DNA of 64,000 nt from assembly GCA_965216025.1 (NCBI GenBank), contig CBDCEX010000017.1, positions 307,390 to 371,389 of the forward strand, in the 5' to 3' direction. This document shows, in pieces, positions 1-64,000 of the stretch. A program made the position numbers and the translations under genes. Position 1 is the first letter of the stretch, and the number at the start of each line of letters is the position of its first letter. The stretch comes from Dehalococcoidia bacterium (GTDB lineage: Bacteria > Chloroflexota > Dehalococcoidia > Lucifugimonadales > UBA3495). Under the pieces are notes generated by a model. The model saw only the letters and a program-made list of their open reading frames with translations, was not told the DNA's origin and did not search any database.

Positions 1-770
1 CGGACGAGTTCCTGGTTTCGGGACGGGGAGAATTGCACCTGGCCATCCTGGTGGAAACGATGAGACGGGAGGGATACGAGTTTCAGGTTTCCAAGCCGGA
101 ACCGGTTACCAGGGTCATCGACGGGAAAGTCCATGAGCCCTATGAGCTGCTGACCATAGACACCCGGGAGGAGTTTATCGGTCCTTTGACGGAAAACCTG
201 TCCGGTCGCTTGGCCCAGCTAGTCGACATGCGCAACGACGGCGCCGGAAATGTGCGCCTGGAATACAACATTCCCACCAGGGGACTGATCGGATTCCGGT
301 CCTTCTTTCTGCGCATCACTAGAGGGAACGGAGTGGACAACGCTGTATTCTTTGAGTATCAGCCGATGAAGGGGGAGGTAAAGTCGGACCTGGGTGGGGT
401 CCTGGTGGCCACCGAAAAGGGGGTGGCGGTTACTTACGGGCTGCTGAACGCTCAGGGAAGGGGCAGCACCTTCGTGGAACCGGGGACCTCGGTGTACGAG
501 GGGATGATTGTGGGAATGCATCCCCGAGATGGGGATATCGGCATCAATGTCTGCAAAGAAAAAAAGCTGACCAACATGCGTTCCTCCACCGCCGACATTG
601 CCAAGCGGCTCAGCCCCATAGTCGACCTGAGCCTGGATGAATCCCTGGATTTCATATCCTCTGATGAGCTGGTGGAGGTAACTCCCCAGAGCCTGAGGCT
701 GCGAAAAAGGAAGCTTTCCTCATCAGCGCGGCAAAAAAGGCGCCGGGATGGTGATAATCCCCGGGCTTAG
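1..770 (+). CDS. typA: GTP-binding protein TypA/BipA, C-terminal part (5' end outside window)
   Basis: The frame is open from the window edge (frame of base 3). GELHLAILVETMRREGYEFQVSKPEPV...GMHPRDGDIGINVCKEKKLTNMRSS matches the conserved C-terminal half of TypA/BipA. Stop at 768-770. Confidence 0.85.
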   Translation, partial: DEFLVSGRGELHLAILVETMRREGYEFQVSKPEPVTRVIDGKVHEPYELLTIDTREEFIGPLTENLSGRLAQLVDMRNDGAGNVRLEYNIPTRGLIGFRSFFLRITRGNGVDNAVFFEYQPMKGEVKSDLGGVLVATEKGVAVTYGLLNAQGRGSTFVEPGTSVYEGMIVGMHPRDGDIGINVCKEKKLTNMRSSTADIAKRLSPIVDLSLDESLDFISSDELVEVTPQSLRLRKRKLSSSARQKRRRDGDNPRA

Positions 771-861
771 TCGTTGCGGCCGGGTCCCGAGCAATTCAGA
801 GGCTCCGGCGGCAAGTAACTCCAAATAGCTCAATCAATCGAGGCGAAAGCGGAGAGCAGAT

Positions 862-1128
862 ATGAAACCATACGATTGGTATCATAAAGCAGTGGAGAAG
901 ATGGCGGCCTTTCTGCCCGGCCTGGACCCGAACCTGGAGGTGGAGCTAGATACAACTGTTGTTACCCCCAACCAGGGCGGAGTGGAATACACCACCTTCG
1001 TGCTGGTTTTCTCCCACTCCTCAAATTCCAACCTCCAATGGACTATGGAGGTGGAGCTGGACGAGGATTACATCGAAAACGAGCTGGAGCAGGTAGTTAC
1101 CAATATCTACCTGCAGCGGGTCGAGTAA
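862..1128 (+). CDS. small acidic hypothetical protein
   Basis: 88-aa ORF with GGAGAG a few nt upstream of the ATG. No family recognised. Followed by a palindromic repeat at 1228-1250. Confidence 0.4.
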   Translation: MKPYDWYHKAVEKMAAFLPGLDPNLEVELDTTVVTPNQGGVEYTTFVLVFSHSSNSNLQWTMEVELDEDYIENELEQVVTNIYLQRVE

Positions 1129-1227
1129 CTAACTGACAGCTTGGGATTGAGCATGGTAATGCTGCGACCAACTTAACCTGACCTATACGACCTCACCGAT
1201 CTCTCAAAACCACCTGGACGATGTAAT

Positions 1228-1250
1228 AGGGGCGCACGGCGGTGCGTCCC
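1228..1250. repeat. imperfect copy of GC-rich palindromic repeat (GGGGCGCACGGCCGTGCGCCCC family)
   Basis: AGGGGCGCACGGCGGTGCGTCCC. Perfect copies occur at 17595-17618 and 53080-53103. Lies downstream of ORF 862-1128, so it may act as a terminator hairpin. Confidence 0.6.
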
Positions 1251-1337
1251 ATTGGTATCAACTTAAACGTTTGGTGTGAAATCCAGCTATGTCACCAGTC
1301 GAGCACGGTGGCAAAAAGGCAGGAGCAAAATCTATAT

Positions 1338-3392
1338 ATGGTGCCACCGAGCGACATCTTCGGAGTAATTCCCACCTGGATCGGGGTGTGCCTGGCCGTC
1401 CTGATCGCCTCTTCCCTGGGCGGTTATGCCCTGTACCGTAGGGTCTTCTGGCTGGTCATGCAGGGCAAGCCGGTAGCCCGCTTCGACCGCCCCCTGGAAC
1501 GCTTGACCGGAGCCATTACCATTGTGCTGGGGCAGCGCAAGGTGCTCCAACGGGTGGGTAGCACCGACCCCCGCAGTAAAGGCATGGACCTGGCAGGCAT
1601 CGGGCATGCCAGCATTTTTTGGGGCTTTCTGTCCTTCTCTTTAAGCTATCTGATCTTCATTTTCGGTGGAGTAATTTGGCCCCCATTGCCAGAGACCCTG
1701 CTAACCGAAACCGGTGTGAGAGTCTTCAGCATATACCTGGACATATTTGCGCTGGTGATTCTGCTGGCCCTGGTCTGGGCCCTGTCCCGGCGCTGGCTGG
1801 CCAAGCCTCATCGGCTGCGCTTTGACCTGACCCGCAAGGGCGAGTCGGTGATCATTGTGGGGCTGACCGGTGGCCTGATGATTGCCACCCTACTGGTGCA
1901 CGCCTTTTACGTGGCCGAGGGCGGCGCCGGTCCGGAAGCGGGGGTACTAATCGGCGGCGCGTTAGGGCGCTGGTTTGGCAGCCTGGGGCTAACTCCCTCC
2001 GCAGCCGGTGTCCTCCAGACCATATCCTGGTGGGTTCACCTGGGGATAATCCTGGGCTTCGGCGTATACATTCCCTTCTCCAAGCACATCCACATGGTGG
2101 CCGCTCCGCTGAACGCCTACTTCCGTTCTCTGGAACCGCGGGGCGCCCTGGCGACCATCGACCTGGAAAACGCTGAGCATTTCGGGGCCGGCAGGGTCCA
2201 GGACTTCACCTGGAAAGAGCTGCTGGACGGCTACGCCTGCGCGGTCTGTGGCCGCTGCACCGACGTTTGCCCCGCCAATCTCACCGGCAAGCTGCTGTCC
2301 CCCATGCACATCGTGGAGAATCTCAAAGCCCACATGCTGGAAATCGGGCACCAGGGACCGCGTAATCCCCAGCATGTTGAGCCCCAATCGATCATCGGCA
2401 ATGCCATTCCAGAGCAGGCGATCTGGGACTGCGTCTCCTGTGGAGCCTGCATGGAAGAGTGTCCGGTGGTGGTGGAGCATGTGCCGACTATCATCGACCT
2501 GCGCCGCAACCTGATCCTGGAGGAATCCAAGATTCCTGAAACCGGCATGAACGCCCTGCTCAGCATGGAGCAGAGGGGTCATCCCTGGCGGGGCACCCAG
2601 TATTCTCGCACGGACTGGGCCGAGGGCTTGGAAGTGCCGACGCTGGCGGAAAACCCCGACGCCGAAATTCTGCTCTGGGTGGGCTGCACCGCCGCACTGG
2701 AGCAGCGCAGCCAGGGGATCGCCCGGTCCATGGCCAAGGTTCTCAAATCCGCCGGGGTCGACTTCGCCATTCTGGGAGAGGAGGAGACTTGCACCGGTGA
2801 CCCGGCGCGGCGGATGGGCAACGAGTATCTGTTTCAGATGATGGCCAAGCAGGCTATTGGCACCCTAAATCAGCACAACGTGAAGAAGATAGTCACCCTG
2901 TGTCCCCACTGCTTTAATACCATGCGCAACGAGTACCCCCAGTTTGACGGGCATTTCGAAGTGCTGCACTACAGCCAGCTGGTCGATGAGCTGATCCGCC
3001 AGGGCCGGATCAAGCCGATCAAGATGATCAATGCCACCGTGGCCTACCACGACTCCTGTTATTTGGGGCGGCACAACGGAATCTACGATCAGCCCCGCAA
3101 CGTGGCCAAGGCCATCCCCGGACTGAAACTGGTGGAAATGTCGCCGCGCTGCCGGGAAAAGGGATTCTGCTGCGGGGCGGGCGGTGGACATATGTGGATC
3201 GAGGAGAGCCAGGGAGAGCGAATCAACCACGCCCGCACCGACCATTTTCTGGAGACTGAAGCCGATGTCGTCGGCGTGTCCTGTCCCTTCTGCCTGCAAA
3301 TGATGACCGAGGGAATCCAAGCCAAGGGCCGGGACGGCGATAGGCAAGCCAAGGACGTGCTGGAGTTGCTGGCGGAGAGTTTGGAGGAGTAG
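1338..3392 (+). CDS. membrane-anchored Fe-S oxidoreductase: multi-TM domain (NarI/DsrM-like by topology only) fused to an HdrD/GlpC/DsrK-like domain
   Basis: The ORF-track start at 1242 (GTG) lies inside the palindrome. ATG 1338, preceded by AGGAGC, is more plausible. The first ~300 aa are hydrophobic. Two 4Fe-4S motifs (CAVCGRCTDVCP, CVSCGACMEECP) and two CCG-type motifs (CPHCFNTM, CPFCLQMM) follow. Confidence 0.8.
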   Translation: MVPPSDIFGVIPTWIGVCLAVLIASSLGGYALYRRVFWLVMQGKPVARFDRPLERLTGAITIVLGQRKVLQRVGSTDPRSKGMDLAGIGHASIFWGFLSFSLSYLIFIFGGVIWPPLPETLLTETGVRVFSIYLDIFALVILLALVWALSRRWLAKPHRLRFDLTRKGESVIIVGLTGGLMIATLLVHAFYVAEGGAGPEAGVLIGGALGRWFGSLGLTPSAAGVLQTISWWVHLGIILGFGVYIPFSKHIHMVAAPLNAYFRSLEPRGALATIDLENAEHFGAGRVQDFTWKELLDGYACAVCGRCTDVCPANLTGKLLSPMHIVENLKAHMLEIGHQGPRNPQHVEPQSIIGNAIPEQAIWDCVSCGACMEECPVVVEHVPTIIDLRRNLILEESKIPETGMNALLSMEQRGHPWRGTQYSRTDWAEGLEVPTLAENPDAEILLWVGCTAALEQRSQGIARSMAKVLKSAGVDFAILGEEETCTGDPARRMGNEYLFQMMAKQAIGTLNQHNVKKIVTLCPHCFNTMRNEYPQFDGHFEVLHYSQLVDELIRQGRIKPIKMINATVAYHDSCYLGRHNGIYDQPRNVAKAIPGLKLVEMSPRCREKGFCCGAGGGHMWIEESQGERINHARTDHFLETEADVVGVSCPFCLQMMTEGIQAKGRDGDRQAKDVLELLAESLEE

Positions 3393-3560
3393 CGGCACGG
3401 GGCTGGGCTTACCCGCCAATGAGCTACCGGCCGATGAACACCTGGGGGCCGGCGATCCCCTCTACTTGGTCGCCTAAGGAGAACGTACCCAAGGAACCTG
3501 ATTCAAAGGAAGCCGTCGGTAGTCAAGACCCTCAAATCCCCCATCGTCTGGTTCGGGGCG

Positions 3561-4358
3561 GTGGCAACCGTGGTGCTGTTAGTGGGCCTCTGGAGCCAAC
3601 TGGAAAGGTTTTTTGTCTTCTTTCCCACCGCGGAGGTTAGATACACTCCCGAGGATGTGGGGCTGGACTACGAGGAGGTCTTTTTCCCCACCTCCGATGG
3701 CCACCGCCTCCACGGCTGGTACATCCCCGGTGACTCCGACACCACTTTGCTCTGGTTCCACGGTAACGGCGGCAACATCGGCCATCGGGTGGACGAGCTG
3801 GCGCTGGTCCATGCTCGCCTGGATGTAAACGTGTTCATCTTCGACTACCGGGGCTACGGCAACAGCGAGGGTAGTCCTTCCGAGCGGGGCATTTATCGGG
3901 ACGCCCGGGCGGCGCTGGCATACCTGCGGACGCGGCCGGAGCTGGCCCCGGATCAGATCGTTTACCTCGGCAGATCGCTGGGGGCGGCGGTAGCAATCGA
4001 GCTGGCCACCGACCAGCCGCCGGCCGGTCTGGTGTTGGTGGCTCCCTTCGCCTCCCTGGGCGATATGGCCCGCATCGCCTACCCCTATCTACCTCTGAAC
4101 TGGTTGCTGGGCAACCGCTACAACTCGGTGGCCCGCATTTCCCAACTGCACCAGCCGGTGCTCATACTCCACGGCGATCAGGACGAAATCGTGCCCCTGT
4201 CTCAGGGCGAGAAATTGCTGGAGGCGGCCAATCCGCCCAAGAGTTTTCAGGTCCTACCCGGCGCCGGTCATAACGACACCTATTCCGCAGCGGGCAACAT
4301 TTACTGGATTGCCTTGAGTGAGTTTCTCAGCGGCTTGGCCACATCCCCCAGCCGTTGA
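3561..4358 (+). CDS. alpha/beta hydrolase (BEM46-like)
   Basis: HGNGGNIGHR, nucleophile elbow GRSLGAAVA and HGDQDEIVP. N-terminal TM helix. Start is GTG per the ORF track; the exact start is uncertain. Confidence 0.8.
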   Translation: MATVVLLVGLWSQLERFFVFFPTAEVRYTPEDVGLDYEEVFFPTSDGHRLHGWYIPGDSDTTLLWFHGNGGNIGHRVDELALVHARLDVNVFIFDYRGYGNSEGSPSERGIYRDARAALAYLRTRPELAPDQIVYLGRSLGAAVAIELATDQPPAGLVLVAPFASLGDMARIAYPYLPLNWLLGNRYNSVARISQLHQPVLILHGDQDEIVPLSQGEKLLEAANPPKSFQVLPGAGHNDTYSAAGNIYWIALSEFLSGLATSPSR

Positions 4359-4424
4359 CATACCAGTCCACCCAACCTATTATGCTGCTAGCCGGATACT
4401 CCCGGATTCTTAAGGAGGTCGATA

Positions 4425-4688
4425 GTGACAACCGCTAAAAAGATGGAAATAGAAATCCTTTACTGCTGGGATTGAGGACACGCCCTGCGTGCTGCCTGGA
4501 TGGCAGGAGAAGCTCTGTCCCGCCGCGGCGAAAACATCACCAATTTCAAGCTAACCCCCGGGCCCCACGGCAAGTTTGACGTGATAATCGACGGCGAGGT
4601 TATCGCCGAGCATCGGCACGAGCCCAACGCCCACATCTTCCCGGATATAGAGGACTTGATGAAGGCCATCGCTCAGCGGGCGGACTAG
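4425..4688 (+). CDS. SelW/Rdx-family thioredoxin-like selenoprotein (in-frame UGA = Sec at 4473-4475)
   Basis: AAGGAGG at 4412-4418, then GTG at 4425. The frame is the same as the 62-aa ORF at 4500 and is interrupted only by TGA 4473. The read-through gives TTAKKMEIEILYCWD-U-GHALRAAWMAGE, a CxxU motif followed by an LRAAW signature. Hairpin CTGCC-TGGAT-GGCAG lies at 4492-4506. Confidence 0.7.
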
Positions 4689-4834
4689 CCAGCAACCCTG
4701 GGCTTGGAGCCGGAGAACATCGACCCCAGGGTTAAGGCCAATGACCGCCCCGGAGTAGGCCAACGACCCGGTTTGGGTTTACTAATTTACCAGATTTGGC
4801 AAGCCCCCAGACTAATTGAAGGCGGTGTGAAGGG

Positions 4835-5299
4835 ATGTCAGTCGTAGATGGGGCCATCACGCTGGGGCCAGGCGAAGGCAGGGTAATTCAGGTACCTGGC
4901 CATCCAATTACTTACAAGGCCACGACAGAGGGTACTGGAGGTGCCTACTCGTTGCTTGAGGTGGTCGTGGCAGGCGAAGGGCCGCCACAACATATCCACA
5001 AAGCCGAGGAAGAGGCATTCTATGTTCTGGAGGGAGAGGTCAACATCAAGATAGGAGAAGAGACGATCAGAGGCACTGCTGGATCCTTTGTCCTCATCCC
5101 AAGAGGTACAGTCCATACTTTCTGGAATACTGGGCCAACGCATGCCAAGCTATTGGCTATCTTCTCTCCGCCAGGATTCGAACAGTTCTTTGTTGAGGTT
5201 GTTGGCGACGAAGAAGTAGATACAGCCACCTTCGTTGAAAGGGGCATGGCCGTCGCTGAGAAATACAACCTGGAAATCGTGGGGCCTCCTCTTGGATAA
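4835..5299 (+). CDS. cupin domain protein
   Basis: Cupin motifs HIHKAEEEAFYVLEGEV and GSFVLIPRGTVHTF. 154 aa. Confidence 0.75.
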   Translation: MSVVDGAITLGPGEGRVIQVPGHPITYKATTEGTGGAYSLLEVVVAGEGPPQHIHKAEEEAFYVLEGEVNIKIGEETIRGTAGSFVLIPRGTVHTFWNTGPTHAKLLAIFSPPGFEQFFVEVVGDEEVDTATFVERGMAVAEKYNLEIVGPPLG

Positions 5300-5387
5300 C
5301 GTTCCAGGTGCAATATGGGGATAATTACCTCTTCCGAAGGGGATATAGGGGGATTTGGATCTCTCAAGATTACAAATTGCTTCAGGT

Positions 5388-5681
5388 TCACACTCCGGAG
5401 ATGATTTCCGTATCATAGTCCAGCAGCTCTAGATCCGGCCGGGTGTCGACGACGAAAGAGACCATCTGCGCCAAGACCTCATCGGCTCGGCCGGCATCAT
5501 TGCTGACGCTACAAGCCACCAGGGTCAGCCGTTGCCACAGCTCCGCATCCTCCCCCTCTGCCACTGACACGTTGAACTTGTTGTGAATTCGAGAGGTCAG
5601 GGAACGCGCCACCTGTCGTTTCCCCTTCAAGCTATGATTTTCCGGCAAATAGAGCGCCATCCGGCATATGCCAACGTGCAA
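5388..5681 (-). CDS. DUF503 (YlxP-like) family protein
   Basis: LPENHSLKGKRQVARSLTSRIHNKFNVSVAEGEDAELWQRLTLVACSVSND matches the DUF503 pattern (SLKxKR...KFNVSVAE...W). Confidence 0.8.
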   Translation of the reverse strand: MHVGICRMALYLPENHSLKGKRQVARSLTSRIHNKFNVSVAEGEDAELWQRLTLVACSVSNDAGRADEVLAQMVSFVVDTRPDLELLDYDTEIISGV

Positions 5682-5811
5682 CTCGCACCTCCCCGCAGAG
5701 CTATTCCGTTTCCCCCGGCACCTGCCGCCCAGGAACCCTTTAGCGGGGTCCTGCCGGGCGCGCCGCCACCGGAGTTCGCCCGTAGTTAGGTAAGCTGGTC
5801 ACACTGCGGCC

Positions 5812-5840
5812 TTGACTAGGTAGTTACCACCCTTTAGATT
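5812..5840 (+). promoter_or_regulatory. candidate sigma70-type promoter upstream of rex
   Basis: TTGACT (5812-5817), 17-nt spacer, TAGATT (5835-5840). About 115 nt upstream of the rex ATG. Confidence 0.3.
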
Positions 5841-5955
5841 ATATGACAACGCGGCGAAATCGGGATCAGAGGCAGCCGAAAGGATTCTTTTAGCAGCCCT
5901 TTATGGTACTCTAACGCCAAATCCCCTATTCCAGACCGGTCCGCTGAGGAGTCCA

Positions 5956-6615
5956 ATGCGGGAGTTGGCGGAAACTCCATCCCAGCGCCCACAGCAACGA
6001 ACTGACGTGCCTGAAGTGGTGGTCGCCCGACTGCCTCAGTATGTGCGCGTGCTCAACGTGCTGCTCTCGGATGGGGTTCAGGTAGCCAACTCCCAAATGC
6101 TTGGCGAAAAGCTGCAAGTGACTCCGGCCCAGATAAGGAAGGACCTGAGCTACTTTGGCCGGTTTGGGAAGCAGGGCCGGGGCTATAGTGTACGCCACCT
6201 GCTGGATGAGCTTAAGCAGATCTTGGGTCTCAACTCCCACTGGAATGTAGTCGTGATCGGCGTTGGCAGACTGGGCCGGGCGATTCTAAGCTACCCTGGA
6301 TTCACCCCCGACGGTTTCCACCTGGTAGCGGCATTGGATAACAATCCTGGCCTGGTGGGGCAAGACGTGGATGGCCTGGTAGTAAGGCCGGTGGAAGAGC
6401 TGAACCAAGTAGTCAAAGAGTATGGCATCAGCATCGCCGTCGTCGCCGTGCCCGGTGTTCATACCCAGGGAGTAGTCGACCGGCTGGTAGAATGTGGGAT
6501 ACGGGCCATACTCAACTACGCTCCCACCACGCCTCAGGTGCCACCGGACGTGAACATCCGCAACATCGACCCGGTATTATCGCTGCAATCCATGACCTTT
6601 TATCTGGCGAACTAG
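5956..6615 (+). CDS. rex: redox-sensing transcriptional repressor Rex
   Basis: VVARLPQYVRVL...LGEKLQVTPAQIRKDLSYFGRFGKQGRGYSV followed by a Rossmann domain (VVVIGVGRLGRAIL). Confidence 0.9.
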   Translation: MRELAETPSQRPQQRTDVPEVVVARLPQYVRVLNVLLSDGVQVANSQMLGEKLQVTPAQIRKDLSYFGRFGKQGRGYSVRHLLDELKQILGLNSHWNVVVIGVGRLGRAILSYPGFTPDGFHLVAALDNNPGLVGQDVDGLVVRPVEELNQVVKEYGISIAVVAVPGVHTQGVVDRLVECGIRAILNYAPTTPQVPPDVNIRNIDPVLSLQSMTFYLAN

Positions 6616-7061
6616 CCGGCTCCCGGTCCGCCCACGGCGCCTCGCATATCGGCCCTGGCCCGGCGGCGGCGCACCACATTCAGCCGTATTTGGGCCCGGC
6701 GCATGGCAATGGCTACCTGCTCCAACTCAATTTCGGCCCCCCGGCCCGCCATCCCCTCACTGGCCCGTTCCATCGCTGCCTGGGCCCGTTCCTCGTCTAT
6801 CTCGTCAGACCGCTCGGCGGCGTCGGCCAGCACGGTTACCTGGTTGTCCAGCACTTCCAAGAATCCGCCGCTAACGGCGAGATAGGTCTCTTCGCCATCC
6901 TTGCGGATAATCAGCTCGCCCGGTTGCAGGCTGCTCATCAAAGGCGCGTGGTGGGGCAGGATGCCCAGCTGACCCTCCAAGCCGGGAGCTATCACCAGAT
7001 CCACGTCGTCGCTGTAGACCCGGCGTTCAGCGGTAATTATTTCCAGTCGCATCGGCGCCAT
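6612..7061 (-). CDS. atpC: F1 ATP synthase epsilon subunit
   Basis: RLEIITAERRVYSDDVDLVIAPGLEGQLGILPHHAPLMSSLQPGELII. Last gene of the atp operon. Its stop overlaps the rex stop within CTAG (6612-6615). Confidence 0.9.
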   Translation of the reverse strand: MAPMRLEIITAERRVYSDDVDLVIAPGLEGQLGILPHHAPLMSSLQPGELIIRKDGEETYLAVSGGFLEVLDNQVTVLADAAERSDEIDEERAQAAMERASEGMAGRGAEIELEQVAIAMRRAQIRLNVVRRRRARADMRGAVGGPGAG

Positions 7062-7178
7062 GGTTCTTCCTTCCCTCCGGGGTCCGGGCTCCGGGGTCCG
7101 GTCTCCGGGGTCGGCCGCTAAGCCAGTGCCAGATCCGGTGAAAGATTCTTTTGAAAGATTCCGTTCGCCGGGCTGGGG

Positions 7179-9499
<2,321 letters not shown>

Positions 9500-9537
9500 T
9501 ACTGATCCTTGACGAAAGTTCTAAACTTGTAAGCTCC

Positions 9538-9614
9538 AAATCCCCCTCAGTCCCCCTTTGCAAAGGGGGATGCACCCGGTCCCCCTTTTAAAAAGGGGGG
9601 ATATAGAGGGATTT
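9538..9614. repeat. composite palindromic module in the atpA-atpG spacer
   Basis: Outer arms AAATCCC (9538-9544) and GGGATTT (9608-9614) enclose two hairpins. These are TCCCCCTTTG/CAAAGGGGGA (9551-9570, perfect) and TCCCCCTTTT/AAAAGGGGGGA (9580-9601). Confidence 0.7.
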
Positions 9615-9693
9615 ACAACAACGGCGCCGCCTCCGACCAGGTCTAGCTCTTGATTCGAGTCTTACTAAGAGCCAGTCAGGTGCTGGGGCCAGA

Positions 9694-11202
9694 CTAGCTA
9701 AAGGAACCCTTGAAGTCATTAATGATCTGGGTCAACTTGGCTTCAAGCTCATCACCCAGATCCTTGGTCTCTCGAATATTCTCACCGATGTCCGGATGGG
9801 TAGTCGCGACATGACGGAGAAGTTGCTCTTCGAAGGCCGCGCACCGCTCCAACGGGATGTCGTCAGTGAGTCCAGCGTTGACGGCAAAGAGGATTATAAC
9901 CTCGTCTTCCAGGCTGAGAGGCCGCTGCTGGGGTTGCTTCAACACTTCTGTGGCCAGCTGACCTCTGGCCAGCTGCGCCCGAGTGGCCGGGTCCAAGTCC
10001 GAGGTACCGAACTGGGCAAAACTGGCCAGCTCCCGGTACTGGGCCAGCTCCAGCCGCAACCGGCCCGCGACCCGTCGCATGGCTCGGGTCTGGGCGGCGC
10101 CGCCCACTCGGGAAACCGAAAGACCCACATTGACCGCCGGACGGATCCCGGAGTTGAAGAGGTCTTGCTCCAGGTAAATTTGACCATCGGTGATGGAGAT
10201 AACGTTGGTGGGGATGTAGGCCGAAACGTCGCCGGCCTGAGTTTCGATGATGGGCAGCGCGGTTATGGAACCGCCGCCGTGCTCCTGGTCCAGACGAGCA
10301 GCCCGCTCCAGCAAACGGCTGTGCAGGTAAAACACATCGCCGGGGTAGGCCTCTCGACCAGCCGGGCGCCGCAGCAGCAGCGACATCTGCCGGTAGGCCC
10401 AAGCGTGCTTGGTAAGGTCGTCATAGACCACCAGCACGTCCTTGCCCTGGGCCATGAAATACTCGGCCATAGCGCAGCCGGAATAGGGTGCGATAAACTG
10501 GAGGGGCGCCGAATCCGACGCTCCGGCGTTGACCACAATGGTGTGCTCCATCCCGCCGGCTTCCTCCAGGATTCCGACCACCTGGGCTACCTTGCCTTGC
10601 TTCTGCCCGATGGCGACGTAAATGCAGATGAGGTCGCCGCCCTTCTGGTTGATGATAGTATCCAGGGCTATGGTGGTCTTGCCGGTGGAACGGTCGCCGA
10701 TGATCAGTTCCCGCTGGCCCCGACCGATGGGAATCATGGCGTCGATGGCCTTGATGCCGGTCTGCACCGGCGTGTCCACCGACTGCCGCACCACCACGTT
10801 GGGGGCGACCTGTTCCACGGGGCGCAGCCCGGTGGTGTTGACCGGACCTTTACCATCCAAAGGACGGCCGATGGGGTCCACCACTCGCCCGATCAGAGCC
10901 TCTCCCACCGCTACTTCGATAATCTGCCCGGTGGAGCGGACCCGGTCCCCTTCTTTGACGGCGTTGGGGTCTCCCAGAATCGCGGCGCCAACCAGGTCCG
11001 ACTCCAGGTTCATTGCCAGCCCCAGGACTTCATTGCCGAAATCCAGCAACTCGTTGGAACGGACCCCTTGCAGACCCTGAATGCTGGCGATGCCGTCACC
11101 AACCCGAACCACCGTACCCACGTCGACCAGAGTTAGGTCGGCGCCAAATTCTTCGATTTGGCGCTTGATTAACGAGACAATTTCCTGACCCCTGATCGCC
11201 AT
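9694..11202 (-). CDS. atpA: F1 ATP synthase alpha subunit
   Basis: Walker A GDRSTGKT, plus [43 protein letters not shown]. 502 aa. Confidence 0.95.
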
Positions 11203-11240
11203 GGGCGACCCTCCTTTGTCTTACTAACTATCTCAAAACG

Positions 11241-11309
11241 TGGTTCGACAGGCTCACCACGAACGGATAAAGAACACCGCCCGTTCGTCCTGAGCTTGTC
11301 GAAGGACGG
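11241..11309. repeat. long imperfect palindrome (CCGTTCG...CGAACGG repeat family) in the atpH-atpA spacer
   Basis: GTGGTTCGACAGGCTCACCACGAACGG ... CCGTTCGTCCTGAGCTTGTCGAAGGACGG. Related copies at 21951-22021 and 45914-45946. Confidence 0.65.
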
Positions 11310-11319
11310 TCCATTAGTC

Positions 11320-11871
11320 CTAGGCGGCCCTTGCGATTACGTCGGAACGGACCTGCCGGCGCAGGCCCTCCAGCCGGGAGCGCACGCTGCCGTCTAGCAG
11401 TTGGTCGCCGACCTGGATGATGACCCCACCCAGAATGGTTTCATCCACCTCGGTGGAGACGACGACATCCTTTTGTATCAGCTCCGAGACGAAGCGGCTG
11501 ATTCGCTCCACCTCCGCAGCGTCGAGAGGAACCGCGGAGGTGACCGCCACCCGCTGCCGGCCCCGGTACTCGTCCACCAGCTGGCTATAGCTCAAGTACA
11601 CATCACGAATCAGTCTAGCGGAACCGCGCGAGATCAGCAGCGTTACCAGGTTCCTCACCAGCGGGTTGGTATCCGGAAAGACCGCTTGGATGCTTCGATT
11701 TTTTTCCGACAGGGGAACCTTGGCGTGCTCTAGAAAGGAGCTGAATTCCTCATCCTGCAGCACCTGACTGATGGAATCCAGATCCCCGGCCCATTGGTCC
11801 AGCTGGTCCTGCTCGACCGCAAGCTGGAAGATAGCTTGGGCGTAGCGTTTACCGGAAACCCGTTTGGCCAA
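11320..11871 (-). CDS. atpH: F1 ATP synthase delta (OSCP) subunit
   Basis: Operon position between atpF and atpA. RYAQAIFQLA...GGVIIQVGDQLLDGSVRSRLEGLRRQV is the typical delta C-terminus. Confidence 0.85.
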   Translation of the reverse strand: MAKRVSGKRYAQAIFQLAVEQDQLDQWAGDLDSISQVLQDEEFSSFLEHAKVPLSEKNRSIQAVFPDTNPLVRNLVTLLISRGSARLIRDVYLSYSQLVDEYRGRQRVAVTSAVPLDAAEVERISRFVSELIQKDVVVSTEVDETILGGVIIQVGDQLLDGSVRSRLEGLRRQVRSDVIARAA

Positions 11872-11878
11872 CCTGCGC

Positions 11879-12382
11879 CTAACCTTGCCTCAGGCTGTTT
11901 CCGCCCTCTTCCAGCACCTGGGAAATCAGCTCTTCGTGAGCCTGGCGGTCCAGGGATCGCCGGATAACCCTTTCCGCGGCGGTGATAGCCAGGTCTCCGA
12001 AGCCGACCCGCACCTCGGCAATGGCCGCATCCCGCTCCCGCTGAATATCCGTCCTGGCCCGCTCCACAAAGGTGGTCGCCTCCTGGCGGGCCCGCTCCAT
12101 CTCCTCTTCCCTAAAGCGGTCCGAGGCCTCCTTGGCCTGGTCGAGCAACCGCTGCCCCTCACGGCGGGCTTCGTTCAACTGCTCTTCGATGGCGGCCTGG
12201 GAGCTGGCGGCCTCGTCTCGGGCCCGGTCCGCGGCGGCCAGGCTGTCGCTAATGCGCTCCGACCGCTGGTCTAAAGCCCGCAGCAGCGGCTTATAGGCCA
12301 GGACGTAGAGCACCGCCAGCAGAATGCCGAAGTTCACCAGGTAAAATATTAATAAAGGGACGTTTATCCCTAGTTGCGTCAC
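11879..12382 (-). CDS. atpF: Fo ATP synthase b subunit
   Basis: N-terminal TM (INVPLLIFYLVNFGILLAVLYVLAYKPL) followed by a long charged helix. Operon position. Confidence 0.85.
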   Translation of the reverse strand: MTQLGINVPLLIFYLVNFGILLAVLYVLAYKPLLRALDQRSERISDSLAAADRARDEAASSQAAIEEQLNEARREGQRLLDQAKEASDRFREEEMERARQEATTFVERARTDIQRERDAAIAEVRVGFGDLAITAAERVIRRSLDRQAHEELISQVLEEGGNSLRQG

Positions 12383-12413
12383 TGCTACTCCCAGTGTTCT
12401 GGGTCGGGCCGGT

Positions 12414-12683
<270 letters not shown>

Positions 12684-12783
12684 CTAATAGTTTGGCCTAT
12701 CGAGTTGGCCCGAAGTTCAGCTTTTGCCGGGCGATTTCGACCGGCCTACTTCAACCAGACGAATACTTTCTTTTCAGTGCCCG

Positions 12784-13800
12784 CTAATGCTCTTGGTGGC
12801 TGGTAGCCACGGAAATGAAAACCAGGGTAAGTCCGGCGAAAATCACGGATTGGATCAGCCCCACCAGCAGCTCTAGTCCGTACACCAAGTTGGTGAACAC
12901 CAGAGGCAGCAGAAAGGTTATCATCACCACTAGAATCTCTCCAGCGGTCATGTTGCCAAATAGCCGGAAGGTGAAGGCCACGATTCGAACAGCCTCGCTG
13001 AGCAACTCCAGCAGCCCAACGCCAATATCGATCAGCCCTTGCATCGGTCCCTTCCGGATCAGACTGCCGAAGGCGAAAAACTTCTTCAAATAGCCAAAGC
13101 CGTTGGACCGGAAACCCCAATATTCAACAAAACCAAAGGATATCAGCGCCAGGGCCAAGGGCATGTTCAGGTCGGTACCGGCCGGTCGCAGCAGATGGGC
13201 CTTGATCTCCCCGTGGCCATCGACGAAACCCAGAAACTGGTAGAAGGGGAGCAAGGCCAGCCAGGCATTGAAGAGCACAAAGAAAAAGATGGTCGCCACT
13301 ATCGGAAATGTCTTCCGCGCCATTTCCGGGCCCAATACCCCGCTGGCGAAGCTGAGCACGCCCTCGAATAGCACTTCCACCAATGATTGCAGCCGGCCTG
13401 GAATCATGCTTTTCTTGCGAGCGCCCAGGGCAAACAGCAGGATCAACACGGTACTGGCGAACAACGCCGAAAGCATGGTGTTGGTAATCGCGAATTCAGT
13501 GATCGCCAGTGGTGTGGAGTGGTGCTCCTCGGCTTCGCCGCTGGCACCCGCTGGGGCATCCCCAGTCCCACTCGGGACCTTATCATGCCCGGCCGAAGGG
13601 GTGAAGCCCAGATGCTTGTCTCGGGAAGAAGCGGGAAACACAGACTGCGGGGGAAGGTGGATTTCCGGTTGAGGGATAAAAGGGGACCGGCCCAGCGCTG
13701 CTGAGCCTATGCCTCCGCCCGCCACACCCACCAACGCCAAAACGGCTAGAACCAGTCCGAAGACCATGAGCAGTCTTTTGGCTGCTGGACTCGACGGCAC
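12784..13800 (-). CDS. atpB: Fo ATP synthase a subunit with ~100-aa N-terminal extension
   Basis: C-terminal FTFRLFGNMTAGEILVVM (conserved Arg region), LVGLIQSVIFAGLTLVFI. The N-terminus has an extra TM plus a low-complexity segment. Start abuts the atpZ stop. Confidence 0.85.
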   Translation of the reverse strand: MPSSPAAKRLLMVFGLVLAVLALVGVAGGGIGSAALGRSPFIPQPEIHLPPQSVFPASSRDKHLGFTPSAGHDKVPSGTGDAPAGASGEAEEHHSTPLAITEFAITNTMLSALFASTVLILLFALGARKKSMIPGRLQSLVEVLFEGVLSFASGVLGPEMARKTFPIVATIFFFVLFNAWLALLPFYQFLGFVDGHGEIKAHLLRPAGTDLNMPLALALISFGFVEYWGFRSNGFGYLKKFFAFGSLIRKGPMQGLIDIGVGLLELLSEAVRIVAFTFRLFGNMTAGEILVVMITFLLPLVFTNLVYGLELLVGLIQSVIFAGLTLVFISVATSHQEH

Positions 13801-14054
13801 TACCGGTCCCTCCGTTTCCTCGCCATTTCCTGAGCTTTGGCCCCGTAAAGGATGGGGAGAATCATCCGGTATACACCCCAGAAGGCCGCGACACTACCCA
13901 GAACCGTCCCCGCCAGAATGAAAAGGGGTGTGGTTCCAAGAAGATTATCCCCCCACAGGCCAAGCGCCACGCCTCCAGCCACGCAGAAGGCAATGTACCA
14001 GCCTAGGCCGGTTAGGCGCAGGCCAACTACCCACCAAGGCATCCCCGGCTCCAA
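13800..14054 (-). CDS. AtpZ/AtpI-family small membrane protein (first gene of the atp operon)
   Basis: 84 aa, two TM segments. GVALGLWGDNLLGTTPLFILAGTVLGSVAAF fits the AtpZ pattern (G..LD...GT.P.F...G...G). Confidence 0.65.
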   Translation of the reverse strand: MEPGMPWWVVGLRLTGLGWYIAFCVAGGVALGLWGDNLLGTTPLFILAGTVLGSVAAFWGVYRMILPILYGAKAQEMARKRRDR

Positions 14055-14063
14055 ACCGGGCGA

Positions 14064-14092
14064 ATATTATCACTATGTTTTTTAAAAGTCAA
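14064..14092 (-). promoter_or_regulatory. candidate sigma70-type promoter of the atp operon
   Basis: On the minus strand: TTGACT (14092-14087), 17-nt spacer, TAATAT (14069-14064). The -10 ends only 9 nt before the atpZ ATG (14054). Confidence 0.4.
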
Positions 14093-14136
14093 TGAAGGCT
14101 AAAGACGACGAAATACCTACTTGCGATTACGAGAAA

Positions 14137-14163
14137 GACCCCAGCAAACTCAATGCTGGGGTC
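14137..14163 (-). terminator. hairpin downstream of the bifunctional-nuclease gene
   Basis: GACCCCAGCA-aactcaa-TGCTGGGGTC, a 10-bp stem. On the minus strand it is followed by TTTCTC, a weak U-tract. Confidence 0.4.
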
Positions 14164-14193
14164 TTATACGGTTACTGAGCTGATCGAGGAAAG

Positions 14194-14787
14194 TCAGCTT
14201 CCTCCCGACTGCTGGCGGCCAAAATCTTCCAAATCCAGGTCATTGATGAAGTCGGTAAACGCCGACATTCTCCGCAGTTCCTCTTCCTTGAGCTCGGCTC
14301 CTTCTCCCTGGAATTGACCCTCGGGAGGGATCGGCTTGCCGGTTTCTTTGTCCAATAGGATGCCCGCCTTCTCCATTACCGACTCGTCGGCGAAGATAGG
14401 CACCTGAGTGCGAACAGCCAGGGCCATGGCGTCGCTGGGGCGGGAATCGATCTCCTTGACATCCCCGTTAACCTGAATCACGATCTTGGCGTAGAAGGTG
14501 TCATTTTGCAGGTCGTTCACTAAGATGTGCTTCACGGCGCCGCCCAGAGTATCGATCATCGTCTGCAGCAGGTCGTGGGTCAACGGGCGGGGCACGCTCA
14601 AGTCCTGAAGCTTCACCGCGATCGCGTCAGCCTCGGCCGGGCCGATCCAGATAGGCAGGTACCGGTCAGACTCTTTGTCCTTGAGGATAACCACCCGCTG
14701 GTAATTCATCGGGCTGACCCGTATGCTGTCTATGGTCAATTCCAGCATTCCCGCCGCCTCCATGCGCCCCATTGCGCTCGCTACCAA
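14194..14787 (-). CDS. bifunctional nuclease family protein (DUF151/BFN)
   Basis: VVILKDKESDRYLPIWIGPAEADAIAVKLQDLSVPRPLTHDLL...FYAKIVI...IDSRPSDAMALAVR. The start may be an internal Met (MLELT). Confidence 0.8.
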   Translation of the reverse strand: MVASAMGRMEAAGMLELTIDSIRVSPMNYQRVVILKDKESDRYLPIWIGPAEADAIAVKLQDLSVPRPLTHDLLQTMIDTLGGAVKHILVNDLQNDTFYAKIVIQVNGDVKEIDSRPSDAMALAVRTQVPIFADESVMEKAGILLDKETGKPIPPEGQFQGEGAELKEEELRRMSAFTDFINDLDLEDFGRQQSGGS

Positions 14788-15060
14788 TATGAAATTGTAT
14801 GCCCCCTAGAAATATGATGTCAACCCGGAGGGAAGCCAATTGGAGGCGGTTGGCTCCCCAATAGGCCCTCTTCGCATCTTATTATCAGCCGGGTCGTGAA
14901 CTCCTTCCCCCAAACTTCTTCCAGAGGCCCGTAACCGCGCTGAGAATCTATCTCAAACCGACCTATGTCATTCCCAAGGGCTTGGGCTGACATTTTGAGA
15001 TAATTGCTGAGTCTCTTTGAACAAATGCCTGCGCACAGTTGGATGACCGGGAGGTGATCC

Positions 15061-17541
15061 TTGGCCCCTATCGAACAATCTGAACAATATCGGCGATTAG
15101 AACAATTCCGGGTGCCCTGGCAGAACACCTGCTGGACCTGCGGACTGGAAAACTTTAGTTTCCAATGTACCGACGAGTTGGCCCCCTTGGACCATTTCAT
15201 CGGCCAGCAACGGGCCCTGGAGTCCCTTCGCTTCGGATTGGAGGTGGACAAGCCCGGTTACAACCTGTTCGTTACCGGCCTCACCGGAACCGGTAAAACC
15301 ACGGCGATTAAAGAGCACCTGCAAAATCTTATCGGCGAGATGGCGCGGCTGGAGAAGCTAAAGCCAATCTACGACTGGTGCTACGTGCACAATTTTGAGG
15401 AACCCGACCGGCCCCGCGCTCTAAGGCTCTCGCGGGGGCTGGCCAGGCCCTTGCGCCAGCGGCTTAGCCGAATACTAACCACCCTGAAAGAGCAGGTTCC
15501 CCTGGTTTTCAAGAGTGAGGAGTATCAGAGCCAGCTACGGGAGCAGGAAGAGGCAGGCCGTCAAGCTACCCAGCAGCTGATGGCGCGCTTGGAACAGACA
15601 ACTCAGGGCGAGGAGTTCGGTTTGCAGGTCACCCCCGCCGGTGTGAGCATCTTTCCCATGCAGAATGGCCAGCCGATGACTCCGGAGGAGTATCAGCAGC
15701 TAGAGGCGGAAGCCAAAACCTCCATCGATGAAAAACGAGTTCGGCTGATGCAGCAAACCCAGGACACCATGGCCAGCATCCGGGATTTGGAGAAAGAGAC
15801 CGCCGATCAGGTCCAGGCCCTGGAACGGGTGGTGGCCAACGAACGGGTTTGTGACATATTTCAGGAGCTAATGGATTCTTTTCGGGACCAGCCGGAAATA
15901 TGGGAATATTTGACCCGACTCATCGACTATGTGCTGGACAATCTCCCTCTTTTCAAAGAGGAGGAACTCCCCGCTACGCCTCAGTTGCCCTTGGTCGGGC
16001 CGTCCCTCAGCAGCGGCCTGACCGCCAACCCCTTTCTGCCCTTTGAAATCAACGTCCTGGTCGACGAGAGCGCCGTTGAGACCATCCCCATCATCATTGA
16101 ACCCAATCCCAACTGGGGAAATCTCTTTGGTCGCATTGAGCGTCGCGCCATGTTCGGCACCTACGTCAGCGATCACACCATGCTGAAGCCGGGCTCGGTC
16201 CACCTGGCCAACGGCGGCTACCTGGTTTTCAACGCCCGGGATATTCTCTCCTACCCCGGGGTTTGGGAAGGCCTGAAGCGGGTGATCCGGAATGGGGAAA
16301 TCCGGCTGGAAGACCCGGCCGAGCAAACCGGGGCCTACATTCCCCAGGGACTGCGTCCCGAGCCGGTGCCTTTGGACCTTAAAGTGATAATGACCGGCGA
16401 TGAGAATTTATATCGGCTGCTCACCGCCCAGGATTATGAGGATTTTTGGGACCTTTTCAAAGTCAAAGCCGAATTCGACTCCCGGATAGACCTGACTCCA
16501 GAGAACCTGGATGCCTACTCGGCCTTCATCTGCCGCACCTGCCAGCAAGAAGGGTTGCTGGCCTTCGACGCCGGCGGCGCAGCGAAGGTAATAGAGTATT
16601 CCGCCCGCCTGGTGGCCGACCAGACGAAGCTTTCTTCCCGGTTTGGGCAGATCAAGGACCTGCTGATCGAAGCCGCCTACTGGGCGGGGAGAGACTCCAG
16701 CCCCCAGGTTCGGGCGCAGCACGTAAGCGAGGCCATCAACCAGAGGATTTACCGGCTTAATCTCATCGAGAAAAACATCGAAGAGATGATCGCCGACCGG
16801 TCCATCCTGATCGACGTTAGCGGTGGTGTAGTCGGCCAGGTCAACGGTCTGGCGGTATACGACCTGGGAGATTTCAGCTTTGGCAAGCCCAGCCGCATCA
16901 CCGCCCAGACCTACGCCGGGCGCGCCGGTGTAATCAACATTGAGAGGGAATCCGCCCTGAGCGGGCGCACCCACGACAAGGGAGTGCTGATTCTGAGCGG
17001 CTACCTGGGCGCCAGGTTCGGCCGCGATAGGCCGCTGACCCTGTCGGCCAGCCTGGCCTTTGAGCAGTCTTATCAGGGGGTGGACGGCGACAGCGCATCA
17101 TCCACCGAGCTGTACGCCATTCTCTCCAGCCTGTCCGGGCTCCCCATTAACCAGAGTATAGCCGTGACCGGCTCGGTGAATCAGATGGGCGAAATCCAAC
17201 CCATCGGCGGAGTCAATCAAAAAATAGAAGGGATGTTCGATGTCTGTCGTCTTACCGGCTTGACCGGCGATCAGGGAGTAATGATCCCTCATCAGAACGT
17301 CAAGAACCTGATGCTTCGGGAAGACGTGGTGGAGGCGATCAAGCAGGAGCGGTTTCATATTTACGCCGTTAAAACCGTGGATGAAGGCGCTGAAATTTTG
17401 ACCGGCCAGCCGGCCGGTGTCCGGGGGGCCGACGGAGGCTATCCAGCGGGCACGGTCAACCACCTGGTGGACCGGCGGCTGCAGGAATTGGGGCAGTCGC
17501 TGCGGGGCTACTATGGGGAGATGCTTTCTGACAAGACCTAG
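15061..17541 (+). CDS. Lon-like protease with AAA-like domain (COG1067/LonC-like)
   Basis: Walker A GLTGTGKTT, a long coiled-coil insertion, and a C-terminal Lon proteolytic domain (DGDSASSTELYAILSSLSGLPINQSIAVTGSVNQMGEIQPIGGVNQKIEG). Start (TTG 15061) is uncertain. Confidence 0.8.
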   Translation: MAPIEQSEQYRRLEQFRVPWQNTCWTCGLENFSFQCTDELAPLDHFIGQQRALESLRFGLEVDKPGYNLFVTGLTGTGKTTAIKEHLQNLIGEMARLEKLKPIYDWCYVHNFEEPDRPRALRLSRGLARPLRQRLSRILTTLKEQVPLVFKSEEYQSQLREQEEAGRQATQQLMARLEQTTQGEEFGLQVTPAGVSIFPMQNGQPMTPEEYQQLEAEAKTSIDEKRVRLMQQTQDTMASIRDLEKETADQVQALERVVANERVCDIFQELMDSFRDQPEIWEYLTRLIDYVLDNLPLFKEEELPATPQLPLVGPSLSSGLTANPFLPFEINVLVDESAVETIPIIIEPNPNWGNLFGRIERRAMFGTYVSDHTMLKPGSVHLANGGYLVFNARDILSYPGVWEGLKRVIRNGEIRLEDPAEQTGAYIPQGLRPEPVPLDLKVIMTGDENLYRLLTAQDYEDFWDLFKVKAEFDSRIDLTPENLDAYSAFICRTCQQEGLLAFDAGGAAKVIEYSARLVADQTKLSSRFGQIKDLLIEAAYWAGRDSSPQVRAQHVSEAINQRIYRLNLIEKNIEEMIADRSILIDVSGGVVGQVNGLAVYDLGDFSFGKPSRITAQTYAGRAGVINIERESALSGRTHDKGVLILSGYLGARFGRDRPLTLSASLAFEQSYQGVDGDSASSTELYAILSSLSGLPINQSIAVTGSVNQMGEIQPIGGVNQKIEGMFDVCRLTGLTGDQGVMIPHQNVKNLMLREDVVEAIKQERFHIYAVKTVDEGAEILTGQPAGVRGADGGYPAGTVNHLVDRRLQELGQSLRGYYGEMLSDKT

Positions 17542-17594
17542 CCCGCCGGGCACTAATATCATTTCTATATGAAAAGTGCGCGTTATGGGTAAGT

Positions 17595-17618
17595 AGGGGC
17601 GCACGGCCGTGCGCCCCT
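17595..17618. repeat. perfect 24-bp palindrome AGGGGCGCACGGCCGTGCGCCCCT between convergent genes
   Basis: Identical to 53080-53103. Both are preceded by CATTTCTATAT(G/A)AAAAG and both lie between convergent gene ends, so this may be a bidirectional terminator or REP-like element. Confidence 0.7.
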
Positions 17619-17666
17619 ACGGAATCACCCAAGACTAGCGGCTTTTAGGCAGTTTCTCAGCCCGGT

Positions 17667-18257
17667 TTATACCGTCTCCAGCTCCACTTCCCGCTGGTTG
17701 CTGGTCAGGGTTCCCACCAGGGCGTTGCCGGCCAGCAAATCGATGCCTTTCCGCACCGAGCCGTTCAGCGTGTTCAACTCGCGCTCGAAAGCCCGCAGGC
17801 AACGCAAGGCGTAGGCGTCGGCTTCGGTCCGGCGGGCCTGCGACTCGGTCTCAGCCTGCTCAATCATGCGAGCTGCTCGCAGCTCGGCTTCCCGCAGAGC
17901 CTCTTCGGCCTTGATGTAAACCTCATTCTGGCTGAGCTTCTCGCGGAGATCATCCTCAGCCTGAGTCTTGGTGCGGCGAGCGTCCAATGTGGCACTGCTA
18001 ATTATCTGGTCCTTCTGCGCCAATACCTCCCCGGCAGCCTTCACTTCTTGGGGGATGGCCAAGCGCAGCTGGTCCACCAGCTCCATGACCTTCTTCTTAT
18101 CCACCAGGGCAATACCACCCACCGGCATTGCCTTGCTGGTGGAAATCAGGGTTTCCAATTGGTCTACCACGTTTATGATATCGATGATGTCCTCCTTCCG
18201 GGTCTTAAATCCGGGTCTCCAATCCTGGTCTCTAAGCTTCTGAGACCGGCAATCCAA
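17667..18257 (-). CDS. coiled-coil hypothetical protein
   Basis: 196-aa ORF rich in charged heptad-like sequence (QAEDDLREKLSQNEVYIKAEEALREAELRAARMIEQAETESQARR). Lies downstream of coaD in the same orientation. The annotated start overlaps coaD by 26 nt, so the true start may be internal. Confidence 0.5.
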   Translation of the reverse strand: MDCRSQKLRDQDWRPGFKTRKEDIIDIINVVDQLETLISTSKAMPVGGIALVDKKKVMELVDQLRLAIPQEVKAAGEVLAQKDQIISSATLDARRTKTQAEDDLREKLSQNEVYIKAEEALREAELRAARMIEQAETESQARRTEADAYALRCLRAFERELNTLNGSVRKGIDLLAGNALVGTLTSNQREVELETV

Positions 18258-18726
18258 ATTTGGCGTTTACCGCCGTAACCACGTGGGGAGGCACCATGCC
18301 GGTGACATCTCCACCCAGCCGAGCAACTTCTTTGAGCAGGCTCGAGCTAACGAACATATAGTCTTGCGAGGTCATAAAGGAAACCATATCCACGGACCTT
18401 TCCAGCCTCCGGTTCATGAATGCCATGTCGTACTCATACTCGAAATCCGCTCCGCTCCTTAACCCGCGAATGATCACCGCGGCGCCGGCCTCTCGGGCGA
18501 AGCGCACCACCAGGCCGCTGAACTCCCGTACTTCCACATTGGGCAGGTCAACCATGGACTCCTGAAAGAGTTGCACCCTTTCCTCGGTGGTGAAGAGCAG
18601 GTCTTTGGAGGGAGTGGCGTAAACCGCCACTATCACCTTTTCGAAAAGGGCTGCCCCCCGGGCAACGATATCCAGGTGACCCATGGTCACCGGATCAAAG
18701 CTCCCCGGATAAAGGGCGATAACCAT
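18232..18726 (-). CDS. coaD: pantetheine-phosphate adenylyltransferase
   Basis: YPGSFDPVTMGHLDIVARG...FEYEYDMAFMNRRL. 164 aa. Confidence 0.9.
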   Translation of the reverse strand: MVIALYPGSFDPVTMGHLDIVARGAALFEKVIVAVYATPSKDLLFTTEERVQLFQESMVDLPNVEVREFSGLVVRFAREAGAAVIIRGLRSGADFEYEYDMAFMNRRLERSVDMVSFMTSQDYMFVSSSLLKEVARLGGDVTGMVPPHVVTAVNAKFGLPVSEA

Positions 18727-18728
18727 CG

Positions 18729-19298
18729 CTAACTGTCCCGCAGGTAGAATTCCACCACGTTGTCACCGTAACGGCGGTGGGATTTTAAAATTAAGCGACC
18801 TATAACATCCGGCAGGTCCAGGTGCCTGGAGTGTCCCACAACCACCACGCCGTCATCCTCAATTAGGCCCCCGGTAGAATCTATCTTTGCCAGCACCTGG
18901 GCCAGGTTTGGCATCTTATATGGCGGGTCCAAAACCACCAGAGAGTAGGGACCCGGCAACACTTCCAGGGTGCTGCTCGCCTCTCCGCAGTAGACCCGGG
19001 AGCGCTGACTGAACCCGGCATGCTCCAGGTTGGACCGAATTACCTCGCACTGGCGGCTGTTCCGCTCCACGAAGTCCGCCCAGCCTGCTCCCCAACTGAG
19101 ACTTTCGATACCCAAACTACCGGATCCAGCGTAAAGGTCCAGCACTCTTCGGTCCCAGTACGTTTCCCTAGACAGGATGTTAAAAATCGCGGCGCGGACT
19201 CGCTCGGTGGTCGGACGGGCCTCTGGGGTAAGGGTTCCCCTCAGGCGATGCCCCTTGGCCGAACCGCCAACCACTCGCAAGGAGCCCCTAGGCCGCAT
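18729..19298 (-). CDS. rsmD: 16S rRNA (guanine966-N2)-methyltransferase RsmD
   Basis: RPTTERVRAAIFNIL, SAM motif DLYAGSGSLGIESLSWGA, VLDPPY. Shows the conserved rsmD-coaD synteny. Confidence 0.85.
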   Translation of the reverse strand: MRPRGSLRVVGGSAKGHRLRGTLTPEARPTTERVRAAIFNILSRETYWDRRVLDLYAGSGSLGIESLSWGAGWADFVERNSRQCEVIRSNLEHAGFSQRSRVYCGEASSTLEVLPGPYSLVVLDPPYKMPNLAQVLAKIDSTGGLIEDDGVVVVGHSRHLDLPDVIGRLILKSHRRYGDNVVEFYLRDS

Positions 19299-19569
19299 AA
19301 TAATTCATTATGTCAACGATTTTCCAGCGGAAACCGGGGTCGGTTTTTCTCATTTTTAACTTCTGCTCGTGGATGCGTCAACCTCTCAATACTACAGCAG
19401 CACTTATCCGGCATGGCCCCTGCTCAGCCCCAGCTAATCGGGCCCGGATGTTCAAATCCGTTAATCCGCCTTCGCCAAGTATTCGACAGCTATTCGACCA
19501 CCGGGGCAATTGGAGATACAATACACCCAATATATTCGGGTAACATACCCGGGCAGGTTTGGGATTAAC

Positions 19570-20508
19570 ATGGACTTCCGCCATACGCTGGCCGACGCCC
19601 CCCACGATCGGGACACCGTCTTAACTATTGGCGTGTTCGACGGGGTTCACCTGGGCCACTGCCATCTGTTGCGGCGGCTGGTGGCACTGGCCGGTTCCCA
19701 GTACCTGCCCACGGTTATCACTTTCACCAACCATCCCGCCTCCATACTCCGGCCAGATTTTCAAGTCCAATACCTGACCACTCCGGCCCACAAGATAGGA
19801 CTGATCCAGGGCCAGGGCGTGAAACTGGTGGTCCCACTGGAATTCAGCCGGCAATTGGCCTCGGTTAGCGCTTATGACTTCGCGGCCGCCCTGGTTGAGC
19901 ACCTCAACATTAAAGGATTGGTGGTGGGACCGGACTTTGCGCTGGGACGGGACCGGCAGGGCGATGCCACCTTCCTCAAAGAGGTGGGGGACCAGATGGG
20001 TTTTTGGGTGGAGGGCGTGGAGCCCTTAGTGGTCGACGGTGTTCCCATTAAGAGCAGGCGGATTCGTGATGCCATTAGCCGCGGGGCGGTTAGCGAAGTT
20101 GTCAGCCTGCTCGGTCGCCAGTTCTCTATTTCCGGGACCGTGGTCGCCGGTAACCGCCAGGGCCGGGAATTGGGATTTCCTACCGCCAACCTGTCGCTGC
20201 CGGAGGACATCCTACTGCCGGCCGACGGTATATACGCCAGTTGGACGATAATCAACGGGGTGCGCCATCCCTCCGCCACCAGCATCGGCGTCCGGCCCAC
20301 CTTTGGGTTGACCCAGCGGGTGGTGGAAGCATATGTCATAGATTACAGCGGCGACCTCTACGGCCAGAAGCTAACCGTGGAGTTCGTGAGAAAACTACGG
20401 GACCAGGAGACCTTCGCCGATATTCCAGCCCTGGTCGCGCAGGTGAGCCGCGACGTGGCCGATGCCCGGTCGGCCCTGGCCCACGAGGGAGGAGCGGCCA
20501 TTGCTTAG
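19570..20508 (+). CDS. ribF: bifunctional riboflavin kinase / FMN adenylyltransferase
   Basis: ATG 19570 (MDFRH...). GVFDGVHLGHCHLL; the kinase part has GFPTANL...GIYAS...SIGVRPTF...EAYVIDYSGDLYGQ. Confidence 0.9.
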   Translation: MDFRHTLADAPHDRDTVLTIGVFDGVHLGHCHLLRRLVALAGSQYLPTVITFTNHPASILRPDFQVQYLTTPAHKIGLIQGQGVKLVVPLEFSRQLASVSAYDFAAALVEHLNIKGLVVGPDFALGRDRQGDATFLKEVGDQMGFWVEGVEPLVVDGVPIKSRRIRDAISRGAVSEVVSLLGRQFSISGTVVAGNRQGRELGFPTANLSLPEDILLPADGIYASWTIINGVRHPSATSIGVRPTFGLTQRVVEAYVIDYSGDLYGQKLTVEFVRKLRDQETFADIPALVAQVSRDVADARSALAHEGGAAIA

Positions 20509-21730
20509 CGACGCCACTATTGCCCAGATTACCCAGCGCGGGGTGAAGGAAATCATCTCCCGAGAAGAATTCACCGAGCTGCTGCAATCCGGCAGGTCTC
20601 TAAGGCTGAAGATGGGTTTCGACCCCAGCCGGCCCGACATTCACCTGGGGCACGTGGTAGGCCTCCGCAAGCTGCGCCAGCTGCAAGAGTTGGGCCACCA
20701 GGTGATTCTCATTGTCGGCGACTGGACCGCCCAGATCGGTGACCCCAGCGGGCAGTCGGCTACCAGGTCCATGCTGACCCACGAAGAGGTGACCGCCAAC
20801 GCCGAGTCCTACCTGCGCCAGTTTTTCAAAGTTGTGGACCAGCAACGCGCCCAGGTGATGTGGCAGAGCGAGTGGTTTGGGAAGTTCACCCTGGCCGACG
20901 TGATCCGGCTGACCAGCCGATTCACCGTAGCCCAGTTCCTGGAGCGGGACGACTTCGCCAATCGGTTCCGAGAGCACCGCCCCATCGCCATCACCGAGCT
21001 GCTATACCCTCTGCTGCAAGCCTACGATTCCGTAATGATTGAATCCGACGTGGAGTTCGGCGGCACCGATCAGATGTTCAACCTGCTGGTGGGTCGGGAG
21101 TTGCAGGGAATGATGGGGCAGAAGCGCCAGCAGTGTTTCTTGATGCCCATCCTGGTGGGCACCGACGGCGTGCAAAAGATGAGCAAGAGTTTGGACAACT
21201 ATGTGGGAGTGGAAGAGCCACCCGACGACATGTTCGGCAAGCTCATGTCCATTCCCGACGAGCAGATCATCCCTTACTTCGAGTACCTCACTGATGCTCC
21301 CCAAGAACAGTTGGATGAGTTAGCGCGGGAAATTTCAGCAGAGTCCACCAATCCCATGGATGCCAAGAAAGACCTGGCAAGCCAGATCACCGCAGATTTC
21401 CACGGCCAGCAGGCCGCCCAGGTTGCTCGGGACAACTTTGAACGGGTGGTGCAAGGTCGAGATCTCCCTAAGGACATCCCAGAATTCCCCTTGGTCCAGC
21501 TTGGGGATGGCAGCCTGCCGCAACTGAGCCGAATGCTGGTTTCGACCGGGCTGGCCTCCAGTAACGCCGCCGCCAAACGGTTGATCAGCCAACGGGCCGT
21601 GGAGCTGGTTCGCACCAGCGGTGAATCCTACACTTTTTCCTCTGATTCTCCCGGTGATTCTCCCGGCTTGGCGATTCAGTCCGGGGACGTGATCAAGGTG
21701 GGCAAGCGCCGTTTCCTGCGCCTGGTCTAG
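20501..21730 (+). CDS. tyrS: tyrosine--tRNA ligase
   Basis: HIGH-type motif (PDIHLGH), KMSKS, and a C-terminal S4-like domain. TTG 20501 is preceded by GGGAGGAG. The ORF-track maximum start is 20462. Overlaps the ribF stop. Confidence 0.85.
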   Translation: MLSDATIAQITQRGVKEIISREEFTELLQSGRSLRLKMGFDPSRPDIHLGHVVGLRKLRQLQELGHQVILIVGDWTAQIGDPSGQSATRSMLTHEEVTANAESYLRQFFKVVDQQRAQVMWQSEWFGKFTLADVIRLTSRFTVAQFLERDDFANRFREHRPIAITELLYPLLQAYDSVMIESDVEFGGTDQMFNLLVGRELQGMMGQKRQQCFLMPILVGTDGVQKMSKSLDNYVGVEEPPDDMFGKLMSIPDEQIIPYFEYLTDAPQEQLDELAREISAESTNPMDAKKDLASQITADFHGQQAAQVARDNFERVVQGRDLPKDIPEFPLVQLGDGSLPQLSRMLVSTGLASSNAAAKRLISQRAVELVRTSGESYTFSSDSPGDSPGLAIQSGDVIKVGKRRFLRLV

Positions 21731-21950
21731 CCAGACAGGCCAACTGCCGCTAGCCCAGCTGAGTAATTATTTAAGAATGTCACCCCGAGCCCTTCGGCGT
21801 TGCTAAGGGTGAACTCCGCGAGGGGTCTAAAGTCTCTGGGAACATGGCCCTGATGCCCTTGGCTATGGTGTAACTGTAATGCTGATTCATGAAGTTTTCC
21901 GGCCCAGGATTTAGATTCCCCAGGCGCTTCACACCTGCTCTGTAAATATT

Positions 21951-22021
21951 CCGTTCGCCCTTTGAGAGCCTCAGGACGAACGGGATCCCTACCGCTCGTG
22001 GTGAGCCCGTCGAACCATGAG
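21951..22021. repeat. copy of the CCGTTCG...CGAACGG hairpin repeat family in the mutase 5' region
   Basis: CCGTTCGCCCTTTGAGAGCCTCAGGACGAACGG plus CTCGTGGTGAGCCCGTCGAACCATGAG. Related to 11241-11309 and 45914-45946. Confidence 0.6.
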
Positions 22022-22116
22022 CCGAGGGGAACCCGTTTTTATCTGTAGGTGGCGCTCCACTGGAGCACGAAAACTCGGAATGACCTGAGTCGTTTTGAAA
22101 TAGTTATTCAGCCCCG

Positions 22117-23805
22117 GTGGCGGAGGTTTCTTTGCCCGACAATTCAAACAACCCAACTCCCCCCAACCCCGAAAACAGCGCCGCGCGCTGGAGGCAAAGG
22201 GCGGCCGCCGCTCCTCAGCGTAAATCCGGTTACAAGACCCTTTCTCAGATCCCCTTGGAGCCCTTGTACACCGCCGAGCATGTTTCGCAGCTGGATTACC
22301 AGCGGGACCTGGGCATGCCTGGGGAGTATCCCTACCTGCGGGGAGTCCATCCCAGCGGGTACCGGGGCCGGCTCTGGACCATGCGCATGTTCGCCGGATT
22401 CGGCCTTCCGGAGGAAACCAATCAGCGGTTCAAGTTCCTGCTGGAGGGCGGTCAGACCGGTCTGAGCGTAGCCTTCGACATGCCCACCCTCTACGGTTAC
22501 GACACCGACGATGCCCCGGCGGCCGGAGAATTTGGCAAGTGCGGAGTGGCTGTCTCTTCGCTGGCCGATATGGAGACGCTCTTCGACGGCATACCCCTGG
22601 GCCAGATAACCACCTCCATGACCATCAACAGTCCGGCGGCCATAATCTGGGCGATGTACCTGGCCGTGGCCGAAAAACAGGGCGTGCCTATGAACCAGAT
22701 CGGCGGCACGCTGCAAAACGATATCCTCAAGGAGTACCTGGCTCAAAACGAGTACATCTTCCCGCCGGAGCCCTCCATGCGCCTGGTGGTGGACACCGTG
22801 GAGTTTGCCAGCCAATTCCTGCCGGCCTGGAACCCCATCAGCATCAGCGGCTACCACATCCGGGAGGCGGGCTCCAACGCGGTGCAGGAGCTGGCCTTTA
22901 CCCTGGCCGACGGCTTGGAGTACGTGCGGCACTGCCTGGACCGGGGACTGGCGATAGACGACTTTGCCCCCCGGCTCAGCTTCTTCTTCAACGTGCACAA
23001 CGACTTTTTCGAGGAGATAGCCAAGTTCCGCGCCGCCCGTCGCATCTGGGCCCGGGAGATGAAGGACACTTTTGGGGCGCAAGACCCCCGCTCTCATTTA
23101 CTGCGTTTCCACGCCCAAACCTCTGGCGCCGCCCTCACCTCCCAGCAGCCGGAGAACAATGTTATGCGGGTTTCCCTCCAGGCCCTGGCCGCCGTCCTGG
23201 GAGGTTGCCAGTCGCTCCACACCAACGCCAAGGATGAAGCCTGGGCCCTCCCCTCCGAGGAAGCGGCACTGCTGGCATTGCGCACCCAGCAAATAATCGC
23301 GCATGAGACCGGTGTGACCGACACGATGGACCCCCTGGGGGGCAGCTACTTCCTGGAAACACTGACCGGCCAGGTAGAAGCAGGAGCCCGGGACTATTTC
23401 CGCCGCATCGAGGACGTTGGTGGTGTGATACCGGCCCTGAAGTCCGGGTTCTTCCAGCACGAGATTGCCGAGGCGTCCTACCTCTATCAGCTGGAAGAGG
23501 ACCGCAAGGAACGCATCACGGTGGGGGTTAACCAGTACGCCAACGCCGACCCCCTGCAAATTTCATTGCTACGGGTAAACGCGGAGGGGGAGCAGCGCCA
23601 AATTCAGCAACTCCAACGGGTCCGCCGCCGCCGGGACAACCGGGATGTTTCGGTCAAGTTGCGGGCCTTGGAGCAGGCGACCCGGGGCTCCGCCAACCTG
23701 ATGCCACCCCTACTGGAGGCGGTCAAGGCTTACGCAACTCTGGGAGAGATGATGGGAGTTTTCCGGGAAGTGTTTGGGGAGTACCAACCCAGCTGGGGAT
23801 TTTAG
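22117..23805 (+). CDS. methylmalonyl-CoA mutase family large (catalytic, TIM-barrel) subunit; no B12-binding domain in this ORF
   Basis: [26 protein letters not shown]...[18 protein letters not shown]...[26 protein letters not shown]...FHAQTSG. 562 aa. GTG start. Confidence 0.9.
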
Positions 23806-23856
23806 GCTGGACATTGGGAATAGGGAAGAGCTGCATAAGAACTCGGGGGTTAGATA

Positions 23857-25087
23857 CAGGGCAATCGCGTCTTATTATCGTTCTTAAATTTGTTTAAAAT
23901 AGTAATCATCATGACGAAACTAGGGAGGGGTAGTGATGGTTCAGGCAACAGGCGCACCCATCGCCCAATACTTCGCGGCGTTGGACGACCCGAGGATTGA
24001 TCGTACCAAGCGGCACAAACTTTTGGATATCGTCACCATTGCCCTTTGTGCCACCATCTGCGGCGCTGATTCTTGGGTGGATATCGAGCTCTTCGGCAAC
24101 TGTAAAGAGGAGTGGTTCAAGTCCTTCCTGGAGTTGCCCAACGGTATCCCTTCCCATGATACCTTCGGCGACGTCTTCGCCCGCCTGGACCCAGAGCAGT
24201 TTCAACGCTGTTTCATGGAGTGGGTCCAAGCCGTAGCCCAAGTCACCCAAGGCGAAGTGGTGGCCATCGACGGCAAGACGGTACGGCGCTCCCACGACCG
24301 TACCCTGGGCAAAAAGGCCATTCACATGGTCAACGTGTGGGCCTCGTCCCATGGCTTGGCGCTGGGCCAGACCAAGGTGGACGAGAAGTCCAATGAAATC
24401 ACCGCCATCCCCAAGTTGCTACAGCTGCTGGAGCTCGCCGGTTGCATCATCACCATCGACGCCATGGGCTGCCAGAGGGAGATAGCCCGGGAGATCATTG
24501 AGGCTCAGGCCGACTATCTGCTGGCGGTGAAGGAGAATCAAGGCCGGCTGTACGATGACGTTCGCGACCTTTTCGAGGGCGCCGAGGAATACGACTTCGA
24601 GGGCGTCCCCTATGACTTCGCCCGCACGCTGAACAAGGGCCACGGCCGCCTGGAAACCCGTCAATGCTGGGTCATCACGGACCCGGACTGCCTGGACTAT
24701 CTGCAAAACCGGCAGCAGTGGGCCAACCTCAACGCCGTGGTTAAGGTCACGGCTCAGCGGGAGACGGCAACCGGGACCACGGTCCACTCTCGCTACTATA
24801 TCAGCAGTCTGGCCAGGCCTGCCCAGACTTTGTTGGAGGTCACCCGCCGACACTGGGGCATAGAAAACAGCTTGCACTGGTCTTTGGATGTTACCTTTCG
24901 AGAAGATCACAGCCGGGTACGTAAGGATAGTGGGCCTCAAAACCTGGCAGTCCTGCGCCAGATAGCCCTCAATTTGCTGAAGCAGGAGACCAGCCTTAAA
25001 CGGGGACTTCAAGGTAAACGGCTGAAAGCCGGCTGGGTTGAGGATTACCTACTCAAGGTGCTCCTTGGTTAAGACGCGATTGCCCTG
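23857..25087 (+). mobile_element. ISAs1-family insertion sequence, intact (1231 bp)
   Basis: 18-bp perfect terminal inverted repeats CAGGGCAATCGCGTCTTA (23857-23874) and TAAGACGCGATTGCCCTG (25070-25087). Flanked by the 10-bp direct repeat GGGTTAGATA (23847-23856 and 25088-25097). Confidence 0.9.
23933..25072 (+). CDS. ISAs1-family transposase
   Basis: DPRIDRTKRHKLLDIVTIALCATICGADSWVDIELFG...IDAMGCQREIA...DYLLAVKENQ...RHWGIENSLHWSLDVTFREDHSR. 379 aa, uninterrupted. Confidence 0.9.
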   Translation: MMVQATGAPIAQYFAALDDPRIDRTKRHKLLDIVTIALCATICGADSWVDIELFGNCKEEWFKSFLELPNGIPSHDTFGDVFARLDPEQFQRCFMEWVQAVAQVTQGEVVAIDGKTVRRSHDRTLGKKAIHMVNVWASSHGLALGQTKVDEKSNEITAIPKLLQLLELAGCIITIDAMGCQREIAREIIEAQADYLLAVKENQGRLYDDVRDLFEGAEEYDFEGVPYDFARTLNKGHGRLETRQCWVITDPDCLDYLQNRQQWANLNAVVKVTAQRETATGTTVHSRYYISSLARPAQTLLEVTRRHWGIENSLHWSLDVTFREDHSRVRKDSGPQNLAVLRQIALNLLKQETSLKRGLQGKRLKAGWVEDYLLKVLLG

Positions 25088-25219
25088 GGGTTAGATAATT
25101 TAAAATTGACCTAGCCAAGAGACGAGCTTACACTACCAGAGGCCAATCCCAGATTCGGGATTCGCCTGAAGTCCGCGTTAAACGGGAAATTCTGGATAAC
25201 TTTAAAGGAGGTCGACCAC

Positions 25220-26193
25220 ATGACGGTAAATCGGGGACGATGGTCTAGCATCATTCTGGTACTGGTGGGAGTGGCATCTCTGCTGTTGCTCGTGAGTGCA
25301 TGTACCAGTCAGGACAACGAGGCCACTGCACTTTTGCAAGACCCCACCTTCGGTTTGTCTCACCTTAACGATGAAGTCCACACTATCAAAGGAGAGGAGT
25401 TCTTGGGCAGCCCCAAGTTCGGCCTAGCCCACCTCAACGATGAATTCCACACGATCAAAGAGATCTTGGCAGGGCGATCCCCGGCCAGTGGTGCTACTAT
25501 CCCGGAAGGCGCTTGCGATGGTTTACCCAACCATGCTGAACTCAAAGCTGCCCTGACTACTGCCCGCATCGAAAACAATGGGGAGTTCAATCTGGACATG
25601 TGGGGCACTGTGGTGAACCGGGTGGCGTAGTGTGCGGAGTGGCATTCACCGGCAGCGAACCGGGCGACCAATGGCCGGGGAGTCGGGTGATTTCCGCCCA
25701 AAAAGCCAATACCGCCAATGCCTTCAGCCTACCAGGCCTTGCCATTTCTACCGCCAGCCTGTTTTCAGCGGTGCAACCAGGTGGCAGCCTGTTCGGTCTG
25801 CAATTTAGTAATCCGGTTGATACCAGCGTTGCCTACGGAGGTTCCTGGGGTGATTATGGTCAGCCAGACGACCCGATGGTGGGGGGAAAGATCGGCGGTG
25901 TCAACGTATTTGGCGGGGGACTGCCTCTTTACGATAGTGACGGGAAACATTGGGGAGCCATTGGCGTGAGCGGAGATTCTGCCTGCGCCGACCACAACAT
26001 AGCTTGGCGGACCCGTAACAACCTGGCGTTGGATTTCGTTCCTGGTGGCCTAAGTGGGGACGCTGAAAGGCCCGACAGTATTGTCTTCGATATTGGCAGC
26101 TCGGGCGATAGTGCAAGTGGGTGGGGACACCCTCTTTGCGGCGCATCGGATCAGGAGAGTAACATCGCTGGTAGCCTACCACCCATAAGCTAG
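25220..26193 (+). pseudogene. lipoprotein with GlcG/HbpS-like (DUF336) domain, split by an apparent 1-nt deletion near 25621-25623
   Basis: Lipobox LLVSAC. ORF 25220-25630 ends ...MWGTVVNRVA*. ORF 25600-26193, in another frame, continues GVVCGVAFTG...AQKANTANAFS...WGAIGVSGDSACADHNIA. One extra base would join them as VVNRxGVVCGVAF. Confidence 0.6.
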
Positions 26194-26378
26194 TGGGCTG
26201 TTACTCCTGAATTGAGGTGTAAAGATACTTTAATATGTAACGAGCTTCCGCGCACCGCTGCCCAGCATCTGGGCAACAGGGTCGGCGTATAGGTAGTTAA
26301 CCCGGTCTCGGCCACCACAAGCGCGAGGCTCCCGTTACTTAGCCCAATTTCGATGCCTAGCCGGCGGAGCTCCGCCAG

Positions 26379-28430
26379 CTAGACCTTTTCCTCTTCCTTG
26401 GCCCGCTTGGTCTCTTCGATTACCTTTTGCTCCACATTGGGAGGCACCTGATCGTAGTGGTCAAACTCCACCTCGTAGGTGCCCCGGCCCTGGCTGAGGG
26501 ATCGCAGGTCCTGGGCGTATCGCTGCACCTCGGCCAAGGGTATTTCAGCCTCGATAGTAGTGTAATTTTCCCCGGGGATCATCCCGAGAATTCGTCCTCG
26601 CTTGCTGTTCAAGTCGCTCATCACGTCACCGGTGTAGGCATCGGGCAAGTAGATGGTCAGCCTAACTATCGGCTCCAGTAGGACGGGACTGGCTTCACTC
26701 AGTCCCTTCCGGAGAGCCTGGGAACTGGCGATTTCAAAGGACATACCTGAAGAGTCCACGTCGTGGAAGCTGCCGTCGTAAATCACGGCCTTAAGGTCAA
26801 CCACCGGAAATCCGCACAACACCCCCTCTTCCATGGACTTAACAACCCCTTTTTCCACCGAGGGGATGTACTCCCTGGGCACCTTGCCGCCGGTTATCTC
26901 CGACGCGAACTCGAATCCCTCGGTGCGGTCTCTGGGCTCCAACCGGAGGAGCACATGTCCGTACTGACCGTGGCCACCGCTTTGCTTCTTATGCCGGTAT
27001 TCGGACTTGGTGATCCGGGTGATGGTCTCGCGGTAGGCTACTCGCGGAAGCCGAATTAGCAGCTCCGCGCCGAACTTGCGCCGTATCCGCTCCAGGGCTA
27101 CGTCGATCTGAGCCTCCCCCAGGCCGGTCAGAATACTTTCTCCGGTATCGGTGTCGCGAGAATAACGGAGAGTCGGGTCTTCCTCCACTATGCGAGCCAG
27201 CGAGGTAGACATCTTGTCCAGGTCAGCTTTGGTCGCCGGATTAACCGCAACGCTGTAGTAGCCCACCGGGAATTCCACCGGAGGGAAGGAAACCTGGTTC
27301 TCCCTGGTGCAGAGGGAATCGCCAGTCACTGTGGCGGCCAGCTTGCCTATCGCGCCGATGTCGCCGGCGGTAACCTCGCTGATGTTCTCCTGGGATTTTC
27401 CTCTGGGCAAGTAAAGCTGCCCGATCCGCTCCGACTGGTTCCGCGAGCTGTTCCAAACCTCCGAGTTGCTGCTGATACTTCCCCGGTAAACCCGAAACAC
27501 AGAAAGCTTCCCCACAAAAGGGTCGGCGGTGGTTTTGAACACGAAGGCCGCCAAGGGTCCCTGCTGTTCCACCTCCAAATCTAGTTCCTTCCCCGAGCCG
27601 GTTTCAGTCATCACCGGCTTTTCGCCATCAAACGGGGACGGCAAGAACTCTCGCACAGTATGTAAAAATTCATCCACGCCGATGTTCTGGGTGGCGGCAC
27701 AGGCCAGGATGGGGACCAATTCGCCCTTCATGATAGCGGTACGGGCGCCGGCGACCACATCCGCATCGCTCAGCTCGCCGGTTTCCAGATATTTGTCGGC
27801 CAGCTCATCATCGGACTCGGCGACCGCCTCCGTCAGCCGTTCCCGGGCCGCATCGAACTCTGCCGCTACTTCCGGCGGAATGTCCGGTGGCGGAAACACC
27901 ACGCTGACCACGCCCTTGAACTCCTGAGCCTCACCGACGGGAAGGTGGAAAGGCACACACTGGGGGCCGAAGGAGGCCTGGATTGCGGCCACGGTTTGGG
28001 AGAAGTTGGCGTTTTCCCGGTCCATTTTGTTGACCACAAACATCCTGGGCAAGCCCTGTCCATTGCACAGGTTCCAGGAACGCTCTGTACCCACGTCCAC
28101 CCCGGACTGGGCCGTGACCAGGATGACGCTGCTTTCTACCACCCGAAGTGAGGCCACCACTTCACCAATAAAGTCGTCGTATCCGGGAGTGTCGAGCAAA
28201 TTTACCTTATAGCCGTCAGCGGAGCAGGCGATAAGGGTGGTTTGAATACTGCCTCTCCGTTTGATCTCCTCCGCTTCGTAGTCGGAGACGGTATTACCGT
28301 CTTCCACCCGGCCCATGCGGGTAGTCGCCTTAAGATTGAACAGCAGGGCTTCGCACAAAGAGGTCTTCCCCGCACCGCTGTGAGAGAGTAACGCTACGTT
28401 TCGTAAATCGCTGGGGTTTAAGGCTGGCAT
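26379..28430 (-). CDS. elongation factor G-like GTPase (EF-G paralogue)
   Basis: G1 motif HSGAGKTSLCEALLF, DTPGYDDF and NKMDRE, followed by EF-G domains II-V. The ATG at 28430 (MPALNPSDLRN) is preferred over the ORF-track GTG at 28508. Confidence 0.85.
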   Translation of the reverse strand: MPALNPSDLRNVALLSHSGAGKTSLCEALLFNLKATTRMGRVEDGNTVSDYEAEEIKRRGSIQTTLIACSADGYKVNLLDTPGYDDFIGEVVASLRVVESSVILVTAQSGVDVGTERSWNLCNGQGLPRMFVVNKMDRENANFSQTVAAIQASFGPQCVPFHLPVGEAQEFKGVVSVVFPPPDIPPEVAAEFDAARERLTEAVAESDDELADKYLETGELSDADVVAGARTAIMKGELVPILACAATQNIGVDEFLHTVREFLPSPFDGEKPVMTETGSGKELDLEVEQQGPLAAFVFKTTADPFVGKLSVFRVYRGSISSNSEVWNSSRNQSERIGQLYLPRGKSQENISEVTAGDIGAIGKLAATVTGDSLCTRENQVSFPPVEFPVGYYSVAVNPATKADLDKMSTSLARIVEEDPTLRYSRDTDTGESILTGLGEAQIDVALERIRRKFGAELLIRLPRVAYRETITRITKSEYRHKKQSGGHGQYGHVLLRLEPRDRTEGFEFASEITGGKVPREYIPSVEKGVVKSMEEGVLCGFPVVDLKAVIYDGSFHDVDSSGMSFEIASSQALRKGLSEASPVLLEPIVRLTIYLPDAYTGDVMSDLNSKRGRILGMIPGENYTTIEAEIPLAEVQRYAQDLRSLSQGRGTYEVEFDHYDQVPPNVEQKVIEETKRAKEEEKV

Positions 28431-28593
28431 AGAACAACTCCCTACTGCTTCTTCGCAAGATATAAGGAAGGCGTAACATGTGCCCGGGGTCGAATCCAGG
28501 CGACCCACCGGACCGGAAAACCTATCCCCATTTTAGCTATTTTGCACTGGTAAGTAAAATCTTTGGCAAAGCCTGTCCTAGCTTAATTACCAA

Positions 28594-28621
28594 TTGACAG
28601 TCTTGAGCCCCTGGTTATAAT
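28594..28621 (+). promoter_or_regulatory. near-consensus sigma70-type promoter upstream of the RidA-family gene
   Basis: TTGACA (28594-28599), 16-nt spacer, TATAAT (28616-28621). About 105 nt upstream of ATG 28728. Confidence 0.45.
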
Positions 28622-28727
28622 GGGACCAACTTCGCCCAGATGTCGGCATTCCGGCAGTGTCCTAACCGAATATCCAAATTTCTCCCCATCCTTTAAGATC
28701 CCGAATCGGTCCGCAATAGGAGGGACC

Positions 28728-29114
28728 ATGCCACAGAAAGAGGTCATTACCTGCGAAGCCCTACCACCGGGCCGGGCGCCCCTGTCTCACGCCACCCGGT
28801 TCGGGAACCTGCTATTCATTCAGGGTTGCACCGGACGGCATCCTACCACCGGCGAGGTCGGGAAAGATATCAGGGAGCAGGCCAGGTATACTCTGGATCG
28901 GATCAAAATGATCCTGGAGGCAGCCGGCTCGTCTCTGGACAATGTACTGACCAATACCTGCTATGTAACCAGGGCGGAAGACCTGGAGGGGTTTAACGAG
29001 GTTTACGCTCAGTATTTCAAAGACGACCGGCCGGCCCGCACTGCTGTCATCGTCAACTTCGGTGCCGCCGATAACCTGGTGGAGGTAACCAGCACCGCCT
29101 GTATCCCAGACTAG
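28728..29114 (+). CDS. RidA/YjgF/L-PSP family protein
   Basis: ATG 28728 with TAGGAGGGA upstream. LSHATRFGNLLFIQGCTG...ARYTLDRIKMILEAAGSSLDNVLTNTCYV...PARTAV...VEVTSTA. Confidence 0.85.
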   Translation: MPQKEVITCEALPPGRAPLSHATRFGNLLFIQGCTGRHPTTGEVGKDIREQARYTLDRIKMILEAAGSSLDNVLTNTCYVTRAEDLEGFNEVYAQYFKDDRPARTAVIVNFGAADNLVEVTSTACIPD

Positions 29115-29314
29115 CGGGCCCGGTGGCCAATATAGTCGGGGCCAAATTAGCCGGAGGCAAAGCAACCGGGAGCAGAGAGACCGGGCCCGAAAGACGCACG
29201 GACCAGGGCTAGACCTAGCTCCAACTCCCTTCCCTAACCTTCCGGCCCCTCTTTCGGTCCAAGCAGGAATAAAAGCACGAAAACTAGACACGGAACCCAG
29301 GCAGGAGCGGCTAA

Positions 29315-29551
29315 TTGCCAACCAGGGCGTTTATCTTAATCGAAACCCAGGTGGGAAGGGCCAACCAGGTGGTCCGGGCCTTGCGGTCCCTGCCCGGAGT
29401 CATGAGCGCGGACGTGGTCACCGGCAGCTTCGATGTCATAGCGCTGATTGAAGTTGATACCATGGGTGCGATGGCCGAGCTGGTCACCGGCCAAATGCAG
29501 GGTATCCGGGGCGTGCTACGGACCAGACTTTTTACCCCTACGGCGTCTTAG
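29315..29551 (+). CDS. stand-alone Lrp/AsnC-type ligand-binding (RAM) domain protein
   Basis: RAFILIETQVGRANQVVRALRSLPGVMSADVVTGSFDVIALIEV. 78 aa. Stop TAG at 29549-29551 lies inside the TTAG target duplication of the adjacent element. Confidence 0.65.
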   Translation: MPTRAFILIETQVGRANQVVRALRSLPGVMSADVVTGSFDVIALIEVDTMGAMAELVTGQMQGIRGVLRTRLFTPTAS

Positions 29552-29948
29552 GGATTGTCACGAAATAATTAGTTCAATTGAGCAGCGCAACGCGGGGTAG
29601 CAGCGAATAATTCCATTCACCATGGAAAGAGTCTCTACAAATAGATGGCTTCGAGTTCGTCGTCCGTGTCGCCGCGGGCTGACGGCTTCCGGACTTTTAA
29701 ACCAGACCCAGACTTTTTACCCCGACGGCGTCTTAGCCCAAACGCTTGAAGATCAGGTGAGACCGGTTGCTGGTGTGAGGGCGTATTTTGGTGGGCCAGT
29801 CACCCTTCTCCGACTCGGCTTTCCATCCATCGGTCTGCGGAATTTCGGGCGAGTCGATTTCGTAAACCGCCAGGTACCGCGCCACTCCCTCCACCCATTA
29901 AGTATAGCTGAGCATGTAGTAAAGAACAAGTTATTTCGTGACAGTACC
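29552..29948. mobile_element. 397-bp TIR-bounded non-coding (MITE-like) element carrying an internal copy of its own insertion site
   Basis: Ends are GGATTGTCACGAAATAA (29552-) and TTATTTCGTGACAGTACC (-29948), with a 13-bp perfect inverted core TGTCACGAAATAA. TTAG sits on both flanks (29548-29551 and 29949-29952). The interior 29711-29894 duplicates 26 bp of the left flank plus 158 bp of the right flank. Confidence 0.5.
29733..29894. repeat. 162-bp direct repeat, copy 1 (inside the MITE-like element)
   Basis: Appears identical by eye to 29949-30110 (TTAGCCCAAACGCTTGAAGATCAGG...CGCGCCACTCCCTCCAC). It is a duplicate of the 3' end of the minus-strand gene 29949-30266. Confidence 0.8.
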
Positions 29949-30110
29949 TTAGCCCAAACGCTTGAAGATCAGGTGAGACCGGTTGCTGGTGTGAGGGCGT
30001 ATTTTGGTGGGCCAGTCACCCTTCTCCGACTCGGCTTTCCATCCATCGGTCTGCGGAATTTCGGGCGAGTCGATTTCGTAAACCGCCAGGTACCGCGCCA
30101 CTCCCTCCAC
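29949..30110. repeat. 162-bp direct repeat, copy 2 (3' end of the intact gene)
   Basis: See 29733-29894. Confidence 0.8.
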
Positions 30111-30266
30111 ATCAGCCGATTCCAGTTTGTATCGGGTGCAGCCGTGTACCCCAGGCGCTTGGGTTATGTTCGGCACATGCTGAGTGTCGTAAACGCGGTT
30201 GAATTCCTCTTCCAACTCGTCGGGTATATCCATCTGCACCACATACATGTAATCGGCCATGTCCAA
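29949..30266 (-). CDS. small dimeric alpha/beta-barrel (EthD/DUF4286-like) protein
   Basis: YVVQMDIPDELEEEFNRVYDTQHVPNITQAPGVHGCTRYKLE...ARYLAVYEIDS. The same motif pattern occurs twice in 45224-45898. The family name is tentative. Confidence 0.55.
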   Translation of the reverse strand: MDMADYMYVVQMDIPDELEEEFNRVYDTQHVPNITQAPGVHGCTRYKLESADVEGVARYLAVYEIDSPEIPQTDGWKAESEKGDWPTKIRPHTSNRSHLIFKRLG

Positions 30267-30529
30267 GCAGCCTCCTTGTTGATTCGGAGTGTTGAATCAC
30301 CCAGCAATTAGGGAAAGCCCCGGTTGCAGAAGGATTAGCTGAGGGATTAAAGGGATTATAGATAGCTGAGCCGGGGGAGGCAAGGTTGACCCCGTCATTT
30401 GGGGAGTCTAGAATGGGTGGCTCAGCGACCGGTAGCGAGCCGCTCCTTCAGCGACTCCTCTCCTTGGAGGCCGGCCGCTCCTTTTTTGGCAAACCACTCG
30501 GGCATTGTATGCCGCTGCAACTTGCGCCT

Positions 30530-31290
30530 CTATCCTGGCAGCACAATGACAGCAGCCAGCAATTTGAAACATTCGCCGTTAAATGGCTCCCCCAAACTGA
30601 TGGTCAAGAATACGCGGTCTGTACGGCTGATTCCCACCTCTTCGGAACTGTGCACGCCACTCGGCAGCAGCGACAGCCTTTGCTCCCACTCTGGATCAGT
30701 GACCGGCAGATCAAATGAACGACCACCCAGGGCAAATCCTGCCCTAATTTGCCTCCTGCCCCGGGGCGATTGGGTGATCCTCCAGCGAACATTTGAGGGT
30801 TCCACCAGCGTCAATGAGGCTGCGGCTGGTTTTCCATTAAAATTGGAATAGCTAACTCGGTCTCTGTTATCGCCCAGAAGGTCGGGAGCAAGAAACAGAG
30901 ATTTCTCTAATAGCGTCAAAGCCCGGGCTCCACTAATCTTCTCTATTAACTTCCAGCTGGGGGGCCCAGGAGCCAGTCAATCAACCCCCAGCCTTCCCTA
31001 CCCAGAACCCAATTCTCCGGTTGGTGTGGTTCGGGTCGTGCCTCGGCAACATCCGCTTCCACCACGTCAAACAGTGCCACCTGCCTGCCATTTGCTAGAG
31101 TGTAGTGGCTCCGGGAGAGGGTACCGGAGGAGCTTCGGCTGACCACCCGAATCCATCCCTGCCCTCCAGTTTGTATGCCAGCCACGCATCTTCCGGAGAG
31201 TTTCCGCGAATTAGCCAGGCACATAAAGGTAACTTTCATGAATCCCAGGTTCTTTGTTTCCATCAAGCAACCCAAGGACCTCCGTTTCAC
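30530..31290 (-). pseudogene. conserved hypothetical protein split at a C6 run (ORFs 30946-31290 and 30530-30919)
   Basis: N-terminal part MKVTFMCLANSRKLSGRCVAG...WIRVVS. C-terminal part ...FDLPVTDPEWE...CFKLLAAVIVL. Adding one C to GGCCCCCCAGC (~30955-30965) fuses them as ...LLGPPSWKLIEKISGARALTLLEK.... Confidence 0.45.
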
Positions 31291-31327
31291 TTCCTGAAAG
31301 TCCCCTGGCTCCAGTCTAGAAACAGTT

Positions 31328-31876
31328 CTAATAAGTCAGCAGGTCTGGAACCCCCTCGGGCAGCTCCACCTCCAGGGCCTGCAAGCTGTGGGCCAGACTG
31401 TGGTAGTAGCCCACCACCAACAGTACATCTATGACCCCGGCATCGCCGACCTGGGATTGCAGTGCTTTATAGCTGCTGTCTGAGATGCGGTGCTGCCGCA
31501 GCAGCTCCAGAACGAACTGGACCACCACCGCGTCCTTGGCATCCAGGCCCGCCGGGGCGCGATACTCGTGAATTGAGGCGACAATCTCGTCCGAGATGTT
31601 GGCTTCCCTGGCGGCGCGCTGATTCACGGTCCACACGTAATGGCCGCAGGCCTCTCGAGCCGCAGTAAGCACGGCCAAAGTTTTAATCCGCGGGTCCAGA
31701 GGAGTTTCGAATCGGGCATACCCGCCCAGAATAGCCATGTGTCTGGCGGCTCCGGGGTTGTTCAAAAGGGCGGCGTAGTTGCGTTGGACCCCGCCGCGGC
31801 TGCCCTCTATCTCGTCCCAAGCCTTCTGTCCTTCCGGAGTCATGCTGTCTCTCTGGGTGAAGGGGACTCTAGCCAT
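31328..31876 (-). CDS. carboxymuconolactone decarboxylase (AhpD-like) family protein
   Basis: 182 aa. AVLTAAREACGHYVWTVNQRAAREANISDEIV...VIDVLLVVGYYHSLAHSL is typical of the CMD/AhpD fold. Confidence 0.75.
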   Translation of the reverse strand: MARVPFTQRDSMTPEGQKAWDEIEGSRGGVQRNYAALLNNPGAARHMAILGGYARFETPLDPRIKTLAVLTAAREACGHYVWTVNQRAAREANISDEIVASIHEYRAPAGLDAKDAVVVQFVLELLRQHRISDSSYKALQSQVGDAGVIDVLLVVGYYHSLAHSLQALEVELPEGVPDLLTY

Positions 31877-32109
31877 AATGATGCTCCTGCCTAAAGTTTA
31901 TGGGTACCACGCCATGAAAGAAAATCCGCAAGAAAATCCCCCCAGCCTCCGTCTCTCGCAGCGACTAGGGGGGATGAAATTTCAACCGGGTGGGGCCGGC
32001 CGGGGGGGCCGGGTGGAACCTCAGTCCGCCGTCTAAGGCAATACTAACGTGGGATCTACCTAGACCGACCTGCCAACCAGTTTGGGGTTCATCCTGGCCC
32101 TAGCTTAGA

Positions 32110-34377
32110 TCAAGCCGGCTGCCCGTTCTTCTCCCACAACGCCTCTAGAACAGCAGCGGGAGACATGGGCAACTCCTGCATTCTGGTGCCTACCGCGTGG
32201 TAAATGGCATTGGCGATGGCCGCCATGGGGGGAACTATGGGCACTTCGCCGACGCCCCGCACGCCGTAGGGATGCCCGGGATTGGCCACTTCCACGATTA
32301 CCGTGTCAATCATTGGCAAGTCCAGGCTGGTGGGCATTCGGTAGTCCAGGAAGCTGGAGTTAACCATGCCCCCTTCCAGGCTGAAGAAATACTCTTCGTT
32401 GAGCGCCCAACCGATGCCCTGAACCACTCCACCCTGGATTTGGCCTTCCACGTAGCTGGGGTGGATCGCCTTGCCGGCATCCTGTACCGCGGTATAGCGA
32501 AGAATTTCTACCTTGCCCGTCTCGGGGTCCACCTCCACGTCGACGATGTGGGTAGCGAAAGCGCCGCCGGCTCCCCGGGGGTCAACGCTGACCTGACTGG
32601 AGATGGGGCCGCCGCTGCTGTTCAACTGGGCTGCCAGCTCCTTGAAGCTCATTTTCAGGTCGGAGTCGGACTTGTGCTGGAAAACGCCATCAACCAGGTC
32701 CACGTCCTCGGCCGAGACATCCCAGATGGTCGCCGCCCGCTCAATCATCTTAACCTTGATCTCCTGAGCGGCTTCGTAACTGGCCCAGCCGGTGGCGAAG
32801 GTGGTGCGGCTGCCTCCGGTGAGGAAGGTATATCCCACCGAGTCGGTATCCCCCACGCTGGGATGAACATCCTCAGCGGGAATACCCAGAACCTCCGCCG
32901 CCTGCATGGCGATGGATGTCCTGGTGCCGCCGATGTCGGTGGAGCCCTCCACCAGGCTGACTGTACCGTCGGCGTTGACACCGATGCTGCAACTGGATTG
33001 CAATCCGATGTTGAACCAGAATCCGGAAGCCACGCCCCGACCCCGATTCGGCCCTTCCAGCTTGGATTGGTAGTGCTCGGTGTCCCGGGCAGCCTCCAGG
33101 CATTCGATATTGCCGACCCTGGGGAAAACCGGACCATCCACCCGCCGGGTGCCCTCCTTGGAACCGTTGAGCAGCCGAAACTCGATGGGGTCCATTCCCA
33201 GCTTATCGCAAATTTCGTCCACCACCGACTCGGCGGCGAAGGCGGCGTTGGGGGCCGCCGGCGCGCGGTAGGCAGCGGTCTTGGGCTTGTTGACCAGCAC
33301 GTCATAGCCGTCCACCTGGGCGTGCTCGATTACGTAAGGAGCGAAAACGCACTGGGCGCCGGCCGATACCATGGATCCGGGGAATCCGCCGGCCTCGTAG
33401 GCCAAATAGGCCTCGGCGGCGGTGATTTTGCCTTCTTTGGTTGCGCCTATTTTCACCTTTATGTAAGTTCCGGAAGTGGGCCCAGTGCTCTCGAAAACAT
33501 CGGCCCGGGGCATTATTAGCTTCACCGGTTGCCCGGTGCTCTTGGAGAGCAGCGCCGCCAGCGGCTCCAGGTAGAGGGGAATTTTGCCTCCGAAGCCGCC
33601 GCCAATCTCCATTGGAACCACCTTGATTTTTGAAACCGGCAGGTCCAGAACCGTGGCCAAGGCGTCGCGAGCGGAGAAAGCGCCCTGGGTGCTGGTCCAG
33701 ATGGTCAATTGGCCATCGGCGTTCCAAAGAGCGCTGGCGTTCTGGGGCTCTATATAACCCTGGTGTACCGTGGCGGTGGTGAATTCCCGCTCGACCACCA
33801 CGTCGGCCTGCTCGAACCCTTTGGCGGTATCTCCCGCCTCGTGGCGGAGATGAGTGGCTATGTTGCTGTGCCGTTCAGTCCTTTCCCCCAGCTCCGTGGT
33901 GGTCAACTCCTCGTGGAGCAGCGGAGCGTCTTCCTTCATCGCCTCCCGTACGTCCACCAGAGTTTGCAACACCTGGTACTCCACCTGGATCAACGAGGCA
34001 GCGATCTCGGCGATATGGGGGCTGGTGGCGGCTACGGCGGCTACCGCGTGGCCCTTGTACAGGACCTTATCCCGGGCCAGCAGATTATCGCTGGCGAAGC
34101 GCTTTCCGCGATCCGGATCTTCCATCCCAGCCACCGGCATGTCTTGCCCGGTTATTACCGCGCGGACGCCGGGGTAGGCCAAAGCCTGGCTGACATCGAT
34201 GGACTTGATCCGGGCATGAGCGTGGGGGCTGCGGAGGACCTGGCCGTGCAGCAACCCAGACATTTGAAAGTCGCCCCCGTATTTGGCCCGGCCGGTAACC
34301 TTGTCGGTACCGTCATGACGGATGGGTCGAGTCCCCACAACCTTGTATTCTACGTTGGATAGCACCACGTTTGGCAT
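32110..34377 (-). CDS. xanthine dehydrogenase/aldehyde oxidase-family molybdopterin-binding subunit
   Basis: GTDKVTGRAKYGGD...LRSPHAHARIKSID...GGGFGGK...AYRAPAAP...GSTDIGGTRTS...EVPIVPPMAAIANAIYHAVG. 755 aa. No adjacent 2Fe-2S or FAD subunit genes. Confidence 0.9.
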   Translation of the reverse strand: MPNVVLSNVEYKVVGTRPIRHDGTDKVTGRAKYGGDFQMSGLLHGQVLRSPHAHARIKSIDVSQALAYPGVRAVITGQDMPVAGMEDPDRGKRFASDNLLARDKVLYKGHAVAAVAATSPHIAEIAASLIQVEYQVLQTLVDVREAMKEDAPLLHEELTTTELGERTERHSNIATHLRHEAGDTAKGFEQADVVVEREFTTATVHQGYIEPQNASALWNADGQLTIWTSTQGAFSARDALATVLDLPVSKIKVVPMEIGGGFGGKIPLYLEPLAALLSKSTGQPVKLIMPRADVFESTGPTSGTYIKVKIGATKEGKITAAEAYLAYEAGGFPGSMVSAGAQCVFAPYVIEHAQVDGYDVLVNKPKTAAYRAPAAPNAAFAAESVVDEICDKLGMDPIEFRLLNGSKEGTRRVDGPVFPRVGNIECLEAARDTEHYQSKLEGPNRGRGVASGFWFNIGLQSSCSIGVNADGTVSLVEGSTDIGGTRTSIAMQAAEVLGIPAEDVHPSVGDTDSVGYTFLTGGSRTTFATGWASYEAAQEIKVKMIERAATIWDVSAEDVDLVDGVFQHKSDSDLKMSFKELAAQLNSSGGPISSQVSVDPRGAGGAFATHIVDVEVDPETGKVEILRYTAVQDAGKAIHPSYVEGQIQGGVVQGIGWALNEEYFFSLEGGMVNSSFLDYRMPTSLDLPMIDTVIVEVANPGHPYGVRGVGEVPIVPPMAAIANAIYHAVGTRMQELPMSPAAVLEALWEKNGQPA

Positions 34378-34654
34378 AGTAAGCTACCTCATATTTTGAC
34401 ATCGGCATCGCCCTGAAAATCCGGGGCGACTCACCGGGTCGATTTTACCATAGCGCCGCCACTGTTACTAACGCTTTTCCGGCGTTTTCCGCTATTCCAC
34501 TTGGTCCAAGCCTTGACCGCCCAGCGCAGAGTATCAATAAGGCCGCAGATATACACCCAAACGGTCGCCATGTATACTGGGGGCCATTCGATTAGCAGAT
34601 TCCTGTAGCAAATTCCCGTGGCAAATTCAAAAATTCGGCTTTCCGGGAGAGGCT

Positions 34655-35896
34655 ATGCAGCCCGAAGCCATGCAACCCTTAGATGATATCCGCGTTCTGG
34701 GGGTAACGGTGTTCCTGGCCGGACCCTACCTGAGCATGAATCTAGCCCGGTTGGGAGCCGAAGTGATCAAGGTGGAGGTACCGGAGCGAGGCGACCCGAT
34801 ACGGGGCAACGGTCCCTTCGCCGGTCCCAAAGGAGTGCATACCACCCGCCAGACTGATCAGGACATATCCACTCGTTTCTTGAAGCGGACTCAGGGCGTC
34901 AAAAGCGTCACCCTGAATTTGAAGGAGCCCGAAGGCCGCCGAATGTTCCTGGAGCTGGCGAAAAAGAGCGACGTCGTGCTGGAAAACCTGGCCCCCGGTT
35001 CCATGCAGCGCCTGGGCCTGGGTTACTCGGAGGTCTCCGAGGTGAATCCGGGGATTATCTATTGCTCGATAGCCGGTTACGGGCAGTTCGGCCCCTATTC
35101 CAGCAAACCAGCTCACGACCCGCAAATTCAGGGCATGAGTGGGATGATGGATATTAACGGCGATGCGGACGGCCCGCCCACCAGGGTGGGTTTTTTCATC
35201 GGCGACCTGGTTACTCCCCTATTCGCCGCTTACTCCATCCTCGCCGCACTGCGGCAGAAGGAACGCAGCGGACAGGGCCAACACCTGGATGTCTCCATGA
35301 TGGACACGCTGACTGCCCTGATGTTCATGGAGAACCTGGAGGAAAGCCTGGAGGCGGGTGAGTCGTTGCGCACCGGCAACATCAGCCGAAGCGGACCGAC
35401 CGGACTGTACCATGCCAGGGACGCCGATATCATCCTGACCGCCGCCAGCGACGACCAGTGGCGCAGGTTGACCGTTGCTCTGGAAGCCCCGGAATTGCTG
35501 GAAGACCCGAGGTTTGAAAGCTACCACAGCCGGGGCATTAACGGCGAGCAGGTTCGCCAGGAAATTCAGCAGCGGGTCGGCTTGCTCACCCGCCAGCAGG
35601 CGCTGGAAATGTTGGAGCGAGGCGACGTTCCCTGCGGGCCGGTCCGGAGCGTGGCGGAGGTAATCGCCGATCAGCACTTCATCGACCGGGGCCCTCTGCA
35701 GCCCTTGCGCCACGGGGCTTTGGAGGAGCCGGTGCCCGGATTCGCGTCGGGATTTCCGGTGATCTTCTCGGGCGGGCCCCTGCCCAAGCTGGCCGGTGCG
35801 CCAACTCTGGGCATGCATAACCAGGACATATACGGCAAGCTGTTGGATTTAGGTGAGCAGGATTTGGCCGGGTTACGTCAGCAGGGGGTTATTTAG
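34655..35896 (+). CDS. family III CoA-transferase (CaiB/BaiF)
   Basis: LDDIRVLGVTVFLAGPYLSMNLARLGAEVIKVE...GYGQFGPYSSKPAHDPQIQGMSGMM...DLVTP. 413 aa. Confidence 0.9.
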   Translation: MQPEAMQPLDDIRVLGVTVFLAGPYLSMNLARLGAEVIKVEVPERGDPIRGNGPFAGPKGVHTTRQTDQDISTRFLKRTQGVKSVTLNLKEPEGRRMFLELAKKSDVVLENLAPGSMQRLGLGYSEVSEVNPGIIYCSIAGYGQFGPYSSKPAHDPQIQGMSGMMDINGDADGPPTRVGFFIGDLVTPLFAAYSILAALRQKERSGQGQHLDVSMMDTLTALMFMENLEESLEAGESLRTGNISRSGPTGLYHARDADIILTAASDDQWRRLTVALEAPELLEDPRFESYHSRGINGEQVRQEIQQRVGLLTRQQALEMLERGDVPCGPVRSVAEVIADQHFIDRGPLQPLRHGALEEPVPGFASGFPVIFSGGPLPKLAGAPTLGMHNQDIYGKLLDLGEQDLAGLRQQGVI

Positions 35897-35966
35897 GAGA
35901 TGCCCCGCCAGCGGTCCGGACGTCCCTTATAGCCAGAGTTACCATTGACGGAGTTACCGGTCTGGC

Positions 35967-36602
35967 ATGACAGCCGAAATGGGCTGGCATATGGAGGGAG
36001 ACCTGCTGGACATGTGTAACTGCGAGTTGCTGTGTCCCTGCCACGTTTCCTTTCGGCAGAAATCGACCTACGACATTTGTGAAGGGCTCTGGATGGCCAA
36101 CATTGACAAAGGGGCCTGGAATCAGCTTAACCTGGATGGGCTGAAGGCCATGATTACTTTCCACTGCCCCAATCCCGTAATGTACGAGGGAGACTGGACT
36201 GCGGTGCTCTATATCGACGAGCGGGCCAGCCCAGAGCAAGAATCCGCACTGACTGGAATATTCTCGGGCCAAGCCGGCGGCCCCTGGGCCAGGATGGCTG
36301 CTTTCTTCAGGGACGGGAAATTCCAGGCGGTCAAGCGGGCCGCCTTCGACTTCACCAAAGAAGATCGAACCTTTCGCGTCAGCACTTCTATGACAACCAA
36401 TGGGGCAACCAATTTGGAAGTTCAAGCCATAGGCGGCGTAAATTCCGAGGACGAGGTGAAGATCACCAATCTACGAAACGTAATTCATGGGACAGAGCAC
36501 ATCATGGCCCGTTCTGACCATAGCGTCGATGATGAAGGATTCCGCTGGGATTACGCGGGCAAAAACGCCCTGTACAGTCGATTCAGTTGGTCCGGGCCCT
36601 AG
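35967..36602 (+). CDS. DUF1326 domain protein
   Basis: N-terminal Cys cluster DMCNCELLCPCHVSF is typical of DUF1326. 211 aa. Confidence 0.7.
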   Translation: MTAEMGWHMEGDLLDMCNCELLCPCHVSFRQKSTYDICEGLWMANIDKGAWNQLNLDGLKAMITFHCPNPVMYEGDWTAVLYIDERASPEQESALTGIFSGQAGGPWARMAAFFRDGKFQAVKRAAFDFTKEDRTFRVSTSMTTNGATNLEVQAIGGVNSEDEVKITNLRNVIHGTEHIMARSDHSVDDEGFRWDYAGKNALYSRFSWSGP

Positions 36603-36683
36603 TGTCTGGAATTTCGCCGTTAGCAGCCATGCTTCCTGACCCAGGAGCGACGGCAGAATCATACCCACAACCTGGTCAAACCC

Positions 36684-37325
36684 ATGCCTCTTTTCAGCCC
36701 ACAGCCCCTTAAAACCAGGTGGCGCTTGGCCATTGGATGGCTGGCCGGCAGCACCTTCTCCTATGGAGCGGGGTTCCCGCTGGGGTTCGCTTTGGGGGGA
36801 ACCCTCCTTTGGGGATGGGTGGTCGCGGGGATCGCTCTAGGGATTCTGCAATGGGTGCTGCTAAGCCATATTCTGCCCCGGCCCGGCTGGTTCGCCCTTA
36901 GTGGCGGAGCCGGATTGGTCCTGGGCGTCGCCGGCGGATTCCTGGTAGCGACCTCCGTCTTCCAGGCCTGGGGACTGGCCCCCGCTTTCGCCGCCATCGG
37001 GGCTCTGGTAGGTCTGTCGGTGGGCGTGATCCAGTGGCTGGCACTGCGGCAACAGGCGGCAAAAAGTATCTGGTGGATCCCGGCCAACATTCTGGGCTAC
37101 ACCGGAGGGCTGCTGGCCGGCGGGCAGGTACCGGAGGTTTTCCCCTTGGCCAGAACCGTCATTTTCGGGCCCGAATTTGGCGTTACCATTGGCTTCACGG
37201 TAGGGGCGGTCACCGGCATCACGTTGCTGTTTATCCTGGCCCAGCCGGCAGCGACCGCGCCGTTGCCCGAGCAGTTCTTGACAGACATCGAACTGGGGAG
37301 TTTTCAAGATGAGATTCAAAGCTAA
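36684..37325 (+). CDS. integral membrane protein, internally duplicated
   Basis: About 6 predicted TM segments. Repeated motif G(I/V)(L/I)QW(V/L)xL (ALGILQWVLLSH / VGVIQWLALRQ). No family recognised. Confidence 0.5.
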   Translation: MPLFSPQPLKTRWRLAIGWLAGSTFSYGAGFPLGFALGGTLLWGWVVAGIALGILQWVLLSHILPRPGWFALSGGAGLVLGVAGGFLVATSVFQAWGLAPAFAAIGALVGLSVGVIQWLALRQQAAKSIWWIPANILGYTGGLLAGGQVPEVFPLARTVIFGPEFGVTIGFTVGAVTGITLLFILAQPAATAPLPEQFLTDIELGSFQDEIQS

Positions 37326-37395
37326 ACCGCTGCGCTCGGTGCTGTTCGTGCCGGGCAACAAGGAAGACTGGATGCGCAAGGCGCCCCAATACGGT
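37309..37395 (+). pseudogene. 5' stub of an HpcH/HpaI aldolase / CitE-like lyase gene, truncated by IS insertion
   Basis: ATG 37309: MRFKAKPLRSVLFVPGNKEDWMRKAPQYG, the RSxLFVPG signature of CitE/HpcH N-termini. The reading frame then runs straight into the IS terminal repeat at 37396. Confidence 0.6.
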
Positions 37396-38066
37396 CCAGG
37401 GTCTTTTCATTCTCCTGCCTGGTAGGTAAAGCCCATCATGTCGAAAGCTTCGCTGAGATGGGCATTGTGGCGGCGTAGGGCAGCGGCTACGTTGGAATGC
37501 CCAGCCCGACGTACCAAGCTGATGACCAGGTTCCGCAGGCCCGCCAGAACCTGAGGGGCGGCCCCAGTGCGCACCTGAGAGCGGTCCTCGTCGAAGGTCA
37601 CATCCCGTACCCAGTGGAGGCGGTTCTCGATGCCCCAGTGCCCACGGGAAAGGCTCAACAATCGCCTGGCATCGGCATCAGTGGCTGGGAGACTGCTAAT
37701 TGCATAGCTCACAGCCACCTGTTTCTTGCCCTTCACGACCCGCTGGCGCTCTAGCCGACACACCTGTTGCAGATGCGGCCACGCTTCCCCGACCGTCCCA
37801 GCGCTGCCCACGTAGCCATTTAGCTCTGGGTCGGCCAAGGCCCACAACTCTCGCCGCTCCAGCCGCCCATGACGCCGCTTTACTGGAGCATCGGCCCAGA
37901 CCGTCAGCTTGGCCCCGCGTGCTCGCCACTCCGCTGCCAGCCAGGGAGGTACGGTTGGGCCACCAGCCCTCTCAGTTCCTAGCAGGGGAAAAAGCCACCT
38001 CCAGGTCTCGGCGCAAGGTGGGCTGATTCTCTTTAACTGGCAGCAGATACTCTCCGCCGCCTGCCA
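37396..38066 (-). mobile_element. ISAs1-like element, copy A: 3' ~670 bp only (truncated)
   Basis: Near-identical inverted copy of 40380-41050, including terminus CCAGGGTCTTTTCATTCTCC (37396-) and the transposase C-terminus ...GHWGIENRLHWVRDVTFDEDRSQ.... It breaks at ~38062-38072 inside a GCCA-A-ATCT microhomology with the IS630 fragment. Confidence 0.8.
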
Positions 38067-38667
38067 AAATCTTCTTCGTAGACGAAGCCCACTTTCGGGC
38101 CGATGCCGATCTGAGGGGGAAATGGGTGCTCAAGGGAGAGCCGGCGCTGGTGGACTCTACCAGTCCTTGGTGGGGAGAGAAGGCCTGCTACTACTCGGGA
38201 GTTTGCTTGGAGGCTGGGGAGGTGGAAGCCATGGAAATAGCCGGCAACAGCAATGCCGAGACCTCCACCGCCTTTTTACGGCAGCTAAGAGAAAAACATC
38301 CTGGACCTCTGGTAGTGATTTGGGACAATGGGCCAGCCCACCGAGGAGAAGCGATTCGCAGCTATTTGACCACCCCTGACTTGCAGCTGAGGCTGGTGGC
38401 CTTACCGGCCTACAGCCCAGACTTCAATGCCGACGAAGCCGTCTGGGACTGGGCCAGGGAAGAGGTCACGGCCAACGAATGCCTGGGAACAAAAGCCCAA
38501 GTCCAAGAGAAGATGAATGCATTCTTCGGCGGACTAGCTCACCGTAAGGATGAAGTGAAACATCGCTGCCGAACCCTGTTACAAGCTCGAGCCGATGCAT
38601 TGATTTTTACACCTTCCCTACCTTTGCCATCGCTGCAAAATGTAGTTCCCACCTTGGCTTTGCTTTA
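38067..38667 (+). mobile_element. IS630-family element, 3' fragment
   Basis: Aligns with 56650-57248 of the full copy with scattered mismatches. Encodes FVDEAHFRADADLRGKWVLKGEPALV...VIWDNGPAHRGEAIR...PAYSPDFNADEAVW. Has the same right terminus ...CCACCTTGGCTTTGCTTTA. Confidence 0.8.
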
Positions 38668-38963
38668 GGTTCCCTTTGAAATCCTCGCCCCAGCTATAAA
38701 CCGGGATTCCCCAGATCAAACCAACTTTCCTGGATATAGCTCCCGCGGGGATACCGCCAAATATAATCCCGCATTCCAAGGGCGTCAAATGCGGTCTGAT
38801 GCGGCCTGATTCACTCAAAGTCCCCGCTTTCATTGGGCAACCACTGTACTGCCAAGCGTAAAAGCCCCAAACCGCTTGTCTACGCCCAAGTCTCGCCCTT
38901 GGGAAGCTCTTTTGCCCTGTGCGACCCCGTAACCGTAACCAATCCCGACGCTCCTAAAGTGGA

Positions 38964-39774
38964 CTAGCCAGGAGCCAGCCTAAGCCGACCAATTCGTTCC
39001 AGTATCCCGCCTAGCATTTCCCGGCTCACGAGCACCTCAGCAAGCTGAAACACCAGCCTTCCGGCATGGCGCACCAACCGTCCTCCAGTCTTGATCATCC
39101 TGGTCTGCAGACTGGTCAACGACCAGTGCTTCATTGCCTCCGGTAAGGCTAGCCTTCTCATGGAGTTGCCCAGGTTGTAAGCCAGTACGAACAACTCCAG
39201 CCTGACCTGATTGGCCACGAACTTGTGGCAGGACAACCTGGTCCAGTTCAGGGCGTACTTGCCTTCTTTTATCCATTGCTCCGCCGTCCCTCGGCCATTG
39301 TAAAAGCGGACTATCCCGATGTTTGGATAGCTCAGATTGGTGACGATGAAGCCCACTCTGGGAAACAGTTCTCCCTGGTGCCACTCCACCTTAGAGACCA
39401 CTCTCCGAGCAACGTTCCAGCTCTGGGCCTGGTAGACGAAGTCATGATAGGAGACGATGGGCTTCGGGGAAAGCCACTCCGTAGGCCGTATTAGCCGGGG
39501 CGCTATCTCCCGCTGCAGCACCTGGTTGGATCGCAGCCTGATGGCGTAGCCGATGTTTCTTGCTTCCAGATAATCGTATATCTCCGGCTTGGCGAAGGCG
39601 GCGTCAGCACGAAACAGCAGCCTGACCGCTGCTGTCAAATAACGCTCCACCACCGGATCAAGGACTTCTTGCCAATCATCGGCACTGTGGACGTTGCCTG
39701 ACCGTAGCTTAGCTGCTTCACAATCCCCGAACTGGTTGAACAGAAAGAGAGGGTGATAGCAGACGCATTCAAAG
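38964..39774 (-). pseudogene. IS1380-family transposase, C-terminal part
   Basis: ...CYHPLFLFNQFGDCEAAKLRSGNVHSADDW...FYNGRGTAEQWIKEGKYALNWTRLSCHKFVANQVRLELFVLAYNLGN.... Confidence 0.8.
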
Positions 39775-41050
39775 CAGCGCCTTTTCATTTTCTCAAAATA
39801 GTATAAAATTATTTACCAGTTTAAGCGGGAGGGGAGGATGATGACTTTGAGAGAAGCGCTGGATTTGGTGCCTGACTTCCGGAGTAGCCAAGGGCGACGC
39901 CACTCTTTGGGGGCGATCCTGGCCTTGGCCACCTGTGCCATGCTGTGCGGCGCCCGCAGCTTATACGCCATAGCTCAATGGGGGCGGGACAAGGGGGTGC
40001 TACGGCGCAGCTTTTGGGGTTCAGCCAGGAGAAGACACCCTGCGTGGCCACCCTCCACCGGGTGTTCAAGGGCCTGGACGTGGCGGCCTTTGAGGCAGAA
40101 GTCGGCAACTGGCTGGCAAATAGCGGGGTAGAGGCGGATGACCCCCTGTCCCTGGACGGGAAAACCTTGCGAGGGGTCCACGGCCAAGAGATACCCGGGG
40201 TCCATCTGGTGTCGGCCTACGCTAGCCGCGCTGGGGCAGTGCTGGCGCAGGTAGCTGCGCCGGGCAAAGGGGAAGAATTGGCGGCGGTCAAAGAAGTATT
40301 GGGCCAGGTACACCCCTGAAGGGTCGGGTAGTAGTGGCTGATGCCTTACTGACCCAACGGAAAGTCTGTGAGCAGATTGTGGCAGGCGGCGGAGAGTATC
40401 TGCTGCCAGTTAAAGAGAATCAGCCCACCTTGCGCCGAGACCTGGAGGTGGCTTTTTCCCCTGCTAGGAACTGAGAGGGCTGGTGGGCCAACCGTACCTC
40501 CCTGGCTGGCAGCGGAGTGGCGAGCACGCGGGGCCAAGCTGACGGTCTGGGCCGATGCTCCAGTAAAGCGGCGTCATGGGCGGCTGGAGCGGCGAGAGTT
40601 GTGGGCCTTGGCCGACCCAGAGCTAAATGGCTACGTGGGCAGCGCTGGGACGGTCGGGGAAGCGTGGCCGCATCTGCAACAGGTGTGTCGGCTAGAGCGC
40701 CAGCGGGTCGTGAAGGGCAAGAAACAGGTGGCTGTGAGCTATGCAATTAGCAGTCTCCCAGCCACTGATGCCGATGCCAGGCGATTGTTGAGCCTTTCCC
40801 GTGGGCACTGGGGCATCGAGAACCGCCTCCACTGGGTACGGGATGTGACCTTCGACGAGGACCGCTCTCAGGTGCGCACTGGGGCCGCCCCACAGGTTCT
40901 GGCGGGCCTGCGGAACCTGGTCATCAGCTTGGTACGTCGGGCTGGGCATTCCAACGTAGCCGCTGCCCTACGCCGCCACAATGCCCAGCTCAGCGAAGCT
41001 TTCGACATGATGGGCTTTACCTACCAGGCAGGAGAATGAAAAGGCCCTGG
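39775..41050 (+). mobile_element. ISAs1-like element, copy B (1276 bp) inserted into the IS1380 transposase gene
   Basis: Imperfect TIRs CAGCGCCTTTTCATTTTCTC (39775-) and GGAGAATGAAAAGGCCCTGG (-41050). The 9-bp TSD CATTCAAAG (39766-39774 and 41051-41059) restores ...AYNGHFEC|VCYHPLF... of the IS1380 transposase. Confidence 0.85.
39838..41039 (+). pseudogene. ISAs1-like transposase of copy B, disrupted by several frame changes
   Basis: The reading frame moves between ORFs 39838-40131, 39945-40319 and 40368-41039. There is an in-frame TGA after ...EVAFSPARN. Conserved pieces include DFRSSQGRRHSLGAILALATCAMLCGARS, LSLDGKTLRG and GHWGIENRLHW. Confidence 0.7.
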
Positions 41051-41580
41051 CATTCAAAGTGGCCGTTATAGGCTGCTCCCTCCTGCTGGCCGTGCACTGG
41101 ACTCTCGGAACTGTCCATATCCAGGATTACTCGCCGGTGTAGGGTATGGGCCATAGCTCGTTCCACCCACTGGGTATTTATTCGTGCCAGCCCCTTCAGG
41201 TTGTCCTCTTGGGTCAGGAACTCCGTCTCGAACCGGCCCATCTCACTGGTGCTGGCTCCTTTCCGCTCCGAGCCTTGCCATCCCACGATCACTCGCATGG
41301 CTGGGTCTTGAGAAAGGCGCACTGCGTCATTGGTGTCGTCGTAGCCGGCCAAGCGGCTGTAGATCGACTGTCTTAGCAGCGGAACCAGGTGGTGAAGGAT
41401 ATTGCGTCCGGTACGGCTTTCCTGGAGGTAGTCCTCAGCGATTTCGGTAAGGCCCAAGGCATCATCAAACTCTCGAAAGGCAAGAAGACCAGCGTCGGAG
41501 GTGATGGTTGAGCCGTGAAATTCCAGGCGGACTTTGGGGTTGAATTGGAGCCGGAGAGGGGCTTTTTCGCCGTCACCCAT
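41051..41580 (-). pseudogene. IS1380-family transposase, N-terminal part
   Basis: MGDGEKAPLRLQFNPKVRLEFHGSTITSDAGLLAFREFDDALGL...ILDMDSSESPVHGQQEGAAYNGHFEC. Confidence 0.8.
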
Positions 41581-43020
41581 CAGGTGCCTCCATGATGCCT
41601 ACGGCATCTTACTGCAAAGTGACATATCATGGAGTTATTATAGCTGGGAACACGCAAAAAGGGCCCATAATTAGACAATGGTTGAAAGACCATCGACGAA
41701 TTACTGAGAAAGCTTTTTAGCCATATGGGAAATGTGGGCTTAATTTTTACTATTCATCCCAATGCCGATTGTCAGGGTGGCAATATAGATTCCATTACCT
41801 TGGCCGGCTCAGTAACGGTCAATTCCGCGCCGATAGCGATGGACTAATACGTCACCACCTTAGAGGACACTCCGGTGATCGTGGTGCCCTCGGCCACGGA
41901 CGTGGACGGCAACCTGGACCTGACCAGCGTAACCATCATTGAATCGCCGTCCAACGGCGGCGTAATGGTGAACCAGGTGACTGGAGAGATCACCTACACG
42001 CCCGATCTGGACTACTTTGGGCCCGACAGCATTGAGTACCGGATATGTGACACCCTTGCGCTGTGCGACATGGGGCTGATGACCATACAGGTCGTCGCCG
42101 TCAATGACGCGCCGGTGGCGGTGGACGAATATGTCACCACCTTAGAGGACACTCCAGTGACAGTGGTGGCCTCGGTCACGGACGTGGACGCCATCCTGGA
42201 CCTGACCAGCGCCGTGGTAACTATTGAACCTACTAATGGCATGGTAGCCAATAACGGCGACGGGAGTTTCACCTACACGCCGGACCTGAACTTCAACGAT
42301 ACCGACAGCTTCACCTACGAGGTCTGTGACACCCTTGAGCTGTGCGACACGGCGACGGTGACCATTGGGGTTGTCGCCGTCAATGACGCGCCGGTGGCCA
42401 CGGACAACTCTTACCGCACCGATGAGGACACTGCTTTAACGGTAGGTGAGACGTCGGGCGTTCTGGTCGACGACACTGATGTGGACCTGGGCGATACCAA
42501 AACCCTGACGGAAGTGAACGGCAGCGCCAGCGTTGTGGGCCAGCAAATCACCCTTGAATCAGGGGCGCTTTTGACCCTGAACGCAGACGGTAGTTTTGAT
42601 TACGACCCAAACGGACAGTTCGAGTTCTTGCAGGTAGGCGAATCGGAAACAGATTCGTTCAGCTACACCATGGAGGACTCATCACGAGCCTATAGCATCG
42701 CGACGGTGACTATAACCATTACTGGAGTCAACGATCCGCCGACCCCAGGAACGGTATTCAACCAGTTCAACCAGGACGGTGATGAGGTCAGCGGCGTGAA
42801 TGCCGCAACCTCCGATATCGATGGCGACACACTGAGCTACAGAGCCATTGGCCTACCGGCGGGTTTGAGCATCCATACTACTACGGGGTTGATTACCGGG
42901 ACTATCGATAGCAGTGCCTCCCAGGTGAACGGCGGTGTCTACCTGGTCACAGTGACGGCGGACGACGGCCACGGCGGAACTACGAACTACCAATTCACCT
43001 GGACCGTATCGCCACTGACC

Positions 43021-44054
43021 GGAGACACCGGCACGGAAGACACCGGCACGGAAGACACCGGCACGGAAGACACCGGCACGGGAGACACCGGCACCGGAGA
43101 CACCGGCACCGGAGATACCGGCACCGGAGATACCGGCACCGGAGATACCGGCACCGGAGATACCGGCACCGGAGATACCGGCACCGGAGATACCGGCACT
43201 GGAGATACCGGCACCGGGAGACACCGGCACCGGAGACCGGCACTGGAGATACCGGCACCGGAGATACCGGCACCGGAGATACCGGCACTGGAGATACCGG
43301 CACCGGAGATACCGGCACTGGAGATACCGGCACCGGCACTGGAGACACCGGCACACTGGAGATACCGGCACCGGAGACACCGGCACCGGAGATACCGGCA
43401 CCGGAGATACCGGCACTGGAGACACCGGCACCTGGGAGATATACCGGAACGGCACTGGAGATACCGGCACGGGAGACACCGGCACGGGAGACACCGGCAC
43501 CGGAGATACCGGCACGGGAGACACCGGCACCGGAGATACCGGCACTGGAGACACCGGCACCGGAGATACCGGCACCGGAGATACCGGCACTGGAGACACC
43601 GGCACCGGAGATACCGGCACGGGAGACACCGGCACGGAGATACCGGCACTGGAGACACCGGCACCGGAGATACCGGCACTGGAGACACCGGCACGGAAGA
43701 TACCGGCACGGGAGACACCGGCACGGGAGACACCGGCACCGGAGACACCGGCACCGGAGACACGGGCACGGGAGACACCGGCACCGGAGACACGGGCACG
43801 GGAGACACGGCACGGGAGACACCGGCACGGGAGATACCGGCACTGGCGATACCGGCACCGGAGACACGGGCACGGGAGACACCGGCACGGGAGATACCGG
43901 CACTGGCGATACCGGCACCGGAGACACGGGCACGGGAGACACCGGCACTGGAGACACGGGCACTGGAGACACCGGCACTGGAGACACCGGCACGGGAGAC
44001 ACCGGCACTGGAGACACCGGCACGGGAGATACCGGCACCGGAGACACCGGCACC
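43021..44054 (+). repeat. tandem array of ~69 x 15-nt units GGAGA(C/T)ACCGGCAC(C/G/T) ([10 protein letters not shown])
   Basis: Read directly from the sequence. No stop codon occurs in any of the six frames. Non-multiple-of-3 irregular units lie near 43216 (+1), 43236 (-2), 43355 (+2), 43636 (-1) and 43808 (-1). Confidence 0.9.
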
Positions 44055-44060
44055 GAGGCT

Positions 44061-44390
44061 GGCGGCAATATACCGGCAGGTTCGGGAACCAGCCCCAATA
44101 CCGGCGGCAATGTACCGGCAGGTTCGGGAACGGGGACCAGCCCCAATGCCGGCGGCAATATACCGGCAGGTTCGGGAACGGGAACCAGCCCCAATGCTGG
44201 CGGCAATATACCGGCAGGTTCGGGAACGGGAACCAGCCCCAATACCGGCGGCAATATACCGGCAGGTTCGGGAACGGGAACCAGCCCCAATGCTGGCGGC
44301 AATATACTGGCAGGTTCGGGAACGGGAACCAGCCCCAATACCGGCGGCAATATACCGGCAGGTTCGGGAACGGGAACCAGCCCCAATGCC
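44061..44390 (+). repeat. tandem array of 7 units (42 nt + 6 x 48 nt) encoding GGN(I/V)[11 protein letters not shown](A/T)
   Basis: GGCGGCAATATACCGGCAGGTTCGGGAACGGGAACCAGCCCCAATGCC repeated with few substitutions. Coding sense is in the frame of base 44061. Confidence 0.9.
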
Positions 44391-44791
44391 GGCGGCAATT
44401 CGAACAATGATAATGATGGCGATGGGTATAGCAACGATGTGGAGATCGCAGCAGGTTCGGACCCGGACGACCCCAACTCCACCCCGGCTCCCCAGGGGGA
44501 TGGGCCGACTCCCACGTCGACTTCGGCTCCGGCTGCTCCCGAACCGGTAGATGCCTCTGGTAGTGGCGGACGGAGCGGCGAAGGACCGGGCGGCGAAGGA
44601 CAGGGTGGTGAGGGTGTCCCTGATTTTCCAAACAGTTTGGGGTTGACTCTAGGCTTGGGGCTGGGAGCCCTGGCTGGACTGCTGTTCCTGCTACTAGCTT
44701 TAGCCAAGAGAAGAAAGAAGCGCGAGGAAGAAACAGCGGAAGCAACAGGAGCGGCGGAAGCAGTAAAAGCTTAACCGCGGGGCTATAGAAA

Positions 44792-44821
44792 ATGACATTA
44801 ATTTTCGAAAATTAATGTCAT
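44792..44821. repeat. perfect 30-bp AT-rich palindrome just after the adhesin stop codon
   Basis: ATGACATTAATTTTC|GAAAATTAATGTCAT, starting 18 nt after the stop at 44774. May be a terminator hairpin or a protein-binding site. Confidence 0.6.
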
Positions 44822-44964
44822 CGGGGAAGGAGTGGGATGATAGTGAGTAACAGAGGCGTCCGCGGTCTGGCTGGGGGAGTTGGTGCTGGAGCGGTTTAGC
44901 CCAATATTTCAGACCAAGACTTGGGAGCAAGCCCCGCCCCAGCAGGCGGGGTTATCCTTATGTA

Positions 44965-45149
44965 CAGGGCAATCGCGTCTTAATCGCCCCCAGGTTTGGG
45001 ACAGTGGCTCTTTGGGGTCTGACGAGTCCCGGAAGTCTTTCGATCTTTACGTGTTATAGTCAAAATAGCTGGGAAAGCATCGGAATATCTACCATTCGCT
45101 AGCCTTCTGTACCGAAGTTCGAAAAGGCAGTTTTAGACGCGATTGCCTG
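44965..45149. mobile_element. 185-bp MITE sharing terminal repeats with the ISAs1-family IS at 23857-25087
   Basis: Left end CAGGGCAATCGCGTCTTA is identical to the IS left TIR. Right end TTAGACGCGATTGCCTG resembles the IS right TIR. 10-bp TSD TCCTTATGTA (44955-44964 and 45150-45159). No ORF inside. Confidence 0.8.
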
Positions 45150-45223
45150 TCCTTATGTACCCGAGTTGTACCTGCGCCCACCCAAAGAGTTATAATGGGG
45201 CAGCTAAAATAGGGGGTCGAATT

Positions 45224-45898
45224 ATGGTGAACAAGAAGGGCACCGCTCTCTTGATGGTTTTTGTCGACATCGACACCGAACAGGACGCGGATTTTAACAA
45301 TTGGTATAACCAGGAGCATGTAGCGGATCTCCTGGCCCTTCCCGGCTTCCTGAACGCCGCCAGATATGAAGCGGCCAAAGGTGGACCCCGTTACCTGGCC
45401 TGTTATGAGCTGGAGAGCGCCGAGGCAGTCCAAACGCCGGAATATCTGGCATTCCGCAGTTCGCCGTCGGCATGGACCCAAAAGGTCACGCCCTCCGCGA
45501 TTGGCCGCAATTACGTGCGCAATGTCTATACCCAAATCTATCCCCATGAGAACGACGCGGCGGTGATGGGCCGGGGGATGGCACCGGCCCTTCAGATCGG
45601 TCGCATGAAGGTGCCGGCAGAGATAGAGGCAAAATACAATGAGTATTACGATACGGTACGGACGCCGGGCAATCTACAGGTGCCGGGTTGCCTAGCGGTT
45701 CGTCGTTACCAAGCCGTGGAAGGGGAACCCAAGTACATGACCGTGTATGAGTTCGAGCACGAAAAAGTGCCGGAAACCCAGGATTGGAATGAACGGAGAG
45801 GCCAGGACAATATGCACTCCTACATCGGGGGCACCTATGGACATGCGCCCGGCTCACCAGGAGTCTATCGCCGGATCTTCCCCCCGAGGGCCTTCTAA
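45224..45898 (+). CDS. tandem dimeric alpha/beta-barrel (EthD/DUF4286-like) protein
   Basis: ATG 45224 with AGGGGG 7 nt upstream; the ORF-track TTG 45143 lies inside the MITE. Two repeats: DFNNWYNQEHVADLLALPGFLNAARYEA...YLACYELES and KYNEYYDTVRTPGNLQVPGCLAVRRYQA...YMTVYEFEH. Confidence 0.6.
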   Translation: MVNKKGTALLMVFVDIDTEQDADFNNWYNQEHVADLLALPGFLNAARYEAAKGGPRYLACYELESAEAVQTPEYLAFRSSPSAWTQKVTPSAIGRNYVRNVYTQIYPHENDAAVMGRGMAPALQIGRMKVPAEIEAKYNEYYDTVRTPGNLQVPGCLAVRRYQAVEGEPKYMTVYEFEHEKVPETQDWNERRGQDNMHSYIGGTYGHAPGSPGVYRRIFPPRAF

Positions 45899-45913
45899 GG
45901 GGGCTGAGAATCA

Positions 45914-45946
45914 GCCGTTCATGCTTTGATAGGTTCACCACGAACG
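45914..45946. repeat. copy of the CCGTTC...GAACGG hairpin repeat family
   Basis: CCGTTCATGCTTTGATAGGTTCACCACGAACGG, immediately downstream of the stop at 45898. Confidence 0.55.
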
Positions 45947-46137
45947 GGTCGGTCTGAAATCTCATACACAGGCTCTAAGGGCCGCGCCGGCGATATCGCG
46001 ATCCGACAACCCGGATGTCTAAATCGTGGCACCAAAATGGCCGCCAGAGTTTCCGACTTGGAACTGGCGGCCTTTATTCGGCTTGGATCAGTCAAACAGC
46101 CGGCGGGCGGGCGGCTCGCTGCTATCTACCCGGGAAA

Positions 46138-46610
46138 TTAGCGGGCTGACTGGGCCAGATTCTCCAGGGTCTTTTTCATGACATCTCTTACGTAGCCGGC
46201 CCGACCCGCCTCGTAGTTGTCACGGAAGCTAATGAGCATGGGATCGGTCAGCTCGCCGAAGTCCACTTCCACTTCGTGGATCGCCTTCGGGTTTGAAATG
46301 GAACCACCACTGGATGCGGCGCAGAGGCACGCCTATAGCCGTGTTAATCCAGGATAGGGTGTTTGGAGGGTCGTAGGTTACTACAAACCCCGGTCGCCCC
46401 TAATTCCATGCTGTCCTCGCCCATCCTGACCCTTTCCTGGCACTCATACACAGTCCCGAACCCCACCGGACCGCTGCCCACCAGGCTGATCGACAGCACC
46501 TCATCGCTGCCCGCCAGTTTGGAATGTCCCGCGAAGTCGGCTGCTATGTCGAATAGGGACTGAGGGGACGCCGGTATGGTTGTCTCTGTACTGTAATGAA
46601 AGTCTGCCAT
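46138..46610 (-). pseudogene. SRPBCC (START/polyketide-cyclase-like) protein with two frameshifts
   Basis: Frame 1: MADFHYSTETTIPASPQSLFDIAADFAGHSKL...MELGAT. Frame 2: GFVVTYDPPNTLSWINTAIGVPLRRIQWWFHFKPEG. Frame 3: IHEVEVDFGELTDPMLISFRDNYEAGRAGYVRDVMKKTLENLAQSAR*. The first shift is at a G4 run (~46380). Confidence 0.55.
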
Positions 46611-46691
46611 GTTCTAAGACCTCCCATTAGTGCTGATTTGCCCGGATTGCCGGGGACCAGACCGGTCTAGGGGCGGCGTCCCGCTCTTGAC

Positions 46692-47753
46692 TTAAAGGTT
46701 TAGTGCGGCCTCCTCGTAATCGGAAACCTTAGTGTAAACCTGGAAGCGGTGCCGAACCGATTCGGCGATGTATATGTTGTTGTCCGCGTCGATGTTCACC
46801 GCTACCGGACGCTGGAAGCGCCATTCCGGCTCCATGTTGGCCCTTCGTCGCGCCTTGAGAATCTCCGGGTTGGCCTCCAGGTAAGTCTGGGCCCACGGCG
46901 AAGGGGTTTGAGCGTCGCCAACCAGGGAGGTGATGAAATTGCCGTCGGCGGTGTAGACTTGAAGCAAATTGCTGCCCCAGTCGGTCACATACACATCCCC
47001 ATCACTGTCCACCGCCACGCTGGAAGGACGATTTAGCCCGCCAAGGCTGGCTTCGGCGCCGCTGAACTGGAGCAAGAATTTCCCGTCGGAGGTAAATTTT
47101 TGCACCCGGCCATTCTTCCAGTCGGCCACGTATACATTGTCATCCCGGTCGACGCAGATGCCCCAGGGCCGGTTGAATTCGCCCTCGCCGCCTCCCTCCC
47201 GGCCCCAGCCGCCGAGGAACTGACCGTCTCTGGTAAACTTCTGAACCCGATGGTTCTGGCTATCCACCACGTAGAGGTCGTCGTTGCTGTCGAAAGCCAG
47301 CCCCGAAGGACCCTTTAGCTGCCCTTCATCGTTGCCTGGCTGCCCCCACTTGGAGAGAAATTTGCCCTCCTTGTCGAACACAGTTATCCGCTGCAGGTAC
47401 TCGTCCGATACATAGACGTTTTCGTCATGATCCAGGTCAATGGAATAAGGCCAGGTGAACTGGCCGTCTCCGCTGCCGGCCCCGCCGAATTGGGTGACAA
47501 ACTCGTGGTCCCTGGTGCTCTTGCTGACCCGTTGCCCCAACTCTTCCGCGCCGCGACTCACCACGTACAGCATACCGCCAGAGCCGAAGGCGAAGTCCAC
47601 CGGGTCCCAGAATCCCAAGCCGCCCATGCTATACATACCGTAGCAGTGACTGAAATCAAAGGCGCGCCCGGCGGCAATGGTAGTTAACATACTTCCCCCA
47701 TAAGACAGCTTAAAGAATGTTTTAAAAGCCTGGTGTTTTGTCCGAGGTGGCAT
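46692..47753 (-). CDS. NHL-repeat beta-propeller protein
   Basis: Six repeats of the type G.G.GQF..P.GI.VD.D.NVYV.D..N.RVQKF...G.F. The start may be Met at 47690 (MLTTIAAG). Confidence 0.8.
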   Translation of the reverse strand: MPPRTKHQAFKTFFKLSYGGSMLTTIAAGRAFDFSHCYGMYSMGGLGFWDPVDFAFGSGGMLYVVSRGAEELGQRVSKSTRDHEFVTQFGGAGSGDGQFTWPYSIDLDHDENVYVSDEYLQRITVFDKEGKFLSKWGQPGNDEGQLKGPSGLAFDSNDDLYVVDSQNHRVQKFTRDGQFLGGWGREGGGEGEFNRPWGICVDRDDNVYVADWKNGRVQKFTSDGKFLLQFSGAEASLGGLNRPSSVAVDSDGDVYVTDWGSNLLQVYTADGNFITSLVGDAQTPSPWAQTYLEANPEILKARRRANMEPEWRFQRPVAVNIDADNNIYIAESVRHRFQVYTKVSDYEEAALNL

Positions 47754-47789
47754 AGAAAGTTAGGCATTTCGGAAGAACGTTACATGGCT

Positions 47790-47865
47790 CCTTCTCCCTT
47801 GATGGGAGAAGGCTGGGATGAGGGTGATACCCCTCGCCTCAATCCTCTCCCACAAAGGGAGAGGA
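47790..47865. repeat. pair of GA/CT-rich hairpins between the DUF1501 and NHL genes
   Basis: CCTTCTCCC-ttgat-GGGAGAAGG (47790-47812) and TCCTCTCCC-acaaa-GGGAGAGGA (47843-47865). Confidence 0.65.
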
Positions 47866-47929
47866 TTCCGAAGCCCAAAACGGGATGAAACCCTGAGCCT
47901 AGCAATCAGGGAACTTTTTAAACACCCGC

Positions 47930-49066
47930 TTAAACAAAGCTGAGCTGTTCGAAGTTCCCTCCCACCACCGGCACCGGGTCCAGTCCCAGCCATTTCTCAA
48001 CGATGGTGCTGTAGAAGCCCCGAAAGTCATAGTTGGGAGCCAGGTCCCCCTGGGACAGATCCTCCGGCTTGAGGGAGGGATATTCGTTATATATCCCACC
48101 CTTGACCTGGTCTCCAATGACAAAGGCGATGCCGCCGGCGCCGTGGTCGGTTCCCGTGCCGTTGTCCTTGACCCGCCGGCCGAATTCGGTGAAGAGGACC
48201 AGGATCAGGTTTTCTCCCGCGTTATGCTCCCGCAGATCGTCGTAGAAATCTCCGATGGCGCGGCCCATGTCGGTCCACAGCTTGGTGTGCTGAGGCACCT
48301 CGTTGAAGTGGGTGTCAAAGCTGCCGTGCTGGGTATAGAAGATCTGGGTACCCAGATCCGCCAGGTAAACCTGCGCCACGCTTCTCAGGCTCTTGGCGAT
48401 GGGCGAGTCGGCGTACTCCACAGTGGAGGAGTATTTCTGGGGAGCGGTCTGGATGACATCAGCGCCGTCCAGCACGTTTTGACCGGTCTGACTCAGGTAG
48501 TCCATTACTGGGCCGCTGCCGATGGTGGGGGCATACATCCTGGCGAACAGGTCCAACATCCGGTCCCGCTCCTGCTCGCTGTTGATGCCTGGGACATTGC
48601 TGAGCACCCCGTAGGAGGCCAGGTCGGATACCGAGGTCACCGGCACGCCGCGCAGCGCCAAAGCCCTGGGCAGACCCTGACCGAAGTTGACCCCGGTAAG
48701 CACGTTCTCGCCCTGAGGGTCCAGGTCCCGAATCACCTTGCCCAGCCATCCCTCGGTACCCACCTTGTCCGGCTCGCAGGTGTGCCAGATGTCCATAGAG
48801 CGGAAATGAGAGCGAGGAGAGTTCTGATAACCGATGCCGTGGATGATGGCGACTTTACCCTCATCGTAAAGCTGCTTCACCGGCCCCATGTTGGAATTGA
48901 AGGCCAGCGTGTCGTCAATAGGCAACACCTGGTCTGCCGGAATCCCAACCTTGGGACGATTGTCCCGATAATAAGGGTTGGTGTAGGGAATGATGGTGTT
49001 GAGGGGGTCATTGGCGCCGGTCATCTGGAGGACCACCACCACTGGTTCTTTCTTGGTAGATGTCAT
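47930..49066 (-). CDS. DUF1501 (sulfatase-like) domain protein
   Basis: ATG 49066 (MTSTKKEPVVVVLQMTGANDPLN) with GGAG upstream; the longer ORF-track start overlaps the upstream gene. C-terminal GTGTDHGAGGIAFVIGDQVKGG. No Tat/Sec signal is seen. Confidence 0.8.
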   Translation of the reverse strand: MTSTKKEPVVVVLQMTGANDPLNTIIPYTNPYYRDNRPKVGIPADQVLPIDDTLAFNSNMGPVKQLYDEGKVAIIHGIGYQNSPRSHFRSMDIWHTCEPDKVGTEGWLGKVIRDLDPQGENVLTGVNFGQGLPRALALRGVPVTSVSDLASYGVLSNVPGINSEQERDRMLDLFARMYAPTIGSGPVMDYLSQTGQNVLDGADVIQTAPQKYSSTVEYADSPIAKSLRSVAQVYLADLGTQIFYTQHGSFDTHFNEVPQHTKLWTDMGRAIGDFYDDLREHNAGENLILVLFTEFGRRVKDNGTGTDHGAGGIAFVIGDQVKGGIYNEYPSLKPEDLSQGDLAPNYDFRGFYSTIVEKWLGLDPVPVVGGNFEQLSFV

Positions 49067-49149
49067 CTCGATAGCTCCTGCTCTGGTAGTTTGGCTGGTC
49101 AAGCCACCCTGGGGAATCTTTGGGATGTACCCGAAATTGTCTGGAAAAC

Positions 49150-50553
49150 CTAGGCGAACTGGTACTCCCGGGAAGCGGCGACCAAGGCCAGCATAATGCC
49201 AATACGCCGTTCCGTGGCGGCGGCGTCCTCGGTTGTGTCCCACTTCAGGTCGCCATTCTCCTGGGCCTGGGTCAGCAGCTCCTGACGGGTAGATTGGTTG
49301 ACTTCCAATGGTCCGATCAAGTCCAGGCAGCCGTCCAAGAACTCCTCCGGAGAGAGGGTTCCTCGTGACCGCAGCTGATCCACCACCGATTTGATTCCCG
49401 GCAAACTGGTGTTGGAGAGGAATTTGGCGGCGAAGTTGACCCGCCGCACCAGGGCGCCGCCATCGATCCATTCTTCGCCGGTGTGCCAGCTTTCCACGCT
49501 GGGGGGATTAAGCAGCTCCTGTCCCTGGAAGGCGCACTCAGCGGCCACCTCCTGGTAGCCCTGCTGCGGGCCGGAAAGCCCCTGGGCCATCCGCACCGTG
49601 CCGACCACCAGCTCCGCCGGGCTCTTCACGCGGGAAAAGCGGGCATTCTTGAAGAATTCCGAGTTGAACAGCATCCGCAGCACGGCGGCTATGCTGTAGT
49701 TGGAGTCGCTGTAAGCCTGTTCCAGCAGTCTGATAGCCTCGGCATCGACCGGTGGCGTGATGTTCCAGCTGGGAACCTGGGGCTCATCCGCGACAAAAAA
49801 GTTGTACAGGTGGCGGCTGAGAAAGCGGGCGGTTGCCGGCTGCCGCACCAGGATATCCACGATGTCGCCGCCGTCGAAATTGCCGGTTTGCCCCAGGAAA
49901 GTCTTTTCGCCGGGGTCGTGGTCTTCCGGCTTGTATTCAAAATCCCAGTAGAAGCGGCCCAAGGGCAGCCGGGGGATTTTGGGTGCGATGGTCCAACCGG
50001 TAAAAGCACGAGATGCCTCTTTGATGTCATCCTCGGAGTAGTTGCCGACGCCCATGGAGAAAAGCTCCAATAGCTCCCGGCCCCAATTCTCGTTTATGGC
50101 GCCTTTGTGGTTGCCGTTGTTATCCAGCCAGTAGATCATGGCCGGATTCTTGGCCAGCTCCAGCAAGAAGTTGGGAAAGGTTCCCAGGGCGTGCCGGCGG
50201 AACATGGCGATCTGCGCGGTCAGCTCGGGAGGATTGTCGATTTTGGAGTTGCCGGTGGCGAAGAGTTGATGCCAAAAGAGCACCATTTTCTCTTCCAGGG
50301 GACGGCGGGTGTTGATCATCCGGTACATCCACTGGGCCTGCGCCTGAACCGGCGCCATGCCTCCCTCATAGTTGGGGAAGTACCGGAAAAGCAGATCGTC
50401 ATCCACCGGTTCCTGGCTTTCCGGGTTCAGCAACTCTTCCACAGTCGCTTCGTAGCCCTTGGCGACTCGCTCCTCCAGCTCGGCGCGGGTAGCTCCAAAC
50501 CCGGCCCGCCGCAACAGGTGGGCCATCAAGGCTATTTCCTCTCGATTTGACAT
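49150..50553 (-). CDS. DUF1800 domain protein
   Basis: MAHLLRRAGFGATRAELEE...LFWHQLFATG...MIYWLDN. Forms the usual DUF1800-DUF1501 gene pair. Confidence 0.8.
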   Translation of the reverse strand: MSNREEIALMAHLLRRAGFGATRAELEERVAKGYEATVEELLNPESQEPVDDDLLFRYFPNYEGGMAPVQAQAQWMYRMINTRRPLEEKMVLFWHQLFATGNSKIDNPPELTAQIAMFRRHALGTFPNFLLELAKNPAMIYWLDNNGNHKGAINENWGRELLELFSMGVGNYSEDDIKEASRAFTGWTIAPKIPRLPLGRFYWDFEYKPEDHDPGEKTFLGQTGNFDGGDIVDILVRQPATARFLSRHLYNFFVADEPQVPSWNITPPVDAEAIRLLEQAYSDSNYSIAAVLRMLFNSEFFKNARFSRVKSPAELVVGTVRMAQGLSGPQQGYQEVAAECAFQGQELLNPPSVESWHTGEEWIDGGALVRRVNFAAKFLSNTSLPGIKSVVDQLRSRGTLSPEEFLDGCLDLIGPLEVNQSTRQELLTQAQENGDLKWDTTEDAAATERRIGIMLALVAASREYQFA

Positions 50554-50763
50554 CGACTCCGCTCCTTATCAACCGGGGAAATTGTCCGGGGCAATTAACC
50601 GGGGAATCAAGGGTTAGCTCCGGGGCAGGACCATATTGTATATCGAAATTCCCTTGGAGAAAAGGGTTTTGAGCCACTTTACATAACTTTAACCAGCCTG
50701 ACTATTGCAGCTTGGAAAGGTGGGAGAGCCGCCCGATTCTGCATATCGAGATTTCGGGTCCAC

Positions 50764-51582
50764 TCAAAGGCCAATGAACTGCCGCGCGTTCTCACCTAAA
50801 ATCCCTTCCTTGGCGCTGTCGGGCAGGGCCAAACTCTGGATGTACTCGGCCTCCGAGCTCTGGCTGCAGAGCGGAAAGTCGGTACCGAAGCAAACTTTGT
50901 GGGCACCGTGCTTGTTGATGATGCTGGTCAGCGTCTGGGGCGTCAGCTCCCGCAATGATGGGGGCCAGGTGGTGTCGATCAGTATGTTCTCTCTTCCGAT
51001 CAGCTCCCGTTCCGCTTCATCCAGCATGTAGAACCCACCCAGATGCAACGCTATGACCCGAAGTTTGGGAAACTGCCGGACCACGTTCATGAGCCGCTCC
51101 GGAGCGGCGAAAACCGGCAGGTGTTCTGACTGATGTCCCGACTGATGGCCTTGGGGCAACCGCCCGCAGTGGATTTCGAGCACCATGCTTTCGCCCATTT
51201 CCTCGTAAATGGGGAACATCTGGGGGTCGTCAGGATAGAACCCGTTGATCATGGGATGCAGCTTGATTCCCTTGATACCGCTCTCCCGCAACCGGGCGAC
51301 CTCAGCCCCTTTGTCCTCCAGGTCAGGATGCATCGCGCCGAAGGGCACCAGCTGATCGTCCTGGATACTGATGAGCCAGTCGTTGGCCCGGCGTACCTGG
51401 TCGGCGCGTTCCACTACGCCGAGAACGATGGATTTGTCCACCCCGGAACCGGCCATGTGGGCCTTGATACCGGCAACGGTATTGGGGGCGATGGCCTCCA
51501 TCCCCAAGGTTCGGGTCATGGACTCCGCGGTCGCTGCAGCGATGCGGTCGGGCCAGATATGGGTGTGGACGTCGACTTTCAA
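50764..51582 (-). CDS. amidohydrolase-2 (TIM-barrel metal-dependent hydrolase/decarboxylase) family protein
   Basis: MKVDVHTHIWPD...GIKLHP...LEIHCG...FGTDFP. 272 aa. Confidence 0.8.
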   Translation of the reverse strand: MKVDVHTHIWPDRIAAATAESMTRTLGMEAIAPNTVAGIKAHMAGSGVDKSIVLGVVERADQVRRANDWLISIQDDQLVPFGAMHPDLEDKGAEVARLRESGIKGIKLHPMINGFYPDDPQMFPIYEEMGESMVLEIHCGRLPQGHQSGHQSEHLPVFAAPERLMNVVRQFPKLRVIALHLGGFYMLDEAERELIGRENILIDTTWPPSLRELTPQTLTSIINKHGAHKVCFGTDFPLCSQSSEAEYIQSLALPDSAKEGILGENARQFIGL

Positions 51583-51992
51583 TGAAGCACCTCAGCACGG
51601 AATTACTGATCCCTGATGGTATTTTCCCAAAGGGTGGCACCTCCGACCGGGTTCAGATCTTGATTCAAGGCTAATCAGAACAGCCCCGTGTGCTGGTGTA
51701 GGTACTGCCCTGATATTACATCCCTTTCAAAGGATTTTCCATTGCAGGCCTGGGGAAGGCCCGGCCTCCCGTTATTTAGTCGTCGGCCGGCTCGCCGACG
51801 CTCGGTCCCGGCAGATAATAGGTTTTATATAATTATTCTGGGGTTGGTGCGTGTTGCGCTGCAGGGTTCCCGGCGGTAAACTGGCGGTACTTGGCTGGGT
51901 CAACTAAGGCTTGGAAGGCAATTTTTGAACCACGAGCAAGTTTCTAGGGACAGAATAAATGAGGCCAGCTTGGCGCTCGGCAGGAGGTTGAA

Positions 51993-53045
51993 ATGGCGGA
52001 AATACTAGGCTTGGGCATGACCCACTCCCCTTCTTTAATCCGACCGGACGAGGATGGAGAATCTTCCCTGAAGCGGACCCTGCGGGAAAACGATAAAGTT
52101 CCCCCGGAAATGAAAATCCCGACCAATTGGCCGGAACTGATGCGCATTGAGTACGGGGAGGACGAGGGCCTGGCCTCTTCCAAGCGCCTGCGGGATAGAA
52201 TGGTCAAGGGATTTCGCAAGCTGCGGGAGGAGTTGGACGCCTTTAACCCGGACTTCGTTGTGGTTTGGGGCGACGACCAATACGAGAACTTCAAGGAGGA
52301 TATCATTCCTCCCTTCTGCGTGCTGGCGTACGACGAGTACGAGTGTCAGCCCTTCGCCAACAAGGATGGCAGTACTCGCCGCAACGTTTGGAATGAGCCG
52401 GCCGAGCAGACCTTCCGATATCCGGGAAACACAGCCGCCGCCCGAGCATTGGTCACCGGCCTGATCGACCAGGGGATAGACATGTCCTACGCCTACAAGC
52501 CGCTGCACCAGCCCGGCCTGGGTCATGCCATCCTCAACACCCTGCTCTACCTGGACTACGATAGGAACAACGAGTTCAAATATCCGGTGGTGCCGATGCT
52601 GGTCAACTGCTATGGCAGCAAGGTTATTCAGAATCGGGGCGGCTCCAAAGAGTATGAGAAGGAGTCTGACCCGCCCGGTCCGTCTCCCAAACGTTGCATG
52701 GAGGTGGGCGCGGCCACGGCCAAGGTTCTGAAAGACAGCCCCTGGCGCGTTGCCCTGATCGCCTCCTCCAGTTGGTCTCACGCCTTTCTGACTCCGAAGA
52801 ACCACTGGCTGTATCCGGACATAGAGTCGGATCGCGCCAGGTTTGAGGAGTTGAAGGTTGGGAATTATAGTGCTTGGAGCAAGATTTCCACGCCGCAAAT
52901 AGAGGACGCCGGCCAGCAGGAGATGCTGAACTGGATGTGCTTGGCGGGGGCTATGTCAGAGCTGGGGCGAAAGCCGGAGATAGTGGATTACTACGAAACC
53001 TACATCTTCAACTCCACCAAGTGCCTGGCGGTATTCCCGTCGTAA
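51993..53045 (+). CDS. class III extradiol dioxygenase (LigB-superfamily)-like protein
   Basis: ILGLGMTHSPSL...FNPDFVVVWGDDQYENF...CVLAYDEY...ASSSWSHAF resembles LigB-type subunit B proteins. Assignment is by motif only. Confidence 0.6.
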   Translation: MAEILGLGMTHSPSLIRPDEDGESSLKRTLRENDKVPPEMKIPTNWPELMRIEYGEDEGLASSKRLRDRMVKGFRKLREELDAFNPDFVVVWGDDQYENFKEDIIPPFCVLAYDEYECQPFANKDGSTRRNVWNEPAEQTFRYPGNTAAARALVTGLIDQGIDMSYAYKPLHQPGLGHAILNTLLYLDYDRNNEFKYPVVPMLVNCYGSKVIQNRGGSKEYEKESDPPGPSPKRCMEVGAATAKVLKDSPWRVALIASSSWSHAFLTPKNHWLYPDIESDRARFEELKVGNYSAWSKISTPQIEDAGQQEMLNWMCLAGAMSELGRKPEIVDYYETYIFNSTKCLAVFPS

Positions 53046-53079
53046 GGGCAACCCCAGGGCAAACCATTTCTATATAAAA

Positions 53080-53103
53080 AGGGGCGCACGGCCGTGCGCC
53101 CCT
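53080..53103. repeat. perfect 24-bp palindrome AGGGGCGCACGGCCGTGCGCCCCT between convergent genes
   Basis: Identical to 17595-17618. Lies between the stop at 53045 (+) and the stop at 53133 (-). Confidence 0.7.
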
Positions 53104-53132
53104 AACTTGATTACCCAGGAATCATACCCGGC

Positions 53133-55442
53133 TTACCCCTCGTCCTTCTCCTCAGCCAGGGCCGCCAAGATGGCGGTTGGGGACATGGGCAGCTTGCGCA
53201 TTCGGATCCCGGTGGCCTGGTAGATGGCATTGGAAAGGGCGGCCAGAGGCGGAATTATCGGCGCTTCCCCCACGCCCCGCAGCCCGTAGGGATGGCGGGG
53301 ATTGGGCACTTCGATAACCACGCAATCGATCATCGGAACGTCCAGGGTAATGGGCATGCGATAATCCAAGAAGCTGGAGTTGGCCATGGCGCCGTCTTGG
53401 GTGTAGAAATACTCTTCGTTTAGCGCCCAGCCAATTCCCTGCACCGTCCCGCCTTGCATCTGCCCCTCAACGAAGCTGGGATGCACCGAGCGACCGGAGT
53501 CCAGGAAGGCGGTGGCGCGCAAAATTTCCACCTTGCCGGTGTCCGGGTCCACCTCCACGTCGAAGATATTCCCGGCGAAAATGGGGCCGACCCCGGTGCT
53601 GTTAGCCGAGGCGGAACAGGTGATGGGACCGCCGGTGCGCATCTGCCTTCCGGCCAGCTCCTTGAAGGTCAGCCGGTCGGAAGGGTTTTTGGTGCAGATG
53701 AAGGTGCCATCCTCGAATATTACATCTTCGTCCTGGACCTCCCAGATCAGCGCGGCGCGACTCGCCATCACCTTCTTCACCTCTTCGGCCGCGGCAATGG
53801 CCGCCAAGCCGGTGTCGAAGGCGGTGCGACTCCCTCCGGTGTTGGCGGTGAAACCAACGGCATCGGTGTCGCCCACGGTGGGGAAAACGTCCTCGGAAGT
53901 CAGGCCCAGCGTCTCCGCCGCCTGCATTGCCACGGCGGTGCGGGTGCCGCCAATGTCCACCGATCCGGTAATGAGGTTGATGGTTCCGCTATTGTTGACA
54001 TTGATGGTCGCCGAGGAAGTTTGCCCTCCCTGCCAGCGAAATCCCACGGCGATGCCCCGGCCTCGATTGGGTCCGCCCAAGGGAGCGCTGAAATGGGGAT
54101 GAGCCATCATGGCTTCCTCCACCTCTTTGCAACCGAAGACGGCGTGGGGAACACCGGTAGCCATCCGGTCCCCTTCTTGCACCGCGTTCTTCAAGCGGAA
54201 AGCCATCGGCTCCATACCCAGCTTCTCGGCCAGCTCGTCGATGACGCATTCCACCGCAAAAGCGGCCTGGGGTTGGCCCGGAGCCCGATAGGCTTGAACC
54301 TTCTGCTTGTTGACGACCACGTCATAGCCGTCGACCAGCACGTGCTCGATGTTATAGGGACCCAGGCCGGTCAAAGCGCCGCCGCCCACCGGGGAACCGG
54401 GAAAGGCGCCGGCCTCATAGGCCAGGTATAGCTGTCCGGCGGTGATCTTTCCGTCTTTGGTGGCCCCAATTTTGGCCCGCATCTTGGTGGCCGAAGTGGG
54501 GCCCGAGCCTTCGAAAACCTCTTTGCGGTCCATGACTATCTTCACCGGCCGGCCGCTCTTTTGGGAAAGAATGGCGGCCACCGCGTCCAGGTAGGTCACC
54601 GACTTGGCGCCGAAGCCTCCGCCGATCTCCATGGGAATGACCTTGACCGTTCCTTCGGGGAGGCCAAGGATGGCGGCGGTCTGATTCCTGATCTGGAAGG
54701 CGCCCTGGGTGGCGGTCCAGACCGTGACCCGGCCGTCCGCCGACCAATAGGCGGTTGAAACGTGGGGCTCGATGTATCCCTGGTGAACCGTCTGGGTCTC
54801 GAACTCCCGATCCACGATTACGTCGGCCTGTTGGAAACCAATTTCCACGTCGCCCAGCTTGTGCTGGATATGTCCGGCCACATTGCTCTTCTCTCCCGTG
54901 TCCTCTCCGCGAGCGCCCCGCTCCAACCGGAACCAGGTGGTCATCTCCTCATGGAGCAAGGTGGCGTCGGGCTTGAGGGCATCATCTATGGAGAGCACGG
55001 GGGTAAGCATTTCATAATCGACTTCGATCAGCTCCAAGGCTTGCTGAGCCAAGCTGGCGCTGGTGGCCGCCACGGCGGCGATGGCGTGCCCCTTGTACAG
55101 GGCCTTTTCGCAGGCTAGCACGTTCCTGGCGATCATGCGGATGTTCCCCGAAGCGTTGCCGTAGTCGATGGGCCCCTGCTGTATCACCGGCAGGTCTTGG
55201 GAGGTGGCCACCGCCATCACGCCATCCATAGCCTCGGCCTTGCTGGTGTCGATAGACCGGATGCGAGCGTGAGCGTGGGGGCTGCGTAGAATCTTACCGT
55301 GGATCATGCCCGGCATGGATATGTCGGAGCCGTATTTGGCGGCGCCGGTCACCTTGTCCAGGGCATCATGCCGCAGGGGGCGGGTGCCGATTACTCGGTA
55401 TTCGGGAGAGGCGGATTCTTGGGAGCGGGTCGTGGTGGTCAT
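53133..55442 (-). CDS. xanthine dehydrogenase/aldehyde oxidase-family molybdopterin-binding subunit (paralogue of 32110-34377)
   Basis: ALDKVTGAAKYGSD...LRSPHAHARIRSID...GGGFGAK...AYRAPGQP...GSVDIGGTRTA...EAPIIPPLAALSNAIYQATG. AAGGAG precedes the ATG. No adjacent Fe-S/FAD subunit genes. Confidence 0.9.
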   Translation of the reverse strand: MTTTTRSQESASPEYRVIGTRPLRHDALDKVTGAAKYGSDISMPGMIHGKILRSPHAHARIRSIDTSKAEAMDGVMAVATSQDLPVIQQGPIDYGNASGNIRMIARNVLACEKALYKGHAIAAVAATSASLAQQALELIEVDYEMLTPVLSIDDALKPDATLLHEEMTTWFRLERGARGEDTGEKSNVAGHIQHKLGDVEIGFQQADVIVDREFETQTVHQGYIEPHVSTAYWSADGRVTVWTATQGAFQIRNQTAAILGLPEGTVKVIPMEIGGGFGAKSVTYLDAVAAILSQKSGRPVKIVMDRKEVFEGSGPTSATKMRAKIGATKDGKITAGQLYLAYEAGAFPGSPVGGGALTGLGPYNIEHVLVDGYDVVVNKQKVQAYRAPGQPQAAFAVECVIDELAEKLGMEPMAFRLKNAVQEGDRMATGVPHAVFGCKEVEEAMMAHPHFSAPLGGPNRGRGIAVGFRWQGGQTSSATINVNNSGTINLITGSVDIGGTRTAVAMQAAETLGLTSEDVFPTVGDTDAVGFTANTGGSRTAFDTGLAAIAAAEEVKKVMASRAALIWEVQDEDVIFEDGTFICTKNPSDRLTFKELAGRQMRTGGPITCSASANSTGVGPIFAGNIFDVEVDPDTGKVEILRATAFLDSGRSVHPSFVEGQMQGGTVQGIGWALNEEYFYTQDGAMANSSFLDYRMPITLDVPMIDCVVIEVPNPRHPYGLRGVGEAPIIPPLAALSNAIYQATGIRMRKLPMSPTAILAALAEEKDEG

Positions 55443-55695
55443 CAGCTTATCTCCTTATGTCTGGGAAGACCGGGTGTTTGGGAAGGCTGTATGCTGAGAA
55501 GTCGATGAGAGCCAAAGGGGTTTCGGCCCTCGTAAGCTATACCGATACCGCCCCGGCGTCAATAGTGTATGACTGCGACTGCTAACTAATGGCTATGAGC
55601 CAATCAATTGACCAGGGAGGCAGCATGCATAGGGGATGCCGGAGCAATATCTGGGCGGCCGCCCAATTTCGGCTTTTGGCGAGAACCATTGGGAT

Positions 55696-56000
55696 TCAGA
55701 GAGCTTCGGCCCATTCGTCAACCAGCCAAGTGCTTCTCCAATATTGTTCCTTGGTGGTGTCAACCAGCCATATCTCGAGTTCTGGGAACGTGTCCGCGAT
55801 TCGTAGCCAAGCTACGCGATGTTGCTTTGCGCGGGCAGGCAACCCTACTTCAGCAGGCTTAGCTAAAGCGATTACACAGTGAACGCCACCCTGATTAAGA
55901 CGGGAAATGGCCCTGAAAAATGACTCGTAAAAATCCTTCGCCCGAGCCGGTGGCGATTTCTTATATCCAATGACCTCTATGTGGTACTGTTCGTCATGCC
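55696..56000 (-). pseudogene. 3' part of a small gene split by the IS630-family element
   Basis: Continues the frame of 57249-57379 across one TA: ...GVDILAT|RHDEQYHIEVIGYKKSPPARAKDFYESFFRAISRLNQGGVHCVIALAKP...WLVDEWAEAL*. May be a PD-(D/E)xK-like fold, at low confidence. Confidence 0.5.
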
Positions 56001-57248
56001 TAAACCAAAGCTAAGGTGAAACCTACATAAAGCGAACCCGAAGAGGAGTAGAGTGACGAGCCCTTGCGATATTCTGTAAAAGAAGTCGAGTGGCGGTGGT
56101 GGAAGGGATGAAGGAAATAGTGCAACTCATGGAAGAGTGGCAACTCAATGTAGGTGACTTACGGGAAAGGATGTATCGAGCGCCAACACCTCGAGAGCGA
56201 GAGCGATGGCACGGGCTATGGTTGTTGGGCCAAGGGTGGTCGGCTATCCAGGTGGCTGAGGCTTTGGACAGAGAGCCTCATACCATTGGAAACTGGCTGG
56301 CCAACTTTCGCCGAGGCGGGGCCCAGGGTATGGTCTTTGAACACACTGGAGGTTCCCCCCCGCCCTGAACGCCGGGCAACAAGACCAACTGAAGTCCGCG
56401 GTGCTAAATCCGCCTGGAGAGGCGGGAGTTGAATTGTCCAACTGGAACTGGAAAGTAGTGAGGCAATTCCTCAAGCAGAGCTTTGATCTGGGGCTCAGTC
56501 GGAGCAGCTGCTTGAACTACCTACACCGGCTGGGCTTTGTGCTGAAGCGGCCCAAGAAACGCCTCTTGAAAGCTAAGGATGAAGAGCGGAAAGCCTTTAT
56601 TATCCAGTACAGCCAAATCCGAGAGGAGGCCCAAGAGAGTGGGGCCAAGATCTTCTTCGTGGACGAAGCCCACTTTCGGGCCGATGCTGACCTGAGGGGG
56701 AAATGGGTGCTCAAGGGAGAGCCAGCGCTGGTGGACTCCACCAGTCCACGGTGGGGAGAGAAGGCCTGCTACTACTCGGGAGTTTGTCTGGAGAGTGGGG
56801 AGGTGGAAGCCATGGAAATAGCTGGAAACAGCAATGCCGAGACCTCCACCGCCTTTTTACAGCAGCTACGAGAAAAACATCCTGGACCTCTGGTAGTGAT
56901 TTGGGACAATGGTCCAGCCCACCGAGATGAAGCGATTCGCAGCTATCTGGCCACTCCTGACTTGCATCTGAGGTTGGTAGCCTTACCGGCTTACAGCCCA
57001 GACTTCAATGCCGACGAAGCCGTCTGGGACTGGGCCAGGGAAGAGGTCACGGCCAACGAATGCCTGGGAACAAAAGCCCAAGTCCAAGAGAAGATGAACG
57101 CATTCTTCGACGGGCTAACACACCGTAACGATGAAGTGAGACATCGCTGCCGAACCCTGTTACAAGCCAGAGCCGACGCATTGATGTTTACACCTGCCGT
57201 GCCTTTGCCATCGTTGCAAAATGTAGTTCCCACCTTGGCTTTGGTTTA
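56001..57248 (+). mobile_element. IS630-family insertion sequence, full length (1248 bp)
   Basis: Imperfect TIRs TAAACCAAAGCTAAGGTGAAACCTACAT (56001-) and ATGTAGTTCCCACCTTGGCTTTGGTTTA (-57248), about 24/28 matches. TA at both ends. Interrupts a reconstructable ORF. Confidence 0.85.
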
Positions 57249-57249
57249 G
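56090..57249 (+). CDS. IS630-family transposase; two frames joined by a -1 shift at a C7 run
   Basis: orfA 56090-56368 (HTH: ERERWHGLWLLGQGWSAIQVAEAL) ends in GGTTCCCCCCCGCCCTGA. The -1 frame continues ALNAGQQDQLKSAV... into orfB 56401-57249 (DDE: FVDEAHF...VIWDNGPAHR...YSPDFNADE). Confidence 0.8.
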
Positions 57250-57379
57250 TCGCGAGGATGTCAACCCCGGTTTCGCCATGACCGAGTTTGGTATTCTTGG
57301 TATTCATGGTAAAGCCCTCTGCTGCAAGGGCGCCTCTCAATGACTGTTCCACGTCCTCGTTCTTTACGGGTGTAGGCAT
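57249..57379 (-). pseudogene. 5' part of the small gene split by the IS630-family element
   Basis: MPTPVKNEDVEQSLRGALAAEGFTMNTKNTKLGHGETGVDILAT, then the IS terminus. Confidence 0.5.
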
Positions 57380-57512
57380 CCAACGTGTCCTTTCGACCAG
57401 AATTGGTGATTTGCTTTGGGCGGTTGATTTGTAAGGCCATGCCGCCCACCATCGTCCAAGAATTGGGGTTCAGCGGTCCCCCGCCGGCAACACTCCCGGG
57501 GTATCGGCGGGG

Positions 57513-58352
57513 TTACTGCAAGACCGTCAACTCCCGCAGAGTCTCAGGGTCCATGCTGAAGCTCTCCTTCGAGGTTGGAAAATCGCCCTGGCGTACCTCC
57601 TCGGCGTATTGGCAGAAGGCTTCCTGGATAATCTGGCCCAAACTCGCGTATTGCTTGGCATGCTTGGGAACGAAGTCGGTGAACAGGCCCAGCATATCGT
57701 GGAGCACCTGCACCTGCCCATCGCAGCCGGGTCCCGCGCCGATGCCGATGGTCGGGATGGTCAGCCGCCTGGAGATAAGCTCGGCCAGGGGCGCCGGCAC
57801 CAACTCCAAAACCAGCGCGTAGGCGCCCGCTTCCTGCAAAGCTTCGGCATCCAATATCAGGCCTTCCGCTTCTTTAATCTCTCGACCCTGGACTCGGTAG
57901 CCGCCAAAAGCGTGCACCGATTGGGGTGTCAGCCCAATGTGTCCCATCACCGGGATACCGCAGTCCACGATGCGCCGGATGGTTCCAGCCATCTGGCGGC
58001 CACCTTCCAGCTTGACGCTCTGGGCTCCCCCTTCCTGCAGCAGCCGGCCGGCATTGGCCATGGCCTGGGCCGGGTCTATCTGGTAGGACATGAAGGGCAT
58101 GTCGGCCACCAGCAGCGCTTCCTTCGTCCCCCGGGCCACCGCTTTGGTGTGGTGGATCATATCCTCCATGGTGACCGGCAGGGTGGAGTCATGGCCCAGA
58201 ACCACCATGCCCAGGCTGTCGCCGACCAGCACCACGGGTATCTTCGCGGCATCGGCGAGACGCGCGGAGGTGTAGTCGTAAGCGGTAATCATGGGAATCT
58301 TCTCGCCCTGAGCCTTCATGCGAGCCAGGTCCCTCACGGTCGTTCTTGGCAT
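57513..58352 (-). CDS. panB: 3-methyl-2-oxobutanoate hydroxymethyltransferase
   Basis: KIPMITAYDYTSARLADAAKIPVVLVGDSLGMVVLGHDSTLPVTMEDMIHHTKAV...VKLEGG...GHIGLTPQS. 279 aa. Confidence 0.95.
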   Translation of the reverse strand: MPRTTVRDLARMKAQGEKIPMITAYDYTSARLADAAKIPVVLVGDSLGMVVLGHDSTLPVTMEDMIHHTKAVARGTKEALLVADMPFMSYQIDPAQAMANAGRLLQEGGAQSVKLEGGRQMAGTIRRIVDCGIPVMGHIGLTPQSVHAFGGYRVQGREIKEAEGLILDAEALQEAGAYALVLELVPAPLAELISRRLTIPTIGIGAGPGCDGQVQVLHDMLGLFTDFVPKHAKQYASLGQIIQEAFCQYAEEVRQGDFPTSKESFSMDPETLRELTVLQ

Positions 58353-58377
58353 TATTCCGACCTCCCCCTGGAAATGT

Positions 58378-59286
58378 TTATTGGGAATTGTCTATTAGCT
58401 GTTCTATTTCGGAGACTTGGTTAGGACTGAGGCCGCGCTGCAACGCCAGCGGCAAGGATGTGGCGGTCAGAGCGGCATACACCGGCAGCAGCTCGGTTGC
58501 CCGCTGGGACAAGGCATCCAGGTGGAGTCGAATGGTGGCGGCGTCCCCCCGAAAAGCGGGACCGGTCAAGCTGGCGGCAACACCATCCTTTGCCACGTTG
58601 TCCAATGTCGCGCGGGCCAGGGGGTAGAGGGCCTCTAGGGCATCGCTGGAGTCGTACCCCATTCTCTCCCACAGCGTTACCGCTCCGTGCAGCAGGGCCG
58701 CCAGGTGGGCGCAGGCTAAAACCGCCGAGGCATGATAAAGAGGCCGGTCCCCTTCGGCAATAACGACGGCTCTGCCTCCCAGGTCCTGGGCCATTTGGGT
58801 AAGCAGGTCCACCAGCCATCCCTCGCCGTCCACGGCAAAACTGACGCCGGTCAAGCGGGCGCTGGCTTCCGCCGGGTCCTTCAGAGCGGCCAGGGTTTGG
58901 AAAGGGTGAAACGCACCGGTGCGGGCCTGTTGGCGGGCCGCGCTGTCCAGAATGCCTCGAGATTCCGCGCCGCAGCAGTGGACTACCCCCTGGTCGGGGC
59001 ACCAGGCCACCTCGGCACAAACCTGGGGGATGGCTGCATCCGGCGTGGTGATGAAAACCAGGTCGGCGCCGTCGGCCAAGGCTTGAGCTGACGCGGCAAC
59101 GCCGCACCCGGAAATGCGCTCGGACAGCCACTGGGACGATTCGGAGCGGCGGCTGTAGCATGCGGATACCCGATAGCCCCGGTCGGCCAGGGCCAGGGCC
59201 AGACCCTTGCCCAGCACGCCCACGCCGATAAAGCCAATTTTCATTTCTTGCTTGTTCAAGTCTTGGGGCTTCAAACTAGAGCTCAC
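58378..59286 (-). CDS. Rossmann-fold plus DUF2520 protein (PanG-like, candidate ketopantoate reductase)
   Basis: MKIGFIGVGVLGKGLALALADRGYRV followed by a DUF2520-like C-terminal half. Immediately upstream of panB. The start is either 59286 (11-nt overlap with the upstream gene) or ATG 59244. Confidence 0.65.
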   Translation of the reverse strand: MSSSLKPQDLNKQEMKIGFIGVGVLGKGLALALADRGYRVSACYSRRSESSQWLSERISGCGVAASAQALADGADLVFITTPDAAIPQVCAEVAWCPDQGVVHCCGAESRGILDSAARQQARTGAFHPFQTLAALKDPAEASARLTGVSFAVDGEGWLVDLLTQMAQDLGGRAVVIAEGDRPLYHASAVLACAHLAALLHGAVTLWERMGYDSSDALEALYPLARATLDNVAKDGVAASLTGPAFRGDAATIRLHLDALSQRATELLPVYAALTATSLPLALQRGLSPNQVSEIEQLIDNSQ

Positions 59287-60334
59287 TTATAGCCGGCAAG
59301 CCTCCCAGACCGGTGGCGAATTTGACCGCATTGATCACCGACTGGGCCGTCACTTGTACCGCTGCAGCGCATAATATCGTGATGTCGGTGGGCTCCGATC
59401 TAGTTCCGGTGGCCATGGCGAACATGGTGTCGCCGTCCCGGAGGGTGTGGCAAGGCCGAATGGCCAGGGCCAGGCCGTCGTGGCTGACTTGGGCCAGGAA
59501 ATTAGCCTGCTCTTTGGTCAGCGGCGCGTCGGTGGCCACCACGCCGATAGTTGTGTTGCTGAGGGCGGGACTTCCCGGAGTCAGCTTCTCCCGCAGCAGC
59601 AGGTCCACGGAGTCGTAAAATCGGTCGTGAAATGCGGGTTTCCCTTCCCGCCGGGGTCCCGCCAGGATCTCTCCTGATTGGAAATCCACCACTCCCCCAA
59701 TGGCGTTGACCGCCACCGCGGCGGCCACGGTGACGCCGCTGGGCAACCGCAGGCTGGCCGAGCCGATGCCGGATTTTACCGCGTGTTCCAAACCGAGAGC
59801 CTTGCCCACGGTGGCGCCGGTTCCGGCTCCCACGCTGCCTTGATCCAGGGGCTTGTCATTCGCCGCCAGGCAGGCGGCTCGTCCTTCGGCCAACCCCGGA
59901 TGGGCTTGAGGGTTGAGTAAGCCTAGGTCGAACAGAATCGCTGATGCGACGATGGGGATTATGCCCGGACCCACCCTCAGGCCGATTCCCTGTTCGGCCA
60001 GCCAGGACATCACTCCAGAAGCGGCCTCCAGCCCAAAGGCGCTGCCGCCGCTCAAGGTTATGGCGTGAACCTTTTCCACGCGGTGCAGCGGTCTGAGCAA
60101 ATCTGTTTCCCTGGTCCCGGGAGAGCCGCCTCGCACGTCCACGCCACCAACCGCCCCCTCCCGGCACAGGAATACCGAGCAGCCGGTGCCGTTTACCGCA
60201 TCGGTGAAGTGCCCGGCCTGCAAGCCGGCTACGGCGGTAATGGTGGAGTTCACGGCCAGCCCTGCCTCGGGGCCAACGGGTTCCAAAAGAAAGGAAGCCC
60301 CGGCGAACGCGGGGAACAAGGGGCGGTGTTGCAT
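59276..60334 (-). CDS. peptidase family S58 (DmpA/BapA-like, P1 family) protein
   Basis: GLQAGHFTD..NGTGCSVFLC...GGVDVRGGSPGTRETDLL...LSGGSAFGL...LSNTTIGVVATDAPL. Confidence 0.8.
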   Translation of the reverse strand: MQHRPLFPAFAGASFLLEPVGPEAGLAVNSTITAVAGLQAGHFTDAVNGTGCSVFLCREGAVGGVDVRGGSPGTRETDLLRPLHRVEKVHAITLSGGSAFGLEAASGVMSWLAEQGIGLRVGPGIIPIVASAILFDLGLLNPQAHPGLAEGRAACLAANDKPLDQGSVGAGTGATVGKALGLEHAVKSGIGSASLRLPSGVTVAAAVAVNAIGGVVDFQSGEILAGPRREGKPAFHDRFYDSVDLLLREKLTPGSPALSNTTIGVVATDAPLTKEQANFLAQVSHDGLALAIRPCHTLRDGDTMFAMATGTRSEPTDITILCAAAVQVTAQSVINAVKFATGLGGLPAISEL

Positions 60335-60508
60335 TCAGCTTTGGCCGTCTCGGTCGTCATCAGATCCCAGCGGCCCACTGCATCGTGCAGGGGAAGGAAG
60401 ATGGTGGTGTACTCACCCCCCGAATCGGGTGGATGGCAGGGTTATTTTAGGTGGTACCCAAAAACTGTGTCAAGCCGAAGGGCTCGGGGTGACATTTTGA
60501 GATAATTA

Positions 60509-61750
60509 TTAAGAGGTATCCGAGTCCATCTCCGCTAATTCCTCAGCGTACCGGAGCATTTTCTCCTGGCGTTTTGGCTCGACGCTTCGACCCTCCAGGT
60601 ACAGACGCAGCGCCTGCATGGGCTGCAATCCTTCGGCGACCTCGGTTCCCAAGCGGGTCCGGCGGGCATCCTCGGTTTGCTGGCTGATGGCCGCGATGTA
60701 GTGGGCCTCCGCCAGGGCTTGACGGATGTCCGGTTCTCGAAGATGGGCTTCCAGCTCCCCAGGAAGGGTTATCCTTACCCGGACAACGGCATCCTGTACG
60801 TCCTTGCGGGCGATGGCACGAATCACCGTACCGGTCGGGTCTTGATCACCCGCCGTCAACCGGATGTCCACGGTCACGAAGGGACGGGCTTTGACGGGTC
60901 TAAACTGGAAATCCACCATCCGCTGGCCCACCGGCGCCGATGGGTCCAGCTCCACCAAGCAGAAACCCTTCTGCTCCGCCTCTTCGCTGAAGTCCACCCG
61001 CTGGAGGCTGCCGGAGTAGACCACCATCGGAGGGTCCTGCCGCAATATCTGGTGTTTGTGGATGTGCCCCAGGGCCACATACTCCAGCTGAGGTTGGTGC
61101 AAGGAGCTGGCCAGCAGCACGTGGTCTTGGCCCAGCATCATCGACCTTTCGGTCCCCGTCGTAGCGCCATTGACCGTCAGATGGCCGGTGAGGATGGCCG
61201 GCACCTCCGGATTCAGCCGGTCCAACCGGTCCTGTATAGCCACAGTGAGCCGGTTTTCCAGCTCCTGCCGGATTTCATCAATGGATAGCCCTCGGGAATC
61301 TTCCCTGGTCATTATCCCGCCCCGCCGGGGCCAGGGCACCGCCAATATCTGCAAAGGACCGCTGGGAGTGGGAACGTGGTAGATCTGCAGGCTATCACCA
61401 ATGTAGACGTGGGGCACTTGCAAGGTTTGAAAGATTTCCACGGCGGTGGCCCGGCTTACGGCGTTGGGAAGGTCGTGGTTCCCCACCAACATGAAGGTCG
61501 GGATGCCGGCATTGGAGAGTCGCGAGAGACGCCGAGCGAACTCTCGCTGGTGGGTCTGGGAAGGATCCCGGCCTTTGTAGGCGTCGCCAGCCAGCAACAC
61601 TAGGTCAACCCGCTCCTCGAGAGCGCAGTCGACTACCTCATCTAGCGCGGAGAGGAAATCCCCCAAGCGTGTGGAGAGACCGGTCGCGGGATCGGGACGG
61701 CCATAGTTCTCCACCCCGATGTGAAGGTCCGAAAAATGCAGAATGCGCAA
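60509..61750 (-). CDS. sbcD: exonuclease SbcD / Mre11-family nuclease
   Basis: MRILHFSDLHIG...LLAGDAYK...VGNHD...GHLTV...LGHIHKHQ. 413 aa. No sbcC-like gene on either side. Confidence 0.85.
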   Translation of the reverse strand: MRILHFSDLHIGVENYGRPDPATGLSTRLGDFLSALDEVVDCALEERVDLVLLAGDAYKGRDPSQTHQREFARRLSRLSNAGIPTFMLVGNHDLPNAVSRATAVEIFQTLQVPHVYIGDSLQIYHVPTPSGPLQILAVPWPRRGGIMTREDSRGLSIDEIRQELENRLTVAIQDRLDRLNPEVPAILTGHLTVNGATTGTERSMMLGQDHVLLASSLHQPQLEYVALGHIHKHQILRQDPPMVVYSGSLQRVDFSEEAEQKGFCLVELDPSAPVGQRMVDFQFRPVKARPFVTVDIRLTAGDQDPTGTVIRAIARKDVQDAVVRVRITLPGELEAHLREPDIRQALAEAHYIAAISQQTEDARRTRLGTEVAEGLQPMQALRLYLEGRSVEPKRQEKMLRYAEELAEMDSDTS

Positions 61751-61966
61751 ATAAGTTGCTCCTACCCCTTATGGGGGTTACAAGAGTATGCAAATCTTGG
61801 CGCTAAAGTTGATATTACATCACCGATGAGGACGGGGAAAGGGGAAACTTTGGTCCCAACATATCCCAATCCAGTGATTTGTCGGACGCGGCCGTTGACA
61901 ATCCGTCTGCGGGTTTCTAGAATCAAGCTAGAATATTTCACCGCTAGGGTAAGTGGAAAGGCCTTA

Positions 61967-62668
61967 ATGACCATCGTTAAACAGCTGTTCTCCCTCCAAG
62001 AGTTGGACTTGGCGCTGGACGCCATTCAAAGCCAAAAGTCCGAAGCCGAGGAGGAACTAAGTGCCCGGCTGGAGCTGGAGCAGATGGAAACCGCTCTAGC
62101 TGAAGAGCAGGGGAAGTTGTCGGAAACTCAGGAATCTCACCAGTCCTTCCGCCAGGAAGCCGACGAACTTCGCGAGCGGGTTCCTGGGCTGGAGGAGAGA
62201 ATTTATAGCGGTGACGTGACCACCGCGCGCGAGTTGGCCAGTGCGGAGCAGGAAGCCGGCCACGTGCGGAAGCAATTAGATGACATGGAAATGCGGATGT
62301 TGGAGTTGACCGTCGCGGCGGATAATTCCAGGTCTCGAATCAGTACACTGGAAAGTGAATTGGAAATCACGCGAGTTGGCTGGGAGAGCCGGCAGGCCGA
62401 GTTGACTCAACAGGTGGAGCAATTGACCTCGGAAGAGGAGACCATTCAGGTAAAGAGAGAGGAGCTGGCTGCCACTGTGGACCAGCAGGAGCTGCAAAAG
62501 TACGACATTCTCCGGAAGAGGAAGGGCGGGACGGCTGTCGCCAAGGTGGAGCGCGGGCTTTGCCAGGCCTGCCGTATGTCGCTACCCACCCAGCATCTCC
62601 AGCGCGTTCGCTCCGGACGCCAAACGGTCCTCTGCAGCAGCTGCGGCCGCATGCTCTGGCCCGGCTAA
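61967..62668 (+). CDS. coiled-coil C4 zinc-ribbon protein (COG1579-like)
   Basis: ATG 61967 (MTIVKQLFSLQELDLALD...). About 190 aa of coiled coil, then CQACRMSLP...LCSSCGRMLW. The ORF-track start 61721 overlaps sbcD and is unlikely. Confidence 0.75.
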   Translation: MTIVKQLFSLQELDLALDAIQSQKSEAEEELSARLELEQMETALAEEQGKLSETQESHQSFRQEADELRERVPGLEERIYSGDVTTARELASAEQEAGHVRKQLDDMEMRMLELTVAADNSRSRISTLESELEITRVGWESRQAELTQQVEQLTSEEETIQVKREELAATVDQQELQKYDILRKRKGGTAVAKVERGLCQACRMSLPTQHLQRVRSGRQTVLCSSCGRMLWPG

Positions 62669-62854
62669 CCTCTCCTTTTTTCTAATTCCTCCTCACAGGC
62701 TCGTCCTAGCGCCGCTCCCTTAACCTAGCAACTGGAATGCTCAGCTTTGATTTTTGGCTCCAGGGCCAGAAAGGTGCCCCGGCTGACCACCATTTTGACC
62801 GCTCACAACTCCCGTTGACCCTATTTAGCCCATGTGCTAGAGTTCGGCCCGGAG

Positions 62855-63357
62855 GGAGCCGGTAGACTGGGTGACCGCCGCCTCGAATTCTCGAGGGGGA
62901 GGAAAGTCCGGGCTCCAACGGACAAGGTGCTGGGTAACCCCCAGGCTTTCGCGGCGTTAGTAATGACGCCGTGGGGGACGGAAAGTGGCACAGAAACACA
63001 CCGCCTCCGGTTTTTCGATCAGAAAGTTGGGCTAGTTGGGGGAAGGGGATCTGGACCGGCGGTAAGGTTGAAATCGGACGGTAAGAGCGTCCGGTCGTCT
63101 GCGGTGACGCAGCGACGGTCAAACCCCACTTGGAGCAAGGCCGAATAGGGGGAGTAGGAGGGTCCGACTCATCCCCGGGTTGGCCGCTGGACCCCGATGG
63201 CAACATCGTCCCGTTGTTGGGAGCCGTCCGTCCTGCTGGGCGCCGGTGGGCTAGATAGATGGTCACCGTCTCCGGGTATTGCCAGGGCCTTCCGGTTTTC
63301 CGGGAGGTCCGTCGAATTCCGGGGATACAAAACCCGGCTTACAGGTCTGCCGGTTCC
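62855..63357 (+). ncRNA. rnpB: RNase P RNA, bacterial type A
   Basis: P4 signature GGAGGAAAGTCCGGGCTCCA. Also GGCACAGAAACACACCGCC, GGTAAGGTTGAAATCGGACGGTAAGAGCGTCCGG, CAAACCCCACTTGGAGCAAGGCCGAATAGGGG, CTAGATAGATGGTCACC and ACAAAACCCGGCTTACAG. P1 pairs GGAGCCGGTAGAC (62855-) with GTCTGCCGGTTCC (-63357). Confidence 0.9.
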
Positions 63358-63716
63358 CCTCCACCGGCCCGCGAGGAGTCGGGGACTAATCTCTACTTAA
63401 CCCTGCCCTTCCGGCAACCAGCAAGTGCCGCTGCTGCTGGACGACCCGGTTGTCCTGGGCGACCGGTTTAGCCGGTGGCTGGCCCCCCATGCTGGTGGCT
63501 GAATCCTTGGCTCTTTCCGCTGAGCCAAATTAGGCCGGCCCTCAGGCTCGGCGCCGCAGCGCCGTCCTCCGAAATTCGTTCACCAGGTTGATGAATTCGC
63601 CTTCACCCCTTATCATTAAAAAACCCGGGGGCTGGTAGCATCATCAAAGAATCAAGTAAGAATCCGGAGCCGCCCTCGGGTCCGCGCCGGCTGGAATTGG
63701 AGGTTAATCCCAACCT

Positions 63717-64000
63717 TTGTATCTGGACCTGCACAGTCACTCGGTATCCTCGGACGACTCCCGCGCCACCGTGGAGCAGTACCTAAAATGGATTCAAGTG
63801 CTGCGAAAACGGGGATATACCGCCGATGGAATCGTCCTCACCGAACACCGCAAGTTTGACCGGGATAAAGATTATTCCGCGCTGGCCTCCCAATACGGCG
63901 TAGTGGTCCTGAAGGGGTCGGAGCTGGATACTCGCTACGGCCATTTCCTGGTATACGGGGTGAATGAAGGATTGACCGCCGACATTGATTTTGCCGACGT
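63717..64000 (+). CDS. PHP-domain metal-dependent phosphoesterase, N-terminal part (3' end outside window)
   Basis: TTG 63717: LYLDLHSHSVSSDDSRATVEQYLKWIQ...IVLTEHRKFD...GSELDTRYGHFLVYG (DLHxHS PHP motif). Open to the window end. The start codon is uncertain. Confidence 0.55.
   Translation, partial: MYLDLHSHSVSSDDSRATVEQYLKWIQVLRKRGYTADGIVLTEHRKFDRDKDYSALASQYGVVVLKGSELDTRYGHFLVYGVNEGLTADIDFAD

Follow-up and report, generated by a model that had tools for sequence, protein, structure and literature searches.

A probable Rdx/SelW-like selenoprotein gene of a Dehalococcoidia bacterium with a conserved in-frame UGA and a candidate SECIS hairpin

The window, i.e., the whole stretch of 64,000 nucleotides from a Dehalococcoidia bacterium that was analysed, carries at positions 4425-4688 of the forward strand a gene of 87 codons plus stop, which starts with GTG (4425-4427) and ends with TAG (4686-4688). 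The frame between these two points is broken by a single TGA at 4473-4475 and translates as VTTAKKMEIEILYCWD*GHALRAAWMAGE..., the asterisk standing for that codon. Read through, it yields a product of 87 residues, (M)TTAKKMEIEILYCWD-U-GHALRAAWMAGEALSRRGENITNFKLTPGPHGKFDVIIDGEVIAEHRHEPNAHIFPDIEDLMKAIAQRAD, with the redox motif C14-W-D-U17, where U17 corresponds to the TGA. A sequence-only reading had placed AAGGAGG at 4412-4418, the GTG at 4425 and an open frame with one lone TGA here, and all of its coordinates proved correct. As it also said, the list of open reading frames offers nothing at this place apart from a 62-aa ORF from ATG 4500. The features of the locus are the following:

1242-3392, forward strand: HdrD/GlpC-like Fe-S protein, 716 aa, membrane-anchored, with two CCG domains (HdrD/GlpC/TfrB-like)
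3561-4358: alpha/beta hydrolase, next in the order upstream of the Rdx gene
4355-4383, forward strand: sigma-70-type promoter, -35 TTGACA at 4355-4360, 17-nt spacer, -10 TATTAT at 4378-4383
4412-4418, forward strand: Shine-Dalgarno sequence AAGGAGG, read from the sequence, 6 nt 5' of GTG 4425
4425-4688, forward strand: full Rdx/SelW-like coding sequence, based on translation, Pfam Rdx match, PDB alignments and conserved start
4464-4466, forward strand: codon TGC for Cys14, the first residue of the CxxU motif
4473-4475, forward strand: in-frame UGA at the position of U17, aligned with the second Cys of CxxC
4492-4506, forward strand: SECIS-like hairpin CUGCC-UGGAU-GGCAG
4500-4688, forward strand: 62-aa ORF of the gene callers from ATG 4500, the C-terminal 71% of the protein
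4835-5299: cupin, found in the closest relatives only
5388-5681, reverse strand: DUF503 protein, downstream of the cupin gene
5956-6615: redox repressor Rex, 1.3 kb downstream of the Rdx gene
beyond Rex, reverse strand: ATP synthase operon

The promoter at 4355-4383 matches the consensus in 11 of 12 positions, lies about 40 nt 5' of the start codon and presumably drives the Rdx gene. A scan of one genome per species yielded 59 further loci, which together with the window gene make up 60 sequences, 58 of them distinct. The gene order around the Rdx gene is kept in 20-40 of the 59 loci, and the gene for the Fe-S protein is found two genes upstream in at least 23. In other bacteria, GlpC-like and Hdr proteins count among the selenoprotein families; the gene for the Fe-S protein at this locus showed no in-frame TGA. 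When the window was searched for the Rex operator TTGTGAA-N4-TTCACAA with up to three mismatches, the sole match was located at position 15849, which is the chance level, and none was present near the Rdx gene. On the whole, the neighbourhood hints at a redox setting. It is apparently being reshaped by mobile elements, as indicated by transposases in the window and in a near-identical contig (L060). The window encodes a DDE transposase (DDE_Tnp_1 and DDE_Tnp_1_assoc domains) at 23933-25072 on the forward strand, while in L060 an IS66-family transposase (11451-12803) sits between the genes for DUF503 and Rex and the cupin gene is absent.

Further away from the Rdx gene, the window contains a class A bacterial RNase P RNA (62859-63357, forward strand, 219 bits), the only Rfam family that passed its gathering score. 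The reverse strand encodes two large subunits of the xanthine dehydrogenase/CO dehydrogenase type (32110-34377 and 53133-55442), which are paralogues and bind molybdopterin, and genes for DUF1800/DUF1501 proteins (47930-50553), a LigB-like dioxygenase and a family III CoA-transferase are also present. The catabolic genes of the window are consistent with the capacity for oxidative catabolism that has been reported for Chloroflexota of the SAR202 type.

Membership of the read-through protein in the SelW/Rdx family, as proposed from the sequence, was borne out by profile searches. With U written as C, the protein matched Pfam Rdx (PF10262, formerly pfam05169; COG3526) practically end to end, with 48 bits (E = 1.5e-12) against a gathering cutoff of 22.6 bits, residues 8-83 being aligned to positions 1-73 of the 74 model positions. 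The 62-aa ORF alone reached 19.3 bits, which is under the cutoff, and covered model positions 20-73. The narrower NCBIfam model for SelT/SelW/SelH, TIGR02174, gave 30.1 bits at a cutoff of 34.2, again over nearly the full length (residues 9-83 on positions 1-73 of 74), and this combination of a sub-cutoff score with a full-length match marks the protein as a divergent Rdx member. A search of the PDB returned six solved bacterial Rdx proteins with E values from 4e-9 to 9e-7 (2FA8, 2OKA, 2OBK, 3DEX, 2P0G and 2OJL), the alignments of which run from residues 1-8 onward. Homologues thus reach upstream of Met 4500, one of the points on which the proposal could be checked. Another was whether they carry Cys at the position of the UGA. 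In 2FA8, 2OKA and 2OBK, the second Cys of the CxxC motif falls exactly there and the first on C14; 3DEX, 2P0G and 2OJL match over the same region of the query. The alignment places 'YCtqC..LRAgWmAqE' over 'YCwdU..LRAaWMAgE', such that LRA(a/g)W of the solved proteins lies over LRAAW, and the CxxU motif is situated between the first beta-strand and the LRAxW helix (EILY-C-W-D-U-GHALRAAW). By homology to the solved Rdx structures, the protein would adopt a thioredoxin-like alpha/beta fold. It aligns over almost its full length with Atu0228 (2FA8), 2OKA, 2OBK, 2P0G, SAV_2001 (3DEX) and 2OJL; unlike it, these six carry Cys at the position of the UGA and lack the HRHEPNAH insertion described further below.

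In databases the gene is usually cut. A protein search returned 130 relatives, the best 120 of which are 56-78 aa long, correspond to the C-terminal 52-76% of the query and begin 3' of the TGA, either at the Met that follows the hairpin or at an alternative start codon within LRAAW. The exact 62-aa product is recorded in 169 index blocks of public metagenome assemblies. Both observations agree with the earlier expectation that standard gene callers would truncate or miss the gene. Several homologues bear the name 'predicted Rdx family selenoprotein' in IMG.

All 59 loci stem from metagenome-assembled genomes of Dehalococcoidia or Chloroflexota, and the tblastn alignments cross the stop codon. 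Complete chromosomes with an orthologue include OZ244817.1 (84% identity) and OZ219748.1, and the 893-kb contig ERZ28669063:ctg45752 has the identical gene. The sequence EI(L/E)YC(W/Q/H)(D/H)*(G/R/K/S)HALRAAWMAGE is present in essentially all orthologues, so that the segment from EIxYC to LRAAW, the conservation of which had been a further point to be checked, is indeed conserved. In all 60 sequences the frame is interrupted by TGA, and neither TAA or TAG nor a Cys codon ever takes its place, while the true terminators of the same 60 genes are mixed (TAG 30, TGA 18, TAA 12). In the codons from -7 to -1 relative to the TGA, the residues E, I, Y and C are kept in 97-100% of the sequences and third positions are free, which points to purifying selection in that frame. 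Cys14 itself is retained in 97% of the 58 distinct sequences with synonymous variation between TGC and TGT. The start codon resides exactly 16 codons 5' of the TGA in 54 of the 60 loci, four others having it at -15 or -17, and motifs of the GGAGG, GAGG or AGGAG type precede the aligned start in nearly all orthologues. A promoter matching at least nine of the 12 consensus positions was found within 130 nt 5' of the start in 40 of the 60 loci, mostly at a distance of some 30-40 nt and with diverged spacers. Bacterial selenoprotein genes are recognized by an in-frame UGA that is kept among orthologues and by coding conservation on either side of it, and both were found here. Note that a few copies may be decayed or affected by long-read assembly errors: L026 has extra in-frame stops, L032 a change of Cys to Tyr and no start codon, and L059 a frameshift. 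L035, which has no start codon, is perhaps decayed or error-laden as well.

The hairpin 4492-4506 consists of CUGCC (4492-4496), the loop UGGAU (4497-4501) and GGCAG (4502-4506). Its stem begins 16 nt and its loop 21 nt after the UGA, the apical loop is closed by two C-G pairs, and G occupies loop positions 2 and 3. When the window sequence is considered alone, this structure is weak and no better than chance. The bare 15-nt hairpin has a free energy of -7.3 kcal/mol, which is about the stability threshold of -7.5 that the bSECISearch model of Zhang and Gladyshev from 2005 is said to apply, and an equally good hairpin in the same range of positions follows 6.9% of the 1631 UGA triplets in the window. 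The fold of the 58-nt region did not differ from that of shuffled sequences (z = 0.19); the hairpin has an ensemble probability of about 0.3 and is not the minimum free energy (MFE) fold of that region, in which a first hairpin, CACGC-CCU-GCGUG at 4479-4491, appears. The latter was dismissed because it is not conserved among orthologues.

Comparison of the orthologues gave a different picture. RNAalifold on 56 sequences returned exactly the hairpin 4492-4506 as consensus and nothing else, with 95.7% of the hairpin cells paired. The stem pair 4493/4505 is U-A in 32, C-G in 11, C-C in 12 and C-A in one of the 56 orthologues. All twelve C-C sequences have GGC next and refold as GCCG-CC[UGGAU]GG-C-CGGC, which is a bulged stem of 7 bp with the same loop and closing pairs. 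On a neighbor-joining tree built without the hairpin columns, the state of this pair changed at least 11 times, including swaps between U-A and C-G in several clades. Neither the observed pairing nor the observed covariation was reached in any of 500 shuffles in a control that ignores phylogeny. The small G-containing stem-loop directly 3' of the UGA that is expected for a bacterial selenoprotein gene is therefore present according to the comparative data. Of the original proposal of a SECIS-like hairpin, the geometry stands and has gained conservation and compensatory change, but as a single sequence the element remains weak. Bacterial SECIS elements are stem-loops that lie within the coding sequence a little 3' of the UGA and have G in their small apical loop (PMC1088965). 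The hairpin resembles the SECIS of E. coli fdhF and the bacterial consensus in being a coding-region stem-loop with its loop 21 nt after the UGA and G at loop positions 2-3, and differs from the fdhF element in that the conserved stem comprises 5 bp with a variable lower extension and no obvious bulged U.

In principle, the gene could encode a selenoprotein and the hairpin could still be a by-product of the codons for Ala-Ala-Trp-Met-Ala-Gly, the real SECIS being different or larger, e.g., a structure in the shifted register UGCCUG-GAUGG-CAGGCG or a lineage-specific element. The loop, which spells UGG-AUG for Trp-Met, and three of the five stem pairs are fixed by the protein sequence, and since the loop codons cannot vary, conservation of the loop is inseparable from that of the protein. 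Moreover, many MFE folds of orthologues use the shifted register or longer-range pairs, with hairpin probabilities ranging from 0 to 0.99, and 12.6% of bacterial selenoprotein genes are devoid of a canonical SECIS (PMC13326102). The synonymous sites speak against a by-product. All 58 distinct sequences have C at the third position of Ala+7 (4496, part of the loop-closing pair), even in the three loci where codon +7 specifies Val in place of Ala. No other four-fold site of the gene is invariant, the entropies of the others being 0.5-1.85 bits. The free third positions facing each other at 4493/4505 form U-A or C-G in 45 of the 58 sequences, and 12 of the 13 others have the bulged stem with the same loop. 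The shifted register competes with the hairpin in some sequences and is broken in many others, namely where Gly+11 is encoded by GGA or GGG and where Ala+10 is encoded by GCC. We therefore regard a by-product as unlikely, although of all alternatives considered here it fares best, and conclude that the hairpin appears to be under selection at the RNA level and is positioned as a bacterial SECIS would be.

With a probability of about 0.9, the stretch 4425-4688 on the forward strand constitutes one gene, the product of which is an Rdx (SelW/SelT/SelH-like) protein of 87 residues with a thioredoxin fold and the motif Cys14-Trp-Asp-Sec17, in which selenocysteine would be specified by the UGA at 4473-4475. 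Very improbable by comparison is that the UGA is read through as something other than Sec, be it by near-cognate tRNA-Trp or tRNA-Cys or by a lineage-specific reassignment, leading to a CxxW or CxxC centre. This idea draws on the fact that no Sec machinery was found in the window or in the related loci searched, and on the usage of stop codons. The stops of the 24 Pfam-validated genes in the window (e.g., 7179-8639, 22117-23805 and 53133-55442) are TAG in 14, TAA in seven and TGA in three cases, making TGA the rarest terminator although the GC content is 58.8%. In GC-rich genomes of such a level, TGA is usually the commonest stop; its rarity here may be tied to heavy use of UGA for Sec in the lineage or may be sampling noise. 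Yet TGA does end those three window genes as well as 18 of the 60 orthologues of the Rdx gene, and as an ordinary terminator in the window it excludes a global reassignment of the code. TGC, TGT and TGG are each one mutation away from TGA, but none of them occurs at this position in any of the 60 species-level genomes. In the Rdx family, some members of which are known to contain Sec, this is the site that holds Cys or Sec (PMC2398784), and a structure under RNA-level constraint lies where a bacterial SECIS belongs.

Hardly credible at all is that the UGA is a true stop, whether in a pseudogene or at the end of a leader peptide of 16 residues that is followed by a separate protein of 62 aa starting at ATG 4500: gene-caller output matches this everywhere, the ATG is present and a few orthologues (L026, L032 and L059) look decayed, but ATG 4500 lacks a Shine-Dalgarno sequence and is located within the loop of the hairpin, the 62-aa piece comprises a partial Rdx domain without strand beta-1 and the redox motif, the 16 upstream codons are under in-frame purifying selection behind a conserved start, Shine-Dalgarno sequence and promoter, and a decaying pseudogene would not hold TGA in every one of 60 sequences.

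For a selenoprotein gene, the following course of events can be proposed. Transcription would proceed from the gene's own promoter at 4355-4383, and translation probably starts at GTG 4425 behind AAGGAGG, as is supported by conservation. Once the ribosome arrives at the UGA, the hairpin 4492-4506 would act as a bacterial SECIS, bind SelB and recruit SelB-GTP-Sec-tRNA(Sec), such that Sec would be inserted in place of termination. Judging from the family, the resulting CxxU centre between strand beta-1 and helix alpha-1 would cycle between the selenol/thiol and the selenenylsulfide state in a putative oxidoreductase of the thiol-disulfide type.

Our searches for the machinery of Sec insertion covered the window and about 670 kb of related loci. 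The 64-kb window contains no tRNA, the Rfam scan of it gave no match to tRNA-Sec, and no sel gene was detected by Pfam among its 20 largest ORFs. Neither tRNA-Sec nor SelD was found in the related loci with ARAGORN and a SelD search alone, the latter being a tblastn run with an E. coli SelD query that produced no match in 64 sequences. Two candidates in the locus L045 were rejected. A tRNA-SeC reported by ARAGORN at 6784-6872 on the reverse strand, at a distance of 1.5 kb from the Rdx orthologue, is regarded as a false positive, for which Rfam gave neither tRNA nor tRNA-Sec even at E <= 10; the region resembles a pair of GC-rich hairpins. The gene directly following that orthologue (5289-6542, forward strand) encodes a SelA-like PLP enzyme that matches MJ0158/UPF0425 with 197 bits, below the cutoff of 304; we take MJ0158/UPF0425 to be a SelA-related family of unknown function that is known not to be SelA. 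A crude screen of the window for further ORFs broken by a TGA close to Cys, Ser or Thr, in which a high GC3 was demanded, gave only candidates that look antisense, and the Rdx gene itself was lost at the GC3 filter. Our literature search for selenoproteins of SAR202 bacteria found nothing. In BSepDB, the ten bacteria richest in selenoproteins include two MAGs of Dehalococcoidia, which have 49 and 46 selenoprotein genes (PMC13326102). The gene itself and this literature suggest that the source organism possesses Sec machinery.

The protein and its closest relatives represent a His-rich variant of the Rdx family. U-G is followed by a His, and the canonical W-x-R-K..G-FP is replaced by AEHRHEPNAHIFPD, which contains an insertion of three residues when compared with the solved homologues. 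The invariant histidines, which may lie next to the active site, are His19 after U-G and His63, His65 and His70 in the inserted HRHEPNAH loop before the F-P motif. The subfamily is small: a search of 1.84 billion cluster representatives gave 21 clusters at 50% identity and no Cys form. The single full-length relative that was found, P0131 (87 aa), has Arg at both redox positions. It reads EIEY-R-HD-R-GHALRAAW, and both changes would be from T to C (TGC to CGC and TGA to CGA); P0131 may be an artefact of sequencing or assembly or a paralogue that has lost its redox function. By these sequence comparisons, the subfamily is apparently restricted to Dehalococcoidia, divergent, His-rich and Sec-only. 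It is conceivable, though improbable, that its members are not plain thiol-disulfide oxidoreductases and that the Sec/Cys/His centre binds a metal or performs other chemistry. If true, this would make them a functionally new branch of Rdx proteins in abundant deep-ocean SAR202-type bacteria.

The gene is a further member of a long-known and very abundant selenoprotein family. Bacterial selenoproteins of the SelW-like/Rdx type were reportedly described by Kryukov and Gladyshev in 2004 and by Zhang et al. in 2005-2008. The gene product shares with them a length of about 80-100 aa, the order of beta-1, CxxU and LRAAW helix and the marine distribution, and the gene shares the in-frame UGA, the small hairpin just 3' of it with G in the apical loop and the routine mis-annotation. 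It differs by its score below the TIGR02174 cutoff, by the 3-residue insertion, by U-G-H together with AEHRHEPNAHIFPD, by its occurrence in Dehalococcoidia/Chloroflexota MAGs only and by the lack of a Cys form among the sequences found. The fold family with its CxxU (or CxxC) motif is also that of eukaryotic SelW, SelH, SelT and Rdx12, which, unlike the candidate within the coding sequence here, have their SECIS in the 3' UTR and use it via SBP2. SelW-like CxxU proteins form the most abundant selenoprotein family of marine prokaryotes (PMC1088965, PMC2398784). Their Sec forms greatly outnumber the Cys forms in the GOS data (427 versus 56; PMC2398784), and the family has been noted for its few Cys homologues (PMC1794560).

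The present gene leaves the general picture of selenoproteins and of the Rdx family as it was. Its chief value lies in the correction of an annotation, as a 62-aa 'hypothetical protein' would in reality be an 87-residue selenoprotein. As a SECIS example, it illustrates how selection at the RNA level may become visible at synonymous sites despite highly conserved codons. For the source organism, a SAR202-like member of the Dehalococcoidia, the trait of Sec decoding is indicated, not proven. If it holds true, selenium would be a micronutrient requirement of this bacterium, in agreement with the selenoprotein-rich Dehalococcoidia already reported (PMC13326102).
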